Positions 1 through 64,000 of a stretch of DNA of 64,000 nucleotides are shown here, in pieces; positions within the stretch are counted from its first letter, which is position 1, and each line of letters begins with the position of its first letter. The notes beneath the pieces are model-generated. The model was not told the origin of the DNA. It did not search any database and was given only the letters and a program-made list of their open reading frames with translations. A program made the position numbers and the translations under genes. The stretch comes from Paludibacteraceae bacterium. GTDB lineage: Bacteria > Bacteroidota > Bacteroidia > Bacteroidales > Paludibacteraceae. The stretch spans positions 1,045-65,044 of the forward strand of contig JAZQOG010000036.1 of assembly GCA_045627765.1 (NCBI GenBank), given 5' to 3'.

Positions 1-513
1 GTCGGAAAAAGTAGGATAACCCACATCATTGATATTCGCTCCCATCATCACGCGTATACCTTGTGCATGCAGGGCGTCAATGACCTTGTGCAGTTCTTCT
101 ACTGTGCCGTAATTAGCGTCAGTTTGGGTATAGTCAAGCGGATAGTAACCGTGATAACCGTAGTGCGGAAAATCATTGACAACGCCGCTTCCCGTCGTCC
201 AACCATGTATCTGCTCATAAGGGTCGGTAAGCCAAACGACATCAACGCCTAAATCCGTAAAGTATCCATCTTGGATTTTTTGGTATAGTCCTGCCCAATC
301 GCCTCCGTGGAAAGTAGAAGCATTGAGGCGTTCAGAACCATAATCGGTGGCACGACCATAGGAGTTATCGTTAGTAGTGTCGCCATTATAAAAACGGTCG
401 GTTAAAAGGAAATAGACAGTTGCTTTATCCCAACTAAAACCATCGGAATTAGACTGCTTTCCACAACTGACAAGCAAAACTAAAGGTAATAGTAATAGAA
501 TCTTTTTCATCAT
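1..513 (-). CDS. GH13 alpha-amylase family lipoprotein, N-terminal 171 codons (gene continues beyond window start)
   Basis: Absent from the ORF track because no stop lies inside the window. Reverse translation from ATG 513 gives MMKKILLLLPLVLLVSCGKQSNSDGFSWDKATVYFLLTDRFYNGDTTND...FPHYGYHGYYPLDY...LHAQGIRVMMGANINDVG. It has a signal peptide with lipobox LVSC and the DRF-NGD and GYHGY motifs typical of GH13 enzymes. Confidence 0.75.
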   Translation of the reverse strand, partial: MMKKILLLLPLVLLVSCGKQSNSDGFSWDKATVYFLLTDRFYNGDTTNDNSYGRATDYGSERLNASTFHGGDWAGLYQKIQDGYFTDLGVDVVWLTDPYEQIHGWTTGSGVVNDFPHYGYHGYYPLDYTQTDANYGTVEELHKVIDALHAQGIRVMMGANINDVGYPTFSD

Positions 514-572
514 AGTTACATCTTGTGAGCGATGGGCAAGTTCGTCTGCCGGACGGTATCTCAATTTCAGTG

Positions 573-580
573 CAAAGGTA
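573..580 (-). promoter_or_regulatory. -7 box TACCTTTG (TAnnTTTG) for the GH13 lipoprotein gene
   Basis: Plus strand reads caaaggta. The -33 TTTG (caaa 601-604) lies 20 nt upstream on the minus strand, and the box is about 60 nt upstream of ATG 513. Confidence 0.7.
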
Positions 581-875
581 CAACTTTTTTCTGATATTTG
601 CAAATAATTCTGTATTTTTCATAAAATATTTGCATATATGCAAAATATTTCGTACCTTCGAGGGCACCGACCTCGCTGCGCTCGCCCACCTCGAATGTAC
701 ATGCCTCGTCTTTATTAATATGAGCAAGTCTTTGGGCTCAACGGCTAACGCCTTCTAATTTCTTTTGTTCTATATTTTCGTGAGCGAGCTCCCAAAATAT
801 ATCTCAAAAGTACTATTATTTGATTAAAAATCAAATTTTGAGCCCAAAATATTTGCTCATACCAAATTTTTGTTG

Positions 876-883
876 TATATTTG
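876..883 (+). promoter_or_regulatory. -7 box TATATTTG for the YhcH-glgB operon
   Basis: Matches the TAnnTTTG consensus 61 nt upstream of ATG 945. Confidence 0.65.
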
Positions 884-944
884 CAGCGTGAATCGTGCAT
901 GTGCGGATAGGCGCACGTGACGAGATGGTTAAAATTATTATATT

Positions 945-1403
945 ATGATACTGGATAGATTAGAAAATGCAGGGCGTTATTTTGAGGTCGTTCCTCGTTT
1001 TGACCAAGTGATGAATTGGCTTGCAAAAACGGACGTAAAATCCCTTCCCGCAGGCACCGAAGTATTAGAAAAAGGTAAACTACTTATCAAAGTCTTAGAG
1101 GTACACGGCAAATTAGAAGAAGACTGTTTGTTTGAAACGCACAACGACTTTATCGATATCCAAATCCCTATCACGGGAGCGGAGTCAATGGGCTGGAAAG
1201 CCAAAGAGACCTGCCGTAACATCGATAAAGAGTACGACGCGTCGATCGATATGGCTCTTTATCGCGAAAAAGCGACTGCTATGACGCAAGTACAACCCGG
1301 TGAGTTTATCGTCTTCTTCCCCGAAGATGCTCACCAGCCGGGTATCGCTGACCCCAAAGCAGATTACCGAAAATTGATTGTTAAAACGCGAGTTATATGT
1401 TAA
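945..1403 (+). CDS. YhcH/YjgK/YiaL family (DUF386, EbgC-like) protein
   Basis: 152 aa. HNDFIDIQIPITGAESMGW and FFPEDAHQP motifs are typical of the family. Translationally coupled to glgB. Confidence 0.7.
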   Translation: MILDRLENAGRYFEVVPRFDQVMNWLAKTDVKSLPAGTEVLEKGKLLIKVLEVHGKLEEDCLFETHNDFIDIQIPITGAESMGWKAKETCRNIDKEYDASIDMALYREKATAMTQVQPGEFIVFFPEDAHQPGIADPKADYRKLIVKTRVIC

Positions 1404-3442
1404 AGATTGTTGCGAAGGATCCCTACCTACAGCCGTTTGAGTCGGCTATTCAGGGACGATACGATTATGCTCTTCGCAAAGAGCAAGAACTAACCGGAGG
1501 TACCCCTCTCAAAGATTGGGCGAACGGGTATATGTATTTTGGCCTCCATCGCACCGCCACCGGTTGGGTGCTGCGCGAGTGGGCTCCTAACGCCACCGCT
1601 ATCTATGTCAAAGGCGACATGAACGGCTGGGCAAAAGATGAGTATTACCGCTTGCAACCCATCGGCAATGGCGTATGGGAAAAAGAGTGGCCGGCAGAAG
1701 CCCTACAACACGAACAACTCTACAAACTGTTGGTAGAGTGGAACGGCGGTTGGGGCGAACGTATCCCTTCCTACGCCACCCGCGTAGTGCAAGACGAACA
1801 AACGAAGATCTTCTCGGCGCAAGTATGGTGCTCGGAACAAGGAACAAAGACAAAGGACAAAGGACAAAAGAAACGTCCGACGATTAAGTGGCAGGCGGGG
1901 AAGGATAAACCGCTGTTTATCTACGAGTGCCATATCGGAATGTCGGGCGAGGAAGAGAGAGTGAACTCGTACGAGCAGTTCCGTCAAGAAGTGCTGCCTC
2001 GCGTAGAGAAATTAGGGTACAACTGCTTGCAGATTATGGCTATCCAAGAACATCCCTACTACGGTAGTTTTGGTTACCACGTAAGTAATTTCTTTGCTGC
2101 CAGTTCGCGTTTCGGTACCCCCGAGGAACTGAAAGCACTCATTGACGATGCCCATAGCCGGAACATTGCCGTCATCATGGATATCGTTCACTCGCATGCC
2201 GTGAAGAACGAACGCGAGGGATTAGGGAACTTTGATGGTACGCCCTACCAATATTTCCACGGAGGCTGGCGTCGTGAGCACCCGGCATGGGATAGTTTAT
2301 GTTTCGACTACGCCAAACCGCAAGTGATGCACTTCTTGCTGTCGAACTGTAAGTTCTGGATGGACGAGTACGGTTTCGACGGGTTCCGTTTCGATGGTGT
2401 GACCTCGATGATGTACCTCAGCCATGGTCTGGGAGAAGACTTCAATGGCTATGGCAGTTACTATACACCGAATGCCGATGGCGATGCGATCTGTTATCTA
2501 ACGTTGGCGAATAAACTGATTCACGAAGTTAAGAAAAACGCTATCACCATTGCCGAAGATATGTCCGGCATGCCGGGTCTGGCATGCCCCATCGCAGATG
2601 GAGGTATGGGCTTTGACTACCGCTTGGCGATGGGCATACCCGATTTCTGGATTAAGTATATCAAAGAGCAAAAAGACGAGGACTGGAAGGGCGGTCATAT
2701 CCTGTACGAGATGACTAACCGCCGTCAAGATGAGAAGACCATCTCCTACGCAGAGAGCCATGACCAAGCCTTAGTAGGCGATAAGACGATTATCTTCCGC
2801 CTCATCGATGCGGATATGTATTGGCATTTCGAGCATGGACATTCGACCTATATGGTGGACCGCGGTATCGCACTCCATAAGATGATCCGTCTGATTACGG
2901 CCTCGACCATCAATGGTGGGTACCTTAACTTCATGGGCAATGAGTTTGGTCATCCCGAATGGATCGACTTTCCGCGCCAAGGCAATGGCTGGAGTTATAA
3001 GTACGCCCGTCGTCAGTGGAGTTTAGTGGACCATCCGAACTATTACTTTGCGGACTTAGACCGCTTTGACACTGCGATGGTTAGCCTCTTAGAGCAAAAA
3101 CTCCAAATGGTGAAAGACGAGAATGGTATCCATCTGCCATGGGTTTATACGCTGTGGGATAATGAGGGCGACCAAGTGATCGCTTATCGTCGTGGAAACC
3201 TCATCTTCGTGTTTAACTGGAATGGCGTTAAGTCCTTCTCCGACTACGGAATCTTAGCCCCCGAAGGGAAATACAAGGTGGTGCTCAATACCGACGCCCA
3301 AGAGTTTGCCGGTTTTGGACTGTCAGACGATAGCGTCGAACACTTCACACAACCCGATAATTTATATAAGAAAGATAAAAAAGGCTGGTTAAAACTTTAC
3401 CTACCTGCTCGTTCAGCGGTAGTCTTAGAAATGATGAATTGA
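1397..3442 (+). CDS. glgB: 1,4-alpha-glucan branching enzyme (GH13, eukaryote-like type)
   Basis: 681 aa. GH13 conserved regions DIVHSHA, GFRFDGVTSM, AEDMSG and YAESHDQ are present. The start overlaps the upstream stop (ATGTTAA). Confidence 0.9.
   Translation: MLKIVAKDPYLQPFESAIQGRYDYALRKEQELTGGTPLKDWANGYMYFGLHRTATGWVLREWAPNATAIYVKGDMNGWAKDEYYRLQPIGNGVWEKEWPAEALQHEQLYKLLVEWNGGWGERIPSYATRVVQDEQTKIFSAQVWCSEQGTKTKDKGQKKRPTIKWQAGKDKPLFIYECHIGMSGEEERVNSYEQFRQEVLPRVEKLGYNCLQIMAIQEHPYYGSFGYHVSNFFAASSRFGTPEELKALIDDAHSRNIAVIMDIVHSHAVKNEREGLGNFDGTPYQYFHGGWRREHPAWDSLCFDYAKPQVMHFLLSNCKFWMDEYGFDGFRFDGVTSMMYLSHGLGEDFNGYGSYYTPNADGDAICYLTLANKLIHEVKKNAITIAEDMSGMPGLACPIADGGMGFDYRLAMGIPDFWIKYIKEQKDEDWKGGHILYEMTNRRQDEKTISYAESHDQALVGDKTIIFRLIDADMYWHFEHGHSTYMVDRGIALHKMIRLITASTINGGYLNFMGNEFGHPEWIDFPRQGNGWSYKYARRQWSLVDHPNYYFADLDRFDTAMVSLLEQKLQMVKDENGIHLPWVYTLWDNEGDQVIAYRRGNLIFVFNWNGVKSFSDYGILAPEGKYKVVLNTDAQEFAGFGLSDDSVEHFTQPDNLYKKDKKGWLKLYLPARSAVVLEMMN
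1834..1875 (+). repeat. 7-bp-period tract inside glgB (6 units, 42 nt, in frame)
   Basis: GGAACAA GGAACAA AGACAAA GGACAAA GGACAAA AGAAACG, encoding EQGTKTKDKGQKK between the N-terminal domain and the catalytic core. Confidence 0.8.
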
Positions 3443-3473
3443 ACCGCCACATCGTGGCTAAATGATGAATTGA
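3429..3473 (+). repeat. 14-bp direct repeat AAATGATGAATTGA x2 flanking a 17-nt hairpin. The first copy contains the glgB stop.
   Basis: Copies at 3429-3442 and 3460-3473 are identical, with spacer accgccacatcgtggct (GCCAC/GTGGC stem). The same 14-mer recurs on the minus strand at 57057-57070. Confidence 0.85.
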
Positions 3474-3494
3474 TAATTTATAAATTTAAAGAAT

Positions 3495-4289
3495 ATGCGA
3501 GTTATTATTCAATCCAATTATGAATTGATGTCCGAATGGGCAGCCAATTATGTAGCCAAAAAAATCAATGAGTTTGGTCCGAAAGAGAGTCGTCCTTTCG
3601 TGTTAGGTCTTCCTACGGGAAGTAGTCCTTTAGGGATGTACCAACAACTGATTAAGCTCAATCAAGCCGGAAAAGTTAGTTTCCGCAATGTAGTCACGTT
3701 TAATATGGACGAATATGTGGGTATTCCCGAGGAGCACCCCGAGAGTTATCATAGTTTTATGTGGAATAACTTCTTCAGTCATATCGACATTCGCAAAGAG
3801 AATGTAAATATCCTCAATGGAAATGCCGCAGACTTAGATGCCGAGTGCGCTCGTTATGAGGCTAAGATTAAACAAATGGGAGGTATCAACCTGTTCTTAG
3901 GCGGTATCGGTCCGGATGGACATATCGCTTTCAACGAACCCGGGTCGTCTTTGACTTCGCGTACTCGTAAGAAAGAGTTGACCACCGACACGATCATCGC
4001 TAACAGTCGTTTCTTCAATAACGACGTGAACCTCGTACCTAAGACCGCTTTGACGGTAGGTGTGGGGACAGTGATGGATGCCCAAGAAGTGCTGATTCTT
4101 GTCAATGGTCACAACAAAGCCCGCGCGTTACTGCACGCTATCGAGAAACCTATTTCTCACATGTGGACGGTAAGTGCCTTGCAGATGCACCAACATGGTA
4201 TCATCGTTTGCGACGAGGCTGCTTGCGACGAACTGAAAGTCGGCACATTCCGCTATTTCAAAGATATCGAAAAAAATAACTTATTATAA
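3495..4289 (+). CDS. nagB: glucosamine-6-phosphate deaminase
   Basis: 264 aa. [13 protein letters not shown] and [16 protein letters not shown] motifs. Confidence 0.9.
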
Positions 4290-5785
4290 TGTTACAAATT
4301 TATAATACACTGACAAGGCAAAAAGAGTATTTCCGTCCTTTGCACGAGGGACATGTGGGTATGTATGTATGCGGTCCTACCGTTTATGGGGATGCCCATT
4401 TGGGTCATGCTCGTCCTGCCATCACGTTTGATGTGCTCTATCGTTACCTTATGCAGTTAGGGTATAAGGTGCGCTATGTCCGTAATATCACCGACGTAGG
4501 CCACCTTGAGCACGATGCCGATGAGGGCGAGGATAAGATTGCTAAGAAAGCGCGTCTTGAACAACTCGAACCGATGGAGGTGGTGCAGTATTACACCAAT
4601 CGTTATCACCACGATATGGAGGCACTGAACGTTCTGCCACCCAGTATCGAACCGCACGCCAGTGGACACATCATTGAACAGATCAACTTTGTTCAACAGA
4701 TCCTCGACAAAGGCTACGCTTACGTAAGCGAGGGGAGTGTCTATATGGATGTGGAGAAATATGCGAAGGACTATCCGTACGGCAAACTCAGTGGTCGTAA
4801 CTTAGAGCAGATTAAGACGGAGACACGCGAGTTGGACGGTCAAGCAGAGAAGAAACACAGTTACGACTTTGCCCTTTGGAAGAAAGCTTCTCCTGAACAC
4901 ATCATGCACTGGCCAAGTCCTTGGTCGGAAGGTTTCCCGGGTTGGCACATGGAGTGCTCTACGATGGGAACGAAATACTTAGGAGAGGAGTTCGATATCC
5001 ATGGGGGTGGCATGGATCTTATGTTCCCTCATCACGAGGCAGAGATAGCGCAGTCGTGTGCCGCTTTAGGGCATGACTCGGTGCGCTACTGGATGCATAA
5101 CAACATGATCACCATTGCGGGAAAGAAGATGGGTAAGAGTTATCATAACTTCATCACTTTGGAGCAGTTCTTCAAGGGCGAACACGAACTCTTGTCTAAA
5201 CCCTTCTCGCCGATGACGATTCGTTTCTTTATCTTGATGGCGCATTACCGTTCGACAGTGGACTTCTCTTCGGCGGCTTTGGAGGCTGCGGAAAAAGGGT
5301 TAAGTCGAATGCAAGACGCCTATGCTCGTCTAATGAAACTGACAGCAGGAGCGACCACGACGGTGGATATAGCCGGTCTGCGAGAGCACTGCCAAGAGGC
5401 GATGGACGATGACCTCAATACGCCTATCGTACTCCAACACCTCTTTGATTCAGCCAAAGCGATTAACACCATCGCCGATGGGAAAGGTTCTATTACAGCG
5501 GCAGACTTAGACGAACTCAAAGCGGTTTGGAAGACGTATGCTATAGATGTGTTAGGACTGAGATTGGAAGGTTTAGAGGCAGATGGGCTGATAGGCGCGG
5601 CTGCAAGCAGCCTAAAGGCGGATGGGCAAGATGCCTATAAGAAAGCCGTTGACTTACTGCTCACCCTTCGTCTCGAAGCCAAACAGAACAAAGATTGGGC
5701 AACGAGTGATAAGATTCGCAATGAACTGACCGCCTTAGGATTCGCTATCAAGGATACAAAGGATGGTTTTGAGTGGTCCCTATAA
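4289..5785 (+). CDS. cysS: cysteine--tRNA ligase
   Basis: 498 aa. Class I HIGH (HLGHA) and KMSKS (KMGKS) motifs. TAATG overlap with nagB. Confidence 0.95.
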
Positions 5786-8272
5786 GTGCGCAAAAGTAGG
5801 TACATAAAAATCCTAACGCTATTGTTATGCATCATCCTCTGTTACCCCAATCGGGTGTATGCGGAGGATGAGGATGATGTTACCAAATCGGTTCATCTGC
5901 GTACGGTGGTGGTTAAACCGAATCTTCCGACAAAGTATCAATATCGCCGCAAAGGGAATCCGGCTGTCACTTTCATGGAACAAGTGATTGCGCACAAGGA
6001 CTCCCAAACGGTGAAGACCATGCCTTACTACACGACGAACGAGTATTCTCGTACAGCCTTCTCGCTCAACGATTTTAGACCGAACTTTGAGAAAGGTTTT
6101 TGGAAAGGGTACGGCTGCGTAAGCAAGTATATTGATACAACGAATGCGGCTCGTCCTTCGTTGACGGTGTCTATGCGCGAGAGCCTCTCGCATGAGTATT
6201 ACCGGCGTGACCCGAAACAGGAAAAAACCGTCATTGAACGCAAACGCAAGTACGGTATCGAGGATATGTTCACTACCCAAGCGTTGAGCAACACGATGGA
6301 TCAAGTGTTCAAACCCATCGACATCAATGACAATGATATCACCTTACTCTTCAACCGATTTGTGTCACCTTTGTCTTCCACTCTTGCTATCGCTTATTAC
6401 CATTTCTATCTGCTCGATACCGTGGAGGTGGATGGAGATATCTGTCAAGAAGTGGCTTTTGTTCCCGTCAATGCAGAGAGTTATGCTTTTTCCGGCTCTC
6501 TTTTTGTCCTTGACGACGGGTCGTATAAGGTGAAAGCTTACACCCTTCGGTTGCCTCAACTGTTCACCGTTAATTTTGTGGACGAGGTAAAGATTGACCA
6601 TACCTATCGACGCTTGTCTAACGGGTTATGGGCTAACGATAGAACGAATATCGTCACGGATTTCTTTGTTTTTAACCGAAAGAAAAACCTCACCGGACGG
6701 CATACGCATGTCTATAGGGACTATGACTTTGAACCGATTAATGATGAGGTTTTTGCTTTTTCGTTGGTCTCCGATTCCGTAGGACGAAAAGACACACTCA
6801 CTTTCAACCAGCGGATGGCTTTGTGGGACTCCATTCGTCCCGAACCCTTATCGAAACATGAGATTGCTATTCTTGATTTGTTGGAAGAGTGCAAACGCCT
6901 ACCGCGGTTTAACTCGTTGATTATGTTCTGCGACGCCATCAGTAGCCGGTATGTCGCCACCACTCCTTCCTACCGTTGGGGCGAGTCGAAATGGGATTTT
7001 GGTCCGATCTATAATATGTTCTCTTGGAATATCCTCGAGGGTTTTCGTTTCCGTTTAGGGGGAATGACGACCGCCAGAGCTAATCCGCATCTGTTCTTCA
7101 AAGGCTATGTTGCGTTTAGTACCAAGGACTTGTTGCCCAAAGGAAATGCAACGATTATCTATTCGTTTAACAAAAAGAAATACCAGCCCTTTGAACCTTG
7201 GCGACATTATATATCCGTGATGGGGCAGTATGACGTAGAAGAAACCGGCGCAGCCGAAGGGTGGCTCGGGCGTGATAATATCTTTCGATCGGTTCCGCTG
7301 ATGAAACCTAAGATGAGGAATTACGAATATGTAGCTCGCGCGAGGTTGGAATATATGAAAGAATGGCCGACTCATTTCTCTGTTCGGGCTCGTTTCGACT
7401 TTGAGAACAATAAAGCGGCAGGTTCATTGCATTACGACCGTGTGACGGCTTATCAAAATGGACAAATAGTTGCCACTCAACGCATGGATGCCTATAATAA
7501 TTACGAAGGGGAAGTGGAGTTACTCTATATGCCCGGCGGCTCTTTTCCGGTTAGCCGAGAAGGTGTAGATACCCGATTTACCTTAGAGAAAGACGGACCG
7601 GTGGTGAGTTTGACACATCAGATGGGCTTCTTAGATGACCGCCAATCGGGTGGGGAAGGGTTCTATTATAACCACACTAAGATCGGCGTCGCCAAACGAT
7701 TCTGGTTTTCGTCTTTTGGACATCTTGACACACGCTTACAAGTCGGATATATCTGGAACCAAGTGCCGTTTATGAAACTCTATTCTCCTGCAACGTCTTC
7801 TATTTTCATTCTCAATGACAATGGGCTTAATGCTATGCAGCCGATGGAGTTTATGATGGACCGTTATATAGACTGGTCGATGACTTATTACTTCAAGGGA
7901 TGGATATTCAATCGTATTCCGGGCATCAATCGCTTGCAACTGAGAGGACTTGTCTCCTTCTCCGGCGTATATGGCTACTTGGGTAAACGTAATAACCCCT
8001 ATCTGGAAGGAAATGAAGGGTTGTATCAGTTCTCGGACGCGTCTAAATGGACGGAAACGGGCGAGTATATCGAGGGTTATACCTCTTCGCCTATCGGCAA
8101 GTTGCCGTATATGGAACTCACCGTTGGATTGGAGAATATCTTCAAGGTAGTGCGTATCGATTATATACGTCGATTGACCTATAATGAATATACCTTACCG
8201 AGTGGAATGACCCGTAAGTATGGCGGTTGGGGTCGCAATGGCGTTAAAGTCTCTTTCCACTTCGAGTTCTAA
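5786..8272 (+). CDS. large outer-membrane-type protein, DUF5686-like
   Basis: 828 aa. GTG start directly after the cysS stop, signal-like N-terminus IKILTLLLCIILCYPNRVYA, aromatic-rich beta-barrel-like C-terminus ending in F. The family name is my recognition only. Confidence 0.5.
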   Translation: MRKSRYIKILTLLLCIILCYPNRVYAEDEDDVTKSVHLRTVVVKPNLPTKYQYRRKGNPAVTFMEQVIAHKDSQTVKTMPYYTTNEYSRTAFSLNDFRPNFEKGFWKGYGCVSKYIDTTNAARPSLTVSMRESLSHEYYRRDPKQEKTVIERKRKYGIEDMFTTQALSNTMDQVFKPIDINDNDITLLFNRFVSPLSSTLAIAYYHFYLLDTVEVDGDICQEVAFVPVNAESYAFSGSLFVLDDGSYKVKAYTLRLPQLFTVNFVDEVKIDHTYRRLSNGLWANDRTNIVTDFFVFNRKKNLTGRHTHVYRDYDFEPINDEVFAFSLVSDSVGRKDTLTFNQRMALWDSIRPEPLSKHEIAILDLLEECKRLPRFNSLIMFCDAISSRYVATTPSYRWGESKWDFGPIYNMFSWNILEGFRFRLGGMTTARANPHLFFKGYVAFSTKDLLPKGNATIIYSFNKKKYQPFEPWRHYISVMGQYDVEETGAAEGWLGRDNIFRSVPLMKPKMRNYEYVARARLEYMKEWPTHFSVRARFDFENNKAAGSLHYDRVTAYQNGQIVATQRMDAYNNYEGEVELLYMPGGSFPVSREGVDTRFTLEKDGPVVSLTHQMGFLDDRQSGGEGFYYNHTKIGVAKRFWFSSFGHLDTRLQVGYIWNQVPFMKLYSPATSSIFILNDNGLNAMQPMEFMMDRYIDWSMTYYFKGWIFNRIPGINRLQLRGLVSFSGVYGYLGKRNNPYLEGNEGLYQFSDASKWTETGEYIEGYTSSPIGKLPYMELTVGLENIFKVVRIDYIRRLTYNEYTLPSGMTRKYGGWGRNGVKVSFHFEF

Positions 8273-8829
8273 AGGTAGCGTTTCAGTTGCTCATATACCC
8301 GACAGATTGGGAAGCCCATCACATTGAAATAGGAGCCTTCCATCTTCGTCACGCCGATATAGCCGATATACTCTTGCACGCCGTAGGCTCCTGCCTTATC
8401 TAAAGGACGGTAATGGGAGACATAATAGTCGATTTCCTCCTCTGTCAAAGTGCGGAAGGTCACATCCGTCTTATCCACAAACGATTCGTATTTGCCTTGA
8501 TAAAGGAAGGTCACCCCCGTAAAGACTTGGTGGGTCTGTCCCGATAACTCGCGTAACATTTGTTTGGCTTGCTCGTCGTCATGGGGCTTGCCTAACATGT
8601 GGTCATCCACCCACACAATCGTATCGGCAGTGATAAGAAGGTCTTCCGCTTTCATCTGTGCCTCGTACGCGCGCGCTTTTGCGCGTGATATATATAAAGG
8701 TATGTCCCCTGCCTGTAACGAGGGGGGATAGGTCTCGTCGGCATCTATGCTGATAGCGGTAAAAGGAATATCTAACCCGGCCATCAGTTCGCGACGACGA
8801 GGCGACTGGGATCCTAAAATTATATTCAT
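8269..8829 (-). CDS. maf: Maf-like nucleoside triphosphate pyrophosphatase
   Basis: 186 aa. ILGSQSPRRRELM N-terminal motif and GAYGVQE. Confidence 0.85.
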   Translation of the reverse strand: MNIILGSQSPRRRELMAGLDIPFTAISIDADETYPPSLQAGDIPLYISRAKARAYEAQMKAEDLLITADTIVWVDDHMLGKPHDDEQAKQMLRELSGQTHQVFTGVTFLYQGKYESFVDKTDVTFRTLTEEEIDYYVSHYRPLDKAGAYGVQEYIGYIGVTKMEGSYFNVMGFPICRVYEQLKRYL

Positions 8830-8831
8830 TA

Positions 8832-9794
8832 CTACATCATTCTTTGGATGACAAACGAGAACAGCGTTCCCATAAACATGACGAACTTCATATAAAGCTG
8901 CGGAGCTTTGTAGTCAGACGGAATCTTCGCTCGCCATAGTAGCACCAAGACGCAAACGAGGGGGAGTAATACGACCAGTCCTAAATATCGGGTGGCAAGT
9001 GAGGTGAAGGAAGTGTCAAACGGCAGCAGTCCCCAATGGCAGTAGCACAAACCGGCTAAGGTCATTACGATAAGTGTCGTTACGATAATCTTCGCCTTGG
9101 TGTCTCCTAACACGACGGGTAGGGTGTGACACTCTAATTCCGCATCGCCGATCTCGTCTTGCATATCCTTGATGATCTCGCGTATCCAAGTGGTGATAAA
9201 AGCAAAGAGGGCAAACCCGCCTAACCACATCAATAGGCTGTGTGCTAAAGGGGTCTGGGAAACGATATCCCCAAACCGGTCGTATAACTTATGGGCATAA
9301 CCGATGTTGGCAAACGCAATGATAAGGGGTGGACAAGCCGCTAAGAGGGCAATAATCAAGTTCCCTACAAGGAACTGACGCTTATAACCCGATGAGTAAA
9401 ACCATAACAATCCGGGTGCGATACCAAACAGGATACCTAATGTCCAACTACGGCAGAGGATAGCCGCCACGATACCGGCAACCAAACCGATAGCCGATAG
9501 GCAGATACTTAGCCGAAAAGCCGTGTCTTTAGGGATGGTGCGCGTGACGATGACTTGGTCGGGACGATTGATGCGGTCAATCTTCACATCGAAATAGTCG
9601 TTAATCACATACCCTCCGGCAGCAATGAGAACGGTCGCCCCTATCAAAAGGGCTAAAAACCCATTACTCAAGATGACATCATATCGAATGGATAGGAGAA
9701 CGGGAATGGCTACCCATTTCTCCATCGTCCATAACACGATAGCTAAGAACAGCAGGTTAGACCACCGTATGAGGTGTAGGATATCGCGTATCAT
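8832..9794 (-). CDS. UbiA-family prenyltransferase (polytopic membrane protein)
   Basis: 320 aa. NDYFDVKIDRINRPD motif, a second Asp-rich motif KDMQDEIGD, and about 8 hydrophobic helices. Confidence 0.8.
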   Translation of the reverse strand: MIRDILHLIRWSNLLFLAIVLWTMEKWVAIPVLLSIRYDVILSNGFLALLIGATVLIAAGGYVINDYFDVKIDRINRPDQVIVTRTIPKDTAFRLSICLSAIGLVAGIVAAILCRSWTLGILFGIAPGLLWFYSSGYKRQFLVGNLIIALLAACPPLIIAFANIGYAHKLYDRFGDIVSQTPLAHSLLMWLGGFALFAFITTWIREIIKDMQDEIGDAELECHTLPVVLGDTKAKIIVTTLIVMTLAGLCYCHWGLLPFDTSFTSLATRYLGLVVLLPLVCVLVLLWRAKIPSDYKAPQLYMKFVMFMGTLFSFVIQRMM

Positions 9795-11437
9795 TTGGCA
9801 GGCGTCAGTTTAAGGATTACACCCTTCCACGCGTCTAAACTGAGGTGAACAGGTTGGGTAGAGGTGAAGGATAGTTTTTTCCATTTGGTGCCGGTCAGCA
9901 AGTCCACGGCATTCGCTTTCTTCCACTCTTTTTGGCTGAGGTACTTGAAAGCGTCCTCGGGGATATTCACATCAATATCCACATATTTATCGTCAAAGTT
10001 CGTGGCGATGAGTAGGATGTCATCTCCTTTCTTACGAAGGAAAGCAAACTGTTCGTGTTTATTGAAATGTTCCGTTTGGGCATATTCGAGGTCGTACATC
10101 AATCCTTCGCGGATGGCTTGTTCATCCCTGGCTGCGGTTAGCAGTTTCTGATAGAACTCCCGAAGCTCTTTTTGTTCTTTGTTGAGGTTCTTGCCATCGA
10201 ACTTACCATGGTTCGCCCATGCTTGTATGGATTTGACGCCCCAATAATCGAAGATGGTCGTGCGTCCGTCCATACCCGAATAACCTTCTACGTCCATTCC
10301 TGTCTCGCCTAACTCTTGTCCGGAATAGATGAGTAAGGGGTTACGGCCTAAGGTGGCGGCTACAATCATTGCCGGCTCGGCGCACATCCCTCGTCCACAG
10401 AAGAATCCACTGGCAATACGTTGCTCGTCGTGGTTCTCTAAGAAATAAAGCATGTGATCTTGAATGTCCGCTACCGACTGCCAGTGTTGGGTGATACCTT
10501 CTACTGCCCAGTTCTTACTGGTTACACCCCGCAGGTATTCGTACATACCGACTTTGTCGTATAGGTATTCAAAACCCGCAGATAGGTAGTCGCGATAGAG
10601 ATAGGGGTTATAACACTCGGCTATGAATTGTACATCGGGATAGAAGGTGTGTACTTGGGGAATGACCCAACGCCAGAACTCCACGGGTACCATCTCTGCC
10701 ATATCCACACGGAAAGCGTCAATGCCTTTGCGAGACCAGAAACGCAAGATGTCTAACATCTTTTTCCATGTGTCAGGAATGGGGTGGAACTGCTTTTCTC
10801 CGCCCCCTTGATAGAACACGCCATAATTGAGTTTAACGGTCTCGTACCAATCGTCACGACTGGGGTTGGCAGAGAAACAATCGTTTCCTGTCACTTTCGC
10901 AGGGAACTCTTCGTAACCTTGGATGTCAAAACTCGGAGCGAAACGTTGCCCCGGGATATAGTAGAAGTTATTTAGGGGTGAGAATGCCCATTCGGTATGG
11001 TCATTCTGTCCGAGGTCTTTTACGCCTTTCGGCTTGCAGAGGGACTTATATTCGCGTGCTACATGGTTGGGCACAAAGTCGATAATGACTTTTAGTCCCG
11101 CCTTATGCGTGCGGCGCACCAATGCTTCAAACTCGGCGATACGCTTTTCGGGATCGGTACTTAAGTCCGGATCGACATCATAATAATCGGTGATGGCATA
11201 GGGACTACCGGCCTTACCTTTGGTGATAGAGGGAGTGTTAAACTCCGCCGTAGCGTGACGGATAACACCCGTGTACCAAATATGCGTGACACCCAATTCT
11301 AAGATAGACTTGAGGGCTTTTGGGGTGATGCCGGCAAAGGTACCACATCCATTTTCCTCTTTGCTACCATTGTTTTTGCGTGTCTCGTTGTAGTTGGAAA
11401 ACGTACGAGGTAGGAGTTGATAAATGATCGGTTTCAT
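9791..11437 (-). CDS. cytoplasmic GH13 alpha-amylase family glycosidase
   Basis: 548 aa with no signal peptide. GH13 regions IIDFVPNHVA, GIDAFRVDMAEMV, FIAECY and FLENHDEQRI. Confidence 0.85.
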   Translation of the reverse strand: MKPIIYQLLPRTFSNYNETRKNNGSKEENGCGTFAGITPKALKSILELGVTHIWYTGVIRHATAEFNTPSITKGKAGSPYAITDYYDVDPDLSTDPEKRIAEFEALVRRTHKAGLKVIIDFVPNHVAREYKSLCKPKGVKDLGQNDHTEWAFSPLNNFYYIPGQRFAPSFDIQGYEEFPAKVTGNDCFSANPSRDDWYETVKLNYGVFYQGGGEKQFHPIPDTWKKMLDILRFWSRKGIDAFRVDMAEMVPVEFWRWVIPQVHTFYPDVQFIAECYNPYLYRDYLSAGFEYLYDKVGMYEYLRGVTSKNWAVEGITQHWQSVADIQDHMLYFLENHDEQRIASGFFCGRGMCAEPAMIVAATLGRNPLLIYSGQELGETGMDVEGYSGMDGRTTIFDYWGVKSIQAWANHGKFDGKNLNKEQKELREFYQKLLTAARDEQAIREGLMYDLEYAQTEHFNKHEQFAFLRKKGDDILLIATNFDDKYVDIDVNIPEDAFKYLSQKEWKKANAVDLLTGTKWKKLSFTSTQPVHLSLDAWKGVILKLTPAK

Positions 11438-11449
11438 ATATAATAATCT

Positions 11450-12649
11450 TCAATCTTCAATAAGCCCCATCGTATCGCTTGCAATCATCAATTCTTCATC
11501 GGTGGGGATGATAACGACTTTCACTTTACTGTCGGGGGTAGAGATGATCTTTTCTTCTCCGCGTATTTTGTTGTTTAGTTCTTTGTCAATCTTTACGCCA
11601 AGGAACTCTAATCCCTCGACTGCGCCTTCGCGCATGCTGGGTTGGTTCTCGCCCACACCGGCGGTGAACACGATGATATCAACGCCTCCCATTGCTGCGG
11701 CAAAAGCACCGATGTATTTCTTAATCTTGTAGTTATACATCTTCAAGGCCAGCAAGGCTCTTGGGTCATTATTGGCGCAAGCGCTCTCTAACTCGCGCAT
11801 ATCCGATGATACGCCGAACACACCTTGTACGCCCGATTTCTTATTGAGGTAATTAGACATCTCGTCGGGTGAGAGGTTGAGCTTCTTCTCCAGATAGGTG
11901 ATGGCTCCGCCATCGACATCGCCCGAACGGGTACCCATCATAATACCCTCTAAGGGGGTCAGACCCATTGTGGTGTCAATACATTGACCGTTCTTCACTG
12001 CCGCTAATGAACCGCCATTGCCGATGTGGCAAGTGATGATGCGTTGTTTGGTATAATCGACACCGAGGAACTCGCACACGCGTTTGGAGACGTAGCGGTG
12101 GCTGGTTCCGTGGAAACCGTAACGACGTACGCCATATTTCTCATAAACCTCGTAGGGTAGGGCATAGAGGTACGCATAATCGGGCATAGTCTGATGGAAG
12201 GCGGTATCGAACACACCTACTTGAGGCAGACCGGGCATGAGTTCGCTCACGGCGTGAATACCTTTGAGGTTAGCGGGGTTGTGCAAGGGAGCCAAGTCGC
12301 TGCACGCTTCGAAAGCTTTCAGCACTTCGTCATTGATGAGAACGGATTTAGCGAATTTCTCTCCGCCGTGTACCATGCGATGGCCAACTGCATTGATTTC
12401 TTTGAGGGATTGGATTGCACCAATCTCTTTGTCCGTAAGCAACGACAGAATAAATTTCACCCCTTCCGTATGCTCGGGGATGTCGTGCATGATCTTGCGT
12501 TTTTCTCCGTTGGGTAACTTAACCTTAACAAAAGCTTCCGGCATACCTACGCGCTCTGCACCACCGGAGGCAATCACTTCGCGTGTATCCATATTATACA
12601 ACGCATACTTAATGGACGAACTACCACAGTTTAATACTAATATCTTCAT
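11450..12649 (-). CDS. ackA: acetate kinase
   Basis: 399 aa. LVLNCGSSSIKY and RRYGFHGTSH motifs. Confidence 0.95.
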   Translation of the reverse strand: MKILVLNCGSSSIKYALYNMDTREVIASGGAERVGMPEAFVKVKLPNGEKRKIMHDIPEHTEGVKFILSLLTDKEIGAIQSLKEINAVGHRMVHGGEKFAKSVLINDEVLKAFEACSDLAPLHNPANLKGIHAVSELMPGLPQVGVFDTAFHQTMPDYAYLYALPYEVYEKYGVRRYGFHGTSHRYVSKRVCEFLGVDYTKQRIITCHIGNGGSLAAVKNGQCIDTTMGLTPLEGIMMGTRSGDVDGGAITYLEKKLNLSPDEMSNYLNKKSGVQGVFGVSSDMRELESACANNDPRALLALKMYNYKIKKYIGAFAAAMGGVDIIVFTAGVGENQPSMREGAVEGLEFLGVKIDKELNNKIRGEEKIISTPDSKVKVVIIPTDEELMIASDTMGLIED

Positions 12650-12653
12650 AATG

Positions 12654-13655
12654 TTAATCTTTTATTGCTTGACAAGCGGTAATAATAATCATTTGCACAA
12701 TATCTTGCACTTTGCATCCACGACTAAGGTCATTGACAGGAGCGGCTATACCTTGTAGGATAGGACCAACGGCGTTTGCGCCCGAGAAACGTTCCACGAG
12801 TTTGTACCCGATGTTTCCTGCCTGTAGGTCGGGGAAGACAAGCACGTTGGCTTTACCGGCTACCGGACTGTTCGGAGCTTTCGTCTTGGCTACGGTCTCA
12901 ATCAGTGCGGCATCGGCTTGTAGTTCGCCGTCAAGCAGTAGCTCGGGTGCTTTTTCTTTGGCAATACGAGTGGCCTCTGTCACTTTATCAATGAGTTCGT
13001 GTTTAGCACTACCTTTGGTCGAGAAGGACAGCATCGCTACGCGAGGTTCGATACCGGCAATACTCTTGGCCGTCTCGGCGGTGGAGATAGCAATCTGAGC
13101 CAGTTCCTCTGCGTTAGGGCAGGGATTGACGGCGCAGTCAGCGAATACAAGGAATCCGTCTTCGCCTAACTGTTTGGCAGGGGTGAACATCAAGAACGCA
13201 CCACTCACGACGGATACGCCCGGTTTGGTTTTTAATATCTGGAAGGCAGGACGAATCGTGTCCGCGGTCGTACCACGAGCACCGGCCAGTTCGCCGTCGG
13301 CATCACCGTTCTTAATCATCAAACAACCCAAATAGAGGGGGTCTTTGACTTTCTTCGCAGCCTCTTCTTCGGTCATACCTTTGGCTTTGCGCAGTTCGTA
13401 AAGCAGGTTGGCATAGACGCTCATCCGAGGATCGGACTCGGGATCCACGATGGTGGCTTGCGGGATAAAGGCATAACCTTTCTCTTTTGCCATCGAGAGG
13501 ATGGTGGTTGGGTTACCGATAAGAATGAGTTTAGCAATACCTTCTTTTAGAATGGTATTGGCCGCCTCGAGGGTACGAGGTTCGTCCCCTTCGGGTAAAA
13601 CGATGCGTTGCGGATGGCTCTTCGCACGCGCGAGCATTTGATTTAAAATGTCCAT
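12654..13655 (-). CDS. pta: phosphate acetyltransferase (short form)
   Basis: 333 aa, PTA_PTB-type sequence, immediately upstream of ackA. Confidence 0.95.
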   Translation of the reverse strand: MDILNQMLARAKSHPQRIVLPEGDEPRTLEAANTILKEGIAKLILIGNPTTILSMAKEKGYAFIPQATIVDPESDPRMSVYANLLYELRKAKGMTEEEAAKKVKDPLYLGCLMIKNGDADGELAGARGTTADTIRPAFQILKTKPGVSVVSGAFLMFTPAKQLGEDGFLVFADCAVNPCPNAEELAQIAISTAETAKSIAGIEPRVAMLSFSTKGSAKHELIDKVTEATRIAKEKAPELLLDGELQADAALIETVAKTKAPNSPVAGKANVLVFPDLQAGNIGYKLVERFSGANAVGPILQGIAAPVNDLSRGCKVQDIVQMIIITACQAIKD

Positions 13656-13683
13656 AATCTATTTTTTATTTATTATTTACACA

Positions 13684-13715
13684 CTACTCCTCTACTCCTT
13701 TACTCCTCTACCCCC
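13684..13715 (-). repeat. 8-bp-period repeat CTACTCCT x4 (AGGAGTAG on the transcribed strand) in the pta-ackA 5' UTR
   Basis: ctactcct ctactcct ttactcct ctaccccc, lying between the -7 box (13729-13736) and ATG 13655. Confidence 0.85.
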
Positions 13716-13728
13716 ATAAAAATCGTTG

Positions 13729-13736
13729 CAAAGTTA
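13729..13736 (-). promoter_or_regulatory. -7 box TAACTTTG for pta-ackA
   Basis: Plus strand reads caaagtta. The -33 TTTG (caaa 13757-13760) lies exactly 20 nt upstream. Confidence 0.7.
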
Positions 13737-13829
13737 CAAAAAATAGTGCATATATGCAAATCTTAAGTGAAGATTTTAGAAAAAAGTATTTTTTTTTCAA
13801 AAAAAGTTGTACAATTAAAAAAAAAGTTG

Positions 13830-13837
13830 TATCTTTG
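13830..13837 (+). promoter_or_regulatory. -7 box TATCTTTG for the OmpA-family gene
   Basis: 42 nt upstream of ATG 13880. Confidence 0.7.
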
Positions 13838-13879
13838 CACGCTGAATTTGTGAATGACATAAATTTTTATTTAATAGAT

Positions 13880-15280
13880 ATGAAAAAACTTGTCCTTTTA
13901 TCCTTAATTTTATTAAGTTCTTCGATGGTTTTGGTGGCTCAGGAAGCTGCTGATAATAGTAAAGATACGCTTGGTATCCACCCTTGGAACGTTGCCGAGA
14001 ATTCTAAACACGTGATGATGGACGAGGACGCTAATTGGTCGCTCTTCCTTCATGGCGGTTTTAACGTGTTTGACGGTGACTTCGCTTCGGAGAAGAAGCA
14101 TGGTGTTTATGCTCCTTCCGTTGGTTTGGGTGCGGACTATAAGTTCAACCCTACTTGGGGTATCGGCTTGGATTATACCTTCCGTCAAGTGGGTGTTACC
14201 GGTGACACGAAGGCTGCGGATAATGCGGATAAACTCTTGAAGGGTTTCCAACATCAAGCGGTAGCATATCTGAGTTTTGATATCTTTAATATCTTCTTCC
14301 CGAAAGCCACAACGAAGCTCTTCTGCCTTAATGTCTTCGGTGGCGGTGGCGCGATGTTCTGGCGTAATACTATTCAATATCCTACGGGTCGTTTCACTTA
14401 TACGACGAATACCGAGGGAGAGAAGATTAAGGTTTGGGAGTCGGAGTATGGTAAATATCATACAGCCAATAAGGATCCCGAGAAGATGGATAAGTATAAA
14501 GCGGTGGGTGCGTTAGAGGCAGGTTTGTCGTTTGACTTTAACGTTTCTCGTGACATCGCCATTGGTCTTCGTGCCTTATATACGTACTATGTTTCGGATG
14601 CTATTGATGGTCGTCTGTTGAGTAACAATAACGATGGTGTGTTTGATACCGAGCTCTTGTTGCGTTGGAAGATTCAGGCAAACAAGAAATCGCACGTCAA
14701 CAACTATGTTAATAAGGCTCAGATTGCTCACGTGGCTAAGGATACCGTGGTGGTTGTACAACGCGATACGGTTATCATGCAAGTAGCGAAGGGAGATACG
14801 ACCACGAATATCTATAACACCAATAGTTCTACTACGTATATCTCTAATCCCGAGTCCGAGAAGGAGAATTACTACTATGTATATTTCCAAACCGATCATT
14901 ACAACTTGACGGATGAGGCATTGGTGGTTATCCAACAAGTGGCTGACCGCTTGCAAGAGAATCCTGACTTATATGTGGCTGTTATCGGTTATTGCGATAA
15001 CGTAGGTACCGCTAATTATAACAAACGCTTGGGTTCGGATCGTGCGCAAAACGTGATGGAAGAGTTGGAGATGGAGCATGGTGTCGATGCAGAGCGTATG
15101 TTCGCTATCAGTAAAGGTATCGTGGTTGGCAGACGTAGCAGTTCGCAATATGCGCCGAACCGTCGTGTAGAGATTCGTCTTGTTAACCGTTCGTTCTTTG
15201 ATAACCTTCGCGTACAATACCGCGAGGATATTGAGTGGCAAAAGAAATATCTGGAGCAGAAAGCTTCTGAAAAGAAATAA
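13880..15280 (+). CDS. OmpA-family outer membrane protein
   Basis: The track ORF starts at 13754. I trimmed it to MKKLVLLSLILLSSSMVLVAQEA because the promoter lies inside the longer ORF. The C-terminal OmpA_C domain reads YVAVIGYCDNVGTANYNKRLGSDRAQNV...NRRVEIRLV. Confidence 0.8.
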   Translation: MKKLVLLSLILLSSSMVLVAQEAADNSKDTLGIHPWNVAENSKHVMMDEDANWSLFLHGGFNVFDGDFASEKKHGVYAPSVGLGADYKFNPTWGIGLDYTFRQVGVTGDTKAADNADKLLKGFQHQAVAYLSFDIFNIFFPKATTKLFCLNVFGGGGAMFWRNTIQYPTGRFTYTTNTEGEKIKVWESEYGKYHTANKDPEKMDKYKAVGALEAGLSFDFNVSRDIAIGLRALYTYYVSDAIDGRLLSNNNDGVFDTELLLRWKIQANKKSHVNNYVNKAQIAHVAKDTVVVVQRDTVIMQVAKGDTTTNIYNTNSSTTYISNPESEKENYYYVYFQTDHYNLTDEALVVIQQVADRLQENPDLYVAVIGYCDNVGTANYNKRLGSDRAQNVMEELEMEHGVDAERMFAISKGIVVGRRSSSQYAPNRRVEIRLVNRSFFDNLRVQYREDIEWQKKYLEQKASEKK

Positions 15281-15296
15281 CACTCTGCGGAGTGAT

Positions 15297-15371
15297 GGTC
15301 TCTTAGCTCAGTTGGTTAGTAGCACCTGACTCATAATCAGGGGGTCCAAGGTTCAAGCCCTTGAGGGACCA
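15297..15371 (+). tRNA. tRNA with CAT anticodon (elongator Met or lysidine-type Ile2, not distinguishable by eye)
   Basis: Cloverleaf GGTCTCT/AGGGACC acceptor, anticodon arm CCTGA-CTCATAA-TCAGG, T arm CAAGG-TTCAAGC-CCTTG. No encoded CCA. Confidence 0.85.
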
Positions 15372-15405
15372 CAACAAAGGCAGTCATCGGACTGCCTTTT
15401 GTTGT
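15371..15405 (+). terminator. hairpin terminator after the tRNA
   Basis: ACAACAAAGGCAGT-catcgg-ACTGCCTTTTGTTGT, followed by TT. Confidence 0.6.
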
Positions 15406-15422
15406 TTAGTACCTGCGGTGCT

Positions 15423-15474
15423 CCTAGATTTCCTAGTAGGCGTCAGCCGTCTCTATATTTCCTAGATTGTCTAG
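15423..15474. repeat. CCTAGATTT-type short repeats flanking an AGGCGTCAGCCGTCTC core
   Basis: cctagatttcctag + taggcgtcagccgtctc + tatatttcctagattgtctag. The word CTAGATTGTCTAG recurs inside the CDS at 56244-56297. Confidence 0.8.
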
Positions 15475-15512
15475 TCACCTCCTCCCTCGCATCTGTGAGA
15501 GATAAAGAAAAA

Positions 15513-15539
15513 AGAGCCATTCCCTTTCGGAACGGCTCT
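15513..15539 (-). terminator. rho-independent terminator of the lipoprotein gene (bidirectional geometry)
   Basis: AGAGCC(A)TTCC-ctttc-GGAA(C)GGCTCT, with a T-run on the minus strand (plus-strand aaaaaa 15507-15512). Confidence 0.7.
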
Positions 15540-15563
15540 TTTCCTTTTCTTTTCGCTTCTCAT

Positions 15564-16160
15564 TTAATCCCCTATATGCTCACAATAATATGAGGCCACA
15601 TAGCAACTGCCATCCTCTGCCACTTTGTCGCCACTGGCACCGTAGCTATCAAATTTTTTCGTGAAAATCTCTTTTACCTTATTTATCTCACTATTTTTCA
15701 CAGCCTCAATAAAGGCAGCGTGATCTTCGCACTTCGTTTCATTAACGGATGCTTTATAGGAAATATTCTCCCCACTATGGTTGTACGCATAGTTAGCAAA
15801 ACCAACGATGGCCGCTCTAATCGATTTGAGGTCGCCTACAAAGTATTCAACTTCACTACCCAGACATTTGTCTTCAGTGCAGGCAATAGATATTGCGGCA
15901 CCCAGGTCAAGATAGTTCTTGGAACTTTTTTCTTCCAGCACTTTCTTAAAAGCAGCTTCTTTTTTCTTTTGAACGAAAAATCCATTTTCCGCTTTTACCC
16001 AACCGGCTTTCGTCAATACTTCCTCAGCAGCGGCTGGGGTCTTACCTACTACTTCGTCGCAAAGCTTCGCATAATCTACCGAAACAACGGACGGATCCTT
16101 TTTGCAACTTGTTAACGCGATGGCGGCAACAGCCATCAGTGCCAGAAATACTTTTTTCAT
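15564..16160 (-). CDS. hypothetical lipoprotein
   Basis: 198 aa. MKKVFLALMAVAAIALTSCKK with lipobox LTSC. No family recognised. Confidence 0.6.
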   Translation of the reverse strand: MKKVFLALMAVAAIALTSCKKDPSVVSVDYAKLCDEVVGKTPAAAEEVLTKAGWVKAENGFFVQKKKEAAFKKVLEEKSSKNYLDLGAAISIACTEDKCLGSEVEYFVGDLKSIRAAIVGFANYAYNHSGENISYKASVNETKCEDHAAFIEAVKNSEINKVKEIFTKKFDSYGASGDKVAEDGSCYVASYYCEHIGD

Positions 16161-16252
16161 AATTGTTTTGTTTTTAGTTGTTAATTGTTATTAGTTATTA
16201 GTCATTAGATTAATTTTAGTGCTTAGTAAAACCCTACTCCCAAATTCCGCTG

Positions 16253-16260
16253 CAAAGGTA
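16253..16260 (-). promoter_or_regulatory. -7 box TACCTTTG for the lipoprotein gene
   Basis: Plus strand reads caaaggta, followed by the conserved ttttttgatatatgcaaata (-33 region). Confidence 0.7.
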
Positions 16261-16569
16261 CGTTTTTTTTTTGATATATGCAAATATTTTTGCTTTTTTT
16301 ATCGCTATGCGAAAAAATCTTAACGCAAGTAGAGGCAAAAATCTTATAAAATATAATCTTTACTAAAAATCTATCTGTGTAATATATTTCCCTATAATTT
16401 TATTATTGTGTTGTGTAAGCAACACGAGGTACGACGAAGGAGTACCGCTTTTTTTAGTTCTTTCTTTTTGGAAGCGGAAGTTTTACTTACGACTGAAAAA
16501 AAAAAGAAGTAAAAAAAATAATAAAAATAATCAGTGCAATCAGTGGAATCTGTGAGAGATTTCAACCTG

Positions 16570-17025
16570 CTAAACCCGCTTAAGATTATGCAACTCCCTC
16601 TCCGCTTCGCGCTGTTTGATGGTTTGTCGTTTGTCGTACTCGTGCTTACCTTGACACAACCCGATTTCCATCTTCGCGTACCCGCGCTCGTTAATAAATA
16701 AGGAGAGGGGAATGATGGTCTTACCGCTTTCTTTCGTTTGGCGTTCTAACTTATTCAGTTCTTTGCGCGTGAGCAGCAGTTTGCGGTCGCGTTTGACCTC
16801 GTGATTTGCGTACGAACCAAAACGATATTCGGAGATGTTCATCTGCTTCACCCATAACTCTTTGCCAAGGAAGATACAATAGGTATCCGCCAGGGATGCT
16901 TTGCTCTCGCGAATGGATTTGATTTCCGTTCCGAAGAGTTGGATTCCGGCGATGTACTTATCGAGGATGGCATAGTCAAAAAATGCCCTACGATTCTTAA
17001 TATGTATATCACTTTTGGCTCGCAT
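16570..17025 (-). CDS. smpB: SsrA-binding protein
   Basis: The track ORF extends to 17136 across the promoter. I trimmed it to [18 protein letters not shown] (152 aa), a typical SmpB N-terminus. Confidence 0.9.
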
Positions 17026-17051
17026 AACGAGGTATTTGTCGAAATTTGCTG

Positions 17052-17059
17052 CAAAAGTA
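17052..17059 (-). promoter_or_regulatory. -7 box TACTTTTG for smpB
   Basis: Plus strand reads caaaagta. The -33 (caaa 17080-17083) lies 20 nt upstream. Confidence 0.7.
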
Positions 17060-17091
17060 TATAAAATTTTGCAAATATGCAAAAATTTTTG

Positions 17092-17099
17092 TAATTTTG
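17092..17099 (+). promoter_or_regulatory. -7 box TAATTTTG for the rnr operon
   Basis: The -33 TTTG at 17068-17071 lies 20 nt upstream. ATG 17127 is 28 nt downstream. Confidence 0.7.
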
Positions 17100-17126
17100 C
17101 ACCCGATATTGCGATTTTATGCATAA

Positions 17127-18530
17127 ATGACCTCAATAAACGACGATATTGCCCAAGAAATTCCTCGCAGACGCGATATGCGTGAGCCTCTCACGTTCAC
17201 TATCGACCCTGCGGATGCTAAGGACTTTGATGATGCCCTCTCCTTTGAATCGTTAGGAGACGGACTCTACCAAGTCGGGGTGCATATTGCGGATGTTACG
17301 CACTATGTCCTGCCCGATACGGATATTGATGACGAGGCGTACCAACGAGGAACGAGCATATACGAAGTCAATCGGGTCACACCGATGTTGCCCGAAGAAC
17401 TTTGCAACGATTTATGTTCCTTGCGACCGAATGAGGATAAGCTGACCATGTCCGTCATCTTCACTATGACCGCTGATGCCAAGGTCGTTAAGCATAAGAT
17501 CTGCCGTACGGTCATCCGTTCCGATTTCCGCCTCACTTACGAGCAAGCTCAATCCATCCTTGACGGCAAAGCCGATCTTTCAGCCGAAGGCGGTCTTTCA
17601 GCGAAGCGGTCTTTCAGCGATAGCGGTCTTTCAGGCGAAGCCGGTCTTCAACAGGCTCTTCGCGAGTTGAACCTGATGGCTATTGCCCTTCGTCAGCGTC
17701 GTATAGCGGCAGGGGCTCTGTCGATAGATAAGGAGGAACCGCGTTTTGAATTGGACGCGAAGGGTCTGCCGACGGCTATTTATTTTGAGGCTCCTACACC
17801 GGCTCACCACCTGATTGAGGAGTTTATGTTACTGACCAATCGTACGATAGCGTCGCAAGTGGGGACGTTACCTTTCGTTTATCGTGTGCATGACTTGCCT
17901 GACACAGAGAAGCTGCGTCATGTCGAGCAGTTTAAGCGGAAGATGAAGAATAGGGTGCGTTCCGAAGTGATAGACTTACTCACGATTCGTGCGATGGCGA
18001 AGGCCGAATACTCGACTCATAATATCGGACATTTTGGCTTGCGTTTTTCCCATTATACGCATTTCACGTCGCCTATTCGTCGCTATCCGGATATGATGGT
18101 TCATCGGCTGGTGGATAAGTACATCCTTCGAGGCAAGCCGTCCAAAGACCCGAAAACGGAGAAAGAGATCTTAGAGCAGGCTTGTAAGCACTGTTCTGAG
18201 ATGGAACTTTTGGCGCAGGAGGCAGAAAGGGCTTCTGTCAAACTCTACCAAACGTTGTGGATGAGTAACCACATGGGAGAGGTGTTTGATGGTACGATCT
18301 CCAGTGTGACGGAGTTTGGGCTTTTTGTTGCGCTCAATGAGTCGCGTTGTGAAGGATTAGTGCATATTTACGATGTGATTCCGGGGGAGTATATGCTTTA
18401 TGAGGAGAAGAACTACCGTCTTGTAGGGGAGACGACAGGTAAGACCTTCACCATTGGTGACCCTATGCGGGTGCAGGTGGTGAAAGTGGATATTGATCGT
18501 GTACAGATAGATTTTATGCCAATAATATGA
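17127..18530 (+). CDS. rnr: RNase R/II-family exoribonuclease, RNB + S1 domains only (no N-terminal cold-shock/OB region)
   Basis: 467 aa. It starts at the RNB boundary ([26 protein letters not shown]), has [17 protein letters not shown], and has a C-terminal S1-like segment [20 protein letters not shown]. Confidence 0.8.
17571..17652 (+). repeat. 15-17-bp-period tandem repeat inside rnr, in frame
   Basis: gccgatctttcagccgaag gcggtctttcagcgaa gcggtctttcagcgata gcggtctttcaggcgaa gccggtcttcaac, encoding [27 protein letters not shown]. It contains TCTTTCAGGCGAAGCCGGTC (17627-17646). Confidence 0.85.
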
Positions 18531-19270
18531 TGCGAAAGGTCGTAATTGTAATCGGTTTATTAGTGTTTGCTCTTTCCATGCAAGCCGAAGTGGTGCTTAT
18601 GAAGTCGGGCAAACGATATACGGGAGAGGTGGTCTTCCAAAATGAAGAAGTGGTTATTATCCGTGACGCTACGGGTACGCGTTTCCAGTGTCCGATGGCG
18701 GAGGTGCGTTCTATTGGTGCGCAAGACTTAGAGCAGACACCCATGCTCACGAACATCGCTAATTCCGAGGTGCAGATTCCGACGCGTAAGGTCTCTTTGT
18801 CCATTGAGGCAGCCGGAGGTGCAGCGACTTTGCCTAAGACCGGATGGGGTGGGTATATGACGGCGGATTTCTTGATTGGTACCCGTAGGGTGATGAATAA
18901 GGAGATCTTGCTCGGTGGTGCAGTCGGTTATACGGGTGTGTTCTTGGCGGATAAAACCTATTCGTTTATTCCCATTCAGTTGGTGGCGCGTATTCCTATT
19001 ATAGATGCGCAGCATGCACCGCAGGTAAATTTCTCGGCGGGTTATGGTATCGCTGCTTCAAAGAACTATAAGGGCGGTTTGCACGCTGCGATAGATATCT
19101 GCTATCGGTATCAGATGACGGCTAAGTCGGCGGTGTTGTTAGGAGCGAATGTTGTTTTTCAGCAGACGTCTTTGAGTGTGATGGAGTCCTACGAGAAGGG
19201 GCAATATGAGAACCCGACGGCGGGGCGTTGTTTAATAGGAATAGGAGCTAAGTTTGCGATTGTTTTCTAA
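18527..19270 (+). CDS. hypothetical secreted/outer-membrane protein
   Basis: 247 aa. Signal peptide [20 protein letters not shown], beta-strand-rich and Gly/aromatic-rich C-terminal half. ATGA overlap with rnr. Confidence 0.5.
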   Translation: MMRKVVIVIGLLVFALSMQAEVVLMKSGKRYTGEVVFQNEEVVIIRDATGTRFQCPMAEVRSIGAQDLEQTPMLTNIANSEVQIPTRKVSLSIEAAGGAATLPKTGWGGYMTADFLIGTRRVMNKEILLGGAVGYTGVFLADKTYSFIPIQLVARIPIIDAQHAPQVNFSAGYGIAASKNYKGGLHAAIDICYRYQMTAKSAVLLGANVVFQQTSLSVMESYEKGQYENPTAGRCLIGIGAKFAIVF

Positions 19271-19470
19271 TGAAATCGGGAGTATCACATAGTAAGAAGC
19301 AGCCGCGTGTGCATCGTATCTCTATTGTGTTGAACGATAGTGAGAAGCGTGCGTTGGATAAGTATTGTGATAAATATACGGTCAAGAACCGCAGTAAGCT
19401 CATTCGCCAAACCTTAATGCAAAACATCCTCAAGCGTTTCGACCAAGATAATCCCACCTTGTTCGATTGA
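19270..19470 (+). CDS. small ribbon-helix-helix-like protein
   Basis: 66 aa. HRISIVLNDSEKRALDKYCDKY..NRSKLIRQTLMQNI fits a strand-helix-helix pattern. TAATG coupling to the upstream gene. Confidence 0.5.
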   Translation: MKSGVSHSKKQPRVHRISIVLNDSEKRALDKYCDKYTVKNRSKLIRQTLMQNILKRFDQDNPTLFD

Positions 19471-19498
19471 TTCTTGCCTACCAAGAGGCTCGTGCATG

Positions 19499-19675
19499 CT
19501 ATAGTTTGGTAACTAACTCCTCCAAGCCAATGACATAAACATGGTCGCGTAAAGGATAGGAGTCTTGAATAGGACAAACTACATACGTTTCATCCGGATG
19601 AAGGGTCTCTATTGCTTTCCAAAATCCGTCTGTGAGTTGAGGCGCCGTACCGGACTTACATTCTCTACCGTTTTT
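19499..19675 (-). pseudogene. C-terminal remnant of a COG1373-type (AAA_14/DUF4143) ATPase
   Basis: A 59-codon open frame without a start codon: ...KSGTAPQLTDGFWKAIETLHPDETYVVCPIQDSYPLRDHVYVIGLEELVTKL*. It resembles the conserved tail of that family. An ATG at 19704 gives only a 31-aa frame-shifted ORF. Confidence 0.45.
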
Positions 19676-19756
19676 TCACCATTTCTACGTATTAATTCAC
19701 TCATAATAAAGTTGTTATATTAAAATGTGCAATTAGAAAATCAAATTTTCGATTTG

Positions 19757-19764
19757 CAAAGGTA
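19757..19764 (-). promoter_or_regulatory. -7 box TACCTTTG upstream of the ATPase remnant
   Basis: Plus strand reads caaaggta, followed by the conserved ttttttttgatataaccaaat. Confidence 0.6.
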
Positions 19765-19863
19765 CGCTTTTTTTTGATATAACCAAATGTTTTATGAATT
19801 TTTGTCTAAAAAAAGTGTTTTTTGGGGCATATAAATCAAAACGAGCCCCGTCAATACAAAAAA

Positions 19864-19894
19864 CTACACAAAAGGGTCTGTCCCCTTTGTGTAG
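19864..19894 (-). terminator. rho-independent terminator
   Basis: CTACACAAAAGGG-tctgt-CCCCTTTGTGTAG, with a T6 run on the minus strand (plus-strand aaaaaa 19857-19863). Confidence 0.7.
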
Positions 19895-19902
19895 TTTTAT
19901 TA

Positions 19903-19948
19903 TCTTTCAGGCGTTAGCCGATCCCTACTCCTCTACTCCTCTACTCCT
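19903..19948 (-). repeat. core motif TCTTTCAGGCGTTAGCCGATCC followed by CTACTCCT x3
   Basis: Same layout as 21440-21513 downstream of the 1745-aa gene. Confidence 0.85.
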
Positions 19949-20007
19949 AGCACATTATATATCCGGCCGGCATTGATGAGGTAGATCTGGTCGTTGATAA
20001 GGAGTTT
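19933..20007 (-). pseudogene. 24-codon remnant of a surface-protein C-terminal tail
   Basis: KLLINDQIYLINAGRIYNVLGVEE* matches KLLRNGNIYLINGGRVYNATGVQLR* at the end of the 1745-aa protein (15 of 22 aligned positions identical). It abuts the stop codon of the ATPase gene. Confidence 0.55.
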
Positions 20008-21217
20008 AGTACAATAGCCCGAACATCCAAAGAGGGATACGATTACGGCTACCGGTCTCAACACCATCTACAGCCAAGAAACTATTGGATTCATCTTTGA
20101 TTTGTTCAAACGATTTGCTTTTTCCACCCACTTCAAAGAGGTAGGTTTGGTTCACAAGAAAATCACCTTTGTGCGGATAATTTACCTGAGCAACATAACG
20201 CAATTGATTGAAGAAGAATGATTCTCGAATTGTGCCAACATCCTGTTTCCTGCCCAACGCATACATAAGGTTCGGATTGTCCATAAGGATTTTGTCCGGT
20301 CGGCTCAACATTTTTAGAGCTTTGGCGTTATCCGATAATAATCCAAGCAGACCGGCACGTTGCAGCGCATATAGCATTTTGAGTCCTTGATTTCGATCGG
20401 TTTCCAATTCCCGATATAGGTCGCTCATTGTTGGCATCTGCGGAACTTGTTCTGCAAGCACCATCAGCATCTTTTTCGCTTTGCGAATGGTGCTGATCTC
20501 CACCTCTTCTATGGCAGGATAATCGACGTCCAATATATGATTAACAACACGCTGTAACCGTTGGTAATAACCGCGTTTGGCCTCTTTGTAGAACGGGTAG
20601 TATCCATATTCCAAATATTGGTTGAAATGCACCAAAATATCTTTTGATTGTTGTGTAATAGACATAGATAGATTAGTATGGTTTATCAAAAGATCTTCCA
20701 ACTGAATAGCGGGAATGGTCAAGACTCCTTCCAACTCCAAATACTCTCTAAAGGACAAACCGCTCAACGGATATTCAACCACTCTACGGCTTAAATCCGC
20801 TATGCCGCTCTCCATTTGCAATAAACTACTACCAGAGAAAACAATATGCATTCCAGGACAGTCATCATAGATATTCTTGAGGACAATCTGCCAAGGTTTG
20901 TAATGATGCACTTCATCCAAAAACAAGAATCTTCCTCCGTGTGCATAAAAACATGACGCAACTTCGTATAGGCTATGATTGGTAAACCATAGATTGTCCA
21001 GTGATAGGAACAACACATCATCAATATTCGAGAATGTGTCACGTATGTGTTGAAGCATCAGTGTGGATTTACCCACTCCTTTCGGTCCTTTGATGCAAAT
21101 CAGTTTATCCTCCCAATCAATGTCATGGTAGATGTTTCTGTAGAATTTGCTGGTTGTGGCTTTCAGCCGATTGTGATACCCTTGAATAAGGTCTTCAATT
21201 TCCTTCAAACTATCCAT
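20006..21217 (-). CDS. AAA+ ATPase of the AAA_14/DUF4143 (COG1373) type
   Basis: 403 aa. Walker A GPKGVGKST, Walker B FLFLDEVH, C-terminal ...IPLWMFGLLY. Confidence 0.8.
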   Translation of the reverse strand: MDSLKEIEDLIQGYHNRLKATTSKFYRNIYHDIDWEDKLICIKGPKGVGKSTLMLQHIRDTFSNIDDVLFLSLDNLWFTNHSLYEVASCFYAHGGRFLFLDEVHHYKPWQIVLKNIYDDCPGMHIVFSGSSLLQMESGIADLSRRVVEYPLSGLSFREYLELEGVLTIPAIQLEDLLINHTNLSMSITQQSKDILVHFNQYLEYGYYPFYKEAKRGYYQRLQRVVNHILDVDYPAIEEVEISTIRKAKKMLMVLAEQVPQMPTMSDLYRELETDRNQGLKMLYALQRAGLLGLLSDNAKALKMLSRPDKILMDNPNLMYALGRKQDVGTIRESFFFNQLRYVAQVNYPHKGDFLVNQTYLFEVGGKSKSFEQIKDESNSFLAVDGVETGSRNRIPLWMFGLLY

Positions 21218-21315
21218 TTGTTCATATTTTTAAATATCGTATTTGTGCAATAAATAATGTTTAGAAACACTAAAATGTTATAAGAAATAATGTTTCAATT
21301 CATTAAATTCGACTG

Positions 21316-21323
21316 CAAAAGTA
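21316..21323 (-). promoter_or_regulatory. -7 box TACTTTTG for the ATPase gene
   Basis: Plus strand reads caaaagta, followed by aaaaaaaaatgatatatgcaaata. Confidence 0.65.
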
Positions 21324-21401
21324 CGAAAAAAAAATGATATATGCAAATAAATTAGAAAGAAAAGCGAAACTTTTTCAATTTTGACCCCAAGCATACAAAA
21401 A

Positions 21402-21430
21402 ATTAGCCCCATCATTACGATGAGGCTAAT
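21402..21430 (-). terminator. rho-independent terminator of the 1745-aa gene
   Basis: ATTAGCCCCATC-attac-GATGAGGCTAAT, with a T-run on the minus strand. Confidence 0.75.
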
Positions 21431-21439
21431 TTTTTTTAA

Positions 21440-21513
21440 TCTTTCAGGCGGCAGCCGGTCCGACAGCTGCAAGCGATCCGACAGCGTAAGCGGTCCGACA
21501 GCACAGCGGTCTG
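21440..21513 (-). repeat. core motif TCTTTCAGGCGGCAGCCGGTCC followed by about 16-bp-period CCGACAGC repeats up to the stop codon
   Basis: ggtccgacagctgcaagc gatccgacagcgtaagc ggtccgacagcacagc ggtctg, then cta (stop). Confidence 0.85.
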
Positions 21514-24500
21514 CTATCGGAGTTGTACTCCGGTAGCGTTATACACGCGCCCACCATTGATGAGGTAGATGTTACCGTTACGCAGGAGCTTCAGGGTCTT
21601 CCCTTCAGCCTCTCCGCCATTCAGCCTATCCGCCTGAATAGAAGTCGGCACTTTCGCCTCTACTTCGAGTAGGAGTTGGAAGCGGTTGTTGTACGTACCC
21701 TTATTCAGTTCTACGGTGTAGTTGCTCACGTTGAGGTCTGTGATGGAGCCATCCTCCATATCAAAGAGTTGAGCTGTTCCGCTGAACTCTTTCGGCATGG
21801 AGAAGGTGTAAGTACCATTCTTCGGAGCGCTCACACCGAGTGTTACGATTTGGTTTTGGAACGCAGTCTTGTTATAAGCCACATCGTATGCTCCGGCATA
21901 GGAGTATATATTGGGTTTGCCACTATTGGTCATCTTCATCATATCCTCGTTGAGGACGAAGTCTTCATTTGCTGCGTCAGCGAGGTTGATATAAGTATGG
22001 TCTTCCGCGCCATTGCCATTGAAGAAGAGCTCTACCATATAGTTCTTCTCGTCTGCATAATTATATTTCGGAGCAGAAGCCAATTCATTGATGATAGACG
22101 CTTTCGGCCATGTAACTAGTTCTTCTCGACCCCATTGTATGAAGTATGAATAAGAAGCCTTAAGTGTGAATTCTGCGTCATTAGTGGTTGCTTGTGGCGT
22201 ATAAGTGTTACTAGATGGATTATATATATAATAACTATCAAATGGCAAGCCTTTCGGATTTACAAGATTCTCGAATGTTGGTATACCAAATACGTTCCAG
22301 TTAGAGTCGGTATTCTTGTGATTCTTCTTCGGTTCCCCAAACTCACGATCAATGGTGCAAGTGTGTTCGGGGATCAATGATTTAGCTACACCATTGCTGA
22401 TAACATCAAAGTTATGAATCATTGATGGGAAACGGAAACTTACAGAGGCCTTACCATTAGACCATACTTCATCACTTTCTTGATCGAAGAAATCCGGATC
22501 GAGGTTAAGCGAGTATCCTACATTAGCTTCCATAATATCATCTTCATCCATTTGCTCCCAGAAGGTTGAGGTCTCAGCAAACCAACCAATTTGAGCACGC
22601 TTAGCACCATTATACTTTTGAATAACCCACTTCGTTCCGTAGCCATCTACGCCGAAGATATCTCCTACGCGTACATTGAACGGGAAACTAATCCAATAAA
22701 TATTGCGGTCGTATATATAAGTAGCCTCTTGCGTGTGACCATCGGTCATTATGCTCTTATTGAGTTGCAATTCTGCATACAAGGTCTTTACATGGAAGAT
22801 ACCACTTTCGTCATTGGCGAAACGAATAGAACGAAGGTCTTCTTGATGTTCTCGAGTGATGATAGCATCCGAATGGAGGTCTATTCTACCATTAATCTCT
22901 TCATCTCCGGGTATCCAACCGGCAACAAGGCGGTCGGTCTTGAAGTCATATACCATCTGCATATGGTAGGCATTATTATCTGTCGATGTGTTATCGCCAA
23001 TTAAGTAGTCATAACTCGTTACTGTACCATCCGCATTACCTGCGCCATAGAAGAACTGGTAATAGTTCTTATATTTAGCGCGCAATGCGATTTGTGCACC
23101 CGGTTGTGCATACACATCAATAGGATATACGAAATCTTGAGAATCCTCGAATTTAAGATCGGTTACTTCTTGCGTTTGTTCCTCATCCGAATAGATTTTT
23201 TTACTGGAGGATTGATTGTTAATCACTCGTAAAAATTGATCTTCAATCGTTCCGCAGAGATAAGCACGAGCCAGTTCACCTGTCTTATGCATAAACATAA
23301 AGCGGACAGAGGCTTTTTGACCCAATAATTTTCCTTCGGTACAAATAACATCATTAGTATAGGTTCCAAGCAAGTTGGAGTTATAGTCATTGGCTACTGC
23401 AAAATGAACATTGATATTTTCGTTATCACACCATTTGCACAGGTAATAATTAAACGCATTATTACGAGCTCCTTCTGTATAACGCATCTTTGCCAACGGA
23501 TTGGTCTTATAATCATCCCAACTATTTAGAGCATCCGTACGAACATAGTAGTCTCCTGTATAGGCAGCAGGAGTACCCATGGTAATGTCATCACCGGATT
23601 TGGTAAATGTAATGGTATAGATGCCGCCTTCGCTAATTGAAGAAACCGTAACATCTTGCAGTTTTTGCCATCCCTTACCAGGTTCTTGTTTCTGTATTTC
23701 GTATTTTGTTGCTTCGGCATTTGAATAGAACGACAATATTTCGGATTGCGCTCCATCTTCAGGCATTAAAATCTCATTGGAATAATATTGTTTGTCCGCA
23801 GTAACAACCAAACGCACATAAGCCGTGAGGTCAGGGGCATTTTTATTGAACCAAACCTTACCGTTTTTCACAAATAGATACCAATTGTGTTGACCCAAAT
23901 CAGAGTGTCCTGACGATTCTTGGTTGTTGGTATAAAAACCACTTAATCCGGTTTGTGTTTCTACGAGTGCTATTCCTGATTCATAAGACTCATGGCCTTG
24001 CCCTGTTGCATAGTATCCATTTTCCGCAGTACCACTCATTGATTTGTGCTTGATGGCATCATAAATCCAAAACGCATCATAGTCCTGACCAAATGTCCAT
24101 GGACCAAAATAATACACTCCTTTTTCCATTGTCGGTTGAAGATGGACATCTTTAGCCCCATCACAACCTATAGCAGAATGGTCTTGCTGTGTTGCCTTAG
24201 TATTTAAAGTTGCCAAATTATCCGTCCCCCAGAAATGTGATCCTACGATATAATACACCGGCTCTTTTACTTCAAACACATCCGAAGTGCAGGTTGAGTT
24301 GAAGAATCCGGTAGTAGCATCATTGATAGTAAGCGTAATGGTGTAATTACCCGTTGATTCCACATTGAAAGAGACTTTTTTACCATCAGGAGAGAATGTT
24401 GTGGTCACAGGGACTCCATCTTGTTTTAATTGCCAATTATATACTTTGGTACCATCACCACCAGTGGTCGTCGGTTCTGCCGTAATCGTTTCCCCGATTT

Positions 24501-26751
24501 GATAAACAGTAGGAACAGCACCATCAACCTTAAGTGCAATAGCAGAAACAATTTCCGGAGCAAAGTAACGAACATATACATTTACATCTTCGGAGATGGT
24601 GGCGGTCAAGGTTTTTCTGTCGTCAGAGACAGCATAGCCGGACACACCCTCTAAAGAGTTTTTCGCTTGTTGATCTGCGAACCAACCTTGTACCGTATAG
24701 TTCGTAGTCAAGTTGGTGGCGCTAAAGACCACGTTTGACCCCTCGGCAACCTGAGCCCCATCTACTATACTTTCGTCATAATAAGTAACGGCAAGTTCTC
24801 CTTTATCTATTAAATCACCAATCTCACCAAAATGAACAGTATATGCTTGAGCAAATTTGACATACACCTCGGTATTTTCAGTTAGAGTGATGGAGTATTC
24901 GGTGTGCGCTTTAGCTGCTTCAATTCGCTCGGTGCATGCTTCATCACTATACCACCCTTCAACAACGTAATCGGTAGCGGGTGTGGCGGTGAAGGTAACA
25001 GTAGCACTCGCGTCAACATCTGCAGGAGAAGTAATTGCAACATTATCGACCTCTGCTTCCAAGATACCATTACCCGTTGAATGAACGCCAAAGGTAACTT
25101 TATAGGTCTGTACATGCCATTGGGCATAGAGAGTAGCACCAGCATCTGTAGTCCAATTCTCATTCCAGGTGCGAACACCGGATGCATTATAATATTGAAT
25201 ACCTTGTCCCTCAATTGCATCATCATAGTAACCTAAGAAAACATAACCCGTCTTTTGAGGTGCAGTAAAATTAGATAATGACGCAGGAAGTTGCTGATCA
25301 TAAGTCGCGGTAATTTGAGTCGGAGTACCGGCAACCGTTGCGCCATTACCATCCAAAGTAATAGTATAAGTTTTGGCAGTCCAATTCACAGTCACTTTAG
25401 CATTATTAGCGGTTGGCTTAAATGCATTATCAGTAACAGAACCATTTGTGCAAGAATAGCTATCAAACTCATAACCTGTAGCCGGAGTACCTTGGGTAAT
25501 GGAAACCGAAGAGCCTTTAGCCACTTGAGTTGAAGATAAATATGAAGCAGGATCTACCGTGCAGCCGACATCTTCAATTTGTAAGTCGGTATAAACAACA
25601 GTATAGTAAACATCTGTGCTGCTTTCTGCACCTTTTAGGTTACTATCTGAGGTATTGATACAGCAAGCTTTCACAGTAATTTTTCCAGAAGCAGTAAGAC
25701 TTTCAGATGTATAGGTGTTCGTTGTAGAGTAACTGCCCAAAGCAAAAGAATAGTTACGATGAGAATTGCCATCATCATGAGCCTTATTACTGGAAGCGGA
25801 GAGTGACAACTGGGTTCCATATTTTACCAAATAAGGGTCACTGCTTGTACCCGAACCTGATTTATATCCAGAAGCCGAAACAGCGAAATTCGAGACCGCA
25901 GGCGGAAGGATGGTGTAAGTCCAAGTGTAGTTGTTACTATTGTTGGAGAGATACCAACTAACATCAGTACAATTTGATTCACCAGCATAGTCTCCTTTCA
26001 GTTCCCACCAAATAGAAAGTGTATGATTACCCGACGGCTCAGTAGAAGAAGCAATCGTTTTTCCTGTAATATTTTTCCATTGTAACTCATACGGATCAGA
26101 AGAACCCGACCATGACCACTTGTCTGTAGGCTGAACATCTATCGTTGTACCGCCATCCTTCTTGTAGTGCATCGCACCATTATTTTTAGTGTCACAAACA
26201 TTACCGCCGTTCTTATTGAAGTTAAGATAAATATTAGTAATCTCTAAAGAGGATGTGATTGTGCCTAAATCGTAAGGGTCTTTAGTCCCATCAAATTTAT
26301 AATTTTTGCTTTCTCCATTTTTTGTATAATAGAGATGAGCGTAGTTAAAGACAGGGTCAGTTTTGTAGTCTTGCCAACTACCATCAAATAAATGAGATTT
26401 TATCCAATCCATTCCAACCCAATCATTGTAACATTGCCATGAATTTTCCTGACTACTCCCATTGTAACGTTGAAATTGGATTTCTTTACCACCATTTCCA
26501 GCCTTGTTCGTGAATGTAGTAGTATAAATTTCATTCCCCTTATAATACTTGCCTGTCGGAGTCATTGTCTGCCACATCCAACCTCCATCACCATTGTTAA
26601 AATTAGTCCTCACACTTTTAGAGGATGTCCAATCATCTCCCCACATTGCTTTTGGAACGCAATAAAATGTGACATCCCATGCCCAAAGGTTAATACTTGT
26701 CCCCAATAGCACAATACCGGCTAAGAGGAACTTTAAGAAATTGTGTTTCAT
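21514..26751 (-). CDS. 1745-aa secreted repeat-rich surface protein (Listeria-Bacteroides/InlB-B-type repeats, Ig-like modules, C-terminal tail motif)
   Basis: Signal peptide MKHNFLKFLLAGIVLLGTSINLWA. YTITLDGNGATV...TGYVFLGYY...ATLYAQW and three following about 80-aa repeats ending in GW(Y/F). The C-terminus G.Y...RFQLLLEVEA...LKLLRNGNIYLINGGRVYNATGVQLR resembles sorting tails of Bacteroidales surface proteins. Assignment to the T9SS is an inference. Confidence 0.75.
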   Translation of the reverse strand: MKHNFLKFLLAGIVLLGTSINLWAWDVTFYCVPKAMWGDDWTSSKSVRTNFNNGDGGWMWQTMTPTGKYYKGNEIYTTTFTNKAGNGGKEIQFQRYNGSSQENSWQCYNDWVGMDWIKSHLFDGSWQDYKTDPVFNYAHLYYTKNGESKNYKFDGTKDPYDLGTITSSLEITNIYLNFNKNGGNVCDTKNNGAMHYKKDGGTTIDVQPTDKWSWSGSSDPYELQWKNITGKTIASSTEPSGNHTLSIWWELKGDYAGESNCTDVSWYLSNNSNNYTWTYTILPPAVSNFAVSASGYKSGSGTSSDPYLVKYGTQLSLSASSNKAHDDGNSHRNYSFALGSYSTTNTYTSESLTASGKITVKACCINTSDSNLKGAESSTDVYYTVVYTDLQIEDVGCTVDPASYLSSTQVAKGSSVSITQGTPATGYEFDSYSCTNGSVTDNAFKPTANNAKVTVNWTAKTYTITLDGNGATVAGTPTQITATYDQQLPASLSNFTAPQKTGYVFLGYYDDAIEGQGIQYYNASGVRTWNENWTTDAGATLYAQWHVQTYKVTFGVHSTGNGILEAEVDNVAITSPADVDASATVTFTATPATDYVVEGWYSDEACTERIEAAKAHTEYSITLTENTEVYVKFAQAYTVHFGEIGDLIDKGELAVTYYDESIVDGAQVAEGSNVVFSATNLTTNYTVQGWFADQQAKNSLEGVSGYAVSDDRKTLTATISEDVNVYVRYFAPEIVSAIALKVDGAVPTVYQIGETITAEPTTTGGDGTKVYNWQLKQDGVPVTTTFSPDGKKVSFNVESTGNYTITLTINDATTGFFNSTCTSDVFEVKEPVYYIVGSHFWGTDNLATLNTKATQQDHSAIGCDGAKDVHLQPTMEKGVYYFGPWTFGQDYDAFWIYDAIKHKSMSGTAENGYYATGQGHESYESGIALVETQTGLSGFYTNNQESSGHSDLGQHNWYLFVKNGKVWFNKNAPDLTAYVRLVVTADKQYYSNEILMPEDGAQSEILSFYSNAEATKYEIQKQEPGKGWQKLQDVTVSSISEGGIYTITFTKSGDDITMGTPAAYTGDYYVRTDALNSWDDYKTNPLAKMRYTEGARNNAFNYYLCKWCDNENINVHFAVANDYNSNLLGTYTNDVICTEGKLLGQKASVRFMFMHKTGELARAYLCGTIEDQFLRVINNQSSSKKIYSDEEQTQEVTDLKFEDSQDFVYPIDVYAQPGAQIALRAKYKNYYQFFYGAGNADGTVTSYDYLIGDNTSTDNNAYHMQMVYDFKTDRLVAGWIPGDEEINGRIDLHSDAIITREHQEDLRSIRFANDESGIFHVKTLYAELQLNKSIMTDGHTQEATYIYDRNIYWISFPFNVRVGDIFGVDGYGTKWVIQKYNGAKRAQIGWFAETSTFWEQMDEDDIMEANVGYSLNLDPDFFDQESDEVWSNGKASVSFRFPSMIHNFDVISNGVAKSLIPEHTCTIDREFGEPKKNHKNTDSNWNVFGIPTFENLVNPKGLPFDSYYIYNPSSNTYTPQATTNDAEFTLKASYSYFIQWGREELVTWPKASIINELASAPKYNYADEKNYMVELFFNGNGAEDHTYINLADAANEDFVLNEDMMKMTNSGKPNIYSYAGAYDVAYNKTAFQNQIVTLGVSAPKNGTYTFSMPKEFSGTAQLFDMEDGSITDLNVSNYTVELNKGTYNNRFQLLLEVEAKVPTSIQADRLNGGEAEGKTLKLLRNGNIYLINGGRVYNATGVQLR

Positions 26752-26790
26752 AATTGTTTTGTTTTTTAAGTTAGTATTTTGAAAGTTTAA

Positions 26791-27075
26791 TCATTTTTGA
26801 TATTTTTTCAGCCATGCAACAACCTCAGGTGATAAATTTAATGAAGCCCAACTTGGACTATCTATTTCTACAACAAAAATCACATCCTCCGATTGTGCAT
26901 TTACCGATAAGGTATCTCGTAATTCTGTTACTGAAGCAGTTCCCGTCCTCAAAATCCACACATTATTATTATTTGATATACGAGCCCACTCTCCGAGTCC
27001 TTTCAGCAAGTTTACAACATTTTGTTTCTGCTGATCATTAGGAATATTCAATGTAATTAAATATTGATGTATCAT
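26791..27075 (-). CDS. hypothetical small soluble protein (94 aa)
   Basis: ATG start, 39 nt upstream of the 1745-aa gene, alternating beta/alpha pattern. Very AT-rich. Confidence 0.55.
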   Translation of the reverse strand: MIHQYLITLNIPNDQQKQNVVNLLKGLGEWARISNNNNVWILRTGTASVTELRDTLSVNAQSEDVIFVVEIDSPSWASLNLSPEVVAWLKKYQK

Positions 27076-27086
27076 ACTATCGTCTT

Positions 27087-27407
27087 TTAATGTTTAAAAT
27101 AATGTCCTACAACAAAACCAACAATACCGGCCAAACCTCCCATAATCGTACTTAATAATTCTCTTAAATCAGATGTATCTTTTAAAACTATGGGTATTAT
27201 AAAACTTACAAACACAACAGCAAAGAAGCCTAATATTATAAGTATCGCAACTTTGCTTCGTGTATCTTCTTGTTTTTTATTTATTTCCTGATCTCGTCCC
27301 AAAGATGTTTCTTGGTTGTCGCTATTGGCTTCTTGTGTTGGGGGATTAGGAGTGTCAACATTAGGAGTTGAAGGGGGTATACTTGATTTATTTTTATCGT
27401 TTTCCAT
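27087..27407 (-). CDS. hypothetical two-TM membrane protein (106 aa from ATG)
   Basis: The track start 27416 is TTG. The ATG at 27407 sits 1 nt after the upstream stop. The N-terminus is Pro/Asn/Gln-rich, followed by helices VAILIILGFFAVVFVSFIIPIVL and IMGGLAGIVGFVVGHYF. Confidence 0.55.
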   Translation of the reverse strand: MENDKNKSSIPPSTPNVDTPNPPTQEANSDNQETSLGRDQEINKKQEDTRSKVAILIILGFFAVVFVSFIIPIVLKDTSDLRELLSTIMGGLAGIVGFVVGHYFKH

Positions 27408-27408
27408 A

Positions 27409-27675
27409 TTATTCAAGATTTTGGTTATTTTTCTCTAATTCAATAAGACTGTCATTTGTTTCTATATCATGATTGGAGCAGATTATACTTTTTTGCGATT
27501 TATCTTTGGGCATCAAGCCCTGAAGACAACATTGAGTCATCATTCCGAAAAAAAATATAATTCCAACTGTTATACAAAACATTACTATCATTAAATGCGA
27601 TTCGTAATTTTCAAAGATCTTTTGTAATCTTTCCAATTTTGTTTTTTCTTTAGATTTAGAGTTTTCTTGATCCAT
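27409..27675 (-). CDS. hypothetical single-TM membrane protein (88 aa)
   Basis: Charged N-terminus, helix LMIVMFCITVGIIFFFGMM, Cys-rich juxtamembrane segment. Confidence 0.5.
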   Translation of the reverse strand: MDQENSKSKEKTKLERLQKIFENYESHLMIVMFCITVGIIFFFGMMTQCCLQGLMPKDKSQKSIICSNHDIETNDSLIELEKNNQNLE

Positions 27676-27702
27676 AATGATGAAAATTTAAAGTTATACA
27701 GA

Positions 27703-27963
27703 TTAGTTAGAAGGTATTGGATGAAGTTCACATTTTATTTCCTTCCCTTTGTCTAAAATGCCAATAAATGTTACTGCTGCATCAAATTCATGTTGACAAA
27801 TCGGGCATGTAAATTTTTGGAACATGTGATACTCATGATTTCCAGGGTATTCATCAGATTCACCATCATCATTAAAAGACTCCCAGTTAATATCTTCTGT
27901 ATTAACGTCTAAATTATGCCCACAAAATGGACACGTTACTTTTGCAAATAATTGTTTTGCCAT
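27703..27963 (-). CDS. hypothetical zinc-ribbon protein (86 aa)
   Basis: Two CPxC knuckles (CPFCGH, CPICQH) separated by an acidic loop. Confidence 0.55.
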   Translation of the reverse strand: MAKQLFAKVTCPFCGHNLDVNTEDINWESFNDDGESDEYPGNHEYHMFQKFTCPICQHEFDAAVTFIGILDKGKEIKCELHPIPSN

Positions 27964-28023
27964 ACTGATAAAAATTATAAAGGTTAGTATTATTGTGTTT
28001 GTTTTTTCTATTCTTTATTTATA

Positions 28024-28037
28024 CGCGTACGTACGCG
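28024..28037. repeat. perfect 14-bp palindrome CGCGTACGTACGCG
   Basis: Read directly from the sequence. It lies 61 nt upstream of the zinc-ribbon ATG. Confidence 0.9.
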
Positions 28038-28057
28038 AGGGTGTTATTTTGTTTTTT

Positions 28058-28092
28058 GCCCAAAAGTCTTTTGGGCTGAGGAGACAGGGTGC
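28058..28092. repeat. hairpin module H1, copy A
   Basis: GCCCAAAA-gtc-TTTTGGGC followed by TGAGGAGACAGGGTGC. Paired with copy B at 28590-28624. Confidence 0.85.
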
Positions 28093-28159
28093 ATTGTTTT
28101 TTTATGTTCTATTCCTTACTTTTTCTTCATTTTTACGAACACCGTTCGGTATTATAATA

Positions 28160-28205
28160 CCCTTTCCCTAGATACGGTTTTCCCGTTTCATCGGGACAAC
28201 CATGC
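28160..28205. repeat. hairpin module M2, copy A
   Basis: ccctttccctagatacggtt TTCCCG-tttcat-CGGGA caaccatgc. The first 27 nt are identical to copy B. Confidence 0.85.
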
Positions 28206-28235
28206 GGTCAGCTCTCGTGATTATCCTTGCTTGTG

Positions 28236-28331
28236 CCCACCCTGCATCTTACGTACATCCACCGAAGTGCTACCGAAGTTAGCATTGGTTGTACCCACCT
28301 TGCATCCTACGTACATCCACCGAAGTGCTAC
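28236..28331. repeat. 38-bp direct repeat x2 (36/38 identical) with a 20-bp spacer
   Basis: cccaccctgcatcttacgtacatccaccgaagtgctac at 28236-28273 and cccaccttgcatcctacgtacatccaccgaagtgctac at 28294-28331. A degenerate third copy lies at 28545-28577. Confidence 0.9.
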
Positions 28332-28500
28332 GTTAGTTGTTATTACTTTTTTACCATTTATCTCTTTTTCTGTCGCTACGCTATTAAAATCCATCGTAAG
28401 GGATGCGATAAAATCATTTTAGCACTTTTCTTTATTTCGCTGCGCTCAGAAATCTTACTTAAAATCTATTCAAAATCTTTACTAAAAATCTATTTTATTG

Positions 28501-28545
28501 CCCTTTCCCTAGATACGGTTTTCCCGTTAAGCGGGAACACCATGC
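28501..28545. repeat. hairpin module M2, copy B
   Basis: ccctttccctagatacggtt TTCCCG-ttaag-CGGGAA caccatgc. Confidence 0.85.
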
Positions 28546-28589
28546 CTACGTACATCCTACGAAGTGGTCGCGGTGGGTTCCTTGCTTGC

Positions 28590-28624
28590 GCCCGAAAAAC
28601 TTTCGGGCTGAGAGGACAGGGTGC
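28590..28624. repeat. hairpin module H1, copy B
   Basis: GCCCGAAA-aac-TTTCGGGC followed by TGAGAGGACAGGGTGC. Relative to copy A the stem carries a compensatory A:T to G:C change. Confidence 0.85.
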
Positions 28625-28798
28625 CAAGGACGATATGCCGCACACAAAAAGCGGCAATTCGCGTTCGGCAAATGGCTCGCACAGACGAAACCGGTACGCT
28701 AATTCGTAGAAGCGACCATTGCCTCCGCTCTCCCCACCGGGTGCACTGCGTTAGCGCCCGTCGGGGGCCCCAGATAACAGAGTTACACGCACAAAAAA

Positions 28799-28834
28799 GC
28801 GGTAACTCAGTTATCGTTTAACTGATATTACCGC
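28799..28834 (-). terminator. rho-independent terminator of the PIN operon (bidirectional geometry)
   Basis: GCGGTAA-ctcagttatcgtttaactgata-TTACCGC with an inner stem TCAGTTA/TAACTGA. A6 lies before it and A6 after it on the plus strand. Confidence 0.75.
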
Positions 28835-28855
28835 TAAAAAAGTATTTGTAAAAAA

Positions 28856-29275
28856 CTACTTCTTATTAAAAACCAAATCTAATCCTTGAGATCTATAAAA
28901 TTCAAAACGACTATCACTTGAAATAAGAGGTATCTTCTCTGTTAATGCTTGAGCAATAATGATGTGATCGGATGGATCTTTATGCCCCTGAACTTCATTC
29001 AAAGTCATTTTAGCATAAGTTTGTATATGCTCATATTTTATAGGAAGAAGAACTATGCTACTCTCTTTAATGCTTTGAACCATTTCGAACTCCGAGTTCC
29101 AAACATTTGCCCACAACCCTTTATTTCGATAGGCCAACACCAATTCTTTAAGAGACTCTATACTCATATAAAGTACATTGTCGTAATCTCTTAAGATAGC
29201 ATCTACATCCGAACTTAATTTGTCCGGTTCTACCATCATGTAAATGAAGATATTGGTGTCTATTAAGTATCGCAT
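28856..29275 (-). CDS. PIN-domain (VapC-like) ribonuclease toxin
   Basis: 139 aa. MRYLIDTNIFIY (Asp6), SIESLKEL, DPSDHIIIAQAL and LISSDSRF acidic positions are typical of PIN. Confidence 0.8.
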   Translation of the reverse strand: MRYLIDTNIFIYMMVEPDKLSSDVDAILRDYDNVLYMSIESLKELVLAYRNKGLWANVWNSEFEMVQSIKESSIVLLPIKYEHIQTYAKMTLNEVQGHKDPSDHIIIAQALTEKIPLISSDSRFEFYRSQGLDLVFNKK

Positions 29276-29276
29276 A

Positions 29277-29384
29277 CTACACTAGCAGCATTGGGTCATT
29301 AACAAACACGTGCCCTCTAAGTTTCATCAAGTATTCATAAACCGGATTCAACTTCTTCTCTTCTTGCTTCTCTTTTTGTGCCAT
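29277..29384 (-). CDS. 35-codon ORF coupled to the PIN gene (possible minimal antitoxin)
   Basis: Not in the track (under 60 aa). MAQKEKQEEKKLNPVYEYLMKLRGHVFVNDPMLLV*. The stop TAG at 29277-29279 lies 1 nt before the PIN ATG, and the promoter lies about 40 nt upstream. Confidence 0.35.
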   Translation of the reverse strand: MAQKEKQEEKKLNPVYEYLMKLRGHVFVNDPMLLV

Positions 29385-29421
29385 AATCGTACGTTTTTGA
29401 TTGTTTTGCAGTTTTGCGCTG

Positions 29422-29429
29422 CAAAGTTA
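29422..29429 (-). promoter_or_regulatory. -7 box TAACTTTG for the small ORF-PIN operon
   Basis: Plus strand reads caaagtta, followed by cagaaaaattatgacatacgcaaatat. Confidence 0.65.
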
Positions 29430-29564
29430 CAGAAAAATTATGACATACGCAAATATTTCGCAATAATTCGCGAAAATATTTACACTTTTAACGGTAACAT
29501 CACTATTTCAAAGATCACAGACCCTACCAAGCCTCCCCTCACGGGGGAGGATGTGGGTTACCCC

Positions 29565-29596
29565 CTACTCCTCTACTCCTCTACTCCTCTACTCCC
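29565..29596 (-). repeat. CTACTCCT x4 (AGGAGTAG on the sense strand), containing the stop codon of the 103-aa gene
   Basis: ctactcct ctactcct ctactcct ctactccc. The ORF ends ...GVEE* inside the repeat. Confidence 0.9.
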
Positions 29597-29892
29597 TTTT
29601 TCCCACGCTTCGCAAGGCGCACACCGGCATACGCAGCAGCAAAGGCAAGCAATGCCCAAGGAGCACCAACGGGAGAGTCTGGATCTTGATCACCAATCTC
29701 GCCTTGCGTTATTGGATTCCTATTCGGTCCACCGGGGGCGTGATTAGGACCACTATTGCCACTAGGGTTATCAAAGGTGGTCGTGTACAACTGATTGGGT
29801 TCAGTGGCACCCGGTTCGGTAATGCCGCTTTGCGCCATCATCACGAGGGGCAGCGAGGCAACTAAAAGAAAGGTTAAAACATGTTTTTTCAT
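29581..29892 (-). CDS. small secreted Pro/Gly/Asn-rich protein with a C-terminal hydrophobic anchor and basic tail
   Basis: Trimmed to MKKHVLTFLLVASLPLVMMAQSG (103 aa). The C-terminus reads DPDSPVGAPWALLAFAAAYAGVRLAKRGKKGVEE. Confidence 0.55.
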   Translation of the reverse strand: MKKHVLTFLLVASLPLVMMAQSGITEPGATEPNQLYTTTFDNPSGNSGPNHAPGGPNRNPITQGEIGDQDPDSPVGAPWALLAFAAAYAGVRLAKRGKKGVEE

Positions 29893-29940
29893 AATCGTTT
29901 TATTTTTTAAATTTATATTATTCACTATGGCATACAAAAA

Positions 29941-29967
29941 AGCGGGACAGTAATCAACTGTTCCGCT
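29941..29967 (-). terminator. rho-independent terminator after the 25-codon ORF
   Basis: AGCGGAACAG-ttgatta-CTGTCCCGCT on the minus strand, followed by T6. Confidence 0.7.
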
Positions 29968-29989
29968 ATTCGAGGCTCCGGTAATGCTC

Positions 29990-30067
29990 TTAACCTATAA
30001 AAACAACAACACCGAAGCCCATAACGATAAGCATAACACCTCCCACCAAGGATAGGCGTAACTGCAT
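29990..30067 (-). CDS. candidate 25-aa hydrophobic peptide
   Basis: MQLRLSLVGGVMLIVMGFGVVVFIG*. It lies between its own promoter (30167-30174) and terminator (29941-29967). An overlapping 27-codon frame is also hydrophobic, so coding status is uncertain. Confidence 0.3.
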   Translation of the reverse strand: MQLRLSLVGGVMLIVMGFGVVVFIG

Positions 30068-30166
30068 ACCACGAGCATCTAATGCTGCCGGTTTTTGCGG
30101 GTGGAAATTTACCAGATTTCGAATAGCAAAAACAAGCGCTTAAACGCCATTAACCATAATCGGCTG

Positions 30167-30174
30167 CAAATTTA
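30167..30174 (-). promoter_or_regulatory. -7 box TAAATTTG
   Basis: Plus strand reads caaattta, followed by caaaaaagtttttatatgtgcaaat. Confidence 0.6.
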
Positions 30175-30244
30175 CAAAAAAGTTTTTATATGTGCAAATT
30201 TTTTTTGCAAATTTTATCCGAAAATGGCATTTTTTGATATAAAC

Positions 30245-30286
30245 GTAGGGGTAGGGGGCGATGTACGATGCACGATGCACGATGCT
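30245..30286 (-). repeat. GTAGGG x2 plus 7-bp-period CGATGCA x4, directly after the proS stop
   Basis: gtaggggtaggggg cgatgta cgatgca cgatgca cgatgct a, then tta (stop, 30288-30290). Confidence 0.85.
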
Positions 30287-30287
30287 A

Positions 30288-31778
30288 TTAGTACGCAATC
30301 GCAAAGACAACTCTGCCTGCACTGGGTTTGCCCGTAACCATACACTGACCCGGTTCGCTCTTGTGCCCCGGCAGGTCTGCCAAGGGGATACAACGAATCG
30401 TGGCCTTCGTGTCTTCCTTGATCTTCTCCTCCGTCTCGGGCGTTCCGTCCCAATGGCAGAGTAAGAAACCACCTTTCTGTATCTCCTCTTTGAATTCCTC
30501 ATACGAGTTGACCTCACGCGTGTTGGCAATACGGAAATCGAGCGCTTTCTTGTAGATGTTTGCCTGAATCTCTTCGAGTAACCCTAAGATACGCTCCTCA
30601 ATCCCTTCAATAGAAACGGTCTCCTTGGTCAGCGTGTCACGACGAGCAACCTCAATCGTGCCGTTCTCCAAGTCGCGTCCGCCCATAGCCAAACGAACGG
30701 GCACACCCTTGAGCTCGTAATCGGCGAACTTATACCCGGGGGTCGATTTCTCGGAAGTGTCCACATGCACGCGTACTCCCTTAGCCTTGAGGGCATCCAT
30801 GATGGGATTGATCTTAGCTAAGATAGCATCCAACTGGCTCTGCTCCTTGAAAATAGGCACAAACACCACCTGAATAGGAGCCAAATGCGGCGGCAAAACA
30901 AGACCGTTATCATCGGAGTGGGTCATGATAAGGGCACCCATCAATCGAGTCGATACACCCCAAGAGGTGGCCCATACATATTCGTATTTATTCTCCTTAC
31001 TGAGGAACTGCACATCAAAACTCTTGGCGAAGTTCTGCCCAAGGAAGTGACTGGTACCTGCCTGCAATGCCTTACCATCCTGCATCATCGCTTCAATGCA
31101 ATAGGTGTTGAGGGCACCGGCAAAACGCTCGTTAGGCGACTTGACACCCTTGACCACAGGAATAGCCATCACGTTCTCCGCAAAGTCGGCATAGACATCG
31201 AGCATCGTACGGGCATAGTCCTCCGCCTCCTCTTTCGTAGCGTGAGCCGTGTGACCCTCTTGCCACAAGAACTCCGCCGTACGCAGGAATAGACGGGTAC
31301 GCATCTCCCAACGCATCACGTTACACCACTGGTTGCAGAGGATAGGTAGGTCGCGATAAGAGGAGATCCAGTTCTTATAGGTGGACCAAATGATGGTCTC
31401 CGACGTAGGACGGATAATAAGCTCCTCTTCGAGGCGAGCGTTCGGATCCACTACCACACCTTTGCCTTCGGGATCGTTCATAAGACGATGGTGGGTAACG
31501 ACCGCGCACTCCTTCGCAAAACCTTCTACGTGCTCGGCTTCGCGGCTGAGGAAAGACTTAGGAATAAGCAGTGGGAAGTAGGCGTTCTTCACCCCTTTCT
31601 GTTTGAAACGACGATCCAGTTCTTGCTGAATCGTTTCCCAAATAGCATAGCCGTATGGCTTGATGACCATACAACCGCGAACAGCGGATTGTTCGGCTAA
31701 GTCTGCTTTAACTACCAGTTCATTGTACCATTTAGAGTAATCCTCGCTACGCGGGGTGAGTTTTTGAAAGTTTGCCAT
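30288..31778 (-). CDS. proS: proline--tRNA ligase (archaeal/eukaryote-like type)
   Basis: 496 aa. N-terminus [29 protein letters not shown] and class II motifs. Confidence 0.95.
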
Positions 31779-32704
31779 TATCTTAAAATATATTGTTTAC
31801 GTAATAATTCAAATTTGGATGGGTCTTGACGCAGCCGTTCACTGACGCGTCTGAGCCATCCGCGAGCCGTGTCTCCCGTTTCGGCGTGCAAAGATACGAA
31901 ATTTTTATCAATAATCAAAGAAGGAAATGAAAAATGTAAGCAAAAAGCGTCTAAACACTGCTGTGAAGCGTTAATTTTTCCCTCTAACGAGTAACCGGCG
32001 ATGTGCATCGAGGCTAAAAGACAGTTTGGACTATCAATGACCTCGGGACAAAGATGAGGCTCGTTTTCCCATGTGTCCAACACAAAACGACGCCCACTTC
32101 GAATCAGTGCCTGCTCATCTACTACACCCCCACGCGCAGCGTTGATGATGACGGCCGTGTCTTTACACTTCTGTAAGAAAGCCGCATCGCAAAGATGATA
32201 GGTGGGGTAGGGACCGCTTGAGGTGAGAGGGGTATGGAACGTGATGACATCACAAGTAGTCACATCACCCATCAATCCCAAGGGCGGGTCGTTGATAACA
32301 ACCTCCATCCCACGCTCTTTCGCCATCGCAGCCACTTTCTTGCCTACATGTCCGTAACCTACGATACCCAGACTCTTACCCCCCACTTCGTTGAGTGCCT
32401 CCTCGATATAATCGCATACGGCTTGTGCGTTGCACCCGGGGGCGGAAGCAACAGCGATACCTCGTTGCTCGCAATAGGCGGCATCGATATGGTCAGTCCC
32501 TATCGTGGCGGTTGCCACAAACTGCACCTCACTGCCGTCAAGTAACTCCTTATTTATTTGCGTACGCGTGCGCACGAAAAGCGCCTGCGCGTGACGCACG
32601 ACTTCGGGAGTGATCTCTTCGGGCTCGAGGGCAAGGACCTCTATACCGGCAGAAACTAACTGCTCAGCGAGACAAGGAATATGTTTATCAATGATACTTA
32701 ACAT
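31778..32704 (-). CDS. pdxB: 4-phosphoerythronate dehydrogenase-like D-2-hydroxyacid dehydrogenase
   Basis: 308 aa. [20 protein letters not shown] and [12 protein letters not shown] (Rossmann) motifs. TAATG coupling to proS. Confidence 0.75.
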
Positions 32705-33542
32705 TATCTATCAGACGCACGCCTCCGCAATAAACCGTGACACAACCGATGGCATTGTCAAAAGTGCGGGTGGGCTGTAAACTCGTTTGATCTACAATCT
32801 CGTAATACTCGACTTCGAGCCCGTCAATAGCGTTGATCTCGTCTATGACACGTTGCTGTACCGCTGCTACGGAGTCGGTCGTCCACTCCCGACTGAGCAT
32901 AAGGATACGCGAGATGTTCGTGGCGAGCTGTTTGGCCTTCGGACTCAGTAACTCGTTACGACTGGAAAGGGCAAGACCCGATGCCTCGCGGACAATGGGA
33001 CAACCGCATATCTGTAGCTTACCGAAGGTGCCTTTGAGCGAAGAACGCTCAACCATGTGGTGAATGATAGCGAGTTGTTGGAAGTCTTTCTCACCGAAAT
33101 ACGCACGGTCGGGTTGAACGAGATAGAACAATCGCGAAACGACTTGCACTACACCATTGAAGTGCCCGGGGCGCATCTTACCTTCCATGACTTGGTCTAA
33201 ACCGCCGAAGTCGAACGCAAAAGTGGTCTGCATCTCCTCGGGCGAGTACATCTCCTCGGGAGTGGGAGCAAAGACGTAAGAGGCTCCGAGAGAACTCAAG
33301 AACGCCGCATCGCGCTCTAAGTTACGAGGGTACTTGCGCAAGTCCTCTTTGTTGTTAAACTGGGTGGGATTGACGAAGACACTCACCACGCAAATGTCAT
33401 TTTCCGCTACGCAGCGTTTGACGAGTGAGGCATGTCCGTCATGAAGGGCACCCATAGTAGGAACCAAACCGATCGACCGGTTGGCTTCGCGACAAGTTTT
33501 TACGACAGCTTGTAAATCGTTCTTTGTTGATAAAATTTGCAT
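32688..33542 (-). CDS. panC: pantoate--beta-alanine ligase
   Basis: The track start 33566 is TTG. I trimmed it to ATG 33542 (MQILSTKNDLQ, 284 aa). VPTMGALHDGHASLV motif. Confidence 0.9.
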   Translation of the reverse strand: MQILSTKNDLQAVVKTCREANRSIGLVPTMGALHDGHASLVKRCVAENDICVVSVFVNPTQFNNKEDLRKYPRNLERDAAFLSSLGASYVFAPTPEEMYSPEEMQTTFAFDFGGLDQVMEGKMRPGHFNGVVQVVSRLFYLVQPDRAYFGEKDFQQLAIIHHMVERSSLKGTFGKLQICGCPIVREASGLALSSRNELLSPKAKQLATNISRILMLSREWTTDSVAAVQQRVIDEINAIDGLEVEYYEIVDQTSLQPTRTFDNAIGCVTVYCGGVRLIDNVKYH

Positions 33543-33583
33543 TTTATAATTGGTTTTTTGGGTCAATCATTGGAAAAAACGTG

Positions 33584-33591
33584 CAAAGTTA
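33584..33591 (-). promoter_or_regulatory. -7 box TAACTTTG for panC-pdxB-proS
   Basis: Plus strand reads caaagtta, 42 nt upstream of ATG 33542. Confidence 0.65.
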
Positions 33592-33655
33592 GTGCTTTTT
33601 TATCAAAAAAACAAAAAAAATGAAAAAAAATAGTGCAAATATCAAAAAAAAGTTG

Positions 33656-33663
33656 TATCTTTG
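33656..33663 (+). promoter_or_regulatory. -7 box TATCTTTG for the glycogen synthase operon
   Basis: 38 nt upstream of ATG 33701. Confidence 0.7.
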
Positions 33664-33700
33664 CAATGCGAAATTATATACACACCAAAAATTAACGCCT

Positions 33701-34525
33701 ATGAATGAGCCAAATCGTATCTTATTTATCTCTCAAGAGATCAATCCCTATTTGGCCGAAGAGACGCCAATTCGCATGCTGAACCGCCAATTACCTGAGT
33801 GGTGTCAGAATGCAGGTTTTGAAACTCGCACGTTTATGCCGAAGTTCGGCGATATTAACGAACGCCGGAACCAGTTGCATGACGTAATCCGTCTGTCGGG
33901 GGTTAACCTTATCATTGCGGATGGCGATCATCCGCTGCTCATTAAGGTGGCCAGTATCCCCTCTGCACGATTGCAGATATACTTTATTGACAACGATGAC
34001 TACTTCCATCGTCGTAAGGGACTTGTGGACGAGGCGGGTAAGGAGTATGCCGATAATGATGAGCGTTGTATCTTCTTCGCTCGCGGTGTGTTAGAGACGG
34101 TGAAGAAACTGCGCTGGACACCGAGTATCATCCAATGTTCGGGTTGGATGGCTGCTTTGGTGCCGCTGTATCTCAAGAAAGCGTATGCCGACACACCGTT
34201 CTTCGCGAATGCGAAAGTGGTGCTCGCGTTGGATAATAACGAATATACTACGGCTTTTGGTACGAGTTTTGCCGATAAGATAATGATTGAGGGTATTCAG
34301 TCGTACCACTTGAGAGGTATAGCCGGTTTCCCGGTCGGATACGAGGAGTTGATGCGTTTGGCAATAGACAACTCGGACGCTATCATCTGTGCCGGCAAGG
34401 GTATCAATCAGCGCGTGATGAACTATGCGCAGACTAGCGGCAAACCCATGCTTGAGTTTACCGAGAATCAAGAAGATTATGTAGCGTTTTACAAACGCAT
34501 ATTGGAGAATGACGTGGAGAAATAG
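33701..34525 (+). CDS. short glycogen/starch synthase-like protein (GT5 N-terminal domain type)
   Basis: Trimmed from 33620 to MNEPNRILFISQEINPYLAE (274 aa) because the promoter lies inside the longer ORF. This is the typical Bacteroidales short form and is followed by a DUF4270 gene. Confidence 0.7.
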   Translation: MNEPNRILFISQEINPYLAEETPIRMLNRQLPEWCQNAGFETRTFMPKFGDINERRNQLHDVIRLSGVNLIIADGDHPLLIKVASIPSARLQIYFIDNDDYFHRRKGLVDEAGKEYADNDERCIFFARGVLETVKKLRWTPSIIQCSGWMAALVPLYLKKAYADTPFFANAKVVLALDNNEYTTAFGTSFADKIMIEGIQSYHLRGIAGFPVGYEELMRLAIDNSDAIICAGKGINQRVMNYAQTSGKPMLEFTENQEDYVAFYKRILENDVEK

Positions 34526-35981
34526 GATTATATTAGTTGCTGCGATAGCTTGTGGGTTGATAGGTTGTAAGAACGATTCGTCTTTGGCGGGCAGTGCTGT
34601 CTTGGAGGAAGAGGACGAGATCTTAGTGAGAGAAGACACCTTCCCGTTTGTCTCTTTCATTGATACATGCGATTATGTTGTAGCAGGAGCCGATTCATTC
34701 TTAGTAGGAGAGCGGCATACCGAATCGGGAGTTATCCGAGCGGATTTGCTTACGCAGTTAGCATGTCCGGAGGGTTATGAGTATCCGAAGAATGTGGAGT
34801 TTGACTCGATAAGGATTTTCCTATACTATAGTTCTTGGACGGGGGATGACCTCACCCCGTTATCCATCAATATGTACGAGATGGACAGGGCTACATTGCA
34901 ATATGCTCCCAATCCTCCGTATCACACGAATGAGGATTTGAGTCAGTTCTGCTCGTTGAGTGACGAGACGCGTATCTTAGAGCACGAGCGAATCATAGTG
35001 GCGGAGCGTTATCAGGACTCGGCGTATTCGTTGACGATGGAAAAATATCAGCCGATGATAGCGTTTACAGTAGACCCCAACAGCGCCTTCTTTGAGCGTT
35101 TTACATCGCATCGGAAATATACCACACAGGACGACTTTAATGAGAATATCTTTAAGGGCTTGTATATCACCTCGGACTTCGGTGGTGCTACGGTTCTGCA
35201 TGTGAATGACGTGACGATGCAGGTCTATTATCATTTCACGTACGAGACCTTCCAACATCAGGACACCACCATCTATGACGTGAAGGGGTTCTATGCCAAT
35301 TCCGAGGTGAAACAACTCAATCGGTTTATCTATGAGGACCGTACGAAGTTATTAACGGATCTACAATCCGATTCGTTATACGATTATTTGGTCGCTCCGG
35401 CAGGTGTCTATACCTATATCGATCTGCCCATGCGTCAGATGTACGATTCGATCATAGGAGATCAGTATAAGACGAAGACGGCTTACGTCAACTTGGCACA
35501 ACTGAAGGTGCAAGTCTATGATAGCGTTTGGGTGACGGATCAAACGAAGAATGCCCGTTTGGCAGGTCAAGCGAGTCATGTGCTGTTGATTCGTGCGGGC
35601 GAAAGCAATAGCCGTATCCACTCGTTCTTTGAGAATAAGGAACTGCCGACTGATACGGTGGCGGTACTCAGTAGCCTGTATTCGGGAGTGGATGAGAATG
35701 GAAACACAATCCATTACTACTCGTTCGATATATCCACACTGCTGACTAATGTCTTGCATTCCGACCCGTCTCAGTTCTCTTTGGGACAGCACACCTTGCG
35801 GATGGCGATGGTGCCCGTGTCCGTGGTTTCGTCTTCTTCGTCTTCGTATAGTAGCAGTAGTATTGTTTCTATTAAGGAAGCGCAGGACGTATCCGCTACG
35901 CGCTTATATAGCGAAAAAAATCCTGCAGCGCACATGACACTGCAGGTTGTAAGTTCGTTATTCTCTAATGTTTATCGTTAG
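34509..35981 (+). CDS. DUF4270-like lipoprotein
   Basis: 490 aa. Lipobox LIGC, Ser-rich tract near the C-terminus. The family call rests on the conserved pairing with the short glycogen synthase. Confidence 0.5.
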   Translation: MTWRNRIILVAAIACGLIGCKNDSSLAGSAVLEEEDEILVREDTFPFVSFIDTCDYVVAGADSFLVGERHTESGVIRADLLTQLACPEGYEYPKNVEFDSIRIFLYYSSWTGDDLTPLSINMYEMDRATLQYAPNPPYHTNEDLSQFCSLSDETRILEHERIIVAERYQDSAYSLTMEKYQPMIAFTVDPNSAFFERFTSHRKYTTQDDFNENIFKGLYITSDFGGATVLHVNDVTMQVYYHFTYETFQHQDTTIYDVKGFYANSEVKQLNRFIYEDRTKLLTDLQSDSLYDYLVAPAGVYTYIDLPMRQMYDSIIGDQYKTKTAYVNLAQLKVQVYDSVWVTDQTKNARLAGQASHVLLIRAGESNSRIHSFFENKELPTDTVAVLSSLYSGVDENGNTIHYYSFDISTLLTNVLHSDPSQFSLGQHTLRMAMVPVSVVSSSSSSYSSSSIVSIKEAQDVSATRLYSEKNPAAHMTLQVVSSLFSNVYR

Positions 35982-35989
35982 ATCTCTTC

Positions 35990-36364
35990 TTACAAAATAG
36001 CTTGGTAAGCCTCGGCATCCATAAGGGTGTCCAGTTCGGCAGCGTTGGTCAAGCGAACCTTGATCATCCAACCTTCGCCGTAAGGATCGTTGTTCACTTT
36101 CTCAGGAGCATCGTTCAATGCTTCGTTGATCTCAATCACTTCACCGCTGGCGGGCATATTCAAGTCAGAAACAGTCTTAACGGCCTCTACCGAACCAAAG
36201 ACTTCACCTTGTGCGAGCGTCTCGCCTTCCGTGTTGATATCTACAAAAACAATCTCACCTAACTCGGATTGAGCATAATCCGTAATGCCTACATAGGCCT
36301 CTTCACCTTCCACACGAATCCATTCGTGCTCTTTGGTGTACTTCACATTTGTTGGAAAATTCAT
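35990..36364 (-). CDS. gcvH: glycine cleavage system H protein
   Basis: 124 aa. YTKEHEWIRVEG and lipoyl-lysine motif VEAVKTVSD. Confidence 0.9.
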   Translation of the reverse strand: MNFPTNVKYTKEHEWIRVEGEEAYVGITDYAQSELGEIVFVDINTEGETLAQGEVFGSVEAVKTVSDLNMPASGEVIEINEALNDAPEKVNNDPYGEGWMIKVRLTNAAELDTLMDAEAYQAIL

Positions 36365-36388
36365 GATATAAACTTATAAAATGGTTAA

Positions 36389-37972
36389 TTATTTAGTTGC
36401 TTTGATTTGATCTCCTAAGGCCGACATAGCGCAACGGAAACCGATGGTGCTAGAGCACTTGGTCTGGTCTAAGTAACGACGCGTAGAGGGGTTGAGCCAA
36501 TAGATACGATCGTTCCACGAACCACCTTTATATACACGCGTAGTCTCGGTGATGGTCGGAGCTAAGATATCCGTAGGATCTCTCTTGACGGTACCGGAAG
36601 CCGCCGTGTCCGTAACGAAGAGAGGAAAATCGGTCTTAACACTATAAGCAAACTCGCCATCACGAGCAGAACGTTTGTCCCCACCGCTTACGACTTCGCG
36701 CAGAACACACCCCAGAGAGTCCAAGATAACACGACCATTCTCAATCACAGGATTGGTGAAGATGTTTCCGCGGAAAGAGTTATATTCGGTAACCTCTTGG
36801 TTACTGGTCTCGCGATAAACATCCAATACCCATTCGTTGACGTTACCCGCCATGTTGTACAATCCGAAATCGTTCGGACCAAAAGCATCTACAGGAGCGG
36901 TGGTTACATAACCATCATTGAGGGCTCCACTGACACCCATCATGTCGCCTCGACCACGGGTGAAGTTAGCACGCATCATACCTTTAACATCTTTGCCTAA
37001 GTCACGAGGATGATAACCGGACCAAGGATAGGTCTTACCCTCGATGGTCAATCCGTCTTCCCCTGCCACAGGAGCGTAAGCCGCAAACTCCCACTCCGCT
37101 TCGGTCGGGAGACGATAGTCAATCACGGTGATACCATCCGTACGATTGGCTTTGCGAGCATTGCCGTTACCGTCATATAAGGCCTTACGACCACCTTCGG
37201 GGTTATAGAAATTGTCTAAATAGTATTTCTCCGTATTGAAAACAAACTTGTCACGAATATATTCGTAATTAGGACGATACATGTTCTGTCCCTCTTCGCC
37301 CGTACCTTCGCTTTGCACTTCTACGGGATCCATCCAGTAACCGGTCGCCGCTTCCCATTGCTCCTTCGCTGCCTCATCGTAGATAGGATTGAGCGAAGCA
37401 AAATCGGGATAATTCAACAAACCTGCCTGAATGAGCAAGAGCTCGTTCACGCGGTCGGTACGCCATTGACAATAACGCATCGCTTGTTCCCACGATACAC
37501 CCACTACAGGGTAGAAGGAGAACATCGTACTCTCGTAATAGTTCTCAATCAAAGGCTCGTTGTATGCCAGATCGTCCTTCCAAACCGACTGGTCGGGACT
37601 GGCTTTCTGTACCAACTCGGGAGCAACTTGACCAAACACACACTGTACCCAGTGAACATACTCACGCCAGTTGAGGTTCGTAATCTCATATTTATCCATG
37701 AAGAAAGAACTAACCGTAATCGTACGGTGAGCATTGTTACGAGGAGCGGTGATGAACTCATCCGTCTCACCAATCGTAAACACACCTCCCTCAATGGGAA
37801 CCATTCCAATAGGAGCAGCGCATAAACCTTCGGCCGCTTGGAAGTTCGTGGTCTTCGTGTCAAAATAATTCCAACCGGTAGTGTTAGAAACTTTAGTGTT
37901 CAATTCTCTCTTGTTTCCGCATGCGCAGAGGGTAATTAACCCAATCAAAAGCAAACATTTTGTGTACTTCAT
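36389..37972 (-). CDS. gldJ: GldJ-like lipoprotein (FGE/SUMF1-fold, T9SS/gliding-associated family)
   Basis: Trimmed to MKYTKCLLLIGLITLCACGNK (527 aa). SNTTGWNYFD, IEGGVFTIGE and FFMDKYEITN motifs. Confidence 0.6.
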   Translation of the reverse strand: MKYTKCLLLIGLITLCACGNKRELNTKVSNTTGWNYFDTKTTNFQAAEGLCAAPIGMVPIEGGVFTIGETDEFITAPRNNAHRTITVSSFFMDKYEITNLNWREYVHWVQCVFGQVAPELVQKASPDQSVWKDDLAYNEPLIENYYESTMFSFYPVVGVSWEQAMRYCQWRTDRVNELLLIQAGLLNYPDFASLNPIYDEAAKEQWEAATGYWMDPVEVQSEGTGEEGQNMYRPNYEYIRDKFVFNTEKYYLDNFYNPEGGRKALYDGNGNARKANRTDGITVIDYRLPTEAEWEFAAYAPVAGEDGLTIEGKTYPWSGYHPRDLGKDVKGMMRANFTRGRGDMMGVSGALNDGYVTTAPVDAFGPNDFGLYNMAGNVNEWVLDVYRETSNQEVTEYNSFRGNIFTNPVIENGRVILDSLGCVLREVVSGGDKRSARDGEFAYSVKTDFPLFVTDTAASGTVKRDPTDILAPTITETTRVYKGGSWNDRIYWLNPSTRRYLDQTKCSSTIGFRCAMSALGDQIKATK

Positions 37973-37997
37973 ATCACGTGATTTTATTTTCAGCCTG

Positions 37998-38005
37998 CAA
38001 AGGTA
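37998..38005 (-). promoter_or_regulatory. -7 box TACCTTTG for the gldJ-like gene
   Basis: Plus strand reads caaaggta, 26 nt upstream of ATG 37972. Confidence 0.65.
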
Positions 38006-38129
38006 CAAAATATTTTTGAATTACCCAACAATTTTTTGCAAAATGTGAAGAAAAAATGCTTTTTTTCCAAAAAAATGATTTTTTTTTGCATTAAATGGGT
38101 TGAGATTTGGGATTTTGCGAGATTTTTTG

Positions 38130-38137
38130 TAATTTTG
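38130..38137 (+). promoter_or_regulatory. -7 box TAATTTTG for folP-cdaA
   Basis: 17 nt upstream of ATG 38154. Confidence 0.6.
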
Positions 38138-38153
38138 TCGTCCATTTTGAAAG

Positions 38154-38927
38154 ATGTCATCGCCATACGTCATAGGGATACTGAATATCACCCCGGATAG
38201 TTTTGCTCAATCAGGGGAAAAAATGGATGTGTCTTCGGTGGTAGATCGAGCTCTTTCGATGGTGGAAGAAGGCGCGTATGGGTTAGATATCGGGGCGGTG
38301 GCTACCCACCCGGGTGCGGCTCCTGTCTCTAAAGAGGAGGAGGAACGTCGGTTAAGCGAGGTGTTACCTGCTATCCGTCGAGCGTTGCCGAATACCCCCT
38401 TGTCGGTGGATACCTATCGCGCCGATATAGCGGAACGTGCCATAGAGATGGGCGTGGATGTGATCAACGACATCTCCGGAGGACAGTGGGACGAACGGAT
38501 GTGGGACGTCGTAGCAAAAGCGAGAGTGGGGTATGTGTTAGGACATACCTTGGGAACGGTGACCGATCCGACGAAGGAGGGGCAGTATACGGACCTGATG
38601 GCGGATATATTGGATTATTTTGTTCGTCGTTTGGATAACCTCCATCGCAAAGGCGTGAGCAAGGTGATTATCGATCCCGGGTTCGGGTTCTCGAAGACGA
38701 CGGAACAGAACCTGTACTTATTGGAGCATCTGCAATACTTGCAATGGTTAGATACACCGGTGATGGTCGGTATATCGCGCAAGCGAATGATATATGAACC
38801 TTTAGGTGTGAAACCTACTTCGCCCCAAGCGTTGGAGGCGAGTCTGCAAGCCGAACGTATCGCTTTGCAGAAAGGGGCGAAATACCTACGTGTACATGAT
38901 GTAAAAGAAACAGTAAAACTATGTTAG
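38154..38927 (+). CDS. folP: dihydropteroate synthase
   Basis: 257 aa. GILNITPDSF, DIGA and NDISGG motifs. Confidence 0.9.
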   Translation: MSSPYVIGILNITPDSFAQSGEKMDVSSVVDRALSMVEEGAYGLDIGAVATHPGAAPVSKEEEERRLSEVLPAIRRALPNTPLSVDTYRADIAERAIEMGVDVINDISGGQWDERMWDVVAKARVGYVLGHTLGTVTDPTKEGQYTDLMADILDYFVRRLDNLHRKGVSKVIIDPGFGFSKTTEQNLYLLEHLQYLQWLDTPVMVGISRKRMIYEPLGVKPTSPQALEASLQAERIALQKGAKYLRVHDVKETVKLC

Positions 38928-39679
38928 GACTTCATTTTGGCATCAAAGATGTGATCGACATCTTATTGGTAGCAACCATCTTATATTATGGTTACGTCAT
39001 TTTGCGTCGTTCCGGAGCGGCTAACTTGTTCTGGGGAATCTTCGCGTTCTTGGTTATCTGGGTGTTAGTCAGTTTCGTCTTCCAATTGGAGTTGACGGGC
39101 GCCTTGTTCGACCGTATCATCAGTGTGGGCGCGATAGCGTTGATTGTCCTCTTCCAAGAGGAGATACGCTCGTTCTTCTACCATGTAGGCTCGCGGTTTA
39201 GTGCCTTTAAGATACAAAGTAAGATGGTGCGAGAGGAGGAACGCGAACAACAGATACAGCAGATTATGTCCGCTTGTATGACCATGTCGCAAGAGAAAGT
39301 GGGGGCCCTCATTGTGCTGAGAAACAAACAAGAGCTGAGCGTTTTTATGGATACGGGAGAGAAAGTGGATGCCGTTATTTCGGCTCGATTGATACGGAAC
39401 CTGTTCTTCAAGAACTCGCCTTTGCACGATGGCGCAATGTTCATTAGTAAGAACCGCATCGAGTGTGCAGGATGTATCTTACCCGTGTCGAGAAATAGGG
39501 ACCTGCCTACTTTCTATGGACTTCGCCACCGTGCGGCATTAGGTCTGACCGAAGTGACAGACGCGACTTGTATCGTCGTCTCGGAGGAAACGGGAAGTAT
39601 ATCCGTCGCACAATCGAAGATGCTCAAGATGGTGACCGAGTCGGAATTAAGGGCTATATTATATAAGGAATTAAATTAA
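38921..39679 (+). CDS. cdaA: diadenylate cyclase, membrane-anchored (DisA_N)
   Basis: 252 aa. Three N-terminal TM helices, with DGAM, RHRAALG and TGSISV motifs. Confidence 0.85.
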
Positions 39680-39686
39680 TATATAT

Positions 39687-41759
39687 ATGTATAAACGCAC
39701 ATTAGTAACATCCGCACTGCCGTATGCTAACGGACCGGTGCATATTGGACACTTAGCAGGGGTCTATGTTCCTGCTGACATCTATGTCCGCTATCTTCGT
39801 CTAAAAGGAATACCCGTCTTGTTTGTGGGCGGTAGTGATGAACACGGCGTTCCCGTAACCATCCGTGCTCGTAAAGAGGGAATCACCACGCAAGAGGTGG
39901 TGGATCGCTATCACTCGCTGATTAAGAGATCGTTTGAACAGTTCGGTATCTCGTTTGATGTCTATTCGCGTACTACCTCTGCCATCCATCATCAGTTCGC
40001 TTCGGATTATTTCCGTAAGTTATACGATGAAGGCAAGTTCGTAGAACAAACCACCGAGCAGTTCTTTGATCCCGAGACGCAGGAGTTCTTGACCGACCGT
40101 AATATCAAGGGCGAATGTCCTCGCTGCCACGCACAAGGTGCCTACGGCGACCAATGCGAGAAATGCGGTGCCACCCTTTCACCCGACGAACTGATCAATC
40201 CGTATAATGCGGTCAATGGTAACCCCTTGACCAAGAAAGCGACCTCACACTGGTATCTGCCGTTGGACCAATACCAGTCGTGGCTCGAGAACTGGATTCT
40301 TGAGAGCCATAAAGAGTGGCGCCCGAATGTGTATGGACAGTGTAAGTCGTGGCTCGATGGCGGACTCAAACCGCGTGCCGTGACCCGAGACCTGGATTGG
40401 GGAATCCCCGTGCCCGTAGAAGGAGCCGACGGCAAAGTCCTATATGTATGGTTCGATGCGCCCATCGGATATATATCGAACACCAAGGAACTCTGCGACG
40501 CACAACCCGATAAATACGGAAAGTGGGAGACGTGGTGGAAAGACCCCGAGACCCGTCTTATCCATTTCATTGGGAAAGATAATATCGTGTTCCACTGCAT
40601 CGTCTTCCCGTCGATGCTCAAAGCTGATGGCAGTTATATCCTGCCCGATAATGTTCCGTCTAACGAGTTCTTGAACCTCGAAGGCGATAAGATCTCCACT
40701 TCTCGTAACTGGGCAGTATGGCTCAACGAGTATCTGGATGACTTCCCCGGCAAGCAGGATGTGCTTCGGTATGTGCTGACCGCGAATGCGCCCGAGACCA
40801 AAGACAACGATTTCACATGGGCGGACTTCCAAGCGCGTAACAACAACGAACTGGTCGCTATCTATGGAAACTTCGTCAATCGTGCTTTAGTGCTGACGCA
40901 GAAATACTTTGAAGGTAAAGTGCCTGCTTGCCATGGGCTTAATGATTATGACAAAACCACCTTGGCGGAGTTTGCTAATGTGAAGGCACAACTTGAAGAA
41001 CTGTTAGAGAACTTCCGCTTCCGTGATGCACAGAAAGAGGCTATGAACCTCGCCCGTATCGGAAATAAGTACCTCGCCGATACCGAACCATGGAAGATGG
41101 CGAAGACCGATATGGAGCGTACTGCCACGATCCTGCACTTGGCTTTGCAGATTGCCGCTAACCTCAGTATCGCTTTTGAACCCTTCCTGCCCTTCTCGTC
41201 CGCTAAACTGCGCGAGATGTTAGCTATGCCCGAAGTCAATTGGAACCGTTTGGGTGCCATCGACTTGTTAGAGGAAGGACATGTCTTAGGCCAAGCCAGT
41301 CTGCTCTTTGAGAAGATCGAGGACGAGACCATACAAAAACAGTTGGATCGTTTAGCCCGTATCAAAGCCGAAAACGAGGCTAAAGCCAAAGAGGAGGAAG
41401 CGAAGAACTGGAAACCCGCGGCTGTCAAAGCGGATACGAACATCGACGAGTTTGACAAAACGGATATCCGTGTGGCAACGGTGTTAGAGTGTGTACCCGT
41501 GAAGAAGTCCGAGCGTCTGCTGCAATTTAAGTTAGACGATGGTATGGGCGGCAGAACGATTCTTAGTGGTATAGCACAGTCCTATCCCGATCCGTCGGTG
41601 CTGGTAGGGAAGCAAGTGCTTTTTATTGCGAACTTCCCTCCGCGTAAGATGATGGGTATTGAGAGCCAAGGAATGATCTTGTCCGCAGTGGATGCTGACG
41701 GCAAGTTAGTCGTTACAACGGTCTCTAAACCGGTCAAAAATGGGGCACAAGTAGGCTAA
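39687..41759 (+). CDS. metG: methionine--tRNA ligase with a C-terminal tRNA-binding domain
   Basis: 690 aa. HIGH (HIGHLAG), zinc knuckles CPRC..CEKCG, and KISTSR (KMSKS-type). Confidence 0.95.
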
Positions 41760-41826
41760 AATTGGAAAAAGTGCTGTTTTTTGTACAAAAATTGCGAAAA
41801 AATTTGCGTATATGAAAAAAAAGCAG

Positions 41827-41834
41827 TACTTTTG
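41827..41834 (+). promoter_or_regulatory. -7 box TACTTTTG for the tRNA gene
   Basis: A TTTG lies about 20 nt upstream. The tRNA 5' end is 46 nt downstream. Confidence 0.65.
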
Positions 41835-41879
41835 CACTCGCTTTCGTTTGAAAGTGGTCGCTCGCTCTGTCGAGCTCGC

Positions 41880-41956
41880 GGCGGGGTAGCTCAGCTGGTT
41901 AGAGCGCATGATTCATAATCATGAGGTCCCCGGTTCAATCCCGGGCCCCGCTACCA
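41880..41956 (+). tRNA. tRNA with CAT anticodon (elongator Met-like, with encoded CCA)
   Basis: GGCGGGG/CCCCGCT acceptor, D arm GCTC..GAGC, anticodon arm CATGA-TTCATAA-TCATG, T arm CCCGG-TTCAATC-CCGGG, ACCA end. It lacks the three G:C pairs of initiator anticodon stems. Confidence 0.85.
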
Positions 41957-41988
41957 AGAGACGCAACCATTCGGCTGCGTCTCTTTTT
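41957..41988 (+). terminator. rho-independent terminator
   Basis: AGAGACGCA-accattcggc-TGCGTCTCT followed by TTTT. Confidence 0.75.
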
Positions 41989-41997
41989 ATTTTCTTC

Positions 41998-42079
41998 TTT
42001 TGCGGTGCGGACGCAAAACGCGCCCTACCCGTAACTAAAAAGGTATTCGCTTGCGCGGATACCTTTTTGCGGTGCGGAC
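41998..42079. repeat. 15-bp direct repeat TTTGCGGTGCGGACG (41998-42012 and 42065-42079). The second copy covers the 3' end of tRNA-Asp.
   Basis: Read directly. The repeat includes the last 11 nt of the tRNA plus 4 flanking nt. Confidence 0.9.
42036..42067 (-). terminator. terminator of tRNA-Asp (bidirectional geometry)
   Basis: AAAAAGGTAT-tcgcttgcgcgg-ATACCTTTTT. Confidence 0.7.
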
Positions 42080-42143
42080 GAGACTCGAACTCGCGACCTA
42101 CGGCGTGACAGGCCGGTATTCTAAACCAACTGAACTACCGCAC
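42069..42143 (-). tRNA. tRNA-Asp (GTC)
   Basis: The reverse complement reads GGTGCGGTAGTTCAGTTGGTTTAGAATACCGGCCTGTCACGCCGTAGGTCGCGAGTTCGAGTCTCGTCCGCACCG, close to the canonical bacterial tRNA-Asp. Confidence 0.9.
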
Positions 42144-42170
42144 CAGGGACTTTCTCTCTCGAAAGCGGGT

Positions 42171-42178
42171 GCAAAGGT
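42171..42178 (-). promoter_or_regulatory. -7 box TACCTTTG for tRNA-Asp
   Basis: Plus strand reads caaaggta, followed by cgacatttttttgatatgaccaaat. Confidence 0.65.
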
Positions 42179-42315
42179 ACGACATTTTTTTGATATGACC
42201 AAATTTTTTTGATGTTTTTTTTCAAAAAAATGCATTTTTCTCGATTTTTAGGGGTGGAATAGGCAAAAAATGAGGATTTTTGTGGATAGTATTTGTATAT
42301 TTCCTAATTTTTTTG

Positions 42316-42323
42316 TACCTTTG
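42316..42323 (+). promoter_or_regulatory. -7 box TACCTTTG for the acyltransferase gene
   Basis: 24 nt upstream of ATG 42347. Confidence 0.65.
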
Positions 42324-42346
42324 CACGTCTTTTTGAATAGAAGATA

Positions 42347-43372
42347 ATGTCACGCATTCAAGACGAAAATAAAGTGTATGAGTTTTTTCGCCCGTTTGTA
42401 GATTGGATGTTCCGACATTCTTATCGGCATTTCCAATATGTAGGGCTGGAAAACATACCCCAAGATGGTGCTATTATTTTTGCGCCTAATCATACCAACG
42501 CCCTTTGTGACGCAATGTGTATCTTAGGCATTGACGGTCGGCGCAAAGTGTTTGTAGCTCGTGCCGATATCTTCAAAAATCCTAAACAAGCTAAGCTTCT
42601 CAATTTCTTCAAGATCCTTCCTATCAATCGCCTGCGCGATGGACTGGAGGCCGTTCGACATGACGATGAGACAATGGATAAGGCGGTGGAGGTGCTGAAC
42701 GATGGCGTTCCTTTCTGCATCCTACCCGAAGGTACACATCGCCCCAAACACTCGTTGCTGCCCCTAACAAAAGGAATCTTCCGTATCGCACTGAGAGCCA
42801 ACGATAAGTTCGGCCACGAAAAACCGGTTTATATCGTGCCGGTAGGATTGGAATATGGGGATTATTACCACCTATGGGACTCGCTGACGGTGAATATCGG
42901 TAAACCCATCAATGTGACGCAGTTCGTGAAGGATGTGCAAGCCAATGCGACAGTGGAACTGACGCAACCGCAGATCATCAATATGCTACGAGACGAACTG
43001 ACCGATCGCATGCGTGAACAGATCTTGTGGGTGCCCGACGATGAACATTACGAGGAGAATCTTAAGAAGTTACAAGAGAATCCACCCGCACCCTTTGATA
43101 AGTTCAAGAAGCATAGGATTCCGCGTTGGGCTCTGCTGATCTTACTTATATTGATGACACCCCTCTTTGTGGTGTGTGCTGCCGTGACATTACCTATCTG
43201 GCTGGTTTGGTTTATTATTCGTGGGAAGTTTAAGGATCCCGCCTTCCATAATTCTGTACAATATTTATGGCAACTGATTTGTATTCCGCTGTTGTTCTTT
43301 ATTCAAGCTCCCTTCTGGATCTTCTTCCAAGAGTACTTGTATCAAGTGCGACAGTATCAGAAGGGCGGATAG
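42347..43372 (+). CDS. PlsC-family (lysophospholipid) acyltransferase with C-terminal TM helices
   Basis: 341 aa. HX4D motif NHTNALCD and PEGTHR motif. Confidence 0.75.
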   Translation: MSRIQDENKVYEFFRPFVDWMFRHSYRHFQYVGLENIPQDGAIIFAPNHTNALCDAMCILGIDGRRKVFVARADIFKNPKQAKLLNFFKILPINRLRDGLEAVRHDDETMDKAVEVLNDGVPFCILPEGTHRPKHSLLPLTKGIFRIALRANDKFGHEKPVYIVPVGLEYGDYYHLWDSLTVNIGKPINVTQFVKDVQANATVELTQPQIINMLRDELTDRMREQILWVPDDEHYEENLKKLQENPPAPFDKFKKHRIPRWALLILLILMTPLFVVCAAVTLPIWLVWFIIRGKFKDPAFHNSVQYLWQLICIPLLFFIQAPFWIFFQEYLYQVRQYQKGG

Positions 43373-43395
43373 GCGGATAGGCGGAAAGGCGAATA
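43364..43395 (+). repeat. 8-bp-period GGCGGATA x4, which supplies the stop codon of the acyltransferase gene
   Basis: ggcggata ggcggata ggcggaaa ggcgaata. The TAG at 43370-43372 spans units 1 and 2. Confidence 0.9.
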
Positions 43396-43418
43396 AACAA
43401 AAAAAGAGAAAAGATGTT

Positions 43419-44600
43419 ATGATTAGAGTTTTTGTGATTTTGGGGCTGTATATTGTGGCTCCGGTGGTGATTATTGAGGCTTTTAAGCATTGGACGTGGG
43501 CGCAGAAGATTGGTACCGTTGTGTTGGCGTATGCCGTAGGAATCATTTTAGCCTTGTCGGGGGCTTGTTCGTTTGAAGTAGGAACGGCAGCTGCGGCAAC
43601 GTTTGGCAAAGTGCAGTCGTTGATTATGAGTGTGGCGGTACCGTTGGCTATTCCGTTGATGCTGTTTAACTGCGACTTCAAACTATGGACGAAAGCGCTG
43701 CCAAAGACCATTTGGGCGCTTGTAGGTGGTGTCGTAGCGGTGGTGATCTCGGTCGTTACCGGTTATCTGATTTTCCGTAACCAAGGTATTCCCGAGATAG
43801 AAAAGGTGTCGGCAATGATGACGGGTATCTATACGGGCGGAACGATGAACTTCAACGCCTTGGGGGCTTCGTTAGGGGTCGATAAGTCCGTGATGGCTAT
43901 CGTGCTGGCGTTTGAGATGGTGCTCACTACACCTTATATATTTTTTATAATAGGAGGCGGCTATAAGATCTTCCGTAAGATTTTGCCGTATGAGGATGTG
44001 ACGCGTCGTGGTCGCAAGGACAGTGCGGATATCCCAACGGGTGATGTAGAGAACTACCGTGGTATGTTCAAGAAAGGGAATGTAGGGGGGATGTTCCTCG
44101 GTTTGGGACTGAGTGTGCTGTTCTTGGCTATTGGAGCGGGACTGAGTTTGCTTATTACGGGTAATTTGAACGAGTTGGTGGTGATATTGACCATCACGAC
44201 GTTGGCGATTATTGCCTCGTTCTTCAAGAAAGTGAGAGAACTGCCTAAGACGTTTGAGTTGGGTATGTTCTTTATTCTTATTTTTAGTGTGATTGTGGCA
44301 TCGCTCTTTGATATCCATAGCCTCAATGGCGGTGCGATGATGATTGGCGCGTTAGTGGCTTGGATTATGGTTATGAGTGCGCTGATTCACTTGGCGTTCT
44401 GCCGAGCAATGAAAGTCAGTGGCGATTTATTCACGGTGGGGCAGGTGGCGCTGCTTTGTTCGCCTCCGTTCGTTCCTCCGGTAGTAGGCGCAATGAAAAA
44501 TAAAAAAGTGTTACTCAGCGGTATAGTGATAGGATTGGTCGGGTACGCGATAGGTACGTACCTCGGTGTGGCGATAGCATGGCTGCTGCCGTTGTTATAG
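43419..44600 (+). CDS. polytopic membrane protein, DUF819-like
   Basis: 393 aa with about 11 hydrophobic helices. The family name is recognition only. Confidence 0.55.
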   Translation: MIRVFVILGLYIVAPVVIIEAFKHWTWAQKIGTVVLAYAVGIILALSGACSFEVGTAAAATFGKVQSLIMSVAVPLAIPLMLFNCDFKLWTKALPKTIWALVGGVVAVVISVVTGYLIFRNQGIPEIEKVSAMMTGIYTGGTMNFNALGASLGVDKSVMAIVLAFEMVLTTPYIFFIIGGGYKIFRKILPYEDVTRRGRKDSADIPTGDVENYRGMFKKGNVGGMFLGLGLSVLFLAIGAGLSLLITGNLNELVVILTITTLAIIASFFKKVRELPKTFELGMFFILIFSVIVASLFDIHSLNGGAMMIGALVAWIMVMSALIHLAFCRAMKVSGDLFTVGQVALLCSPPFVPPVVGAMKNKKVLLSGIVIGLVGYAIGTYLGVAIAWLLPLL

Positions 44601-44601
44601 T

Positions 44602-44633
44602 GTAGAGGAGTAGAGGGGTAGAGGAGTAGGGTA
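44602..44633 (+). repeat. GTAGAGGA x4 (same family as CTACTCCT), starting 1 nt after the stop
   Basis: gtagagga gtagaggg gtagagga gtagggta. Confidence 0.9.
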
Positions 44634-44648
44634 ATAAAAATTTATCAA

Positions 44649-46154
44649 ATGAAAAAAGTATTGGTTTTGGGGCTGGCGACGGCATTAGTGATGCCGTTGG
44701 CTGCCAAGAAAGCTCCCAAACCCGCAGAAGTGGATTCATTAGGTAGGAAGATCAAGACGGGTTGGAACTTTGGTGTTTTGCCTTCCGTAGCTTACGATGC
44801 CGACTACGGATTTCAAGGTGGGTTATTAGGCAATGTTTATTACTATGGCGACGGGAAACAGTATCCCGAGTATATCCACTCCATCTATGTGGAGGGGGCT
44901 TATACAACCAAGCATCATGGTATCTTCCGCGTCAATTACGATAGTAAATACCTTATTCCCCATCATCGCCTGACGTTAGACGCAACGTATCTGCCCGATG
45001 CGATGTGCGACTTCTATGGCTTTAACGGCTATCAGAGTAAGTTTAACTCCGATTGGGTAAAGTGGAACAAGAATCCTGAGAAAATGCACAATCCCGAGGA
45101 CTATCGTTCGCGCGTGTTCTATAAGTATAAACGCGACCTTATTCGTTTTGCTGCGGATATAGAGGGTACTATCTATAAGAACCTCAAGTGGAACACGGGT
45201 TTAGGTGTGCTCGGATATATCGTAAACGATTGCGATATCCACATGCTCAATGGTAAGAAGAACGTGTACGACCCCGAGAAGAAACACTACGAGCAGAAAG
45301 CGTTAGATCCCGATGCAGGTAGCCTATATAAGAACTACCAAGAGTGGGGACTGATTAGCCAAGACGAGAGTAGGGGAGGTTGGCATCCTTACGCTCGTGC
45401 AGGTATAACGTACGACACACGCGACAAGCGTCAAGGACCGAACAAAGGTATCTGGACGGACTTGTTCTTTACCTATAACGCAGCTTTTAATGCGGCATAC
45501 GGTCAGCAAGCCAAAGCGGGTTTTAATAACCTACAGTTTAACTTCACGTTCCGCCATTATGTCCCCTGTTTCGTGGATAGAAAAGGCATCCAAAGGGTGA
45601 CATTCGCCTATCGTTTGGGTGTGCAGAACCTGATAGCCGGTAATACGCCCTTCTATATGGATAACTACCTCAATACGCTCTTTATCCAGCGCGTACTGTA
45701 CGAGAACTTAGGCGGTGGGAACTCCATTCGTGGTATGATGTGCAATCGTATCTTAGCCAAGGGAGTAGCGTATGCGAATGTGGAGTTCCGCTTCCGCGTG
45801 GTGGATTTTGATATCGGTCATCAACATTTCTTTGTGGGACTCAACCCGTTCTTCGATTTAGGAATGGTGACGCAACCGTATCAACTCAACGATCTGTCGA
45901 TGGCCAGAACCGGACGCTCATTGGCTGAGAATGTGGTCCTGAGCGGGAAGGATTATAATCAGTATTTCTCCGACCATGAAAAATCAGACACCTATCGTCC
46001 TCATATGACGGCAGGTGTCGGATTGAAGATTGGCATGAACGAGAACTTCGTTCTCTCTGCTGATTGGGCAATGCCGGTGAACGAGAAATACTACATGAAG
46101 CAAGATAACAACAAACTCGCCAACTTCTATGTGAAGATGGGATATCTGTTCTAA
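44649..46154 (+). CDS. outer-membrane beta-barrel protein (Omp85/BamA-like barrel, no POTRA recognised)
   Basis: 501 aa. Signal peptide, alternating aromatic beta pattern, terminal ...VKMGYLF. Confidence 0.45.
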   Translation: MKKVLVLGLATALVMPLAAKKAPKPAEVDSLGRKIKTGWNFGVLPSVAYDADYGFQGGLLGNVYYYGDGKQYPEYIHSIYVEGAYTTKHHGIFRVNYDSKYLIPHHRLTLDATYLPDAMCDFYGFNGYQSKFNSDWVKWNKNPEKMHNPEDYRSRVFYKYKRDLIRFAADIEGTIYKNLKWNTGLGVLGYIVNDCDIHMLNGKKNVYDPEKKHYEQKALDPDAGSLYKNYQEWGLISQDESRGGWHPYARAGITYDTRDKRQGPNKGIWTDLFFTYNAAFNAAYGQQAKAGFNNLQFNFTFRHYVPCFVDRKGIQRVTFAYRLGVQNLIAGNTPFYMDNYLNTLFIQRVLYENLGGGNSIRGMMCNRILAKGVAYANVEFRFRVVDFDIGHQHFFVGLNPFFDLGMVTQPYQLNDLSMARTGRSLAENVVLSGKDYNQYFSDHEKSDTYRPHMTAGVGLKIGMNENFVLSADWAMPVNEKYYMKQDNNKLANFYVKMGYLF

Positions 46155-46199
46155 TAAATTCGGTGAGATAGAGTAAGTAGCGAAGCCAAGAATAATTAC

Positions 46200-46233
46200 A
46201 CAAAGAAGACTCACATCTGTGAGCCTTCTTTGT
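46200..46233. terminator. shared hairpin between convergent genes
   Basis: ACAAAGAAGACTCAC-atct-GTGAGCCTTCTTTGT (14 bp, one mismatch). The U tracts are weak. Confidence 0.55.
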
Positions 46234-46272
46234 AATTAAGATTCCCCTAAAACTGGAAATGGGAAATCGTAC

Positions 46273-47028
46273 TTAGTCTTTGAACTTAGCGCAGATGAAC
46301 TCGCGGTTGAGGCGAGCGATATTCGCCAAACTAACCGACTTAGGACACTCGGCAGCGCAAGCACCGGTATTGGTGCAGTTACCGAAGCCTAACTCATCCA
46401 TCTTGGCAATCATTGCCTTAGCACGTTTGGCTCCCTCAATCTTTCCTTGCGGAAGCAGAGCGAGTTGGCTAACCTTAGCGGCCACGAAGAGCATCGCACT
46501 ACCATTCTTACAAGCTGCTGCACAAGCACCGCAACCGATACAAGAAGCTGCGTCCATAGCTTCATCCGCTACGGGTTTGGGAATAGCAATCGCGTTAGCG
46601 TCAGGCACGCCACCGGTGTTCACAGAGACGAAACCACCGGCTTGCATGATCTTGTCGTAAGCCTGACGGTCTACCATCAAGTCCTTGATAACAGGGAAAG
46701 CACGAGAACGCCAAGGTTCAACGGTGATCGTTTCCCCATCTTTGAACTTACGCATGTGCAGTTGGCACGTGGTGATAGCACTGTCGGGACCATGAGGATG
46801 GCCGTTGACATACATCGAGCACATACCGCAGATACCCTCTCGGCAATCGTGATCGAAAGCAATCGGGTCCTTATGCTCGGCAATGAGTTGCTCGTTGAGA
46901 ATATCCATCATCTCCAGGAACGAAGCACCTTGGAAGATGTGATTGAGTACGTAGGTCTCAAAATGACCTTGCGCTTTGGGGCCTGCTTGTCTCCACACGC
47001 GCACTTTGATATTGATATAGGAATCCAT
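46273..47028 (-). CDS. frdB: fumarate reductase/succinate dehydrogenase iron-sulfur subunit
   Basis: 251 aa. Cys clusters [20 protein letters not shown] and [12 protein letters not shown]. Confidence 0.9.
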
Positions 47029-47033
47029 AATCG

Positions 47034-49025
47034 TTAAGCTTTATAGTTACGTGTTTTACGTTCGGTGAATTCGTAGTCGAGAGGCTCTTTGATGAGTTCG
47101 GGTTCGCTGTCCTCACCGGTATATTTCCAGCAAGCAACATAACTGAACTTATCGTCTTGACGCAAGGCTTCACCTTCCTCCGTTTGATACTCCTCACGGA
47201 AGTGACCACCGCAAGACTCCTCACGGTTGAGAGCATCCACTGCCATCAAACGACCAATCTCAATGAAGTCACTCAGACGCAATGCTTTCTCCAATTCGTT
47301 GTTCAAACCATCGGCTTGACCCGGGATATAAACATTCGTCCAGAACTCCTTCTTGATAGCGTCAATCTTCTCGATAGCCGTCTTCAAACTTTCTGCCGTA
47401 CGACCCATACCTACGAAGTCCCACATAATAAGACCCAGTTCCTTGTGGATGGAATCTACAGAGCGTTTACCTTGAATAGCCATCAAGCGGTCAATCTTAT
47501 CTTGGATACCCTTCTCCGCTTGTGCGAACTCAGGTAGGTCGGTGGACATACGAGGTACACCAATCTGGTCAGAGAGGTAGTTCTGAATGGTATAAGGAAT
47601 AACGAAATAGCCGTCTGCCAGACCCTGCATCAATGCGGAAGCACCAAGGCGGTTCGCTCCATGGTCGGAGAAGTTAGCCTCACCAATACAGAACAGACCC
47701 TTGATAGAGGTTTGCAGTTCATAATCTACCCAGATACCACCCATCGTATAGTGGATAGCAGGGAAGATCATCATCGGGTTCTCGTAAGGATTCTCGTCCA
47801 CGATCTTCTCGTACATCTGGAAGAGGTTACCATATTTCTGCGCAACCACATCCTTGCCGAGGCGTTGGATAGCATCCGAGAAATCCAAGAACACTGCCAA
47901 ACCGGTGTTGTTCACACCATAACCCTTATCGCAACGCTCTTTAGCGGCACGCGAAGCCACATCACGAGGAACAAGGTTACCGAAAGCCGGATAACGACGC
48001 TCCAAGTAGTAGTCACGATCCTCTTCGGGGATATCACGACCCTTAATCTCTCCGCGTTGCAGTTTCTGCGCATCTTCGAGTTTCTTAGGAACCCAAATAC
48101 GACCATCGTTACGGAGGGACTCGGACATCAATGTCAGTTTAGACTGGAAATCACCATGCTTAGGAATACAAGTGGGGTGAATCTGTGCGTAGCAAGGGTT
48201 AGCAAAATAAGCACCCTTACGATAGATCTGCATCGCTGCCGAACCATTAGAAGCCATCGCATTCGTGGAGAGGAAGAACGTGTTACCATAACCACCGGAA
48301 GCGATGACAACGGCGTGACCGAAGTAACGCTCAATACGACCCGTCACAAGGTTACGAGCAATGATACCGCGAGCGCGTTCAACACCGTCAGCGTCCTTGA
48401 TGAGAACGACATCTAACATCTCGTGACGATTGTACATCTTCACTTTGCCTTTACCAATCTGACGACTCAATGCACTATAAGCACCGAGCAGCAGTTGTTG
48501 ACCGGTTTGACCCTTCGCATAGAAAGTACGAGATACTTGTGCACCACCGAACGAACGGTTGTCCAGCAGACCACCGTATTCGCGAGCAAAAGGAACACCC
48601 TGTGCCACACATTGGTCAATGATGTTGTTACTTACTTCTGCCAAACGATAAACGTTTGCTTCACGAGCGCGATAGTCGCCACCCTTGATGGTGTCGTAAT
48701 AAAGACGATAGATAGAGTCACCATCGTTTTGGTAGTTCTTCGCGGCATTGATACCACCTTGTGCAGCAATAGAGTGCGCACGACGAGGGCTATCTTGGAT
48801 GCAGAAGTTAAGGACATTAAAGCCCAACTCTGCTAAGGTAGCGGCTGCGGAAGCACCGGCCAGACCGGTTCCTACAACGATGATATCCAAACGACGTTTG
48901 TTGGCAGGATTGACCAGTTTTTGATGGTCCTTGTAGTTTGTCCATTTCTTCTCTAATGGACCCTGCGGAATCTTCGCCATCTCGGGCGTGATGATTTGCG
49001 CAGTTTCAGTTTTCTTTGTTGCCAT
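47034..49025 (-). CDS. frdA: fumarate reductase/succinate dehydrogenase flavoprotein subunit
   Basis: 663 aa. FAD motif [12 protein letters not shown], and [11 protein letters not shown] with the flavinylated-His context HS.AAQGG. Confidence 0.95.
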
Positions 49026-49030
49026 AAACT

Positions 49031-49084
49031 TATTTACTATTTGACAATTTACGATTTACCATTTACATTTTACCATTTATTTAC
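49031..49084 (-). repeat. GTAAAT-based 6-8-bp-period repeats filling the frdC-frdA gap. The frdC stop is part of the first unit.
   Basis: The sense strand reads gcGTAAATaaatgGTAAAAtGTAAATgGTAAATcGTAAATtgtcaaataGTAAATaagtttATG. Confidence 0.85.
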
Positions 49085-49779
49085 GCAAGCATCAATCCGA
49101 TGCCCATACCGAGGTAGTAGAAAACTACAATAGCGAAAGGAGCTACAACGAGGGAAGCGAAGATAGTACCAATCACTTTGATGCGTTTGAGCCAAATAAG
49201 ATTGCTCCAACCAAGGGTCTGAAGAGCAGACCAAATACCATGGTTGAGGTGGAGCCACAAAGCCGCTAACCAAATAAGGTAAAGCACGCACAGAACAATA
49301 CTCCAAACTCCATTGCCGGCGAACATAAACTTCACTAAACCGGCACCGTCTTGAGGATCAAAAGCACTGGTCTCAATGCCGGTCAACTCAGCAAACTGCA
49401 TCTTAAACCAGAAGTTAGCCAAGTGCAATACCAAGAACCCGATAACGCAGATACCCAGCACAAGCATGTTTTTTGACTCCCAATCTACGCCTTGCTGACG
49501 AGCGGTAACCGCATAACGGTCCGTACCACGAGCACGTAGGTTTTGGATGGTGAGATAAAAGGCATAGCAAAAGTGGACGAAGATAAGGAAAGCTAATCCT
49601 AACGTTCCCACAATTGCGTACCAGTTGGCTCCTAAAATGGAGCAGATCCAGTTATAAGCCTCCTCCGAAAAAACCAAAGCCACGTTCATGCAGCCATGGA
49701 AGAGCAGGAAAAAAACCAGACACAAGCCAGTAATACTCATTACGAGTTTACGACCAATAGATGAATCTTTTAACCACAT
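49081..49779 (-). CDS. frdC: fumarate reductase/succinate dehydrogenase cytochrome b subunit
   Basis: 232 aa with five TM helices and conserved His residues. First gene of the frdCAB order typical of Bacteroides. Confidence 0.8.
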   Translation of the reverse strand: MWLKDSSIGRKLVMSITGLCLVFFLLFHGCMNVALVFSEEAYNWICSILGANWYAIVGTLGLAFLIFVHFCYAFYLTIQNLRARGTDRYAVTARQQGVDWESKNMLVLGICVIGFLVLHLANFWFKMQFAELTGIETSAFDPQDGAGLVKFMFAGNGVWSIVLCVLYLIWLAALWLHLNHGIWSALQTLGWSNLIWLKRIKVIGTIFASLVVAPFAIVVFYYLGMGIGLMLA

Positions 49780-49851
49780 AATAAAATGGATTTTTAATGA
49801 TGAATTTATAAATGATGTATTTAATAATTGTTTTTTTCGTAATTAGGCGTG

Positions 49852-49859
49852 CAAAGATA
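49852..49859 (-). promoter_or_regulatory. -7 box TATCTTTG for frdCAB
   Basis: Plus strand reads caaagata. The -33 (caaa 49880-49883) lies 20 nt upstream. Confidence 0.7.
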
Positions 49860-49891
49860 CGAAAAAATTTGCATATATGCAAAAAAAGTTG

Positions 49892-49899
49892 TACTTTTG
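49892..49899 (+). promoter_or_regulatory. -7 box TACTTTTG for the glucosaminidase gene
   Basis: The -33 TTTG at 49868-49871 lies 20 nt upstream. ATG 49919. Confidence 0.7.
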
Positions 49900-49918
49900 T
49901 AGCAAATTTTGTGAAAAC

Positions 49919-50929
49919 ATGAAAAAATCCGTCCTTTTTTTGGCTCTTTTGAGCAGTTGTGCCCTATTTTCGGCACCCAATGCCAAGTATTTGAATTATA
50001 TTAACCAATGGAAACAAACTGCCCTTGAACAGCAAGTGCATTATGGTATTCCTGCCTCCATTACAATGGCACAAGGTCTATTAGAATCCGCGGCCGGTCA
50101 GTCCGAATTGGCACAAAATGCAAACAACCATTTCGGCATCAAATGTACCAGCGACTGGTTGGGCGGTTCGTACTACTACGATGACGACCGCAAAGGCGAA
50201 TGTTTCCGAGTGTATAATAGTGCGGAGGAGAGTTTTAAGGATCACTCGCTTTTCTTGCGTCGCGATCGATACGCGGCTTTGTTTGAGTTGGATATTGCGG
50301 ATTATCGCCGTTGGGCAAACGGGTTGAAAGCGTGTGGCTATGCTACTGATCCCAGTTATGCTACCAAACTCATTGCTATCATTGAGGATTATAGTCTGGA
50401 CACGTTAGTCGGACTGGCAGCCTCTATGCCCGTTGAGCCCACTACTGCAGCAACGCCAACGGTAACGACTACCGTTGCGGCAGCAACCACCATGGCAACT
50501 GCTGCGGCAGCGCCGACCATGGGTGAGGAATGGGTAACAGCACGCACCGCCAGAGAAGAACGCAATGCGTTTTATGCCGCTCACCCCAAAGAACGAGTAA
50601 ACCATACCTCTTATGTATTCGCGCGCGAAGGAGATAGTTATGCCACGATTGCCTATCAACTCAATATGAAAGAACGTAAACTGCGCAAATACAACGATGC
50701 TTTAGGACATATACTCAAACCGGGTGATAGGGTGTTTACAACCGTTAAACCACGTTATGTGAGAGGCGAAAAATCCGTGATGTGGGTTCATCCGGGAGAG
50801 AGCCTTTGGAGTATCAGCCAACGCGAAGGAATACAACTCAAGACAATCTATGAACTCAACGAAATCGACCCCTCAGTGAAGGTGTTTAAAACTAGACAGA
50901 AAATACTTCTTGGCAAGCCTAAGAAGTAA
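49919..50929 (+). CDS. GH73 N-acetylglucosaminidase with two LysM domains
   Basis: Trimmed from 49877 to MKKSVLFLALLSSC. GIPASITMAQGLLESAAGQSELAQNANNHFGIKC, an Ala/Thr linker, then two LysM-like repeats. Confidence 0.75.
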   Translation: MKKSVLFLALLSSCALFSAPNAKYLNYINQWKQTALEQQVHYGIPASITMAQGLLESAAGQSELAQNANNHFGIKCTSDWLGGSYYYDDDRKGECFRVYNSAEESFKDHSLFLRRDRYAALFELDIADYRRWANGLKACGYATDPSYATKLIAIIEDYSLDTLVGLAASMPVEPTTAATPTVTTTVAAATTMATAAAAPTMGEEWVTARTAREERNAFYAAHPKERVNHTSYVFAREGDSYATIAYQLNMKERKLRKYNDALGHILKPGDRVFTTVKPRYVRGEKSVMWVHPGESLWSISQREGIQLKTIYELNEIDPSVKVFKTRQKILLGKPKK

Positions 50930-50994
50930 TAGTTTAGAGTGGAGAGTTTAGAGTTTAGAGTTTAGAGTAGCCGTCTAGTTGGATAGTTGAAAGA
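50930..50994 (+). repeat. non-coding copy of the mini-element: GTTTAGAG repeats + AGCCGTCTAGTT core + GTTGAAAG
   Basis: tagtttagagtggagagtttagagtttagagtttagagtagccgtctagttggatagttgaaagaga. It fills the whole intergenic gap. Confidence 0.85.
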
Positions 50995-50996
50995 GA

Positions 50997-51281
50997 ATGA
51001 AGGGAACACAAAGTATAGGGCAGGCGATAATGGATTTTCTGAGAGAAAATCAATTGGAACAACCTCTGTTAGAGCGGAGGGTGGTGACTTTATGGGCTGA
51101 GTTGATGGGACCTACAGTGGCCGGTTTGACGCGTTCGGTGGATGTGCAGAATGGCGTGCTAAAAGTCAAGTTAAGTTCTTCGGCATTGCGTCAGCAGTTG
51201 TTTGAATGTCGGTTTGAGTTAGTGAAAAAGTTTAATGAGGCAGTGGGTGCCACTGTGATAAGAGATGTTCGTTTATCCTGA
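50997..51281 (+). CDS. DUF721 (DciA-like) small protein
   Basis: 94 aa. ...VVTLWAELMGPTVAGLTRSVDVQNGVLKVKLSSSALRQQL is a typical DUF721 pattern. Confidence 0.6.
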   Translation: MKGTQSIGQAIMDFLRENQLEQPLLERRVVTLWAELMGPTVAGLTRSVDVQNGVLKVKLSSSALRQQLFECRFELVKKFNEAVGATVIRDVRLS

Positions 51282-53610
51282 AAACATAGAATCTAAAATA
51301 GACTTTACGGCTATCCGTACTCAATTGATGGGCGCGTGTTCGTCCGTATTGGGACGCGAACAAGTGGAGCAGATTACGTTCTTGACAGACAAAGAGCGTA
51401 TCCTCTTTTTGTTGCGTGAGACAGAGGAACTTGGACATATCATGAGTGACGGTTCGCTCGATTTTCCTCGAGGGGATATCGCTGATGTGAGAGAGGCCGT
51501 TGGGCGAATACATGTGGTAGGATTATACCTCAATGAACAAGAACTGTTTGACTTACGTAAGACACTTGACTATGCAGGACGTTTGGACGAGTTCTTCCAA
51601 CATCTGGACGTTAATAGGTTCCCGATTTGGAGCAAATATAGTTTAGAGTTTAAAGTTGAAAGTTTAAAGAAGCCGTCTAGTTCGGAAGTTGAAAGTTTAA
51701 AAGATATTCTGCGTGTGATAGATAGGGTGCTGGATCGTTATGGTCAGTTGTCGGATTCGGCATCGCCGGAGTTGGCTCGTATCCGTAAAGACTTACGGCA
51801 AGCGCAAGGCAGTGCGAACCGAGCCTTGATGGGTATTCTGCGTCAAGCGCAAGCAGAAGGAATCGTCGATAAAGATGTAGCACCCACGATGCGTGAAGGG
51901 CGTTTGGTTATTCCCGTTCCGCCTGCTTATAAACGCAAGTTAGGAGGAATCGTACACGATGAGTCCGCTACGGGCAAGACGGTATATGTAGAGCCACAAC
52001 AGGTGGTAGAAGCAAATAACCGCATTCGCGAACTCGAAGGCGAAGAGGGACGCGAACGGATACGTATCTTACAAGCCGTGAGCGGAATACTGCGAGACCA
52101 GATGCCGTCTATTCACGAAGCGGAAAAACTATTGGCACACGTGGATTTGGTACGAGCCAAAGTGATTGTGGCGCAACAACAAAAAGCGATTATGCCTCAA
52201 GTGAGCGAGGAATCGATTATCGACTTACGCGAAGCGCGGAATCCGATACTCGAAAATAGTTTAAAGTTTAAAGTGGAAAGTTTAAAGAAGCCGTCTAGTT
52301 CTGAAGTGGAAAGTTTAAAAGTTATTCCGTTAGATATTAAATTAAAGAAAGAGAATCGTGTTCTCGTTATCTCGGGTCCGAATGCGGGAGGTAAATCGGT
52401 ATGTCTGAAGACGGTGGGGTTGTTGCAGTATATGTTGCAATGCGGTCTGCTTGTGCCTTTGCGAGAAGATAGTACAATGAGTGTGTTTGAGCACTTGATG
52501 ATAGATATCGGCGACGAGCAGTCGATGGAGGACGACCTATCGACCTATTCCTCTCATTTACGAAACATGAAAGCGTTTGTGCGTTATGCGAATGAACAAA
52601 CCTTACTGCTTATTGATGAGTTTGGAACCGGTACAGAACCGCTGTTAGGCGGTGCTATTGCGGAGGCGGTACTGTCGCAGTTAGTGGCGCAAGGCGCCTT
52701 TGGGGTGATCACGACCCACTACACGAACCTCAAACATTTTGCGGAAGTGACGGAGGGTGTGCAGAATGGGGCGATGCTCTATGACCGCGGACAACTCAAA
52801 CCGCTTTTCCAACTCTCGCAAGGTCAAGCGGGGAGTAGTTTTGCCATTGAGATAGCGCGTCAGATAGGGTTGCCGGAAACAATCATTGCTCAAGCCAGCG
52901 AACTGGTGGGCAGCGAACACATCGACTACGATAAATCCTTACAAGACATCGCGCGAGACAAGCGTTATTGGGAGAATAAACGACAAAACATCCGCCAACG
53001 GGAGAAACATCTGGAAGAGAAAATCGCTTTCTACGAAGGGGAGATAGCCGGTCTTAAGGCCAAGAAGAAAGAGGTGATGGCGAAAGCGCAAGAGGAGGCT
53101 GCGGAGTTACTCAAACAGAGTAATGCCACGATTGAACGAACGATTAGAGAGATAAAAGAAGCCAAAGCGGATAAGGAACGCACTCGCGCAGCAAGGGCTA
53201 AAGTGGAAAGTTTAAAGTTTAAAGTGGAAAAATCCGGAAATACCGGAAAATCCGGAGATTCAGGAAAGTCCGGTCAGAAGGTGCTGCATGATTTTAAGGA
53301 CTTGAAGCCGGTGGCGAAGTCGATGGCAGCGCAGAATCCGACAGTGAGCAATACCATTCGTCAGCATAAGTTGCGTTTTGAGCGCACATTGGATTTGCGA
53401 GGCTTGCGGGCTGATGAGGCATTGGAGCAGACGATCGCGTATATAGATGACGCTATCATGGTCGGAGCGGGCGAGGTGACGATCTTACACGGTACGGGTA
53501 CGGGCGCATTGAAACAGTTAGTGCGCGAATACTTGAAAAAACGCAAGTTAGACTTCCGTGATGGAGATATAGACCATGGTGGTGCGGGCGTGACGATGGT
53601 CGATTGTTAA
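51265..53610 (+). CDS. mutS2: endonuclease MutS2 (MutS domain V ATPase + C-terminal Smr)
   Basis: 781 aa. MFVYPENIESKIDF, Walker A GPNAGGKS, DEFGTGTEP, and Smr LDLRGLRADEAL...HGTGTGALK. Confidence 0.9.
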   Translation: MFVYPENIESKIDFTAIRTQLMGACSSVLGREQVEQITFLTDKERILFLLRETEELGHIMSDGSLDFPRGDIADVREAVGRIHVVGLYLNEQELFDLRKTLDYAGRLDEFFQHLDVNRFPIWSKYSLEFKVESLKKPSSSEVESLKDILRVIDRVLDRYGQLSDSASPELARIRKDLRQAQGSANRALMGILRQAQAEGIVDKDVAPTMREGRLVIPVPPAYKRKLGGIVHDESATGKTVYVEPQQVVEANNRIRELEGEEGRERIRILQAVSGILRDQMPSIHEAEKLLAHVDLVRAKVIVAQQQKAIMPQVSEESIIDLREARNPILENSLKFKVESLKKPSSSEVESLKVIPLDIKLKKENRVLVISGPNAGGKSVCLKTVGLLQYMLQCGLLVPLREDSTMSVFEHLMIDIGDEQSMEDDLSTYSSHLRNMKAFVRYANEQTLLLIDEFGTGTEPLLGGAIAEAVLSQLVAQGAFGVITTHYTNLKHFAEVTEGVQNGAMLYDRGQLKPLFQLSQGQAGSSFAIEIARQIGLPETIIAQASELVGSEHIDYDKSLQDIARDKRYWENKRQNIRQREKHLEEKIAFYEGEIAGLKAKKKEVMAKAQEEAAELLKQSNATIERTIREIKEAKADKERTRAARAKVESLKFKVEKSGNTGKSGDSGKSGQKVLHDFKDLKPVAKSMAAQNPTVSNTIRQHKLRFERTLDLRGLRADEALEQTIAYIDDAIMVGAGEVTILHGTGTGALKQLVREYLKKRKLDFRDGDIDHGGAGVTMVDC
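51638..51703 (+). repeat. 66-bp mini-element, in-frame copy 1 in mutS2
   Basis: atagtttagagtttaaagttgaaagtttaaagaagccgtctagttcggaagttgaaagtttaaaag, encoding SLEFKVESLKKPSSSEVESLKD. Confidence 0.9.
52256..52321 (+). repeat. 66-bp mini-element, in-frame copy 2 in mutS2 (62/66 identical to copy 1)
   Basis: atagtttaaagtttaaagtggaaagtttaaagaagccgtctagttctgaagtggaaagtttaaaag, encoding SLKFKVESLKKPSSSEVESLKV. Confidence 0.9.
53199..53277 (+). repeat. partial mini-element fused to a 9-bp-period TCCGGAAAA tract, in frame in mutS2
   Basis: aaagtggaaagtttaaagtttaaagtggaaaaa, then tccggaaat accggaaaa tccggagat tcaggaaag tccggtcag, encoding KVESLKFKVEKSGNTGKSGDSGKSGQ. Confidence 0.9.
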
Positions 53611-54734
53611 GCAAACAGGATAGATACGAGTTGTTGGCTCAGGGAATGAATGTCCCACGGAGCCAATATTTTTTTACGTTCTTCGATATGGTCTTGGGTG
53701 AAGGGTCGCGCCATCTTCTCTTGGCATAAAAGGGCTAATTCTTCCGGGGAGTTGCCTATGGAGCATGCACAAGCAAGAGTGGTTCCCACTAACATCGAAT
53801 CGTTCGCCACAATAAATCGTCCTTGATAGAGGGCGTTGATGAGTTTGAGTTTGATGCCCGTACCCTGGAATGTGAGCATCAAATGAATATGTGCGGTTGC
53901 AATCAGTTGGTGCATTCGTTCTTGAGAAGGATTATTGACAAGGCAGATATTTTTCTGTTTAGCACAAGCTTGTTGCAAGTGTTTCGATGCCCCTTTACCC
54001 GCGATGGTGATAGGAATTTTGGGGATAAGAGGGGCTACTTTTTCTGCAATATAGAGTGCTGCATAATCATTCTCAGCAACGGATAGATTGCCATGGTAGA
54101 GTATAAACTCGCCCTTTCCTAAAGCACTTTGCACTTGTTGGTTCTCGTGAAAACAGGGTAGGTAGTAAACGGGTACATTCGGGAATGATTGTCGGAAATG
54201 TTGTTCGTCTTGGTGAGCAAGGGCAAAAATACCATTGGCGTTTTGCAGAATGTTCTCAAAGCGTTTTAGGTGGTATGCTTCTATGTGAAAATAACATTTC
54301 TTCCATAGATGGGGCGTTGCTTTTCCTAAGGCATGATAGTAATCGTGCTCCACATTGCACTCCCTAAAGAACTTTTTGCGGTTGGCAAGTGCAGGATGAT
54401 TGAGGTAGAGACAATCCACCAATCCTTCAAACAGAATAGGTGCCTCGTCGGCTAATAAATGATTGATAAGTTCTTTATCTTCTCTGCTATTGACAGCCCA
54501 AGGCAGTCGAGAAAACAACTGCGAGAGTCTTAATTTACGTGGATAATAATAGACTTTGCGACAAAGGGATTCCAATTCGGGATGATGGCTCAACTCGCCC
54601 TTGTAGGTGCAGTGCAAGGTTATTTCTACTCCCGTTTGTGCGAGTGCTTGAATACGATAAAAAACATCAATGGCACCTCCGTAGGTGGGAGGAAAAGGAA
54701 TATCAAAACAGATGATGTGTAGTGCCTTGGTCAT
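53607..54734 (-). CDS. glycosyltransferase (GT4/GT1-like)
   Basis: 375 aa. N-terminus ICFDIPFPPTYGGAIDVF and a C-terminal sugar-donor-domain pattern. Confidence 0.6.
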   Translation of the reverse strand: MTKALHIICFDIPFPPTYGGAIDVFYRIQALAQTGVEITLHCTYKGELSHHPELESLCRKVYYYPRKLRLSQLFSRLPWAVNSREDKELINHLLADEAPILFEGLVDCLYLNHPALANRKKFFRECNVEHDYYHALGKATPHLWKKCYFHIEAYHLKRFENILQNANGIFALAHQDEQHFRQSFPNVPVYYLPCFHENQQVQSALGKGEFILYHGNLSVAENDYAALYIAEKVAPLIPKIPITIAGKGASKHLQQACAKQKNICLVNNPSQERMHQLIATAHIHLMLTFQGTGIKLKLINALYQGRFIVANDSMLVGTTLACACSIGNSPEELALLCQEKMARPFTQDHIEERKKILAPWDIHSLSQQLVSILFA

Positions 54735-55849
54735 AGCGATAGGAAGATTTGTTCAAACTGTTGTGCTTGATGTTGGCGGGTAAATTCGGCTTTATGTTGA
54801 ACGGCTTGTTGGGTAAAACCTTTGGTCTGCCATTCGTGATAGCGGTCTGAAATGAAAGGTTTGACTTCTTCTATAGAGGTGGCTGCGAGTCCGGCATTCG
54901 TATAGGCAAAAGCTTGTGCCAAACATTCCTCGTCGGATTCAATGAGCAGCTGTGGTTTCTCCACGCCCAATCCCTCAAAAAATTTCGTGGTCATGATACC
55001 ATGCGTGCCTTGCGGGTCGGATTTTTGCCCAAGGATAAGAAGAATAGAGGCCTGCTGCATGATGGTACTTATCTGTTCGCGTGGCACATAGTCATGGATA
55101 GTCAAATGGACATGGTATGGTTGTGCCATCTGTTTGAGTTCCTCTTCGCACTCGCTGCTTGTATAGAAATCTACATAGATATCGTGCATGGGTAATTGCG
55201 ATAGGGCTTCAAAGAGCATAAGCGGGTTGCGTTTTTCAAGCGAGTGTAACTGTCCAAGGTAGACGATGCGGAACGTGTCCGAAGGAGTTGCACAGGGGTG
55301 TATCTCGTTGACATCAAAGCCGTTGTAGATGCAATGGCAATGAGGGTTATATCGGCTGAGCGTTTGTTGATGCCAAGGGGAAACGGTAGTCACGGCTGCT
55401 GCTTGGTGAAGTACCCGATTGCGTCGGCATAAATGGTAGGCATCATAAAGGCGTTTGACTATCCTATCTAACCAAGCGCAAGGAAGGGTTCGTGTGTAGA
55501 ACCCTTTGGGTCCCCATTGTTCGCGGATGTCCCGTAAGTCGGTGACAAGAGGGCAGTGTAGCTGTTGGGCAATCTTACCGGCTGTTTGCAAGGGGAAATA
55601 GTGGTAGGTAGAACAAAAAACGAGGTCGAAGGACCGGTCTCCAATCGTTTGCAAGACATATTGAAGGTATCGTTTCTCTCGTCCTTGTGTGAGTAAGTCG
55701 AGCCATCCCGAACGACGAATAGATTGTGGCTCGGGTACTAACTGACAGTCCCATCCTTGTTGGATGAGGTATTGGACAAGGCTCATCACACGAGGAGAAT
55801 AAGCAGGCGGTTCGATGGCTTCACATAATATGAGGATGGATCGTTTCAT
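54731..55849 (-). CDS. glycosyltransferase-like protein
   Basis: 372 aa. GT-B-like N-terminus ILILCEAIEPPAYSPRV. ATGA overlaps on both sides. Confidence 0.45.
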   Translation of the reverse strand: MKRSILILCEAIEPPAYSPRVMSLVQYLIQQGWDCQLVPEPQSIRRSGWLDLLTQGREKRYLQYVLQTIGDRSFDLVFCSTYHYFPLQTAGKIAQQLHCPLVTDLRDIREQWGPKGFYTRTLPCAWLDRIVKRLYDAYHLCRRNRVLHQAAAVTTVSPWHQQTLSRYNPHCHCIYNGFDVNEIHPCATPSDTFRIVYLGQLHSLEKRNPLMLFEALSQLPMHDIYVDFYTSSECEEELKQMAQPYHVHLTIHDYVPREQISTIMQQASILLILGQKSDPQGTHGIMTTKFFEGLGVEKPQLLIESDEECLAQAFAYTNAGLAATSIEEVKPFISDRYHEWQTKGFTQQAVQHKAEFTRQHQAQQFEQIFLSL

Positions 55850-57057
55850 TGTTTATGGCTGCCAATAAGGTTAAGCAGTTCGGGATATAGTATGAGGTGA
55901 TAAAAATCGGTAAAGACATGGTTATGCCAGAGCAATGTCAGTTCCCCGTTGTATTGTTTGACTTTGTCTATCAAGGCTTGGCAATAGTAAAAGGCCTCTT
56001 GCTCATTGAGGTGCATATATGGCTCGTTTTGTAGGGTGCAGTCCATGATCGTTAAGGGGTGCAAAACAAGATTCGTGAGTTCAAACGTGACGGGATTGAT
56101 CCACCGCACAGGACGGGTCGTTTGTAAACGGAAACCGGCTTGATCGGCAAACCCCATCGTATAATCATCCGTTATACCGGCGGTGACTAACGCTTGCATC
56201 TTCTCGATGGAGCACCGCAAGAAATGACTGCGGTGCTTTTTTTCTAGATTGTCTAGATTTCCTAGGTTGTCTAGTTTTCCTAGATTTCCTAGTTCATAGT
56301 AACTGCTATGCAATCCCAAAAGGGCCCCATGCTCGGTGAGGTACTGAGCGAGCTGACGAAAGTCTTTGCCGCGCAGATTGTATTGCGGATAATCATAGCC
56401 TTTGCCGGAAGTGTTCTTGACAAAGTAGATGATCTTTGTTTGGGGCAGTTGTTTGACCACTTGTAGGTCTTGGTTCATCATCCATTCAAACGTGTAGGCG
56501 GGGTCGTTGTGAATCTCTTTCCACGCGGCAATCACATCTTTCCAATGTCCTCTTGAAAGCCCTCCAATAGCACCTCGCAGGTGGCGATAGCGGGTGAGAA
56601 TATCTATGTCGTGTGTGAGATTGATACCCGAAAATCCGGAAGGGAGTAATGGTAAATCCAATGCCTTCATGAGTACGCGACTATACTCGTCAATAAGCGG
56701 AATCATTAGGCGGTTGTTCTCTCCGAGAATAGAGTGTTGGGCTAAGAATCGTCCATGTTCATCCCGTTGCGGATTAATCAGTTCTTCTGCGCGAGAGATA
56801 AAGAAGGCGGTGTTGTAGATGATATCCGTTGTAAACACAATGGGGCCGTCCTTCGGACTGAAAGATTGCTGCGCTGTAAGACCCCCTTCAGCTGAAAGAT
56901 CAGGTAAAACCCAATCTTTGCCGAGGTGCCCATTGGCTTGAATGCAAACCCGATATCGGTAGCACTTCGTAGGATCTACGTTGTATGCAACTTGTTTGGC
57001 TGCCTCTTTATTTCCATAAAGAAGAAACTCAATAATATATTCTACAATCTCATCCAT
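55846..57057 (-). CDS. hypothetical protein of the polysaccharide cluster (possible deacetylase-like)
   Basis: The track start 57060 is TTG. ATG at 57057 gives 403 aa. INLTHDIDIL motif. Contains the in-frame LGNLGKLDNLGNLDNLEK repeat. Confidence 0.45.
   Translation of the reverse strand: MDEIVEYIIEFLLYGNKEAAKQVAYNVDPTKCYRYRVCIQANGHLGKDWVLPDLSAEGGLTAQQSFSPKDGPIVFTTDIIYNTAFFISRAEELINPQRDEHGRFLAQHSILGENNRLMIPLIDEYSRVLMKALDLPLLPSGFSGINLTHDIDILTRYRHLRGAIGGLSRGHWKDVIAAWKEIHNDPAYTFEWMMNQDLQVVKQLPQTKIIYFVKNTSGKGYDYPQYNLRGKDFRQLAQYLTEHGALLGLHSSYYELGNLGKLDNLGNLDNLEKKHRSHFLRCSIEKMQALVTAGITDDYTMGFADQAGFRLQTTRPVRWINPVTFELTNLVLHPLTIMDCTLQNEPYMHLNEQEAFYYCQALIDKVKQYNGELTLLWHNHVFTDFYHLILYPELLNLIGSHKQ
56244..56297 (-). 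repeat. 9-bp-period CTAGATTKY x6 inside the 403-aa ORF, in frame
   Basis: ctagattgt ctagatttc ctaggttgt ctagttttc ctagatttc ctagttcat on the plus strand. The sense strand encodes ELGNLGKLDNLGNLDNLE. Confidence 0.9.
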
Positions 57058-57070
57058 CAATTCATCATTT
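57057..57070 (-). repeat. third copy of the 14-mer AAATGATGAATTGA, between the ABC-F stop and the next ATG
   Basis: Plus strand reads tcaattcatcattt. The surrounding sense sequence is TGAATGATGGACTGATGAAATGATGAATTGATGG. Confidence 0.85.
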
Positions 57071-57080
57071 CATCAGTCCA

Positions 57081-58859
57081 TCATTCACTAAGGATCTCCC
57101 ACTCGTACATTTTCTGTTCGAGGGCGTGTTTGATATGTTCGTATTTGGCGAAGTTCTCTTGTGTTTGGTTAGCGGGGTCATTGAGGCTTAGCTCCATCGT
57201 TTTTTGTTGTTCTTCCAACTGAGCAATCTCTGCCTCTATTTCGGCTATCTGTTTCTCTTTTTTTCGTTTGGCTGCGGCTTGCGCTTTTTGAGCTTCGTAG
57301 TCGAGTTTAGATCCGGATTCTCCGGATATTCCGGATTTTCCGGTTTTCTCGGGGGACTTCTCCAACTCTTGTAGAGAACTCATCTTTTTTCTACGTAGGA
57401 AGTCGTAGATTCCCCCGATGTGTTCGCGCACTTTGCCTCCACCGAACTCATACACTTTTTGTACAAGTCCATCGAGGAAATCGCGGTCGTGGCTGACACA
57501 AATCACTGTCCCATCGAAGTCTTGTAGTGCTTGTTTGAGTACATCTTTTGAGGGCATATCGAGGTGGTTGGTAGGCTCGTCAAGGATGAGTAGGTTACAG
57601 GGTTCGAGCAGTAGTCGTATCATCGCTAAGCGGCTGCGTTCGCCTCCACTAAGCACTTTGACTTTCTTGTCGGAAGCCTCGCCACCGAACATGAAAGCAC
57701 CTAAGATATCGCGAATCTTAGTCCGTATATCGCCTACGGCGACGCGGTCGATGGTATCAAAAACAGTTTGCGTTTCGTCTAAGAGTGAGGCTTGGTTTTG
57801 AGCAAAATAGCCTATCTTGACATTATGTCCAATCTTGAGTGTTCCCTCATAATCGAGTTGACTCATGATACAGCGCACGAGGGTGGTTTTACCTTCTCCG
57901 TTTTTTCCGACAAACGCCACTTTCTCTCCACGTCGAATGGTGAGGTTAACATCTTGAATGACGGTGTGGTCGCCAAAGGCTTTGGTGAGGTCTTGAATGA
58001 TGACGGGAAAATCCCCACTGCGTGGAGCAGGCGGAAAACGTAGATTGAGTCGAGAGGTGTCTTCAAGATCCACTTCGAGACGTTCGAGTTTATCGAGTTG
58101 CTTGATACGCGATTGTACTTGTACGGCTTTGGTGGCTTTATAGCGGAAACGTTCGATAAAATCTTCCGTCTCTTGAATCATTTTTTGTTGATTGAGGTAA
58201 GCGCGTACCTGTTGGTCGTGTCGTTCTTGGCGAAGGGCAACGAACTTGGAATAGGGTACATTATAATCGTAGATACGACCAAGAGTGATCTCAATGGTTC
58301 GGCGGGTGATGTTATCGATGAAAGCGCGGTCGTGGCTGACTACGATGACGGTCATGTTGCTGGCATTGATAAAGTCTTCGAGCCATTGGATAGACTCAAT
58401 GTCAAGGTGGTTGGTAGGCTCATCTAAGAGGAGCAGGTCGGGGTGCTGAAGTAGGATCTTGGCTAATTCAATACGCATCCGCCAACCTCCTGAGAACTCT
58501 GTGCAAGGGCGATGGAAGTCTTTGCGCTCAAACCCAAGACCGATGATTGTGCGATCCATCTCCGCAATGAAACGGGCTTGGTCTTCTCCTTGGAAGATCG
58601 TCATCACTTCTTCTTGAAGGGTATTACCATCCTTATGGAGCATCACCTGTGGTAGGTAACCGATGGTGAGGTCGTTATCTCGTGCGATAGTGCCCGATGT
58701 AGGGGTATATTCGCCCGCAATGAGGCGGAGAAGGGTTGTTTTGCCTGCTCCGTTCTTTCCGACCAAGGCGATACGGTCTTTCTTGTTGACGAGGAAAGAG
58801 ATATCGTTGAGGATGGGTCGTGCCGAAAACTCAATGCTAAGATGTTCGATAGATAACAT
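57081..58859 (-). CDS. ABC-F family ATPase (two ABC domains, no TM domain)
   Basis: 592 aa. Walker A GKNGAGKTTLL and GKNGEGKTTLV, signatures FSGGWRMR and LSGGERSR, and a C-terminal coiled-coil. Confidence 0.9.
   Translation of the reverse strand: MLSIEHLSIEFSARPILNDISFLVNKKDRIALVGKNGAGKTTLLRLIAGEYTPTSGTIARDNDLTIGYLPQVMLHKDGNTLQEEVMTIFQGEDQARFIAEMDRTIIGLGFERKDFHRPCTEFSGGWRMRIELAKILLQHPDLLLLDEPTNHLDIESIQWLEDFINASNMTVIVVSHDRAFIDNITRRTIEITLGRIYDYNVPYSKFVALRQERHDQQVRAYLNQQKMIQETEDFIERFRYKATKAVQVQSRIKQLDKLERLEVDLEDTSRLNLRFPPAPRSGDFPVIIQDLTKAFGDHTVIQDVNLTIRRGEKVAFVGKNGEGKTTLVRCIMSQLDYEGTLKIGHNVKIGYFAQNQASLLDETQTVFDTIDRVAVGDIRTKIRDILGAFMFGGEASDKKVKVLSGGERSRLAMIRLLLEPCNLLILDEPTNHLDMPSKDVLKQALQDFDGTVICVSHDRDFLDGLVQKVYEFGGGKVREHIGGIYDFLRRKKMSSLQELEKSPEKTGKSGISGESGSKLDYEAQKAQAAAKRKKEKQIAEIEAEIAQLEEQQKTMELSLNDPANQTQENFAKYEHIKHALEQKMYEWEILSE
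57312..57347 (-). repeat. 9-bp-period TCCGGATTY x4 inside the ABC-F gene, in frame
   Basis: The sense strand aaaaccggaaaatccggaatatccggagaatccgga encodes KTGKSGISGESG. It shares ACCGGAAAATCCGGA with mutS2 53242-53256. Confidence 0.9.
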
Positions 58860-60814
58860 TAGATGTCTAATTCTTCGTAAATGGAGTTTTTACTCTTAAA
58901 TTCAGGTACAATCTCTTTCATCTTCTTAACCACAAGGAAGGGTTTGTTCGATTCGGCAAGATGAACTAACTCGGTGATGTCTTGTTGCACTTGCTCGTAG
59001 TCATATTCTCTGACTTTAGCGATGAGAATCTTCTTATTAGAGGTCGGCAAAGTGGTTTCCTTCTTGTTGAGCAGTTCCTCAAACAGTTTCTCACCCGGAC
59101 GGAGTCCTGTAAAGACGATCTGCATATCTTCCCCGGGGATGTATCCTGCTAATCGGATCATGTTTTTGGCAAGATTGAGAATCTTCACAGGGTGTCCCAT
59201 GTCGAAGACGAAGATCTCTCCGCCATTGCCTAAAGCGGAAGCTTCCATCACAAGGCAACATGCCTCGGGAATGGTCATGAAATAGCGAATGATATCGGGG
59301 TGGGTGACGGTGACAGGACCTCCTGCCGCAATCTGTTTCTTGAAATAAGGGATGACAGAACCATTGGAGCCGAGAACATTACCGAAACGAGTGGTGATGA
59401 ATTTCGTGCAGTTGGGATTGTCCTTTTGTAGTTTCTTGAATAGGGACTGAACATAGATCTCTGCGATACGCTTGCTCGCACCCATGATATTGGTGGGGTT
59501 AACGGCTTTATCGGTGGAAATCATAATAAAGCGTTCTGCCTTATATTTGACAGCTATATCCGCCATGTTACGTGTTCCCATCACGTTGGCTTGAATAGCT
59601 TCGTTGGGGTGCGACTCCATCAAAGGAACATGTTTATAGGCGGCTGCGTGATAGATAATATCGGGTTTATATTCCGAGAAAATCGTTTCTATGCGTTTGC
59701 GATTACGAACATCCGCAATCAAAGGAACAAAGTTCGCATTAGGAAACTCATTATGTAAATCAAGAATAAGGCTGTGTAGGGGCGATTCTGCTTGCTCCAC
59801 AAGAATGGTGATTCGTGGGTTAAACTTCTGTATTTGCCGAACAAGTTCGGAACCTATACTGCCTGCGGCACCGCTGACAAGTACAATCTTATCTTGTATG
59901 GTAGAAAGCACATTATCTGTATCAATGGTAATGGTCGGTCGCTCAAGTAGATCCTCAATTTGAATGCTGTTAATGCGAAGAAGGTGTTTCTTTTGCTCTT
60001 CAGATGTGTCGTCATCGTAGAGGTTAAAGTTTGAAGTGGTAAGGATATGGATATTGTTTTTAATGAGTATCTGTAAGTCCTTAGCCGGAATAGAAGAACC
60101 AAGATTTGCAGAAGTAAAGATGATATATCGTATGCCACGAGTGTGCATATAATCCATCGTTTTTTGGTTGAGAGGAAAGACGTGTAGACCTACCAAACGA
60201 TAAGGAATCTTATTAGAGGCAGTTTCTGCAAAACCGACAATACGGTAGGGAGCATTCGTCATTGAATGCAACATCTTGGCAGTTGCCAAACCGGATGAGT
60301 TGGTACCATAGATAAGCGCTTTAGGACTATTGGATAAGGTTTGAGAGATTGCTTCATATAAGGTCTTAACACCCACCCGAAGACAGAATAAAAGTACAAA
60401 TGCAATGGGCACATATAGGGCAGGAACGGTGTTATAAAAAAGTTTGTAATGTATAAAATGATCTACACTCAAACTGAGGAAAAGAATCAGTATACCGGTG
60501 CATGCAACAGCGAATAGACATTTGATGGTATCCACAAATGTGGAATAACGCAAAATACCCGAATACGTGTGAAAAATATAGAAAAAGAACACCTGCACGC
60601 ACAAAAGAATGAGGAATTGGTACGTGATGGGTAACATCTCAAAATCCATATTATAGCGGAAGACACCACTTCCAATCCAATAACTTAAGAGGAAGGCGAT
60701 GACGCAGAGGACGCAGTCCATTAATAAGACGCTCCAACGGGGTAAATAGTTAAAATCAAAGATGTGAGAGAAAATGTCGGATTGACGAATCTCTTTAATC
60801 AGTTTGTTTGCCAT
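58859..60814 (-). CDS. CapD/WbpM-type polysaccharide biosynthesis protein (membrane-anchored NDP-sugar dehydratase/epimerase)
   Basis: Trimmed from 60973 to MANKLIKEI (651 aa) because the longer ORF overlaps uvrA. It has N-terminal TM helices and Rossmann motif VSGAAGSIGSEL. Confidence 0.85.
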   Translation of the reverse strand: MANKLIKEIRQSDIFSHIFDFNYLPRWSVLLMDCVLCVIAFLLSYWIGSGVFRYNMDFEMLPITYQFLILLCVQVFFFYIFHTYSGILRYSTFVDTIKCLFAVACTGILILFLSLSVDHFIHYKLFYNTVPALYVPIAFVLLFCLRVGVKTLYEAISQTLSNSPKALIYGTNSSGLATAKMLHSMTNAPYRIVGFAETASNKIPYRLVGLHVFPLNQKTMDYMHTRGIRYIIFTSANLGSSIPAKDLQILIKNNIHILTTSNFNLYDDDTSEEQKKHLLRINSIQIEDLLERPTITIDTDNVLSTIQDKIVLVSGAAGSIGSELVRQIQKFNPRITILVEQAESPLHSLILDLHNEFPNANFVPLIADVRNRKRIETIFSEYKPDIIYHAAAYKHVPLMESHPNEAIQANVMGTRNMADIAVKYKAERFIMISTDKAVNPTNIMGASKRIAEIYVQSLFKKLQKDNPNCTKFITTRFGNVLGSNGSVIPYFKKQIAAGGPVTVTHPDIIRYFMTIPEACCLVMEASALGNGGEIFVFDMGHPVKILNLAKNMIRLAGYIPGEDMQIVFTGLRPGEKLFEELLNKKETTLPTSNKKILIAKVREYDYEQVQQDITELVHLAESNKPFLVVKKMKEIVPEFKSKNSIYEELDI

Positions 60815-63533
60815 AATATAATGTTTTGATAAATTTTCCGGTATAACTTTGTTCGCATTGTGCGAGTTGTTCGGGAGTACCCTCAAAGACAATATGTCCA
60901 CCTTCTTCTCCTCCCTCGGGACCAAGGTCAATGACGTGGTCGGCAGCAAGGATAATATGCGGATTATGCTCAATGATGATGAGCGTGTGCCCTTTGCTCA
61001 ACAGCGAGTTAAAAGCTTTTAGTAGCGTTTGTATATCTTTGCTATGCAATCCTGTGGTAGGTTCATCAAAGATAAAGAGGGTGGGCGGTTGTGATTCTTG
61101 TGACAAGAAACCTGCCAGTTTGACGCGTTGTGCCTCACCACCCGAGAGGGTGGAGGAGGATTGTCCGAGTTGGATATAACCTAATCCTACTTCCTGTAAA
61201 GGACGCAAACGTTGCACAATCTTCTTACATTGCGGGTCTTGGTCAAAGAACTCTATAGCTTGATCCACAGTCATCTGTAGAATATCGTAGATGGATTGTT
61301 CGCGGTAGTGAACATCGAGGATATCCTGTTTATATCGTTTGCCGTGACATTGTTCGCATTCGAGTACAAGGTCTGCCATAAACTGCATTTGTATAGTAAC
61401 GAACCCTTCTCCTTGACATTGTTCGCAACGTCCACCCGGAGTGTTGAACGAGAAATGAGTAGGTGTATATTCCATTTGTTGAGCGAGGGGTTGCTCGGCA
61501 AAAAGTTTGCGTATCTCGTCAAAGGCTTTGAGATAGGTGACAGGATTAGAGCGTGACGACTTACTGAGGGGGTTCTGATCTACAAACTCCACATTTTTAA
61601 TGAGGTGGGTACTGCCGCCTAAATGGCGATAGTTGCCTATGTTTTCGGCTACGCCGCCATACAGACTGCATAGGGCAGGGTAGAGCACACGGCTGACAAG
61701 GGAGGACTTGCCGCTACCGCTGACACCCGTGATGACCGTCATCACATTCAGTGGAAAACGAATGGTCAGATCCTTGAGGTTGTTTTCACAAGCTCCACTA
61801 ATCTCGATATAGTTATTCCACGGACGGCGGAAAGAAGGTATCTGCCATGCGTTGTCAAGTACACGCGGTTTACCGCAGTAAGTTATCTGTCCCCCATGGC
61901 GTCCTGCTTTGGGTCCAATCTCGATGATGGCGTCTGCGGCTTGGATAATCTCCTCATCGTGTTCCACGACGACGATCGTGTTACCAAGATCACGCAGGTC
62001 ATTGAGCACGTGGATAAGTCGATGGGTATCGCGTGCGTGCAGACCAATACTGGGTTCGTCAAGAACATATAACGACCCCACGAGGCTGCTGCCCAACGAC
62101 TTGGCAAGGTTGATGCGTTGGCTCTCTCCACCGCTCAGACTATTGCTCATTCGGTTGAGCGTGAGGTAGTTAAGTCCTACATCTTCCATAAACTGCAAGC
62201 GTGAAGCAATCTCTTTGAGGAGAGGTGCTGCGGTGAGTTGCTCCGTCTCAGTGAGGGGTAACTGTTGAAACCAAGGCTGAAGGTTCTTGATGGGCATCTG
62301 CACCACTTGTTGGATGTTCTTTCCGTCAATGAGCACGTATTCACTCTCTTTGCGTAGGCGCAGTCCGCGGCACTCTGGACAAACCGTCTTGCCTTTGTAA
62401 CGCGATAGGATGACGCGGTATTGGAGTTTCTTGTATTGCTCTTTTTCTAAGACTTGAAAGAACTCGTTGAGTCCTTTGAAATATTCGTTTCCTCGCCAAA
62501 GAAGCAATTTCTGCTCCTCGGTGAGTTGGTAGAAAGGCGTATGAATAGGGAAGTCAAACTTACTCGCATTGTAGATCAAGTCATCTAACCAAGGTTTCAT
62601 GTTCTCGCTTTTCCAGCAAACAAGGGCACCCTCGTAGATGGACATCGTCTTATCTGGAACAACGAGGTTGGGGTCGATACCGGCTACAAATCCTTGCCCA
62701 TGACAACAAGGGCATGAGCCTATAGGACTATTGAAGTCAAATAGGTGTTCGTCGGGTTCAATGAACTTAATGCCGTCTCGTTCAAAATGGTTGGAGAACG
62801 TCATCTCTTGTTCGCTTGTAACGAGGCTACATGTTCCATCTCCTTCAAAGAAGGCTGTTTGTACAGAGTCTGCAAAACGGCTAAGGGTCGCAGGGGTGTG
62901 GTCACAGACCAATCGGTCAATGAGTAAGTAGATTGGGGTGTCTGTCTGCTGCGGCAGTTCGTCGCTATCGAGGCGATACACTTGATGGTCAATCCATAGA
63001 CGCGAAAAACCTTCATCTAACCATTGCTGTTGTTTCTTCTCGATAGCCGTTCGAGATAGATGGGTAGGGGCTAATAAGTATGTTTTGGTGCCTTCGGGTA
63101 ATTGTTCAAAGGCATGGACGACATCTTGTACCGAATGACGCTTTACTTCTTCGTGGCTGATGGGAGATATCGTGTGTCCCACGCGCGCGTATAATAATTT
63201 AAGGTAGTCGTATATCTCCGTAACGGTACCGACGGTCGAACGCGGATTGCGAGATGTCACTTTTTGTTGAATGGCAATAGCGGGCGGAATACCTTCAATC
63301 TTCTCTACATCGGGTTTTTGCATACGCCCAAGGAACTGACGGGCGTAGGCACTAAGACTTTCCACATAACGCCGCTGACCTTCGGCATAGAGGGTGTCAA
63401 ATGCCAAGGACGATTTGCCGCTACCACTTACTCCGGTAATCACCACTAACTGATTACGAGGAATATCTACGGTTACGTTTTGCAGATTATGGGTGCGTGC
63501 CGATTCAATATGAATAACCTCGTCTTCGTTCAT
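60795..63533 (-). CDS. uvrA: excinuclease ABC subunit A
   Basis: 912 aa. THNLQNV..GVSGSGKSSLAFDT, zinc modules CPECRG and CEQCQGEG..CEQCHG, and a second Walker A GVSGSGKSSLV. Confidence 0.95.
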   Translation of the reverse strand: MNEDEVIHIESARTHNLQNVTVDIPRNQLVVITGVSGSGKSSLAFDTLYAEGQRRYVESLSAYARQFLGRMQKPDVEKIEGIPPAIAIQQKVTSRNPRSTVGTVTEIYDYLKLLYARVGHTISPISHEEVKRHSVQDVVHAFEQLPEGTKTYLLAPTHLSRTAIEKKQQQWLDEGFSRLWIDHQVYRLDSDELPQQTDTPIYLLIDRLVCDHTPATLSRFADSVQTAFFEGDGTCSLVTSEQEMTFSNHFERDGIKFIEPDEHLFDFNSPIGSCPCCHGQGFVAGIDPNLVVPDKTMSIYEGALVCWKSENMKPWLDDLIYNASKFDFPIHTPFYQLTEEQKLLLWRGNEYFKGLNEFFQVLEKEQYKKLQYRVILSRYKGKTVCPECRGLRLRKESEYVLIDGKNIQQVVQMPIKNLQPWFQQLPLTETEQLTAAPLLKEIASRLQFMEDVGLNYLTLNRMSNSLSGGESQRINLAKSLGSSLVGSLYVLDEPSIGLHARDTHRLIHVLNDLRDLGNTIVVVEHDEEIIQAADAIIEIGPKAGRHGGQITYCGKPRVLDNAWQIPSFRRPWNNYIEISGACENNLKDLTIRFPLNVMTVITGVSGSGKSSLVSRVLYPALCSLYGGVAENIGNYRHLGGSTHLIKNVEFVDQNPLSKSSRSNPVTYLKAFDEIRKLFAEQPLAQQMEYTPTHFSFNTPGGRCEQCQGEGFVTIQMQFMADLVLECEQCHGKRYKQDILDVHYREQSIYDILQMTVDQAIEFFDQDPQCKKIVQRLRPLQEVGLGYIQLGQSSSTLSGGEAQRVKLAGFLSQESQPPTLFIFDEPTTGLHSKDIQTLLKAFNSLLSKGHTLIIIEHNPHIILAADHVIDLGPEGGEEGGHIVFEGTPEQLAQCEQSYTGKFIKTLYYGKQTD

Positions 63534-64000
63534 CGAGTATATTCGTTCACTAATTGATCAATCGTTTGTTTCACTTGTGGGTTATCTAAGTCTTGCCATT
63601 GAGCAGGAAGGACGGGAATGCGTATCTCTTCTCCCATGGGAATAGCATTAGGATTGACATAGCGGTCTTTGTTGGCTTCATAGATGAAGACCCAAAGGTC
63701 TGTTTGTCCATAATATTTGCGAGCCAAATAGGCGAGACGACTACCGGGTTGTATCGTTTCCGTCGCCATAAACTCCGTATATACCCGCTCCGCAGGAATA
63801 CCTTCAACAATGGTTGGTTCGGAAGTCTCCTCTACGGCAGGTTCGATGTTTTCGTCTATGATGGGGTCTATGTTTTCTTCTGTGGCAGGTTGGGCGTTTT
63901 CTTCTATGGTCGATTGGGGTGTTGTCACGTTTTCTACGCGGTTCATTTGGTTTTCAATCCAGTTACGGATACCACTTTTAGCAAGGAAGAAACAGCCCAC
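63530..64000 (-). CDS. hypothetical protein with a C-terminal LysM-like domain, C-terminal 156 codons (5' end outside the window)
   Basis: An acidic repeat region (ENIDPIIDENIEPAVEETSEP), then IQPGSRLAYLARKYYG...IPMGEEIRIPVL. ATGA overlap with uvrA. Confidence 0.5.
   Translation of the reverse strand: MGCFFLAKSGIRNWIENQMNRVENVTTPQSTIEENAQPATEENIDPIIDENIEPAVEETSEPTIVEGIPAERVYTEFMATETIQPGSRLAYLARKYYGQTDLWVFIYEANKDRYVNPNAIPMGEEIRIPVLPAQWQDLDNPQVKQTIDQLVNEYTR

Follow-up and report, generated by a model that had tools for sequence, protein, structure and literature searches.

A dispersed, lineage-specific DNA satellite with a constant linker and variable mini-hairpins in an RNase gene and elsewhere in a gut Paludibacteraceae genome

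The gene for an RNB-domain exoribonuclease (rnr) of an uncultured gut Paludibacteraceae bacterium carries a short in-frame tandem repeat, which raises the question of what this repeat is, whether similar strings nearby belong to the same family, and how such a sequence came to lie within the gene. In the window, the 64,000-nucleotide stretch of DNA analyzed here, the initial annotation had connected the last unit of this repeat with further sites through a common AGGCG..AGCCG core, and had read them as a single element family that seeds or carries variable repeats. The strings behind this reading are all present, with TCTTTCAGGCGAAGCCGGTC at 17627-17646, TCTTTCAGGCGGCAGCCGGTCC at 21440-21461, TCTTTCAGGCGTTAGCCGATCC at 19903-19924 and AGGCGTCAGCCGTCTC at 15438-15453. 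The reverse complement at 741-753 does read AGGCGTTAGCCGT, but it runs on into TG, so the final nTC is absent. The motif also exceeds chance: AGGCG-N2-3-AGCCGNTC matches twice in the window against 0.04 expected, the version of AGGCG-N-AGCCGNTC with an N1-3 spacer has 30 matches in the genome, and the extended form YAG-GCG-N1-2-AGCCG-N0-1-TC has 33, as opposed to none in a reversed-genome control. One dispersed family, found in coding and non-coding DNA, includes the rnr repeat together with both 3'-flank sites, 19903 and 21440 (Table 1). The proposed core, by comparison, has to be replaced: the conserved part is the linker GGTC-TTTCAG, and AGGCG..AGCCG is one of 69 hairpin variants (GGC-GNA-GCC). 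The AGGCG-N-AGCCGGTC motif is an 18-nt variant of the unit that is frame-neutral and enriched at array ends.

The host gene is divergent from smpB and encodes a member of the RNase II/R family, with RNB and S1 domains and without N-terminal cold-shock domains; its source annotation is 'RNB domain-containing ribonuclease', and the majority of orthologues are 442 aa long. The repeat, scored at about 100 with a period of 16-18 by TRF (17576-17646), is absent from distant rnr orthologues, as the family reading had predicted, while relatives hold 2-5 units at the same site. Contigs of two metagenomes skip 17576-17626 (51 nt, 3 units) in frame, giving a polymorphism of four units versus one. Immediately upstream lies a degenerate copy, or proto-unit, which reads GGCGAAGCCGGTC in G043/L001. 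The IL[DE]G[KE] residues that it encodes are kept in RNase orthologues without repeats, and therefore the native rnr sequence at this point itself resembles a unit. Proto-units were seen here and, in the closest relative (G043), at C42:12565. AlphaFold modelled the RNase with a mean pLDDT of only 60.6 and placed the insert, as a low-confidence coil, between two helices, which is at best weak support for a loop.

Table 1. Repeat units and associated features in the window
Feature	Position	Strand	Remarks
Mini-hairpin GGC-GTTA-GCC	741..753	-	no linker
Mini-hairpin GGC-GTCA-GCC then GTCTC	15438..15453	+	without TTTCAG/GGTC linker; TTTCCTAGA-type repeats on flanks
RNB-domain exoribonuclease gene, 467 aa	17127..18530	+	ORF and translation; Pfam PF00773, PF00575
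Degenerate/proto-unit TC-CTTGAC-GGCAAAGCC-GA-TC	17557..17577	+	encodes conserved ILDGKA
rnr array, 4 units and terminal TC, in-frame	17576..17646	+	69 nt = 23 codons
rnr unit 1: TCTTTCAG-CCGAAGGC-GG	17576-17593	+	18 nt
rnr unit 2: TCTTTCAG-CGAAGC-GG	17594-17609	+	16 nt
rnr unit 3: TCTTTCAG-CGATAGC-GG	17610-17626	+	17 nt
rnr unit 4: TCTTTCAG-GCGAAGCC-GG	17627-17644	+	18 nt
Intrinsic terminator-like hairpin	19860..19898	-	adjoins solo unit 19903..19924
Solo unit TCTTTCAG-GCGTTAGCC-GATCC	19903..19924	+	between stop codon and terminator of minus-strand 403-aa gene, antisense to gene
Microsatellite (CTACTCCT)3	19925..19948	+	abuts solo unit 19903..19924
Non-coding array, 4 units	21440..21511	+	linker variants TTTCAG, CGACAG; antisense to minus-strand 1745-aa gene

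Across the 2.05 Mb genome the family comprises 94 arrays with about 305 units, usually 2-6 per array, each 16-24 nt long and in direct orientation. The units share one plan, TC-NNNCAG (mostly TTTCAG), a perfect G..C hairpin, and GG, so that a fixed 10-base linker (GGTCTTTCAG occurs 129 times in the genome) alternates with a hairpin part for which 69 sequences, with stems of 2-6 bp, are found; stems of at least 3 bp occur in 17 distinct forms. A perfect hairpin is present in 269 of 307 in-array units, compared with a mean of 27 and a maximum of 45 over 500 shuffles. The arrays are heterogeneous, mixing 16-, 17- and 18-nt units, and identical hairpins stand side by side in 5.3% of adjacent pairs against a random expectation of 6.7%; together with a longest exact run of 50 nt common to two loci, this argues against simple local duplication or block copying. 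On the left the arrays are flanked by RTC (C at -1 in 88/94, T at -2 in 76/94), on the right weakly by TTtCAg, and every array ends in GGTC.

The hairpins follow a published sequence rule for DNA. In published work, GCGNAGC and GCGNNAGC, in which a C:G pair closes a GNA or GNNA loop, form very stable single-stranded mini-hairpins (Hirao and colleagues; review PMC13037366). The commonest hairpins here (GCGCAGC in 71 units, GCGAAGC in 50 and GCGATAGC in 26, along with GCGTCAGC, GCGTAGC, GCGGAGC and others) match this motif letter for letter, and C:G remains the closing pair in the extended forms. Overall, 260 of the 269 hairpins have C:G as their closing pair; 171 units carry a GNA loop and 58 a GNNA loop (together 229/269), and folding is predicted here from the sequence rule. 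Nearest-neighbour folding without special loop terms gave no excess stability for either DNA strand or for RNA (z +0.5 to +1.2), and the stability that we ascribe to the units would be that of the published mini-hairpin measurements. In nature, such mini-hairpins are known to date as single hairpins, located at priming sites of phages or plasmids and in an N4 promoter (PMC13037366), whereas those described here are dispersed as tandem arrays within bacterial genes.

The proportion of arrays found in genes is close to that of random windows: 73 of 94 (78%) fall within frames that stay free of stops for 600 nt or more, compared to 84% of random windows (p=0.12). Their hosts, which Pfam confirms as real genes, include LigA, DnaE, MnmE, CinA, DsbD, a V-ATPase I subunit, an MBOAT protein, an RlmI-like methyltransferase and MutS besides the RNB RNase. 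In these housekeeping proteins the arrays encode predicted loops of about 15-30 aa that are rich in Ser, Gly, Ala, Gln and Arg. Both orientations to transcription and all three frames occur, as do arrays in non-coding DNA. Of the frames of non-coding arrays, 78% in the forward and 19% in the reverse direction are open, which predicts an orientation ratio of 4.1:1 for sequences filtered by stop codons alone; inside genes the observed ratio is 56:17 (p=0.46 against the prediction). Filtering by stop codons would give such a bias, which suggests translation of the arrays, with read-through, in their host proteins. Inside genes, the survivors are stop-free arrays whose net frame effect is a multiple of three. 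Orientation showed no bias with respect to local GC skew (41 versus 53), and therefore a strictly leading- or lagging-strand mechanism is not visible.

The family is confined to one genus and is patchy within it, with 140 pattern matches in this genome (G000), 73 in G043, 33 in G050, 17 in G059 and none in many others. The arrays are net insertions: at the 21 compared sites G066 has short plain loops, and G050 is plain at most of them. In G043, by comparison, all 21 orthologous sites hold a cassette, comprising 11 hairpin arrays, 7 heptamer elements and 3 other repeats, and the mnmE array is nearly identical to that of G000 over four units. Between L045 and L046, whose flanks are 94-96% identical, a hairpin array in one faces a heptamer cassette in the other, with no homology common to the two. 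Cassettes take the place of native residues or of other cassettes and are not clean insertions. We call these sites stable slots with turnover of their cassettes. The comparisons caught no new insertion event with an identifiable donor, and few further strain polymorphisms could be drawn from Logan contigs, since these break at arrays.

Taken together, the units form a lineage-specific dispersed DNA satellite of short tandem arrays, defined by a constant linker and a variable hairpin. As to its spread, on balance we favor hairpin slippage and microhomology-primed template switching, operating without a transposase. In this model the hairpin would act as DNA, on one strand, during replication or repair. 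Arrays would shrink or grow by misalignment between the 10-nt linkers, as the 51-nt in-frame deletion allele of rnr displays directly. New arrays would be founded, and old ones overwritten, through template switching primed by microhomology or through ectopic conversion, with other arrays as the source. Suitable targets would be an existing repeat cassette or a chance resemblance to the unit (RTC...TTNCAR), and no dedicated transposase appears to be involved. Other candidate routes were tried and rejected. Block transposition of whole arrays does not agree with a longest exact run of 50 nt between loci; 58 of 61 genomes, this one included, have an intact MutS1, which speaks against loss of mismatch repair; and a reverse transcriptase is an unsuitable writer, as this genome has one weak match, G059 has units and no reverse transcriptase, and several genomes without units have them.

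A broader version of this idea, which we hold only tentatively, is that an active, genus-specific DNA process writes and overwrites the hairpin arrays, the heptamer and the other cassettes that share their slots. Such a process could be enzyme-free, with ultra-stable mini-hairpins stalling forks and thereby causing template switching, or could proceed through a novel hairpin-recognising enzyme. If true, it would represent a new kind of mobile DNA that continually rewrites surface loops of essential proteins, LigA, DnaE, MutS, MnmE and RNase II/R among them.

It is possible, if rather unlikely, that the units are non-autonomous mobile elements whose hairpin and linker are recognised by a dedicated enzyme, be it REP/RAYT-like, an IS200/IS605-like HUH enzyme or a novel nuclease or integrase, with insertion 3' of TC or duplication of TC. 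Y1 HUH enzymes recognise single-strand hairpins with a conserved motif nearby. A single 10-nt linker at 94 loci, RTC before nearly every array and GGTC at every array end, and the patchy, lineage-specific expansions would all sit well with such an enzyme. The Y1/RAYT family PF01797, however, has no match in this genome, the richest in units, and elsewhere in the genus unit counts follow neither its matches nor the presence of reverse transcriptases. Moreover, a variable hairpin with a constant linker is the reverse of the REP arrangement, no two arrays are copies of each other, and the replacement of native residues or other cassettes is not what clean insertion would produce. With this MAG at 97% completeness, a mobilising gene may have been missed, or may be of a novel type.

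We consider it improbable that the arrays are microsatellites born in situ by replication slippage, their common unit reflecting a mutational or compositional bias of the lineage. The genome is certainly rich in other short tandem repeats, among them 104 CTACTCCT arrays; unit number is polymorphic, and unit-like native sequences occur at array edges. Yet a 10-nt linker joined to a rule-obeying hairpin cannot arise 94 times independently, neighbouring units resemble each other no more than random pairs do, units of 16, 17 and 18 nt are mixed within arrays, and stepwise growth by 16 or 17 nt within genes would pass through frameshifted intermediates.

Selection of the units for a function, whether in RNA (structure, pausing, processing sites) or as a flexible or phosphorylatable linker module in protein, appears more doubtful still. 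RNA-sequencing runs yield contigs with arrays, the peptides encoded are rich in Ser and Gly, and G000 and G043 retain arrays at common sites, mnmE among them. Against a function stand the occurrence of arrays in both orientations, all three frames and non-coding DNA, an orientation ratio that stop codons alone explain, unexceptional RNA folding, and the unrelated cassettes that sister species hold in the same slots. C:G-closed GNA triloops are, furthermore, a stability rule for DNA, not RNA (PMC13037366). In Rfam no family matches the arrays; the sole overlapping match, Thr_leader at 21397-21537, lies below the gathering score. Finally, an artefact of assembly or sequencing, which the known disturbance of sequencing by mini-hairpins (PMC13037366) and the broken Logan contigs might suggest, is already refuted and has a negligible probability, since independent MAGs and assemblies of different studies carry arrays at orthologous, in-frame positions, units occur in hundreds of contigs from several metagenomes, and reading frames stay open across them.

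The satellite shares traits with several known repeat classes. Rickettsia palindromic elements (RPEs) are single elements of about 100-150 bp, with one long stem-loop, in Rickettsiales. By their description, RPEs are likewise a dispersed palindromic family without its own transposase, intergenic and in frame in conserved genes, where the peptide is tolerated, and the 73 arrays in long stop-free frames correspond to this. The one long palindrome of an RPE differs from arrays of 16-24-nt units that each have their own 2-6-bp hairpin and a constant linker, and the host here is a Bacteroidota genus, a different phylum. The likeness to REP/BIME-RAYT systems is that of short hairpin repeats in hundreds of copies, often clustered and thought to act as single-stranded DNA. 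REPs, however, are extragenic, with conserved stems, usually alternating orientation and a RAYT gene, whereas here 78% of arrays lie inside ORFs, stems vary, the linker is fixed, orientation is direct and there is no PF01797 gene; as for the REP/BIME pairing of a conserved palindrome with a conserved flanking tetranucleotide, the flanking linker here is conserved and the palindrome comes in 69 variants. MITEs have terminal inverted repeats, a target-site duplication and a related autonomous IS, while these repeats are direct, only RTC...GGTC brackets the arrays, and no parent element was found.

Among tandem repeats, long simple sequence repeats (LSSRs; 5-11-nt class) and the heptamer are likewise lineage-wide, located at gene ends and in frame within genes, and variable in copy number, and the heptamer uses the very slots of the hairpin arrays in sister genomes. 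The present units are longer, composite and heterogeneous within an array, with one linker over 94 loci. They share the head-to-tail order and copy-number polymorphism of slippage-born microsatellites and LSSRs, and lack the near-identical neighbours and locus-unrelated motifs. Fungal mitochondrial GC-cluster and double-hairpin elements are very short hairpins that spread within a genome and can sit in coding sequence. These are organellar, of other sequence and without constant-linker arrays, and translation bypasses some of them, while read-through is favored here by the stop-codon filter. CRISPR arrays, with repeats of at least about 23 nt, unique, non-palindromic spacers and adjacent cas genes, differ in architecture and location, on which this judgement is based, from a 10-nt constant part with a 7-15-nt palindromic variable part in arrays that lie inside genes, over 94 loci in all. 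A limited literature search found no repeat of this kind.

If our reading is correct, the GCGNAGC DNA mini-hairpin, so far known from single phage and plasmid priming origins and from oligonucleotide chemistry, would here be put to natural use on the scale of a genome. It would also mean that the housekeeping proteins of a free-living gut bacterium tolerate about 70 insertions, each in frame and 15-30 residues long, a pattern that beyond this lineage we know only for the RPEs of Rickettsia. Slots with cassettes swapped between sister species offer a tractable system for the transposase-free spread of short dispersed repeats. In short-read assemblies the arrays cause breaks, and in MAG catalogues they make proteins seem more divergent than they are; annotators should expect them.

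The suggestion that the element seeds microsatellites does not hold in general, as units adjoin 5 of the 104 CTACTCCT arrays, 1 of 27 (TGTCCTT)n arrays and none of 30 heptamer (AGTTTAR) arrays, and CTACTCCT is a separate, far larger family; what stands of the carrying idea is that hairpin arrays and the heptamer mini-element occupy common slots in close relatives. Similarly, AGCCGTCT, thought to link the units to the mutS2 mini-element, is enriched within the window only (7 versus 1.5 expected), with 84 genome-wide occurrences against 80 in the reversed control, about 11 of them heptamer-element cores. The 15438 and 741 sites do have the GGCG-NNA-GCC mini-hairpin, but because it comes without the linker their membership of the family is uncertain; the latter may be a decayed solo unit. 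The array at 21440..21511, with hairpins GGC-GGCA-GCC, GCT-GCA-AGC, GC-GTAA-GC and GC-ACA-GC, comes to within 2 nt of the 1745-aa gene's stop codon (21514-21516), and the solo unit at 19903 is matched by three units at the corresponding place of a paralogous locus (C22:29346-29400).

The repeat in the RNB domain of rnr belongs to a large family of tandem arrays, each unit of which combines a constant linker with a variable mini-hairpin. The initial annotation had proposed that one core motif, AGGCG-N2-3-AGCCG-N-TC, ties this repeat to sites elsewhere in coding and non-coding DNA. All five strings on which it drew are present at the coordinates it gave and its translation of the rnr repeat is correct; the reverse complement at 741-753, AGGCGTTAGCCGT, does occur but continues in TG rather than nTC. 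The motif is above chance, with 2 matches in the window against 0.04 expected and 30 in the genome, and an extended form gives 33 genome matches against 0 in a reversed-genome control. Judging by the flanks listed, nearly all genomic matches lie inside a tandem array. AGGCG-N-AGCCGGTC is real but represents the GGC-GNA-GCC hairpin variant of a larger unit family. The sites at 15438 and 741 hold a rule-obeying GGCG-NNA-GCC hairpin without the linker; they may represent solo units that have decayed, or a different kind of cassette. Two further proposals are not supported. The string AGCCGTCT, suggested as a core common to these repeats and the mutS2 element, shows no enrichment (84 copies genome-wide vs 80 in a reversed-genome control); only about 11 of the 84 are cores of the heptamer element, a separate repeat family, and the hairpin units carry AGCCGGTC instead. 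Likewise, the notion that the motif seeds microsatellites does not fit the 8-mer CTACTCCT, 95% of whose arrays are independent of a unit (5/104 adjoin one), even though those five share one relative arrangement against an estimated ~0.6 expected by chance.

A simple array search of the assembly, a 97% complete MAG of 2.05 Mb in 80 contigs (45% GC) with ORF-based gene calls, retained 94 credible arrays comprising ~305 units and 5.8 kb; the window itself is C36:1045-65044. The unit reads TC-NNN-CAG, then the hairpin, whose first base is the G of CAG and whose last is C, then GG, followed by the TC of the next unit. The linker is constant (GGTCTTTCAG, 129 times), with CTT, TTA, TTG, TGC, ATT, CTA and CGA as minor variants, and the hairpin part is variable, with 69 different sequences. 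Units measure 16 nt (128), 17 nt (59), 18 nt (48) or longer. The frame-neutral 18-nt variant GGCGNAGCC sits at array ends in 17/20 cases (p=0.03), which is probably why the rnr repeat had appeared to close on a distinct "last unit".

The hairpin is, as read from sequence, the constrained feature of the unit and obeys a DNA rule. With in-array units defined by their flanks only, and a perfect stem and a loop of at most 5 nt required, 269 of 307 close a hairpin, compared with a mean of 27 and a maximum of 45 in 500 shuffles; among inserts of at least 9 nt, 85/120 have a stem of at least 3 bp (shuffle mean 3.4). Seventeen distinct stems of that length occur, including GCC, GGC, GCCC, GGGC, GTCC, GCAC, GGAGC and GCAGGC, and complementarity is therefore conserved despite sequence change. 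C:G is the loop-closing pair in 260/269 units; 171 units have a GNA loop, 58 a GNNA loop and 22 a pyrimidine triplet. The most frequent hairpins, GCGCAGC (71), GCGAAGC (50) and GCGATAGC (26), match the GCGNAGC/GCGNNAGC mini-hairpin DNA family letter for letter. GCGNAGC melts at 70-76 °C and depends for its behavior on a sheared G·A pair, and natural mini-hairpins are known from the priming origins of phages G4, St-1 and α3, the plasmid ssiA signal (CCGAAGG) and a phage N4 promoter (2026 review, PMC13037366). Under standard nearest-neighbour folding, which has no special mini-hairpin terms, neither DNA strand nor the RNA shows excess stability (z +0.5 to +1.2); the case for a structure is accordingly built on covariation and on agreement with the experimental rule rather than on computed energies.

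Coding DNA is not avoided, since 73/94 arrays are wholly contained in frames that run for 600 nt or more without a stop, against 84% of random 60-nt windows (p=0.12), and Pfam domains show the hosts to be genuine genes. Unit strand is sense in 56 of the in-gene arrays and antisense in 17, the antisense linker CTGAAAGACC containing TGA in one frame. The 21 non-coding arrays have open frames in 78% of cases forward and 19% reverse, predicting a ratio of 4.1:1, which 56:17 fits (p=0.46). This fit reveals no orientation preference of insertion and suggests that ribosomes must read through the arrays. Typical coding arrays mix unit lengths that total a multiple of three, and a six-unit array makes MutS1 the longest of the genus. 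The mutS2 of the window carries heptamer elements.

Array hosts, repeats and neighboring features (bare coordinates refer to the window, C numbers to contigs of its genome)
Feature	Location	Description	Source
RNB+S1 exoribonuclease ORF (rnr), 467 aa	17127-18530	divergent from smpB	
rnr tandem repeat	17576-17648	period 16-18, score ~100	Tandem Repeats Finder
NAD-dependent DNA ligase (LigA)	C3:47357-47390	array between OB fold and zinc finger	Pfam
DNA polymerase III alpha		array in PHP domain	Pfam
MnmE		array in G domain	Pfam
CinA, DsbD, V-ATPase I subunit		further array hosts	Pfam
MBOAT acyltransferase, RlmI-like methyltransferase		further array hosts	Pfam
MutS1, 930 aa	C48:2154-4943	array near C-terminus, C48:4669-4770	
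Inverted compound element	C3:4097-4236	intergenic	
Inverted compound element	C3:7321-7447	intergenic	
Inverted compound element	C4:3191-3311	intergenic	
Inverted compound element	C52:380-524	intergenic	
Inverted compound element	C75:1840-1989	intergenic	
CTACTCCT arrays in window	13684, 19925, 29565, 44602	104 arrays of at least 3 units in 2-Mb genome	
Solo units	C62:15433, C70, C51, C14:5544, C20	directly after (TGTCCTT)n or (TCCTTAC)n	
Reverse-transcriptase-like ORF, 470 aa	C27:1397-2131	sole one in genome	PF00078, E=6e-12
Mixed hairpin families in RNB loop	G050:C85:6220-6940	several families, including GGAGGTGCGGTCTCCAGGCCGCACC	
Thr_leader match	21397-21537 (-)	overlaps terminator and non-coding array	Rfam, 32 bits vs gathering score 55, E=0.004

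The rnr array has units of 18+16+17+18 = 69 nt. Native sequence at the edge of the rnr site, ATCCTTGACGGCGAAGCCGGTC, looks like a unit while encoding the conserved ILDGEA. Relatives were located through the RNase protein; all are MAGs of uncultured Paludibacteraceae or Bacteroidales, recovered from the faeces of horses and the guts of ruminants. As the initial annotation had anticipated, most orthologues lack the insert (442 aa, with a short loop at this position; short also in P0006-8, P0017 and P0019). Genus-wide, the RNB RNase is short (~442 aa), without N-terminal cold-shock/OB domains and in every case arranged head to head with smpB. At the rnr site of the window, the nearest two species (86-87% aa identity) carry 2 and 3 units and share the CGATAG unit; arrays also occur in a second clade (P0009-P0012), a heptamer cassette in P0015 and P0016, and other repeats in P0004, P0034, P0036 and P0087, the last three having inserts of 60-110 aa (GSGQWAV.., FQQSGRTAERSDS..). 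In one pair of loci, L045 and L046, whose flanks match at 94-96% identity to left and right, five hairpin units are present in one member and in the other a heptamer cassette replaces the native EGKVES..K residues. Contigs from two unrelated metagenomes, with flanks 98-99% identical to the window (8 mismatches in ~640 nt), omit exactly 17576-17626, an in-frame gap of three units (51 nt) with a junction ambiguity of 8 nt, leaving the 18-nt unit alone; unit number in rnr is therefore polymorphic in nature. The poor AlphaFold model of the RNase (mean pLDDT 60.6) hints that the insert, which lies between helices 138-145 and 171-194, may form a disordered loop.

Turnover of this kind extends beyond rnr. 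When 21 array sites were compared with G043, the closest genome (~90% protein identity; source of locus L001), all 21 held a repeat cassette there: hairpin arrays at 11, two of them nearly identical to ours and the rest altered in how many units they have or in which ones, the heptamer mini-element (core AACTAGACGGCT) at seven, and other repeats at three. Corresponding sites in the distant, zero-unit G066 are short, plain loops, and G050, from a separate clade with units, has them in the ligA and rnr slots only. The OB/Zn linker of LigA is hypervariable genus-wide: 30 species between them show almost thirty distinct short repeats or hairpins, and orthologue ORFs (L060-L089) measure 669 to 822 aa. 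In our reading, insertions create slots in tolerant loops, and the slots are inherited while their content turns over among repeat families.

Across 61 genomes of the genus, GGTCYTTCAG-N5-14-GGTC matched 140 times in our own genome, 73 in G043, 33 in G050, 17 in G059 and 11 in G003, with 0 matches in about half and 0-2 for controls. Another 300 Bacteroidales genomes gave background only, bar a palindromic repeat of unrelated type in G290 and several more. The family is therefore confined to the genus, where its expansions are patchy and peculiar to certain lineages. The unrelated repeat, GGTCTTTCAGACTCTGGAAGGTC, found in other Bacteroidales families (G290, G166, G131, G261) at up to 14 per genome, shares the word GGTCTTTCAG with the units but not the mini-hairpin architecture.

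The edges of the arrays offer clues to how they spread. The left flank is RTC (C at -1 in 88/94, T at -2 in 76/94), and the right end GGTC is followed by sequence weakly resembling the linker head, TTtCAg. At C42:12565, G043 has TCTTGTGGTGAGAATGGTC only where our genome has four units, and paralogous 3' ends (19864-20007 vs C22:29346) have one and three. No array is a copy of another (longest exact run common to two loci, 50 nt), neighboring units resemble each other no more than random pairs do (5.3% identical vs 6.7%), and no GC-skew strand bias was seen. With these flanks and proto-units, and no enzyme found, we favor a self-propagating satellite: misalignment of linker with linker changes unit number, as the 51-nt rnr allele shows, and microhomology-primed template switching or ectopic conversion would found and overwrite arrays, although the comparisons made did not reveal any insertion traceable to a donor. 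A dedicated enzyme is a serious rival; the genome has no Y1/RAYT transposase, and reverse transcriptase does not track unit counts across genomes. Loss of mismatch repair can be set aside, as MutS1 is intact.

The arrays are best classed with dispersed palindromic repeats that invade genes. The nearest functional analogue, the Rickettsia palindromic element, is likewise in-frame, tolerated and without a transposase, but differs in architecture, so the arrays are not members of that family; for REP/RAYT, MITE, CRISPR and plain microsatellites alike, the arrays lack one or more of the defining features tested. A limited literature search found no description of such arrays, which are unusual in being built of a minimal DNA hairpin motif and in exchanging cassettes at fixed slots.

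Five intergenic loci hold inverted, back-to-back array pairs with a conserved junction. One block of these compound elements consists of long-stem TTT-loop units and the other of CTACAG/CGACAG units, the latter ending in a conserved ..GTGAACGATCA ~40 nt before the ATG of the following gene; the element may be a terminator/promoter spacer module. All five unit-adjoining CTACTCCT arrays take the form GGTC-(A/C)-CCTACTCCT, and the heptanucleotide repeats preceding solo units resemble the linker head GTCCTT. The Thr_leader match is most likely due to chance.

Follow-up and report, generated by a model that had tools for sequence, protein, structure and literature searches.

Heptamer-dominated short tandem repeat arrays at gene ends and inside genes of a Paludibacteraceae genome

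The PlsC-like acyltransferase gene ends inside a short tandem repeat and is followed by a DUF819 gene, which ends immediately before another one. Such arrays are numerous in the window, i.e., the whole 64,000-nt stretch of Paludibacteraceae contig JAZQOG010000036.1 (positions 1,045 to 65,044), which was read directly and scanned with TRF. TRF finds 18 tandem arrays in it, compared to a mean of 0.04 and a maximum of 1 in 50 Markov shuffles. Intergenic DNA of the window by itself has 7 arrays and its shuffles 0, while six arrays are located in frame within genes. The arrays and related elements are listed in Table 1.

Table 1. Tandem arrays and composite elements of the window
Feature	Position	Strand	Setting
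AAATGATGAATTGA, two copies	3429..3473	+	17-nt hairpin-forming spacer between copies; glgB TGA in first copy
AGGAGTAG-type x3.5	13684..13711	-	divergent spacer, 28 nt upstream of start of gene 12654-13655
TAATAAC x3	16187..16208	-	26 nt upstream of start codon of gene 15564-16160
TCTTTCAGCGAAGCGG x4.2, period 17-18	17576..17648	+	in frame, RNB domain of RNase R-like gene
AGGAGTAG x3	19925..19948	-	3' UTR of AAA_14 gene, 57 nt behind real stop
GCTGTCGGACCGCTTAC x2.7, period 17	21456..21502	-	11 nt behind TAG of 1745-aa gene
AGGAGTAG x3.9	29565..29595	-	encodes last four codons (GVEE) and TAG of 103-aa signal-peptide gene 29581-29892
CATCGTG x3.9	30259..30285	-	2 nt behind proS TAA (30288-30290)
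GGCGGATA x4	43364..43395	+	contains TAG (43370-43372) of PlsC-like acyltransferase gene 42347-43372
GTAGAGGA x3.5	44602..44629	+	DUF819 TAG (44598-44600), one T, then array
GTAAATG-type, period 7, ~6.7 copies	49026..49080	-	frdC TAA is part of first GTAAAT unit
Composite: TAGTTTAGAG heptamers x5.4, core AGCCGTCTAGTT, then AGTTGAAAG	50930..50992	+	directly behind glucosaminidase TAA
66-nt composite element el1	51637..51702	+	in frame in MutS2, translated SLEFKVESLKKPSSSEVESLK
66-nt element el2	52255..52320	+	in frame in MutS2, just before ATPase core; 92% identical to el1
AAAGTGG/AAAGTTT heptamers and AAATCCGGA x5 (KSG repeats)	53195..53273	+	in frame, MutS2 linker before Smr domain
TCTAGGAAA x6, period 9/18	56239..56294	-	in frame inside DUF7033 gene
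Imperfect TGATGRA / AAATGATG units	57055..57085	-	span ABC-F TGA stop and start of next gene, 20-nt junction
AAATCCGGA-type x4.2 (KSG repeats)	57312..57348	-	in frame near ABC-F C-terminus; family of 53234-53273

The GGCGGATA array occupies the first half of the 46-nt spacer between the acyltransferase and DUF819 genes. In relatives this spacer holds ATTRAGG x7 (L001) or a degenerate C-free sequence (L003), and the acyltransferase C-terminus, QYQKGG* in the window, reads QYRKLKVL or KFRRAKE in orthologues. The GTAGAGGA array behind DUF819 shares its unit family with AGGAGTAG and is 97% complementary to positions 29563-29592. In L001 an identical DUF819 end is followed by TGTGGAT x4, and in L003 the genes overlap. 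The composite element at the glucosaminidase end is found at the same place in the sister genomes L004 (where it is duplicated), L055 and L005. It is about as conserved as the flanking coding DNA of the four genomes, its array differs by one unit between the window and L005, and the glucosaminidase C-terminus is KPKK* in all of them.

The whole 55-nt spacer between frdC and frdA is made of the GTAAATG-type array, whose RNA is unstructured (MFE 0). In this spacer the same array is found in L055, the AGTTGAAAG family, oriented antisense, in L004, and the GCTGTAGGACCGC family in L005, so that three unrelated arrays are present among four sister genomes. Different arrays supply the frdC stop in the window, where the product ends with ...LMLA*, and in L004, where it ends with ...LMF*. 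At the ABC-F junction, L004 and L005 carry AGGATTAAGG arrays in spacers of 56-61 nt. On the 3' side of the GCTGTCGGACCGCTTAC array behind the 1745-aa gene lies GCCTGAAAGAT, followed by a 14-bp terminator hairpin (z = -4.15 for 21400-21516).

An earlier note on this DNA, made from the sequence alone, had listed at least ten genes whose stop codon is abutted or supplied by such repeats. Eight of the ten stand, with the stop contained in the array or 0-11 nt ahead of its start: the acyltransferase, DUF819 (3.5 copies by TRF, right behind the stop), glucosaminidase, frdC, proS (TAA, then TAG, then CATCGTG), the 103-aa gene ending GVEE*, the ABC-F gene (imperfect units across the junction) and the 1745-aa gene, where the 17-nt-period repeat starts 11 nt behind the stop, or directly at it (0 nt) when a partial unit is included. 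The glgB TGA does lie in a duplicated sequence, but this is a split 14-nt direct repeat (period 31, about 1.45 copies) and not a tandem array. The tenth case, a "tail remnant" also ending GVEE*, is not supported. Its array is in the 3' UTR of the AAA_14 gene, immediately before a 17-bp terminator hairpin (19898-19860), and GVEE* is what the AGGAGTAG unit spells automatically in one frame and no evidence for a decayed gene.

AGGAGTAG is found at four loci of the window. One array of this type, located downstream of a TAnnTTTG promoter motif, adjoins no stop, and the TAATAAC array lies on the start side rather than the stop side. Units containing AGGAG were considered as Shine-Dalgarno sites and rejected, as the last AGGAG is 25-30 nt from the nearest start. 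With 42 sites found and 40.6 expected, a scan for sigma-70 promoters carries no information in Bacteroidota.

At the position of el1 in MutS2, L005 has GGCGACA x5, and L004 has additional nested 33 nt. el2 is reduced to 33 nt in L004 and absent from L055 and L005, and MutS2 of B. subtilis has a 19-residue gap at this position. The native sequence of the empty el2 site, TTGAAAAAAG, resembles the unit, and no target-site duplication is seen when filled and empty sites are compared. The linker before the Smr domain contains arrays of differing units and periods in 25 of 78 MutS2 orthologues. The TCTTTCAGCGAAGCGG array adds about 15 residues to the RNB domain of the RNase R-like gene, and its family occurs again in the same sense at 56858-56901. 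The TCTAGGAAA array constitutes an insertion of 10-11 residues relative to other DUF7033 orthologues, the gene having 10-15 extra residues; in L004 and L005 the same site is taken by the AGTTTAGAG-AGCCGTCTAGTT element in antisense orientation. A hairpin beside the TCTAGGAAA array was considered as a part of the inserted element and rejected, since it encodes the conserved HRSHFLRC in the orthologue alignment. The el2 segment of MutS2, the extra residues of the RNB domain and the DUF7033 insertion are all in-frame repeats absent from orthologues, el2 from those of L055, L005 and B. subtilis.

Rfam covariance models matched only three tRNAs in the window at gathering score, and no array. The G-quadruplex motif G3+N1-7 x4 is absent from the window, GGGAATC or GGGGAYT doublets are absent from it and occur once in all loci, and the TAACTGA direct repeat TAACTGATAACTGA is absent from the window and from 163 loci. 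STRR1-3 are likewise absent, and these known heptamer families were rejected as the identity of the arrays. Neither the arrays nor the 66-nt element form more stable structures than shuffled sequences do (MFE 0 to -10 kcal/mol, z from -1.5 to +1.1).

For family-wide statistics we used 84 Paludibacteraceae loci (1.56 Mb) with 226 arrays and our own, crude gene calls. The period is 7 nt in 101 arrays, 11 nt in 50 and 8 nt in 18. Array density is 0.79 per kb in intergenic and about 0.07 per kb in coding DNA; although some 10-fold rarer in genes, about 50 period-7 arrays lie wholly inside genes as crudely called, with the frame kept. The clade of the window has 1.67 arrays per 10 kb and the Paludibacter-like outgroup 0.38.

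The earlier note had implied that repeats are specifically drawn to stop codons, and had proposed to compare their distances to stops with shuffled positions. Such attraction is not what we find. Divergent, tandem and convergent spacers have similar densities (0.72, 0.87 and 0.60 per kb, respectively). An excess over random placement is seen only in spacers shorter than 100 nt, where stop-adjacent arrays number 25 of 34 by the strict test (16.0 expected, P = 0.0005) and 69 of 100 by the lenient one (49.7 expected, P < 1e-5). In spacers of at least 100 nt there is no excess, either by the strict test (4 of 52, 3.9 expected), within 3 nt of the stop by the lenient test (10 of 129, 13.7 expected) or, family-wide, within 30 nt of it (31 arrays, 28.3 expected). 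Adjacency to starts is below expectation (36 against 47.3). In post hoc comparisons with small n, long-spacer arrays do lie nearer to stops in the window together with its closest relatives (6 against 2.4, P = 0.02), and in the window alone five of six are within 60 nt of a stop (P = 0.003). The association of arrays with stops is mostly secondary and not a dedicated stop-codon device.

An independent replicate set comprised two orthologous junctions in 80 metagenome contigs of relatives, the closest of which are at most 81% identical, with no same-species contigs among them. The commonest state of these junctions is an ATGA overlap or a spacer below 12 nt, and 22 of the 38 spacers of at least 30 nt carry an array. 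Out of 39 junction arrays, 32 abut or cover the stop, 21 cover it together with up to 7 codons, and 28 have a period of 7 nt. The unit includes a sense stop triplet in 34 of them (21.5 +/- 3.1 expected). Spacer lengths at one junction differ among relatives by whole units: 16/23/30/37 nt, 36 versus 43 nt and 37 versus 44 nt.

These comparisons also show what became of the idea that repeats redefine ORF ends. It holds for the acyltransferase, frdC and the 21 metagenome arrays that cover the stop. It fails for DUF819 and glucosaminidase, where the ends (AWLLPLL* and KPKK*) are identical in sisters while the arrays or their copy numbers differ, which means that the arrays there postdate the ORF end. 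Unrelated arrays behind identical ORF ends in sister genomes represent turnover. The outcomes which by the earlier note would have spoken against it, random placement in intergenic DNA or identical ORF ends in close relatives with no repeats nearby, are thus seen only in part.

We consider it probable (roughly 60%) that the arrays are heptamer-dominated products of slippage, i.e., long simple sequence repeats whose units measure 5-11 nt and most often 7 or 8 nt, and which are seeded in junctions and filtered by selection. In E. coli, loops of at least 5 nt escape correction by mismatch repair of the MutS type. By similar escape, slipped-strand mispairing could produce arrays at a high rate in the Paludibacteraceae lineage. 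Slippage would occur everywhere, most of its products being removed by selection, and the survivors would be expected where non-triplet indels do no harm, that is, in intergenic spacers and UTRs. Within genes, arrays that preserve the frame by their overall length would survive in protein loops, linkers and tails, and tolerant protein sites do hold in-frame arrays whose period is no multiple of 3.

In compact operons, genes would originally overlap (ATGA) or be a few bases apart, leaving the junction sequence, a stop codon with an A-rich leader, as the sole seed, while about 20 nt before the next start must presumably remain a usable leader. With such a seed and such a constraint, arrays would grow from or against the stop, inherit the stop triplet in their unit, be A-rich and C-poor on the sense strand and take up most of the spacer. 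An array may also overrun a tolerant C-terminal tail. Since periods of 7 and 8 nt are not multiples of 3, an in-frame stop should come up within three units, limiting the rewriting to about 7 codons at most. Four observations count against this slippage-and-filter reading as a complete explanation. The first is the stop proximity of long-spacer arrays in the window and its closest relatives. The second is the C content of junction arrays (6%), which is lower than dilution by stop triplets would give, suggesting that selection at the RNA level may also act. The third is the conservation of the composite element behind the glucosaminidase gene, which in four genomes is close to that of the coding DNA beside it. 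The fourth is the recurrence of unit families at non-orthologous sites and in different genomes, which slippage in place does not explain.

The composition of junction arrays might alternatively mean that they act in cis on the mRNA and are under selection as such. They would be intercistronic spacers, unstructured, rich in A and poor in C, by which the Shine-Dalgarno-independent ribosome of Bacteroidota is helped to initiate at the next cistron and/or Rho is left without a C-rich site for loading once the ribosome has come off at the stop. We regard this as possible but unlikely. Bacteroidota ribosomes depend for initiation on unstructured leaders rich in A, and the RNA favoured by Rho is rich in C and poor in G. 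Arrays of short tandem spacers contain G.225, C.062, A.437 and T.277 on their sense strand, compared to G.163, C.172, A.372 and T.292 in array-free short spacers, and the two metagenome junctions replicate this composition (C.057, A.467). G exceeds C in 22 of 30 short-spacer arrays, with no bias in long spacers or inside genes. Junction spacers of 50-70 nt are unstructured (RNA MFE of about 0 to -5 kcal/mol), and the same junction keeps some array in many lineages despite the change of its sequence.

Three-frame stops would, under the mRNA-element explanation, keep ribosomes that read through from entering the next start region. The earlier note had pointed out that repeats of a stop-bearing unit put a stop into each of the sense frames when the period is no multiple of 3, which agrees with our counts for short spacers, where 22 of 32 arrays do so in sense and 11 of 32 in antisense. 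A sense-strand bias applies to operon-type spacers (C 6% against a 17% background) and not to arrays inside genes (47 against 44). The stronger proposition that all arrays are C-free on the sense strand was rejected: the AGTTGAAAG array of L004 is antisense in the frd spacer and thus G-free and C-containing on the frd sense strand, genic arrays are balanced as above, and long-spacer arrays up to 50 nt upstream of starts are G-poor, not C-poor. The C-poor bias is therefore limited to short tandem spacers. The case for mRNA elements is weakened by this L004 array and by the G-poor arrays upstream of starts, as well as by the lack of conservation of unit sequences among sister genomes and the many orthologous junctions which function with an ATGA overlap or a spacer below 12 nt and no array. 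Moreover, seeding by a stop plus leader, combined with a tolerance filter, would yield the same composition bias.

Dispersed composite families are outside what slippage explains. These families, including the 66-nt AGTTTAGAG-AGCCGTCTAGTT element, the GCTGAAAGACCGC 16-18-mers and AGGAGTAG, are common to genomes at non-orthologous sites. They swap at the same hot spots, among which are in-frame sites of conserved proteins such as MutS2 and RNase R. It is rather improbable, in our view, that the arrays, or at least these families, are very small non-autonomous dispersed elements spread by templated copying between tolerant sites, genes in frame included. Microhomology would seed such copying, for instance by template switching or ectopic gene conversion, stop-adjacent positions being preferred or tolerated landing sites, and the elements would be comparable to cyanobacterial small dispersed repeats, MIRUs and Rickettsia palindromic elements. 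The 66-nt element has 13 occurrences in five related genomes, in settings as different as intergenic DNA, MutS2, the glucosaminidase gene and, in antisense, the DUF7033 gene, its core AGCCGTCTAGTT being conserved. GCTGAAAGACCG is 15-fold over-represented (12 occurrences, 0.8 expected), which, together with the four AGGAGTAG loci of the window, favours copying. The full, halved and missing states of el2, the nested 33-nt module GCCCCAAGGGGCRCGATCGGCAA common to MutS2 of L004 and the glucosaminidase gene of L005, and the unrelated families occupying orthologous hot spots in sister genomes point in the same direction.

The lack of the traits of MITE and REP-type elements speaks against mobility of this kind: terminal inverted repeats, target-site duplications, self-complementarity and stable palindromic hairpins are not seen in the arrays or the 66-nt element, and no transposase link to the elements was found. 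Copies of the 66-nt element cluster locally, all those of the window lying within 2.4 kb. Units of most junction arrays are private to one lineage, and the arrays grow or shrink by whole units, as slippage in place predicts, and the resemblance of the empty el2 site to the unit fits microhomology-driven copying or local expansion, not transposition. The resemblance of the core GCCGTCT to the Neisseria uptake sequence was judged coincidental, as the 7-mer is expected about 8 times per window. Rickettsia palindromic elements (about 100-150 bp) and cyanobacterial small dispersed repeats are, like the repeats of this clade, located in frame in conserved genes and nested in or beside heptamer arrays. 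The elements described here differ from the Rickettsia ones in being 30-80 nt long and not self-complementary, and their mobility is putative. There is a small chance that protein-less copy-paste of very small DNA elements operates in Bacteroidales and/or that junction arrays have acquired a role as intercistronic spacers in Shine-Dalgarno-independent initiation or Rho avoidance.

It is highly improbable that the arrays are contingency loci whose copy number switches flanking genes, although copy number shifts by whole units among relatives and phase variation is driven by simple sequence repeats in several pathogens (PMC4679880). Their positions are behind stops, within operon spacers or, with the frame kept, in linkers, none being between promoter boxes or in the early part of a coding region. 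Changes of unit number there leave the frame of the upstream gene unshifted, and the flanking genes (proS, frdCAB, mutS2, an acyltransferase) are housekeeping ones.

For annotation, a lineage in which slippage arrays are born and lost fast would mean an uncultured animal-gut clade with 3' ends, operon spacers and protein linkers shaped by this process. C-terminal residues and some internal segments of 10-25 residues in otherwise conserved proteins would be repeat-encoded and lineage-private, a period not divisible by 3 acting as an automatic limit on ORF rewriting. For evolutionary studies, these junctions offer a natural series of operon spacers, which starts from the ATGA overlap and reaches 30-140 nt by steps of 7 nt. 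Should selection be behind the compositional bias of junction arrays, the clade would also lend itself to work on intercistronic translation and Rho polarity in the Shine-Dalgarno-independent Bacteroidota.

We found no report of such repeats in Paludibacteraceae in the searchable literature. The class of long simple sequence repeats with 5-11-nt units, dominated by heptamers, was described by Mrazek, Guo & Shah (2007), as summarised in PMC4679880. As far as that summary goes, the arrays share with this class head-to-tail 5-11-nt units, a length above chance, heptamers as the commonest period, a sporadic lineage-specific occurrence, a mostly non-coding location and polymerase slippage as the proposed origin. 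Relative to the class as summarised there, they differ in the second preferred period of 11 nt, the composite dispersed families and the many arrays with periods not divisible by 3 which are in frame inside conserved proteins.

Stop-proximal heptamer arrays have already been described in Xanthomonas (GGGAATC) and Nostoc (GGGGAYT), where most are found on the coding strand at a distance of 0-50 bp from the preceding stop, some reaching across it (Rehm et al., 2015, PMC4692102). Paludibacteraceae are probably a further lineage with such a slippage habit: junction arrays lie within the same distance behind stops, and as in those genera the heptamers are mostly intergenic, nearer to the upstream than to the downstream ORF, and vary in length among related species. 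Xanthomonas and Nostoc have one G-rich quadruplex-forming unit (PMC4692102), whereas dozens of unrelated, mostly A/T/G-rich units are present here. TAACTGA repeats of Beggiatoaceae, cyanobacteria and a few Bacteroidetes including Paludibacter propionicigenes (MacGregor, 2015, PMC4679880) are likewise intergenic heptamers with forward three-frame stops, so that their overlap with ORF ends is at most about 18 nt, and a possible post-transcriptional role was proposed for them. However, they have a single unit and lie mostly directly upstream of start codons, while the junction arrays described here lean to the stop side.

MIRUs are units of 46-101 bp with their own small ORF coupled at -4 nt (Supply et al., 1997, cited in PMC12548453). 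As they are described there, they are similar to our arrays in being located in operon spacers at stop/start boundaries, with little harm to flanking expression in the case of MIRU, and differ from them in size and coding content, the units here being 7-18 nt long (mostly 7-8 nt at junctions) and having no ORF. A stop/start overlap motif, reminiscent of MIRU and nothing more, is seen only at the TGATG-type junctions of the ABC-F and glgB genes.

The tandem-repeat observation is real and has solid statistics behind it. TRF reports short-period arrays in the window by the dozen; 18 pass a fixed filter (score of 40 or more, period 5-20, 2.8 copies or more), compared to 0.04 on average over 50 Markov shuffles. 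According to the earlier note, repeats abut or supply the stop codon of at least ten genes. Direct reading of every claimed site on the sense strand confirmed eight. For the PlsC-like acyltransferase, DUF819, glucosaminidase, frdC, proS, 103-aa and ABC-F genes, the stop lies inside the array or is followed by it within 0-3 nt; in the 1745-aa gene, 11 nt separate the stop from the array. The remaining two do not hold as described: at glgB the two copies of a 14-nt direct repeat stand 17 nt apart and form no tandem array, and the array of the "tail remnant" is located 57 nt past the real stop, ahead of a terminator hairpin. The GVEE* ending proposed for the latter was rejected as merely one reading frame of AGGAGTAG. 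Six window arrays are in frame within genes, away from stops.

Stop association was assessed in 1.56 Mb, comprising the window and 83 related loci, with genes called crudely by codon-usage score and 226 arrays placed. Array density was about 10 times higher in non-coding DNA than in genes and about equal by spacer type (divergent 0.72, tandem 0.87, convergent 0.60 per kb). After 7 nt the commonest period was 11 nt (50/226 arrays, diverse units that are not A-tracts). With uniform placement inside each array's own spacer as the null for adjacency within 3 nt, spacers shorter than 100 nt had 25 stop-adjacent arrays out of 34 in the strict test (16.0 expected, P = 0.0005) and 69 out of 100 in a lenient re-run (49.7 expected, P < 1e-5). 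Spacers of at least 100 nt showed no enrichment, either in the strict test (4/52 vs 3.9) or in the lenient one (10/129 vs 13.7 within 3 nt, 31 vs 28.3 within 30 nt). Adjacency to starts was depleted relative to uniform placement, and 15 additional arrays run across a stop, with an overlap of 14-28 nt. Small post hoc samples did place arrays of long spacers nearer stops than random: 6 vs 2.4 when the five closest relatives were taken together with the window (P = 0.02), and 5/6 within 60 nt of a stop in the window alone (P = 0.003). These arrays lie in the stretch that separates the stop from the terminator or next promoter.

For an independent view of the junctions, metagenomes were scanned with DUF819 as the protein query; this yielded 80 more orthologous loci, in which both junctions flanking that gene were inspected. 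The most frequent state there is an ATGA overlap or a spacer below 12 nt; longer spacers are mostly array-built, an array being present in 22 of the 38 that reach 30 nt. Among 39 junction arrays, 21 begin within the upstream ORF and extend over its stop, 11 start at most 3 nt from that stop and 7 farther; the period is 7 nt in 28 and 8 nt in 9. A sense stop triplet occurs in 34/39 units (21.5 +/- 3.1 expected from array-free spacer composition) and an antisense one in 16/39. Spacers built of (TTNNGAA)n in related lineages measure 16, 23, 30 and 37 nt, and two further lineage pairs differ by exactly 7 nt. Since spacers of related lineages differ by whole units, we regard this as direct evidence of slippage in place.

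The earlier note also supposed that repeats had redefined ORF ends, and proposed the comparison of orthologous 3' ends that we made. The DUF819 end AWLLPLL* is identical in the window and in L001, one of the related loci, with GTAGAGGA x3.5 behind it in the former and TGTGGAT x4 in the latter; in locus L003 DUF819 and the next gene overlap. The glucosaminidase end KPKK* is kept in four genomes, in all of which the same array begins at the stop, the TAG of its first unit being the actual stop in two. Unchanged ends followed by different arrays at orthologous junctions indicate that arrays usually arrive after ORF ends are fixed. The acyltransferase-DUF819 spacer carries three unrelated arrays among three genomes, and the protein tail is variable past the conserved ...FQEYLYQVR, which makes the KGG* of the window array-encoded. 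Three unrelated arrays are likewise found among four sister genomes in the frdC-frdA spacer, each giving the stop and the last 1-2 codons. Arrays turn over fast, and sometimes they rewrite a tolerant tail.

Junction arrays are also biased in composition. In short tandem spacers their sense strand has 6% C and 44-47% A, compared to 17% and 37-38% in array-free short spacers, and stops in all three sense frames, as the earlier note described, are present in 22/32 short-spacer arrays. The C-poor, A-rich bias is absent for arrays in long spacers and within genes, and the array in the frd spacer of L004, the nearest relative recovered, has the antisense orientation. Folding prediction leaves the RNA of junction arrays unstructured. 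Positive selection for unstructured, Rho-resistant spacers fits this pattern; so does a model in which arrays are seeded by the stop and leader sequence and then filtered by what the downstream leader tolerates.

Some of the arrays within genes are members of families dispersed over several sites. One is a 66-nt composite element built of AGTTTAGAG heptamers, the core AGCCGTCTAGTT and AGTTGAAAG heptamers; it has one copy 3' of the glucosaminidase stop and two copies, 92% identical, in frame in MutS2; one of the latter is missing from MutS2 of L055, L005 and B. subtilis. Five related genomes together contain 13 copies of the element, including antisense copies in the DUF7033 gene at the exact site of a different array in the window. 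The TCTTTCAGCGAAGCGG family is found in the same sense in the DUF7033 gene and in the RNB domain of an RNase R-like gene, AAATCCGGA (KSG) repeats are common to ABC-F and MutS2, and GCTGAAAGACCG is over-represented 15-fold. In 25/78 orthologues of MutS2 a TRF array is present in the linker that precedes the Smr domain, with units and periods all different (7, 8, 9, 11, 12, 14, 16, 18, 21, 23). Neither inverted repeats, target-site duplications nor hairpins were found for the shared families. Shared families and hot-spot replacement go beyond local slippage and suggest templated copying between arrays.

Long simple sequence repeats of 5-11 nt, among which heptamers predominate and for which polymerase slippage was proposed (Mrazek 2007, as summarised in PMC4679880), are the class that the window-clade arrays match. 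Xanthomonas and Nostoc are known to have coding-strand heptamer arrays near stops, some of which overlap the stop itself (PMC4692102); for TAACTGA repeats it has been argued that units in forward orientation, which put stops in three frames, can extend only a short way into an ORF end (PMC4679880); MIRUs are an analogue with larger units at operon junctions (PMC12548453). None of the units of these systems occurs here, G4 potential is nil, and our literature search found no paper linking Paludibacteraceae to tandem repeats. Array density is 1.67 per 10 kb in the window clade vs 0.38 in the outgroup. Long simple sequence repeats, a phenomenon already known elsewhere, abound in this clade, and their focus on stop codons mostly follows from the places in compact operons at which slippage products can begin and persist. 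What deserves attention is the dispersed composite families swapping at hot spots, some of them within essential genes, and how strongly C is depleted from the sense strand of junction arrays.

Positions of arrays, motifs and other features (window coordinates unless a locus is named)
Feature	Position	Remark
Array not at stop	13684-13711	within divergent spacer
Array not at stop	16187-16208	just upstream of start
11-mer AATGATGAATT	3430, 3461, 49796 (+), 57059 (-)	glgB end x2; spacer upstream of frdC x1; ABC-F stop junction x1
GCCTGAAAGAT(A/T)A	19899-19915, 21437-21455 (- strand)	between array and terminator hairpin, 3' of two different genes
Uniform promoter regions	571-660, 13727-13764, 16251-16288, 21314-21351, 29420-29457, 30165-30202, 42170-42222, 49850-49899	two face one another in the last
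RNase R-like ORF	17127-18530	adjoins divergent promoter region
Low-GC island	26000-28000	GC 0.34 vs about 0.46
58-nt tandem duplication	28221-28336	84% identical; includes CCTACGTACATCCACCGAAGTG
CCTACGTACATCCACCGAAGTG	28545-28566
CCTACGTACATCCACCGAAGTG, reverse complement	56956-56989	5' part of DUF7033 gene
PIN-domain gene	28856-29275 (-)	probable toxin
Short ORF beginning MAQKEKQEEKKLNPVYEYLMKLRGH	29310-29400	precedes PIN-domain gene
MutS2 gene	51265-53610
33-nt module	L004 8800-8840	MutS2
33-nt module	L005 9180-9215	glucosaminidase

The window comes from the chromosome of an uncultured Paludibacteraceae (Bacteroidales) and has a GC of about 46%; the top matches of its proteins are Paludibacteraceae MAGs from animal guts. 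Among the relatives recovered, L004 (MutS2 95% aa, about 90% nt) is the closest, followed by L055 (89%) and L005/L001 (80%), the last two belonging to one MAG. Bacteroidota-type promoters (TTTG...TAnnTTTG) are present in all long spacers; strikingly uniform regions of about 38 nt, TTTGCATATATC...(A/T-rich)...CGTACCTTTGCA, extend well past the usual -33 TTTG and -7 TAnnTTTG boxes. The 11-mer has exactly four copies in the window, all at gene boundaries, reads as a mini-ORF MMN* with its TGA overlapping an ATG at two sites, and with one mismatch allowed has 8 window matches (2.6 expected). The GCCTGAAAGAT(A/T)A motif is akin to the GCTGAAAGACCG array family, members of which lie in frame within RNase R, the DUF7033 gene and L005 MutS2. 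The 33-nt module GCCCCAAGGGGC(G/A)CGATCGGCAA(A)GCCGT contains a small GCCCC/GGGGC hairpin; in two genes of two genomes it lies nested beside the AGCCGTCTAGTT core, in frame.

In the window and loci L004-L083, MutS2 of the window clade lacks the KOW-like segment VGxxVRLKGQTATGxIxEIQGKxAxVAFGxLKSTVKL found before Smr in Paludibacter-like orthologues and has a variable low-complexity linker, often made up of tandem arrays, in its place. The RNase R-like ORF begins at the RNB domain, without N-terminal cold-shock/OB domains; it may represent a gene that was truncated or split, or else a short enzyme of the RNase II type. The low-GC island contains several small ORFs and may be horizontally acquired; immediately downstream of it comes the 1745-aa gene, whose only hit is a weak one to Flg_new_2. 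The PIN-domain gene and its short ORF, immediately downstream of the array of the 103-aa gene, look like a VapBC-type toxin-antitoxin module.

Follow-up and report, generated by a model that had tools for sequence, protein, structure and literature searches.

The mutS2 gene of this Paludibacteraceae bacterium carries two in-frame inserts which are very probably copies of a lineage-specific, non-autonomous and non-palindromic small dispersed repeat. We found 112 copies of this element at about 79 distinct sites, and all 112 have one shared architecture with a conserved 12-nt core, AGCCGTCTAGTT, at a fixed position. Most copies lie between co-directional genes, and approximately 15 sites are in frame inside conserved genes. 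All of the genomes compared are MAGs, and almost all copies come from five MAGs within a small clade of uncultured gut Paludibacteraceae.

The window, i.e., the whole 64-kb stretch of DNA that was analyzed, includes the following features.

49877..50929, + strand: glucosaminidase/LysM gene; its stop codon is directly 5' of the non-coding copy
50930..50994, + strand: non-coding copy, composed of TAG, five heptamers (one GTGGAGA), GT, the core AGCCGTCTAGTT at 50969-50980, GGATA and GTTGAAA
50997..51281, + strand: dciA (PF05258); its start codon is directly 3' of the non-coding copy
51265..53610, + strand: mutS2, the intact host gene, 781 aa, with MutS_V and Smr domains
51638..51703, + strand: in-frame copy 1 at MutS2 site 1, after FPIW; core at 51671-51682; encodes SLEFKVESLKKPSSSEVESLKD
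52256..52321, + strand: in-frame copy 2 at MutS2 site 2; core at 52289-52300; encodes SLKFKVESLKKPSSSEVESLKV
53199..53231, + strand: heptamer run, MutS2 site 3; codes for KVESLKFKVEK and overlaps a conserved motif native to MutS2
53229..53273, + strand: AAATCCGGA nonamer array, in frame (SGNTGKSGDSGKSG); adjoins the heptamer run and represents a different short-tandem-repeat family
56240..56292, + strand: nonamer array (TTTCCTAGA / TTGTCTAGA), in frame, antisense, inside the DUF7033 gene

As stated in a preliminary description of this DNA, copies 1 and 2 are identical at 62 of 66 positions, and both are in frame in the 781-aa mutS2 ORF. Copy 2 separates NPIL from PLDIK and immediately precedes the Walker A strand. 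The same description reported a non-coding copy filling the gap upstream; it indeed occupies the entire gap from the stop codon at 50927-50929 to the ATG at 50997. Three cores are present in the window (at 50969, 51671 and 52289), where 0.22 would be expected by chance, and none of 100 shuffles reaches three; GTKGAAAGTTTAAA occurs seven times against 0.08 expected. Within the 64 kb of the source genome examined, all copies lie within 2.4 kb and the core within 1.4 kb. The AAATCCGGA nonamer unit is also present at 57312-57348, as the reverse complement.

The element is about 59-61 nt long. Its consensus consists of TA, four GTTTAGA-type heptamers, G[A/T], AGCCGTCTAGTT, five variable bases, GTTTAGA and GTT; the right side of the core has one or two heptamers. 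The repeat unit, with a measured period of 7, is the 7-bp GTTTARA / GTKGARA and not the 8-mer previously written as "GTTTAGAG x4". Four left heptamers, the most frequent number, are found in 65 of the 112 copies, and the variant GTGGAGA is enriched at position -3; both observations argue that the element is copied whole. Likewise, the fixed number of heptamers framing the core (typically four to its left and one or two to its right) indicates that copying acts on a composite unit. Only the 12-nt core is not repetitive. On the left, the flanking sequence is conserved as TTA or TA, and the consensus ends are direct repeats (TAGTTTAGAG...TAGTTTAGAGTT).

Terminal inverted repeats are absent from the family consensus, and an inverted-repeat search returned only trivial TTTAAA palindromes, in the A-type copies. 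When both strands and the consensus were folded as RNA, no structure emerged beyond that of shuffled sequences (z-scores from -1.4 to +1.1), the antisense strand folding at only -1.5 kcal/mol. Neither folding nor the inverted-repeat search found hairpins, subterminal or otherwise, inside the element. The sole Rfam match in window positions 49000-58000 is noise (E = 0.71). Outside the element, a perfect hairpin of at least 6 bp adjoins its left end at 11 of the 79 sites, compared with 1.3% of random positions.

Site 2 is empty in most MutS2 orthologues at 80-88% identity (NPVL-AQKKEV-VPLDIK). A short native linker without insert stands at site 1 in P0017/18 and P0020-24, and more distant Paludibacteraceae MutS2 proteins have nothing homologous to the inserts. 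Because orthologues have empty sites, the inserts are later insertions and not ancestral linkers, in agreement with the original proposal. Relative to empty-site orthologues, site 2 has gained 18 codons net and site 1 has gained 14; the figure of 22 codons added per copy was too high because a few native linker codons were replaced. Site 3 was taken for a partial third copy. The K-V-E-S-L-K-x-K-V-E stretch at 53199-53231 is present in distant MutS2 proteins too and is thus native, so that the run overlaps MutS2 itself and is not simply a truncated element; several relatives nevertheless carry a full element with the core there. The reported fusion of this run to another tract corresponds to its junction with the nonamer array at 53229-53273. 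All three sites fall in low-confidence AF2 segments and in gaps relative to Bacillus subtilis MutS2; in particular, AF2 pLDDT is below 50 at residues 129-140 (site 1), and the B. subtilis protein (8qpp) has a gap at site 2.

These sites differ even between close relatives. In L092 and JAZLHD, 33 bp are missing at site 2 between two 14-bp direct repeats. The window and L092 have 12 mismatches over 2540 bp, four of which are within 15 bp of copy-1 heptamers, all of them changes from the G-type to the A-type. In a neighbor-joining tree of MutS2 with the sites masked, occupancy of the three sites is patchy and at odds with the gene tree; recombination between strains confounds any reconstruction of gains and losses.

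The suggestion that conserved ORFs are colonized in frame holds beyond mutS2, as copies are present in at least nine other conserved genes. The host proteins are MutS2, Pol I, IspG, Glf, MBOAT (two sites), a YggS-like protein, a CAAX protease, DUF7033, an FAD-dependent protein and glucosaminidase. Pfam confirmed MBOAT, DUF7033, GLF, Ala_racemase_N, GcpE, the FAD-dependent protein, Rce1-like, DNA_pol_A and Glucosaminidase as in-frame hosts. The 20-aa insert of IspG aligns to a clean 20-residue gap in structure 3noy. In JAKSNF and JAZRWG, a composite element is in frame in the glucosaminidase/LysM linker, and a heptamer-core element occupies the exact site of the DUF7033 nonamer array of the window, which has GTCTAGTTT in common with the core. 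All 22 in-ORF copies have an open frame, compared with 13 of 88 intergenic copies, and the sense frame used by MutS2 is open in none of these 88. The encoded segments are about 20 aa long and of low complexity: SLxFKVESLKKPSSSEVESLK in the sense and QLSTNKLDGFSKLSTLNSKL in the antisense orientation. The intact reading frames suggest that the inserts are translated as part of the host proteins. An alternative genetic code with TAG read-through was ruled out, as every in-ORF copy avoids in-frame TAG and TAA. Removal as an intron or in an intein-like manner has no supporting feature, and inter-allele indels are all multiples of three. If translated, the host proteins would include insert-junction peptides such as ...VESLKKPSSSEVESLK... 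and ...LSTNKLDGFSK....

A scan of 185,579 species genomes yielded 88 stretches with the element, nearly all from five Paludibacteraceae MAGs; these stretches and the window together make up the set of copies. The five MAGs have 43, 35, 17, 7 and 4 copies, and exact cores number 4-43 per MAG. JAZLHD and JAKSNF are rich in the element, whereas relatives such as the P0018 genome lack it. A scan of viral contigs gave zero matches. The only match in JGI metagenomes has no heptamers and is thus attributed to chance. Under assumed genome sizes, 8-kb blocks with at least two sites are about three times more numerous than expected. Every sense-strand in-ORF copy falls in the 3.5-kb glucosaminidase-dciA-mutS2 stretch, i.e., the translatable sense-strand variants are clustered locally, and the wider dispersal is seen in relatives, the window's own genome being represented by 64 kb.

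Intergenic copies mostly span whole gaps between co-directional genes. At 38-39 of the approximately 79 sites the copy is intergenic and in the sense orientation with both neighbors, at 12 it is antisense between co-directional genes, and only two sites have convergent or divergent neighbors (p = 5e-6 against 30% expected). At 31 of 39 sites the stop codon of the upstream gene falls inside the element or at its edge, and at 26 of 39 the following start codon is at most 25 nt away. The heptamers give stops in three frames on both strands and can supply the A, TTG or GTG of the next start. The single clean junction, an empty overlap in L089 (CCAAAGAAATGAAGGG) and its filled counterpart in L044 (AAA/TAGTTTAGAG...GAGA/TGAAGG), has at most 1 nt of ambiguity and no target-site duplication; the other empty/filled pairs are too diverged to read. 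Between L062 and L079, an overlap of 26 nt between two genes has given way to the element, which provides a stop codon and probably a TTG start. At the position orthologous to 50930-50994, L089 has an ATGA stop/start overlap, and L012, L044, L007, L092 and L091 have the element in other versions. Orthologous sites show decay of the core (e.g., AGTCGTCTAGTT, AGCCGACTGGTT and AGCCGTATAGTT). Sister genomes have unrelated arrays (GGATTGA, GTTTAGCAG) or nothing (an ATGA overlap) in the same gaps.

Taken jointly, the identity of the element as a small dispersed repeat and its copying without a transposase seem rather probable to us. As for the mechanism itself, we tentatively favor a transposase-independent one, possibly template switching or gene conversion. 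Short homology to the AGTTTA / GTTGAAA ends would prime either template switching during replication or ectopic gene conversion, and new copies would result. Copying appears to prefer short distances, and the four copies clustered around mutS2 would be accounted for in this way. Copies persist where little harm is done, mostly at junctions of co-directional genes; inside genes they do so only in permissive loops or linkers, and only as rare variants without a stop in the host frame. Changes after insertion are quick, through deletion between the element's own direct repeats, concerted heptamer changes, tandem duplication, and acquisition or replacement of modules. Homology at junctions is anecdotal: native AGTCTT, GTTTTAG and ATGAAGG resemble heptamers, a resemblance inseparable from chance at 15-25% divergence. 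A donor-recipient pair was not caught among the related loci compared. DGR-like mutagenesis was considered because heptamer positions 3, 4 and 6 vary, and ruled out, as the changes are specific T/G and A/G alternations and not A-to-N.

Several observations are shared with other explanations. The orientation bias (38:12) and the placement at co-directional junctions would also be expected of a selected function. The element could be an intercistronic module, a stop-rich unstructured spacer or a site bound by a post-transcriptional regulator, which uncouples or re-initiates translation between the genes of an operon, the in-gene copies being by-products. Of 52 intergenic sites that could be classified, approximately 50 have co-directional neighbors, the distance to the next start codon is short, and RNA that folds no better than shuffled sequences would be unstructured. 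Bacteroidota do not use Shine-Dalgarno sequences. In the window, five of the eight co-directional gaps of 20-70 bp are short-tandem-repeat arrays, and the TAACTGA arrays are a published analogue for which translational regulation has been proposed (PMC4679880). Against such a function, one quarter of the intergenic copies are antisense, about 15 sites are within coding sequence in either orientation, and the core decays at orthologous sites. Moreover, no specific sequence is needed in the gaps, because sister genomes carry unrelated arrays or nothing there. We regard a selected module as unlikely. The idea that the core is a DNA-uptake-type or other protein-recognition sequence, with incidental heptamers, is very improbable. 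The core is the sole non-repetitive part of the element, and it has GCCGTCT, a 7-nt identity, in common with the Neisseria DUS (GCCGTCTGAA). However, uptake sequences number in thousands and the core only 4-43 per genome; it never occurs without its heptamer frame at the loci examined, it decays, and coreless arrays of like build are common.

The hairpins adjoining the left end could point to a structure-directed enzyme. A MITE or another enzyme-mobilized element, moved by IS200/IS605-type single-stranded transposition or a hairpin-directed system with the partner gene elsewhere, would explain a dispersed family of fixed length copied as a unit, the clean presence/absence differences, the asymmetry with orientation bias, the conserved TTA or TA on the left, and hairpins ten times commoner there than at random positions. 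IS200/IS605 elements also have neither terminal inverted repeats nor target duplications. On the other hand, the consensus lacks terminal inverted repeats and internal subterminal hairpins, the clean empty/filled pair shows a duplication of no more than 1 nt, and 628 kb of related loci contained no longer element with these ends. The sequence of the flanking hairpins varies between sites, which rules out their recognition by a transposase as element ends. Enzymatic mobilization thus seems fairly improbable. Finally, a purely local duplication in mutS2 or an ancestral MutS2 linker might be suggested by the confinement of the core to 1.4 kb of the 64-kb window, by the clustering of translatable sense variants around mutS2 and by the native KVESLKxKVE stretch at site 3. 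We count this as already refuted and of negligible probability: spread beyond a local duplication is evident from the 112 copies, which occupy about 79 sites in close relatives (MutS2 identity of 94-95%), sites 1 and 2 are empty in orthologues, and the element is in frame in at least nine unrelated genes.

Transposase-independent copying, which we prefer, might itself be a part of something more general. There is some small chance that a templated, transposase-independent process of the clade seeds short-tandem-repeat cassettes of period 7-9 at junctions and permissive loops. Candidates for templated insertion would be fork stalling with template switching, or repair by an unrecognized polymerase or reverse transcriptase. 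Such a process would account for unrelated repeat families at the same sites in sister lineages. If so, the heptamer-core unit would be merely the most recognizable product of a generator that makes new intercistronic spacers and new disordered protein linkers.

Among known systems the closest analogues are Rickettsia palindromic elements (RPEs) and TAACTGA or STRR heptamer arrays, and none matches fully. RPEs are small lineage-restricted dispersed repeats that recur in frame in conserved genes unrelated to one another; there they extend the protein by a conserved peptide at tolerated positions (PMC10969869). The likeness to RPEs drawn in the preliminary description stands for this behavior, recurrent in-frame presence included, and not for anatomy, because our element is not palindromic. 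RPEs are palindromic, about 100-150 bp long and belong to Alphaproteobacteria, whereas our element is about 60 bp long without palindrome or hairpin, has tandem heptamers around a unique core, is mostly intergenic, and can serve in ORFs on either strand, with a different peptide from each.

TAACTGA heptamer arrays occur in Beggiatoaceae, cyanobacteria and five Bacteroidetes including Paludibacter, a few nucleotides 5' of start codons (PMC4679880). Like our element, they are stop-containing tandem heptamers, mostly intergenic, forward and near the next start, occasionally in ORFs; their distribution is phylogenetically patchy (PMC4679880). They differ in the heptamer (TAACTGA instead of the GTTTAGA type), and they are pure arrays of variable length, unlike our fixed number of heptamers framing a conserved core. 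Lineage-enriched repeats of the long simple sequence type (LSSR) are also on record (Mrazek 2007, cited in PMC4679880).

MITEs, REP/BIME and Correia elements are likewise short, multi-copy, non-autonomous and mostly intergenic, and BIMEs are also mosaics of modules. In size and copy number the element agrees with MITEs (<500 bp, multi-copy, dispersed), and it has no imperfect palindrome or hairpin of the REP/REPIN kind within it. It differs from all these families in lacking terminal inverted repeats, target duplication and a stable stem-loop. Work by Mazel in 1990 and Elhai in 2008 is said to have described cyanobacterial STRR heptamer repeats and small dispersed repeats, lineage-enriched and with short units nested. 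STRR, small dispersed repeats and LSSR resemble our element in heptamer-period arrays enriched in particular lineages and in nested short units. STRR and LSSR belong to another phylum, and a composite core-plus-array unit and systematic junction filling are not known to have been described there. Borg tandem repeats evolve rapidly, lie between genes and in frame, form disordered protein segments, as in our case, and are reported to arise independently at each locus, whereas our element is one composite unit recurring at about 79 loci (bioRxiv 10.1101/2022.05.18.492195).

The earlier statement that no equivalent was known from Bacteroidales agrees with our literature searches (literal sequences, Paludibacteraceae repeats), which gave nothing specific; a description of the element was not found. 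In-frame colonization of conserved genes by small repeats has so far been best documented in Rickettsia. Bacteroidota would be a second such lineage, with a non-palindromic, tandem-repeat-based anatomy. The essential enzymes IspG, Pol I and MutS2 seem to tolerate 20-residue low-complexity inserts, and since all three carry them, the element may be a natural source of new protein linkers. It also remodels gene junctions by breaking stop/start overlaps and supplying new stop and start codons. Because sister genomes differ at the same sites, the clade could reveal the birth, copying and replacement of short tandem repeats in bacteria. In practice, annotation, alignment and MAG assembly in gut Bacteroidales will have to reckon with these repeats.

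Related loci include further variants. A composite "module B" (GTTCTCTGCCCYRRRGGGCGCGATCGGCAAGCCGTATAGAG) was catalogued without explanation. An extra module is present or absent at one and the same site depending on the genome, and tandem dimers of the element were found in L004, L012 and L069.

The segments 51638-51703 and 52256-52321 are identical at 62 of 66 positions, as stated in the preliminary description, and both are located inside a single intact ORF (51265..53610, 781 aa). Homologues of this ORF contain the MutS_V and Smr domains, and its product aligns over its full length with B. subtilis MutS2 (8qpp/7qv3). The 12-nt core of the element, AGCCGTCTAGTT, is present at three positions of the 64-kb window (50969, 51671, and 52289) with a chance expectation of 0.22, and none of 100 shuffles of the window matched this number; GTKGAAAGTTTAAA occurs seven times vs 0.08 expected. 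The non-coding copy (50930-50994) indeed spans the gap from the stop codon of the glucosaminidase/LysM gene to the ATG of dciA. Two details needed correction: the repeat unit is a heptamer according to Tandem Repeats Finder, not an octamer, and the window's MutS2 has gained, net, 14 and 18 codons at sites 1 and 2, respectively (the sites of the two in-frame copies), not 22.

We scanned one genome per species (185,579 species) with the pattern AGCCGTCTAGTTNNNNAGTKKARAG. The scan resulted in 88 stretches, nearly all of them supplied by five Paludibacteraceae MAGs. Together with the window they contain 112 exact cores, so the supposed mini-element is found beyond mutS2 as a dispersed family and is not a local oddity. 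All the relatives compared are MAGs, and the window's own genome is visible over 64 kb only.

Exact cores of the element
JAZLHD: 43
JAKSNF: 35
JAKSNE: 17
JAZRWG: 7
JAZLMS: 4
three further MAGs: 1 apiece
window: 3

The pattern has no match in IMG/VR viral contigs; its single match in JGI metagenomes lacks heptamers and is a chance match, as expected. A typical copy was also observed on a 5.6-kb horse gut contig (JAGHTK010000126.1) labelled Candidatus Alistipes equi and binned to another family, so that either the contig was binned wrongly or the element was transferred.

All copies have a common build: TA, GTTTAGA-type heptamers, G[A/T], the core, five weakly conserved bases, one or two heptamers, and GTT. 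In 65 of the 112 copies there are exactly four left heptamers, and information content is at background level on either side of the unit. The heptamer variants are position-dependent (GTGGAGA is found 18 times at position -3 and 0-5 times elsewhere), which argues that a composite unit of ~60 nt was copied as such, rather than arrays expanding independently at each locus.

Empty sites in relatives show that the element was inserted secondarily. In the genome of the MutS2 homologue P0018 (stretch L089), the glucosaminidase gene and dciA share an ATGA overlap (CCAAAGAAATGAAGGG) with no element. The same gap in JAKSNE (stretch L044) is AAA/TAGTTTAGAG...GAGA/TGAAGG; compared with L089, it is a clean insertion with a junction ambiguity of ≤1 nt, both the stop and the ATG being regenerated. 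JAZRWG has only a short remnant in the gap upstream of dciA. In another pair of relatives (L062 vs L079) a 26-nt gene overlap is replaced by the element, which provides a stop codon within a GTTGAGA unit and probably also a TTG start. The dciA start in relatives is ATG, or TTG within the heptamer-like GTTGAAA.

The MutS2 sites were compared using a protein alignment with 120 homologues (P-numbers) and a DNA-level alignment. At site 1 the element is confined to a clade of ≥85% identity, and the linker of P0017/18 and P0020-24 is short and native (YNAEQSLPLKD). Only the window, P0003-6, and P0011 have the element at site 2; P0001 and P0002 have a remnant of heptamers only, and most close relatives read AQKKEV. 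Given these native linkers, both inserts are lineage-specific, as had been proposed. The claim of a partial third copy stands in part: heptamer-like DNA is present at site 3, but it is at least partly native, because distant MutS2 proteins share the conserved stretch KVESLKxKVE. Several relatives (JAZRWG, P0005, 6, 10, 12, 13) carry a full element with core at this site.

After merging orthologous and tandem copies, ~79 sites were left; their contexts, with gene calls by a simple greedy ORF procedure, are as follows.

Gene pairs around the element
co-directional, element sense to both: 38-39 sites
co-directional, element antisense to both: 12 sites
convergent or divergent: 2 sites

Convergent and divergent gaps are thus depleted of the element (p = 5e-6 vs 30% expectation), and the intergenic copies are biased toward sense over antisense orientation (p = 3e-4). 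Elements occupy whole gaps. At 31 of 39 sites the upstream gene has its stop codon inside the element or on its edge, in most cases as the TAG of the first heptamers, and the following start codon is ≤25 nt from the element at 26 of 39. Three GTTTAGA units give TAG in all three frames, and their complement gives TAA in all three.

About 15 sites are located within ORFs, with the hosts confirmed by Pfam.

In-frame hosts
MBOAT (two sites)
DUF7033 gene
UDP-galactopyranose mutase
YggS-like PLP enzyme
IspG/GcpE
FAD-dependent protein
Rce1-like protease
DNA polymerase I
the neighbouring glucosaminidase

The predicted peptide of antisense in-ORF copies is (Q)LSTNKLDGFSKLSTLNSKL. When IspG is aligned with the Aquifex structure 3noy, its 20 antisense-encoded residues correspond to a clean gap of 20 residues, and the insert in Pol I lies within the unaligned segment separating the 5'-nuclease from the polymerase domain. 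All three sites fall in parts of the window's MutS2 that AF2 models with low confidence (scores <50 for residues 129-140 and 651-692 and 53-62 for residues 331-350). All 22 in-ORF copies are open. Among intergenic copies, 13 of 88 have any open frame over the central 57 nt, none of 88 is open in the MutS2-type sense frame, and the antisense frame that in-gene copies use is open in 7 of 88. A strong reading-frame filter on the in-ORF copies is visible here, and we infer that the inserts are translated within the host proteins. Read-through by an altered genetic code was rejected by the same frame analysis. Sense-strand in-ORF copies are all within the 3.5-kb glucosaminidase-dciA-mutS2 stretch, which suggests that a rare open variant has spread locally. 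Blocks of 8 kb holding at least two separate sites are ~3 times more common than under random scatter, genomes being assumed to be of 2-3 Mb.

Comparison of the window with its closest relative L092 (98% identical) gives 12 mismatches in 2540 bp downstream of 51070. Four of the 12 are within 15 bp of copy-1 heptamers, every one a change from a G-type to an A-type unit. Additionally, there is a 33-bp indel, equivalent to loss of the sequence that separates two 14-bp direct repeats (GTGGAAAGTTTAAA) in copy 2; JAZLHD carries the same deletion. Identity to L092 rises from ~95% to ~99% near position 51066 (window ~50997-51066), which suggests a recombination boundary inside dciA.

Tandem dimers of the element were observed, and an extra hairpin-bearing module GTTCTCTGCCCYRRRGGGCGCGATCGGCAAGCCGTATAGAG varies in presence among genomes at the same sites. 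Different repeat families can occupy one permissive site in sister lineages. At MutS2 site 1, JAKSNF has GGCGACA heptamers and JAZRWG has 24-bp repeats. At the 'HSSYY' site of DUF7033, JAKSNF carries the antisense element, the window has a nonamer array (56240-56292, with GTCTAGTTT common to the core), and the relatives L089 and L091 have CTACTCCY octamers. On a tree made with the MutS2 sites masked, their occupancy is patchy, which implies allelic recombination or repeated change.

We regard it as very probable that the element is a dispersed composite unit which was inserted secondarily, persists at junctions and in loops, is kept open in ORFs, and is quickly remodelled by recombination between its own direct repeats. 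The main rival explanation is that selection maintains the intergenic copies as spacers or regulator sites, as was suggested for TAACTGA arrays (PMC4679880). It agrees with the biases in junction type and orientation, but antisense copies exist, the core decays, and unrelated arrays or nothing replace the element.

How copies arise is a more tentative matter. The family consensus has neither a terminal inverted repeat nor a hairpin, Rfam has no family matching the element, and there is no target duplication at the L089/L044 insertion; MITE, REP, and RPE (Rickettsia palindromic element) were therefore rejected by anatomy. We tentatively favour, at less than even odds, copying without a dedicated transposase, in which short homology would seed template switching or ectopic gene conversion. 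Several observations are consistent with such copying: terminal repeats and target duplication are absent, sites cluster locally, the heptamers change in concert, and native sequences at MutS2 sites (GTTTTAG, AGTCTT, AAAGTGGAAAG) are heptamer-like. Alternatively, copying may be enzyme-driven and hairpin-directed; at 11 of 79 sites a perfect hairpin adjoins the element on its left, vs 1.3% of random positions.

The Neisseria DNA uptake sequence is GCCGTCTGAA, and it has GCCGTCT in common with the core AGCCGTCTAGTT. Nevertheless, an uptake function was rejected at 4-43 copies per genome, and because of these copy numbers the match is probably a coincidence. In behaviour the element is nearest to RPEs, which colonise genes in frame (PMC10969869), but it differs from them in anatomy; in anatomy it is nearest to the TAACTGA, STRR, and LSSR heptamer arrays. 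We assign it to none of these systems, because defining features of each are missing. Literal sequence and topic searches found no description of the element in the literature, in line with the initial impression of novelty. Small dispersed repeats entering genes in frame are known already, and the element is a further variant of these.

The element sits within a wider abundance of period-7-to-9 repeat cassettes in the clade. Short tandem repeats GGCGGATA, GTAGAGGA, ATTTACA, and CATCATTT fill co-directional gaps of the window (43364-43395, 44602-44629, 49032-49079, 57055-57085). Of its eight co-directional gaps measuring 20-70 bp, five consist of such arrays, the heptamer copy included; other co-directional junctions overlap or are <12 bp. 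Octamer arrays of CTACTCCT form a second dispersed family (13684-13711, 19925-19948, 29565-29595; reverse complement 44602-44629), in frame at the 'HSSYY' site of L089 and L091. Nonamer arrays of AAATCCGGA are in frame in MutS2 (53229-53273) and, as reverse complement (57312-57348), in the ABC-F ATPase ORF 57081..58859. An AAGGACA array (1839-1868) lies within ORF 1397..3442, and 1.4 kb without a called ORF (27407-28856) contains 58-nt and 38-nt direct repeats (28221-28336, 28150/28491). Small GC-rich hairpin modules, e.g., GTACGCCCTTTGGGCTAGT, are nested in heptamer arrays or come directly after them (L023 vs L082; L088 4097-4477). Finally, JAKSNF (L003:5819) differs from L019 by a clean insertion of 179 bp, built from GGTGAGA heptamers, a hairpin module in duplicate, and ~14 AAACAAG/AAACGAG heptamers, which shows that other mosaic cassettes are gained or lost between close species.
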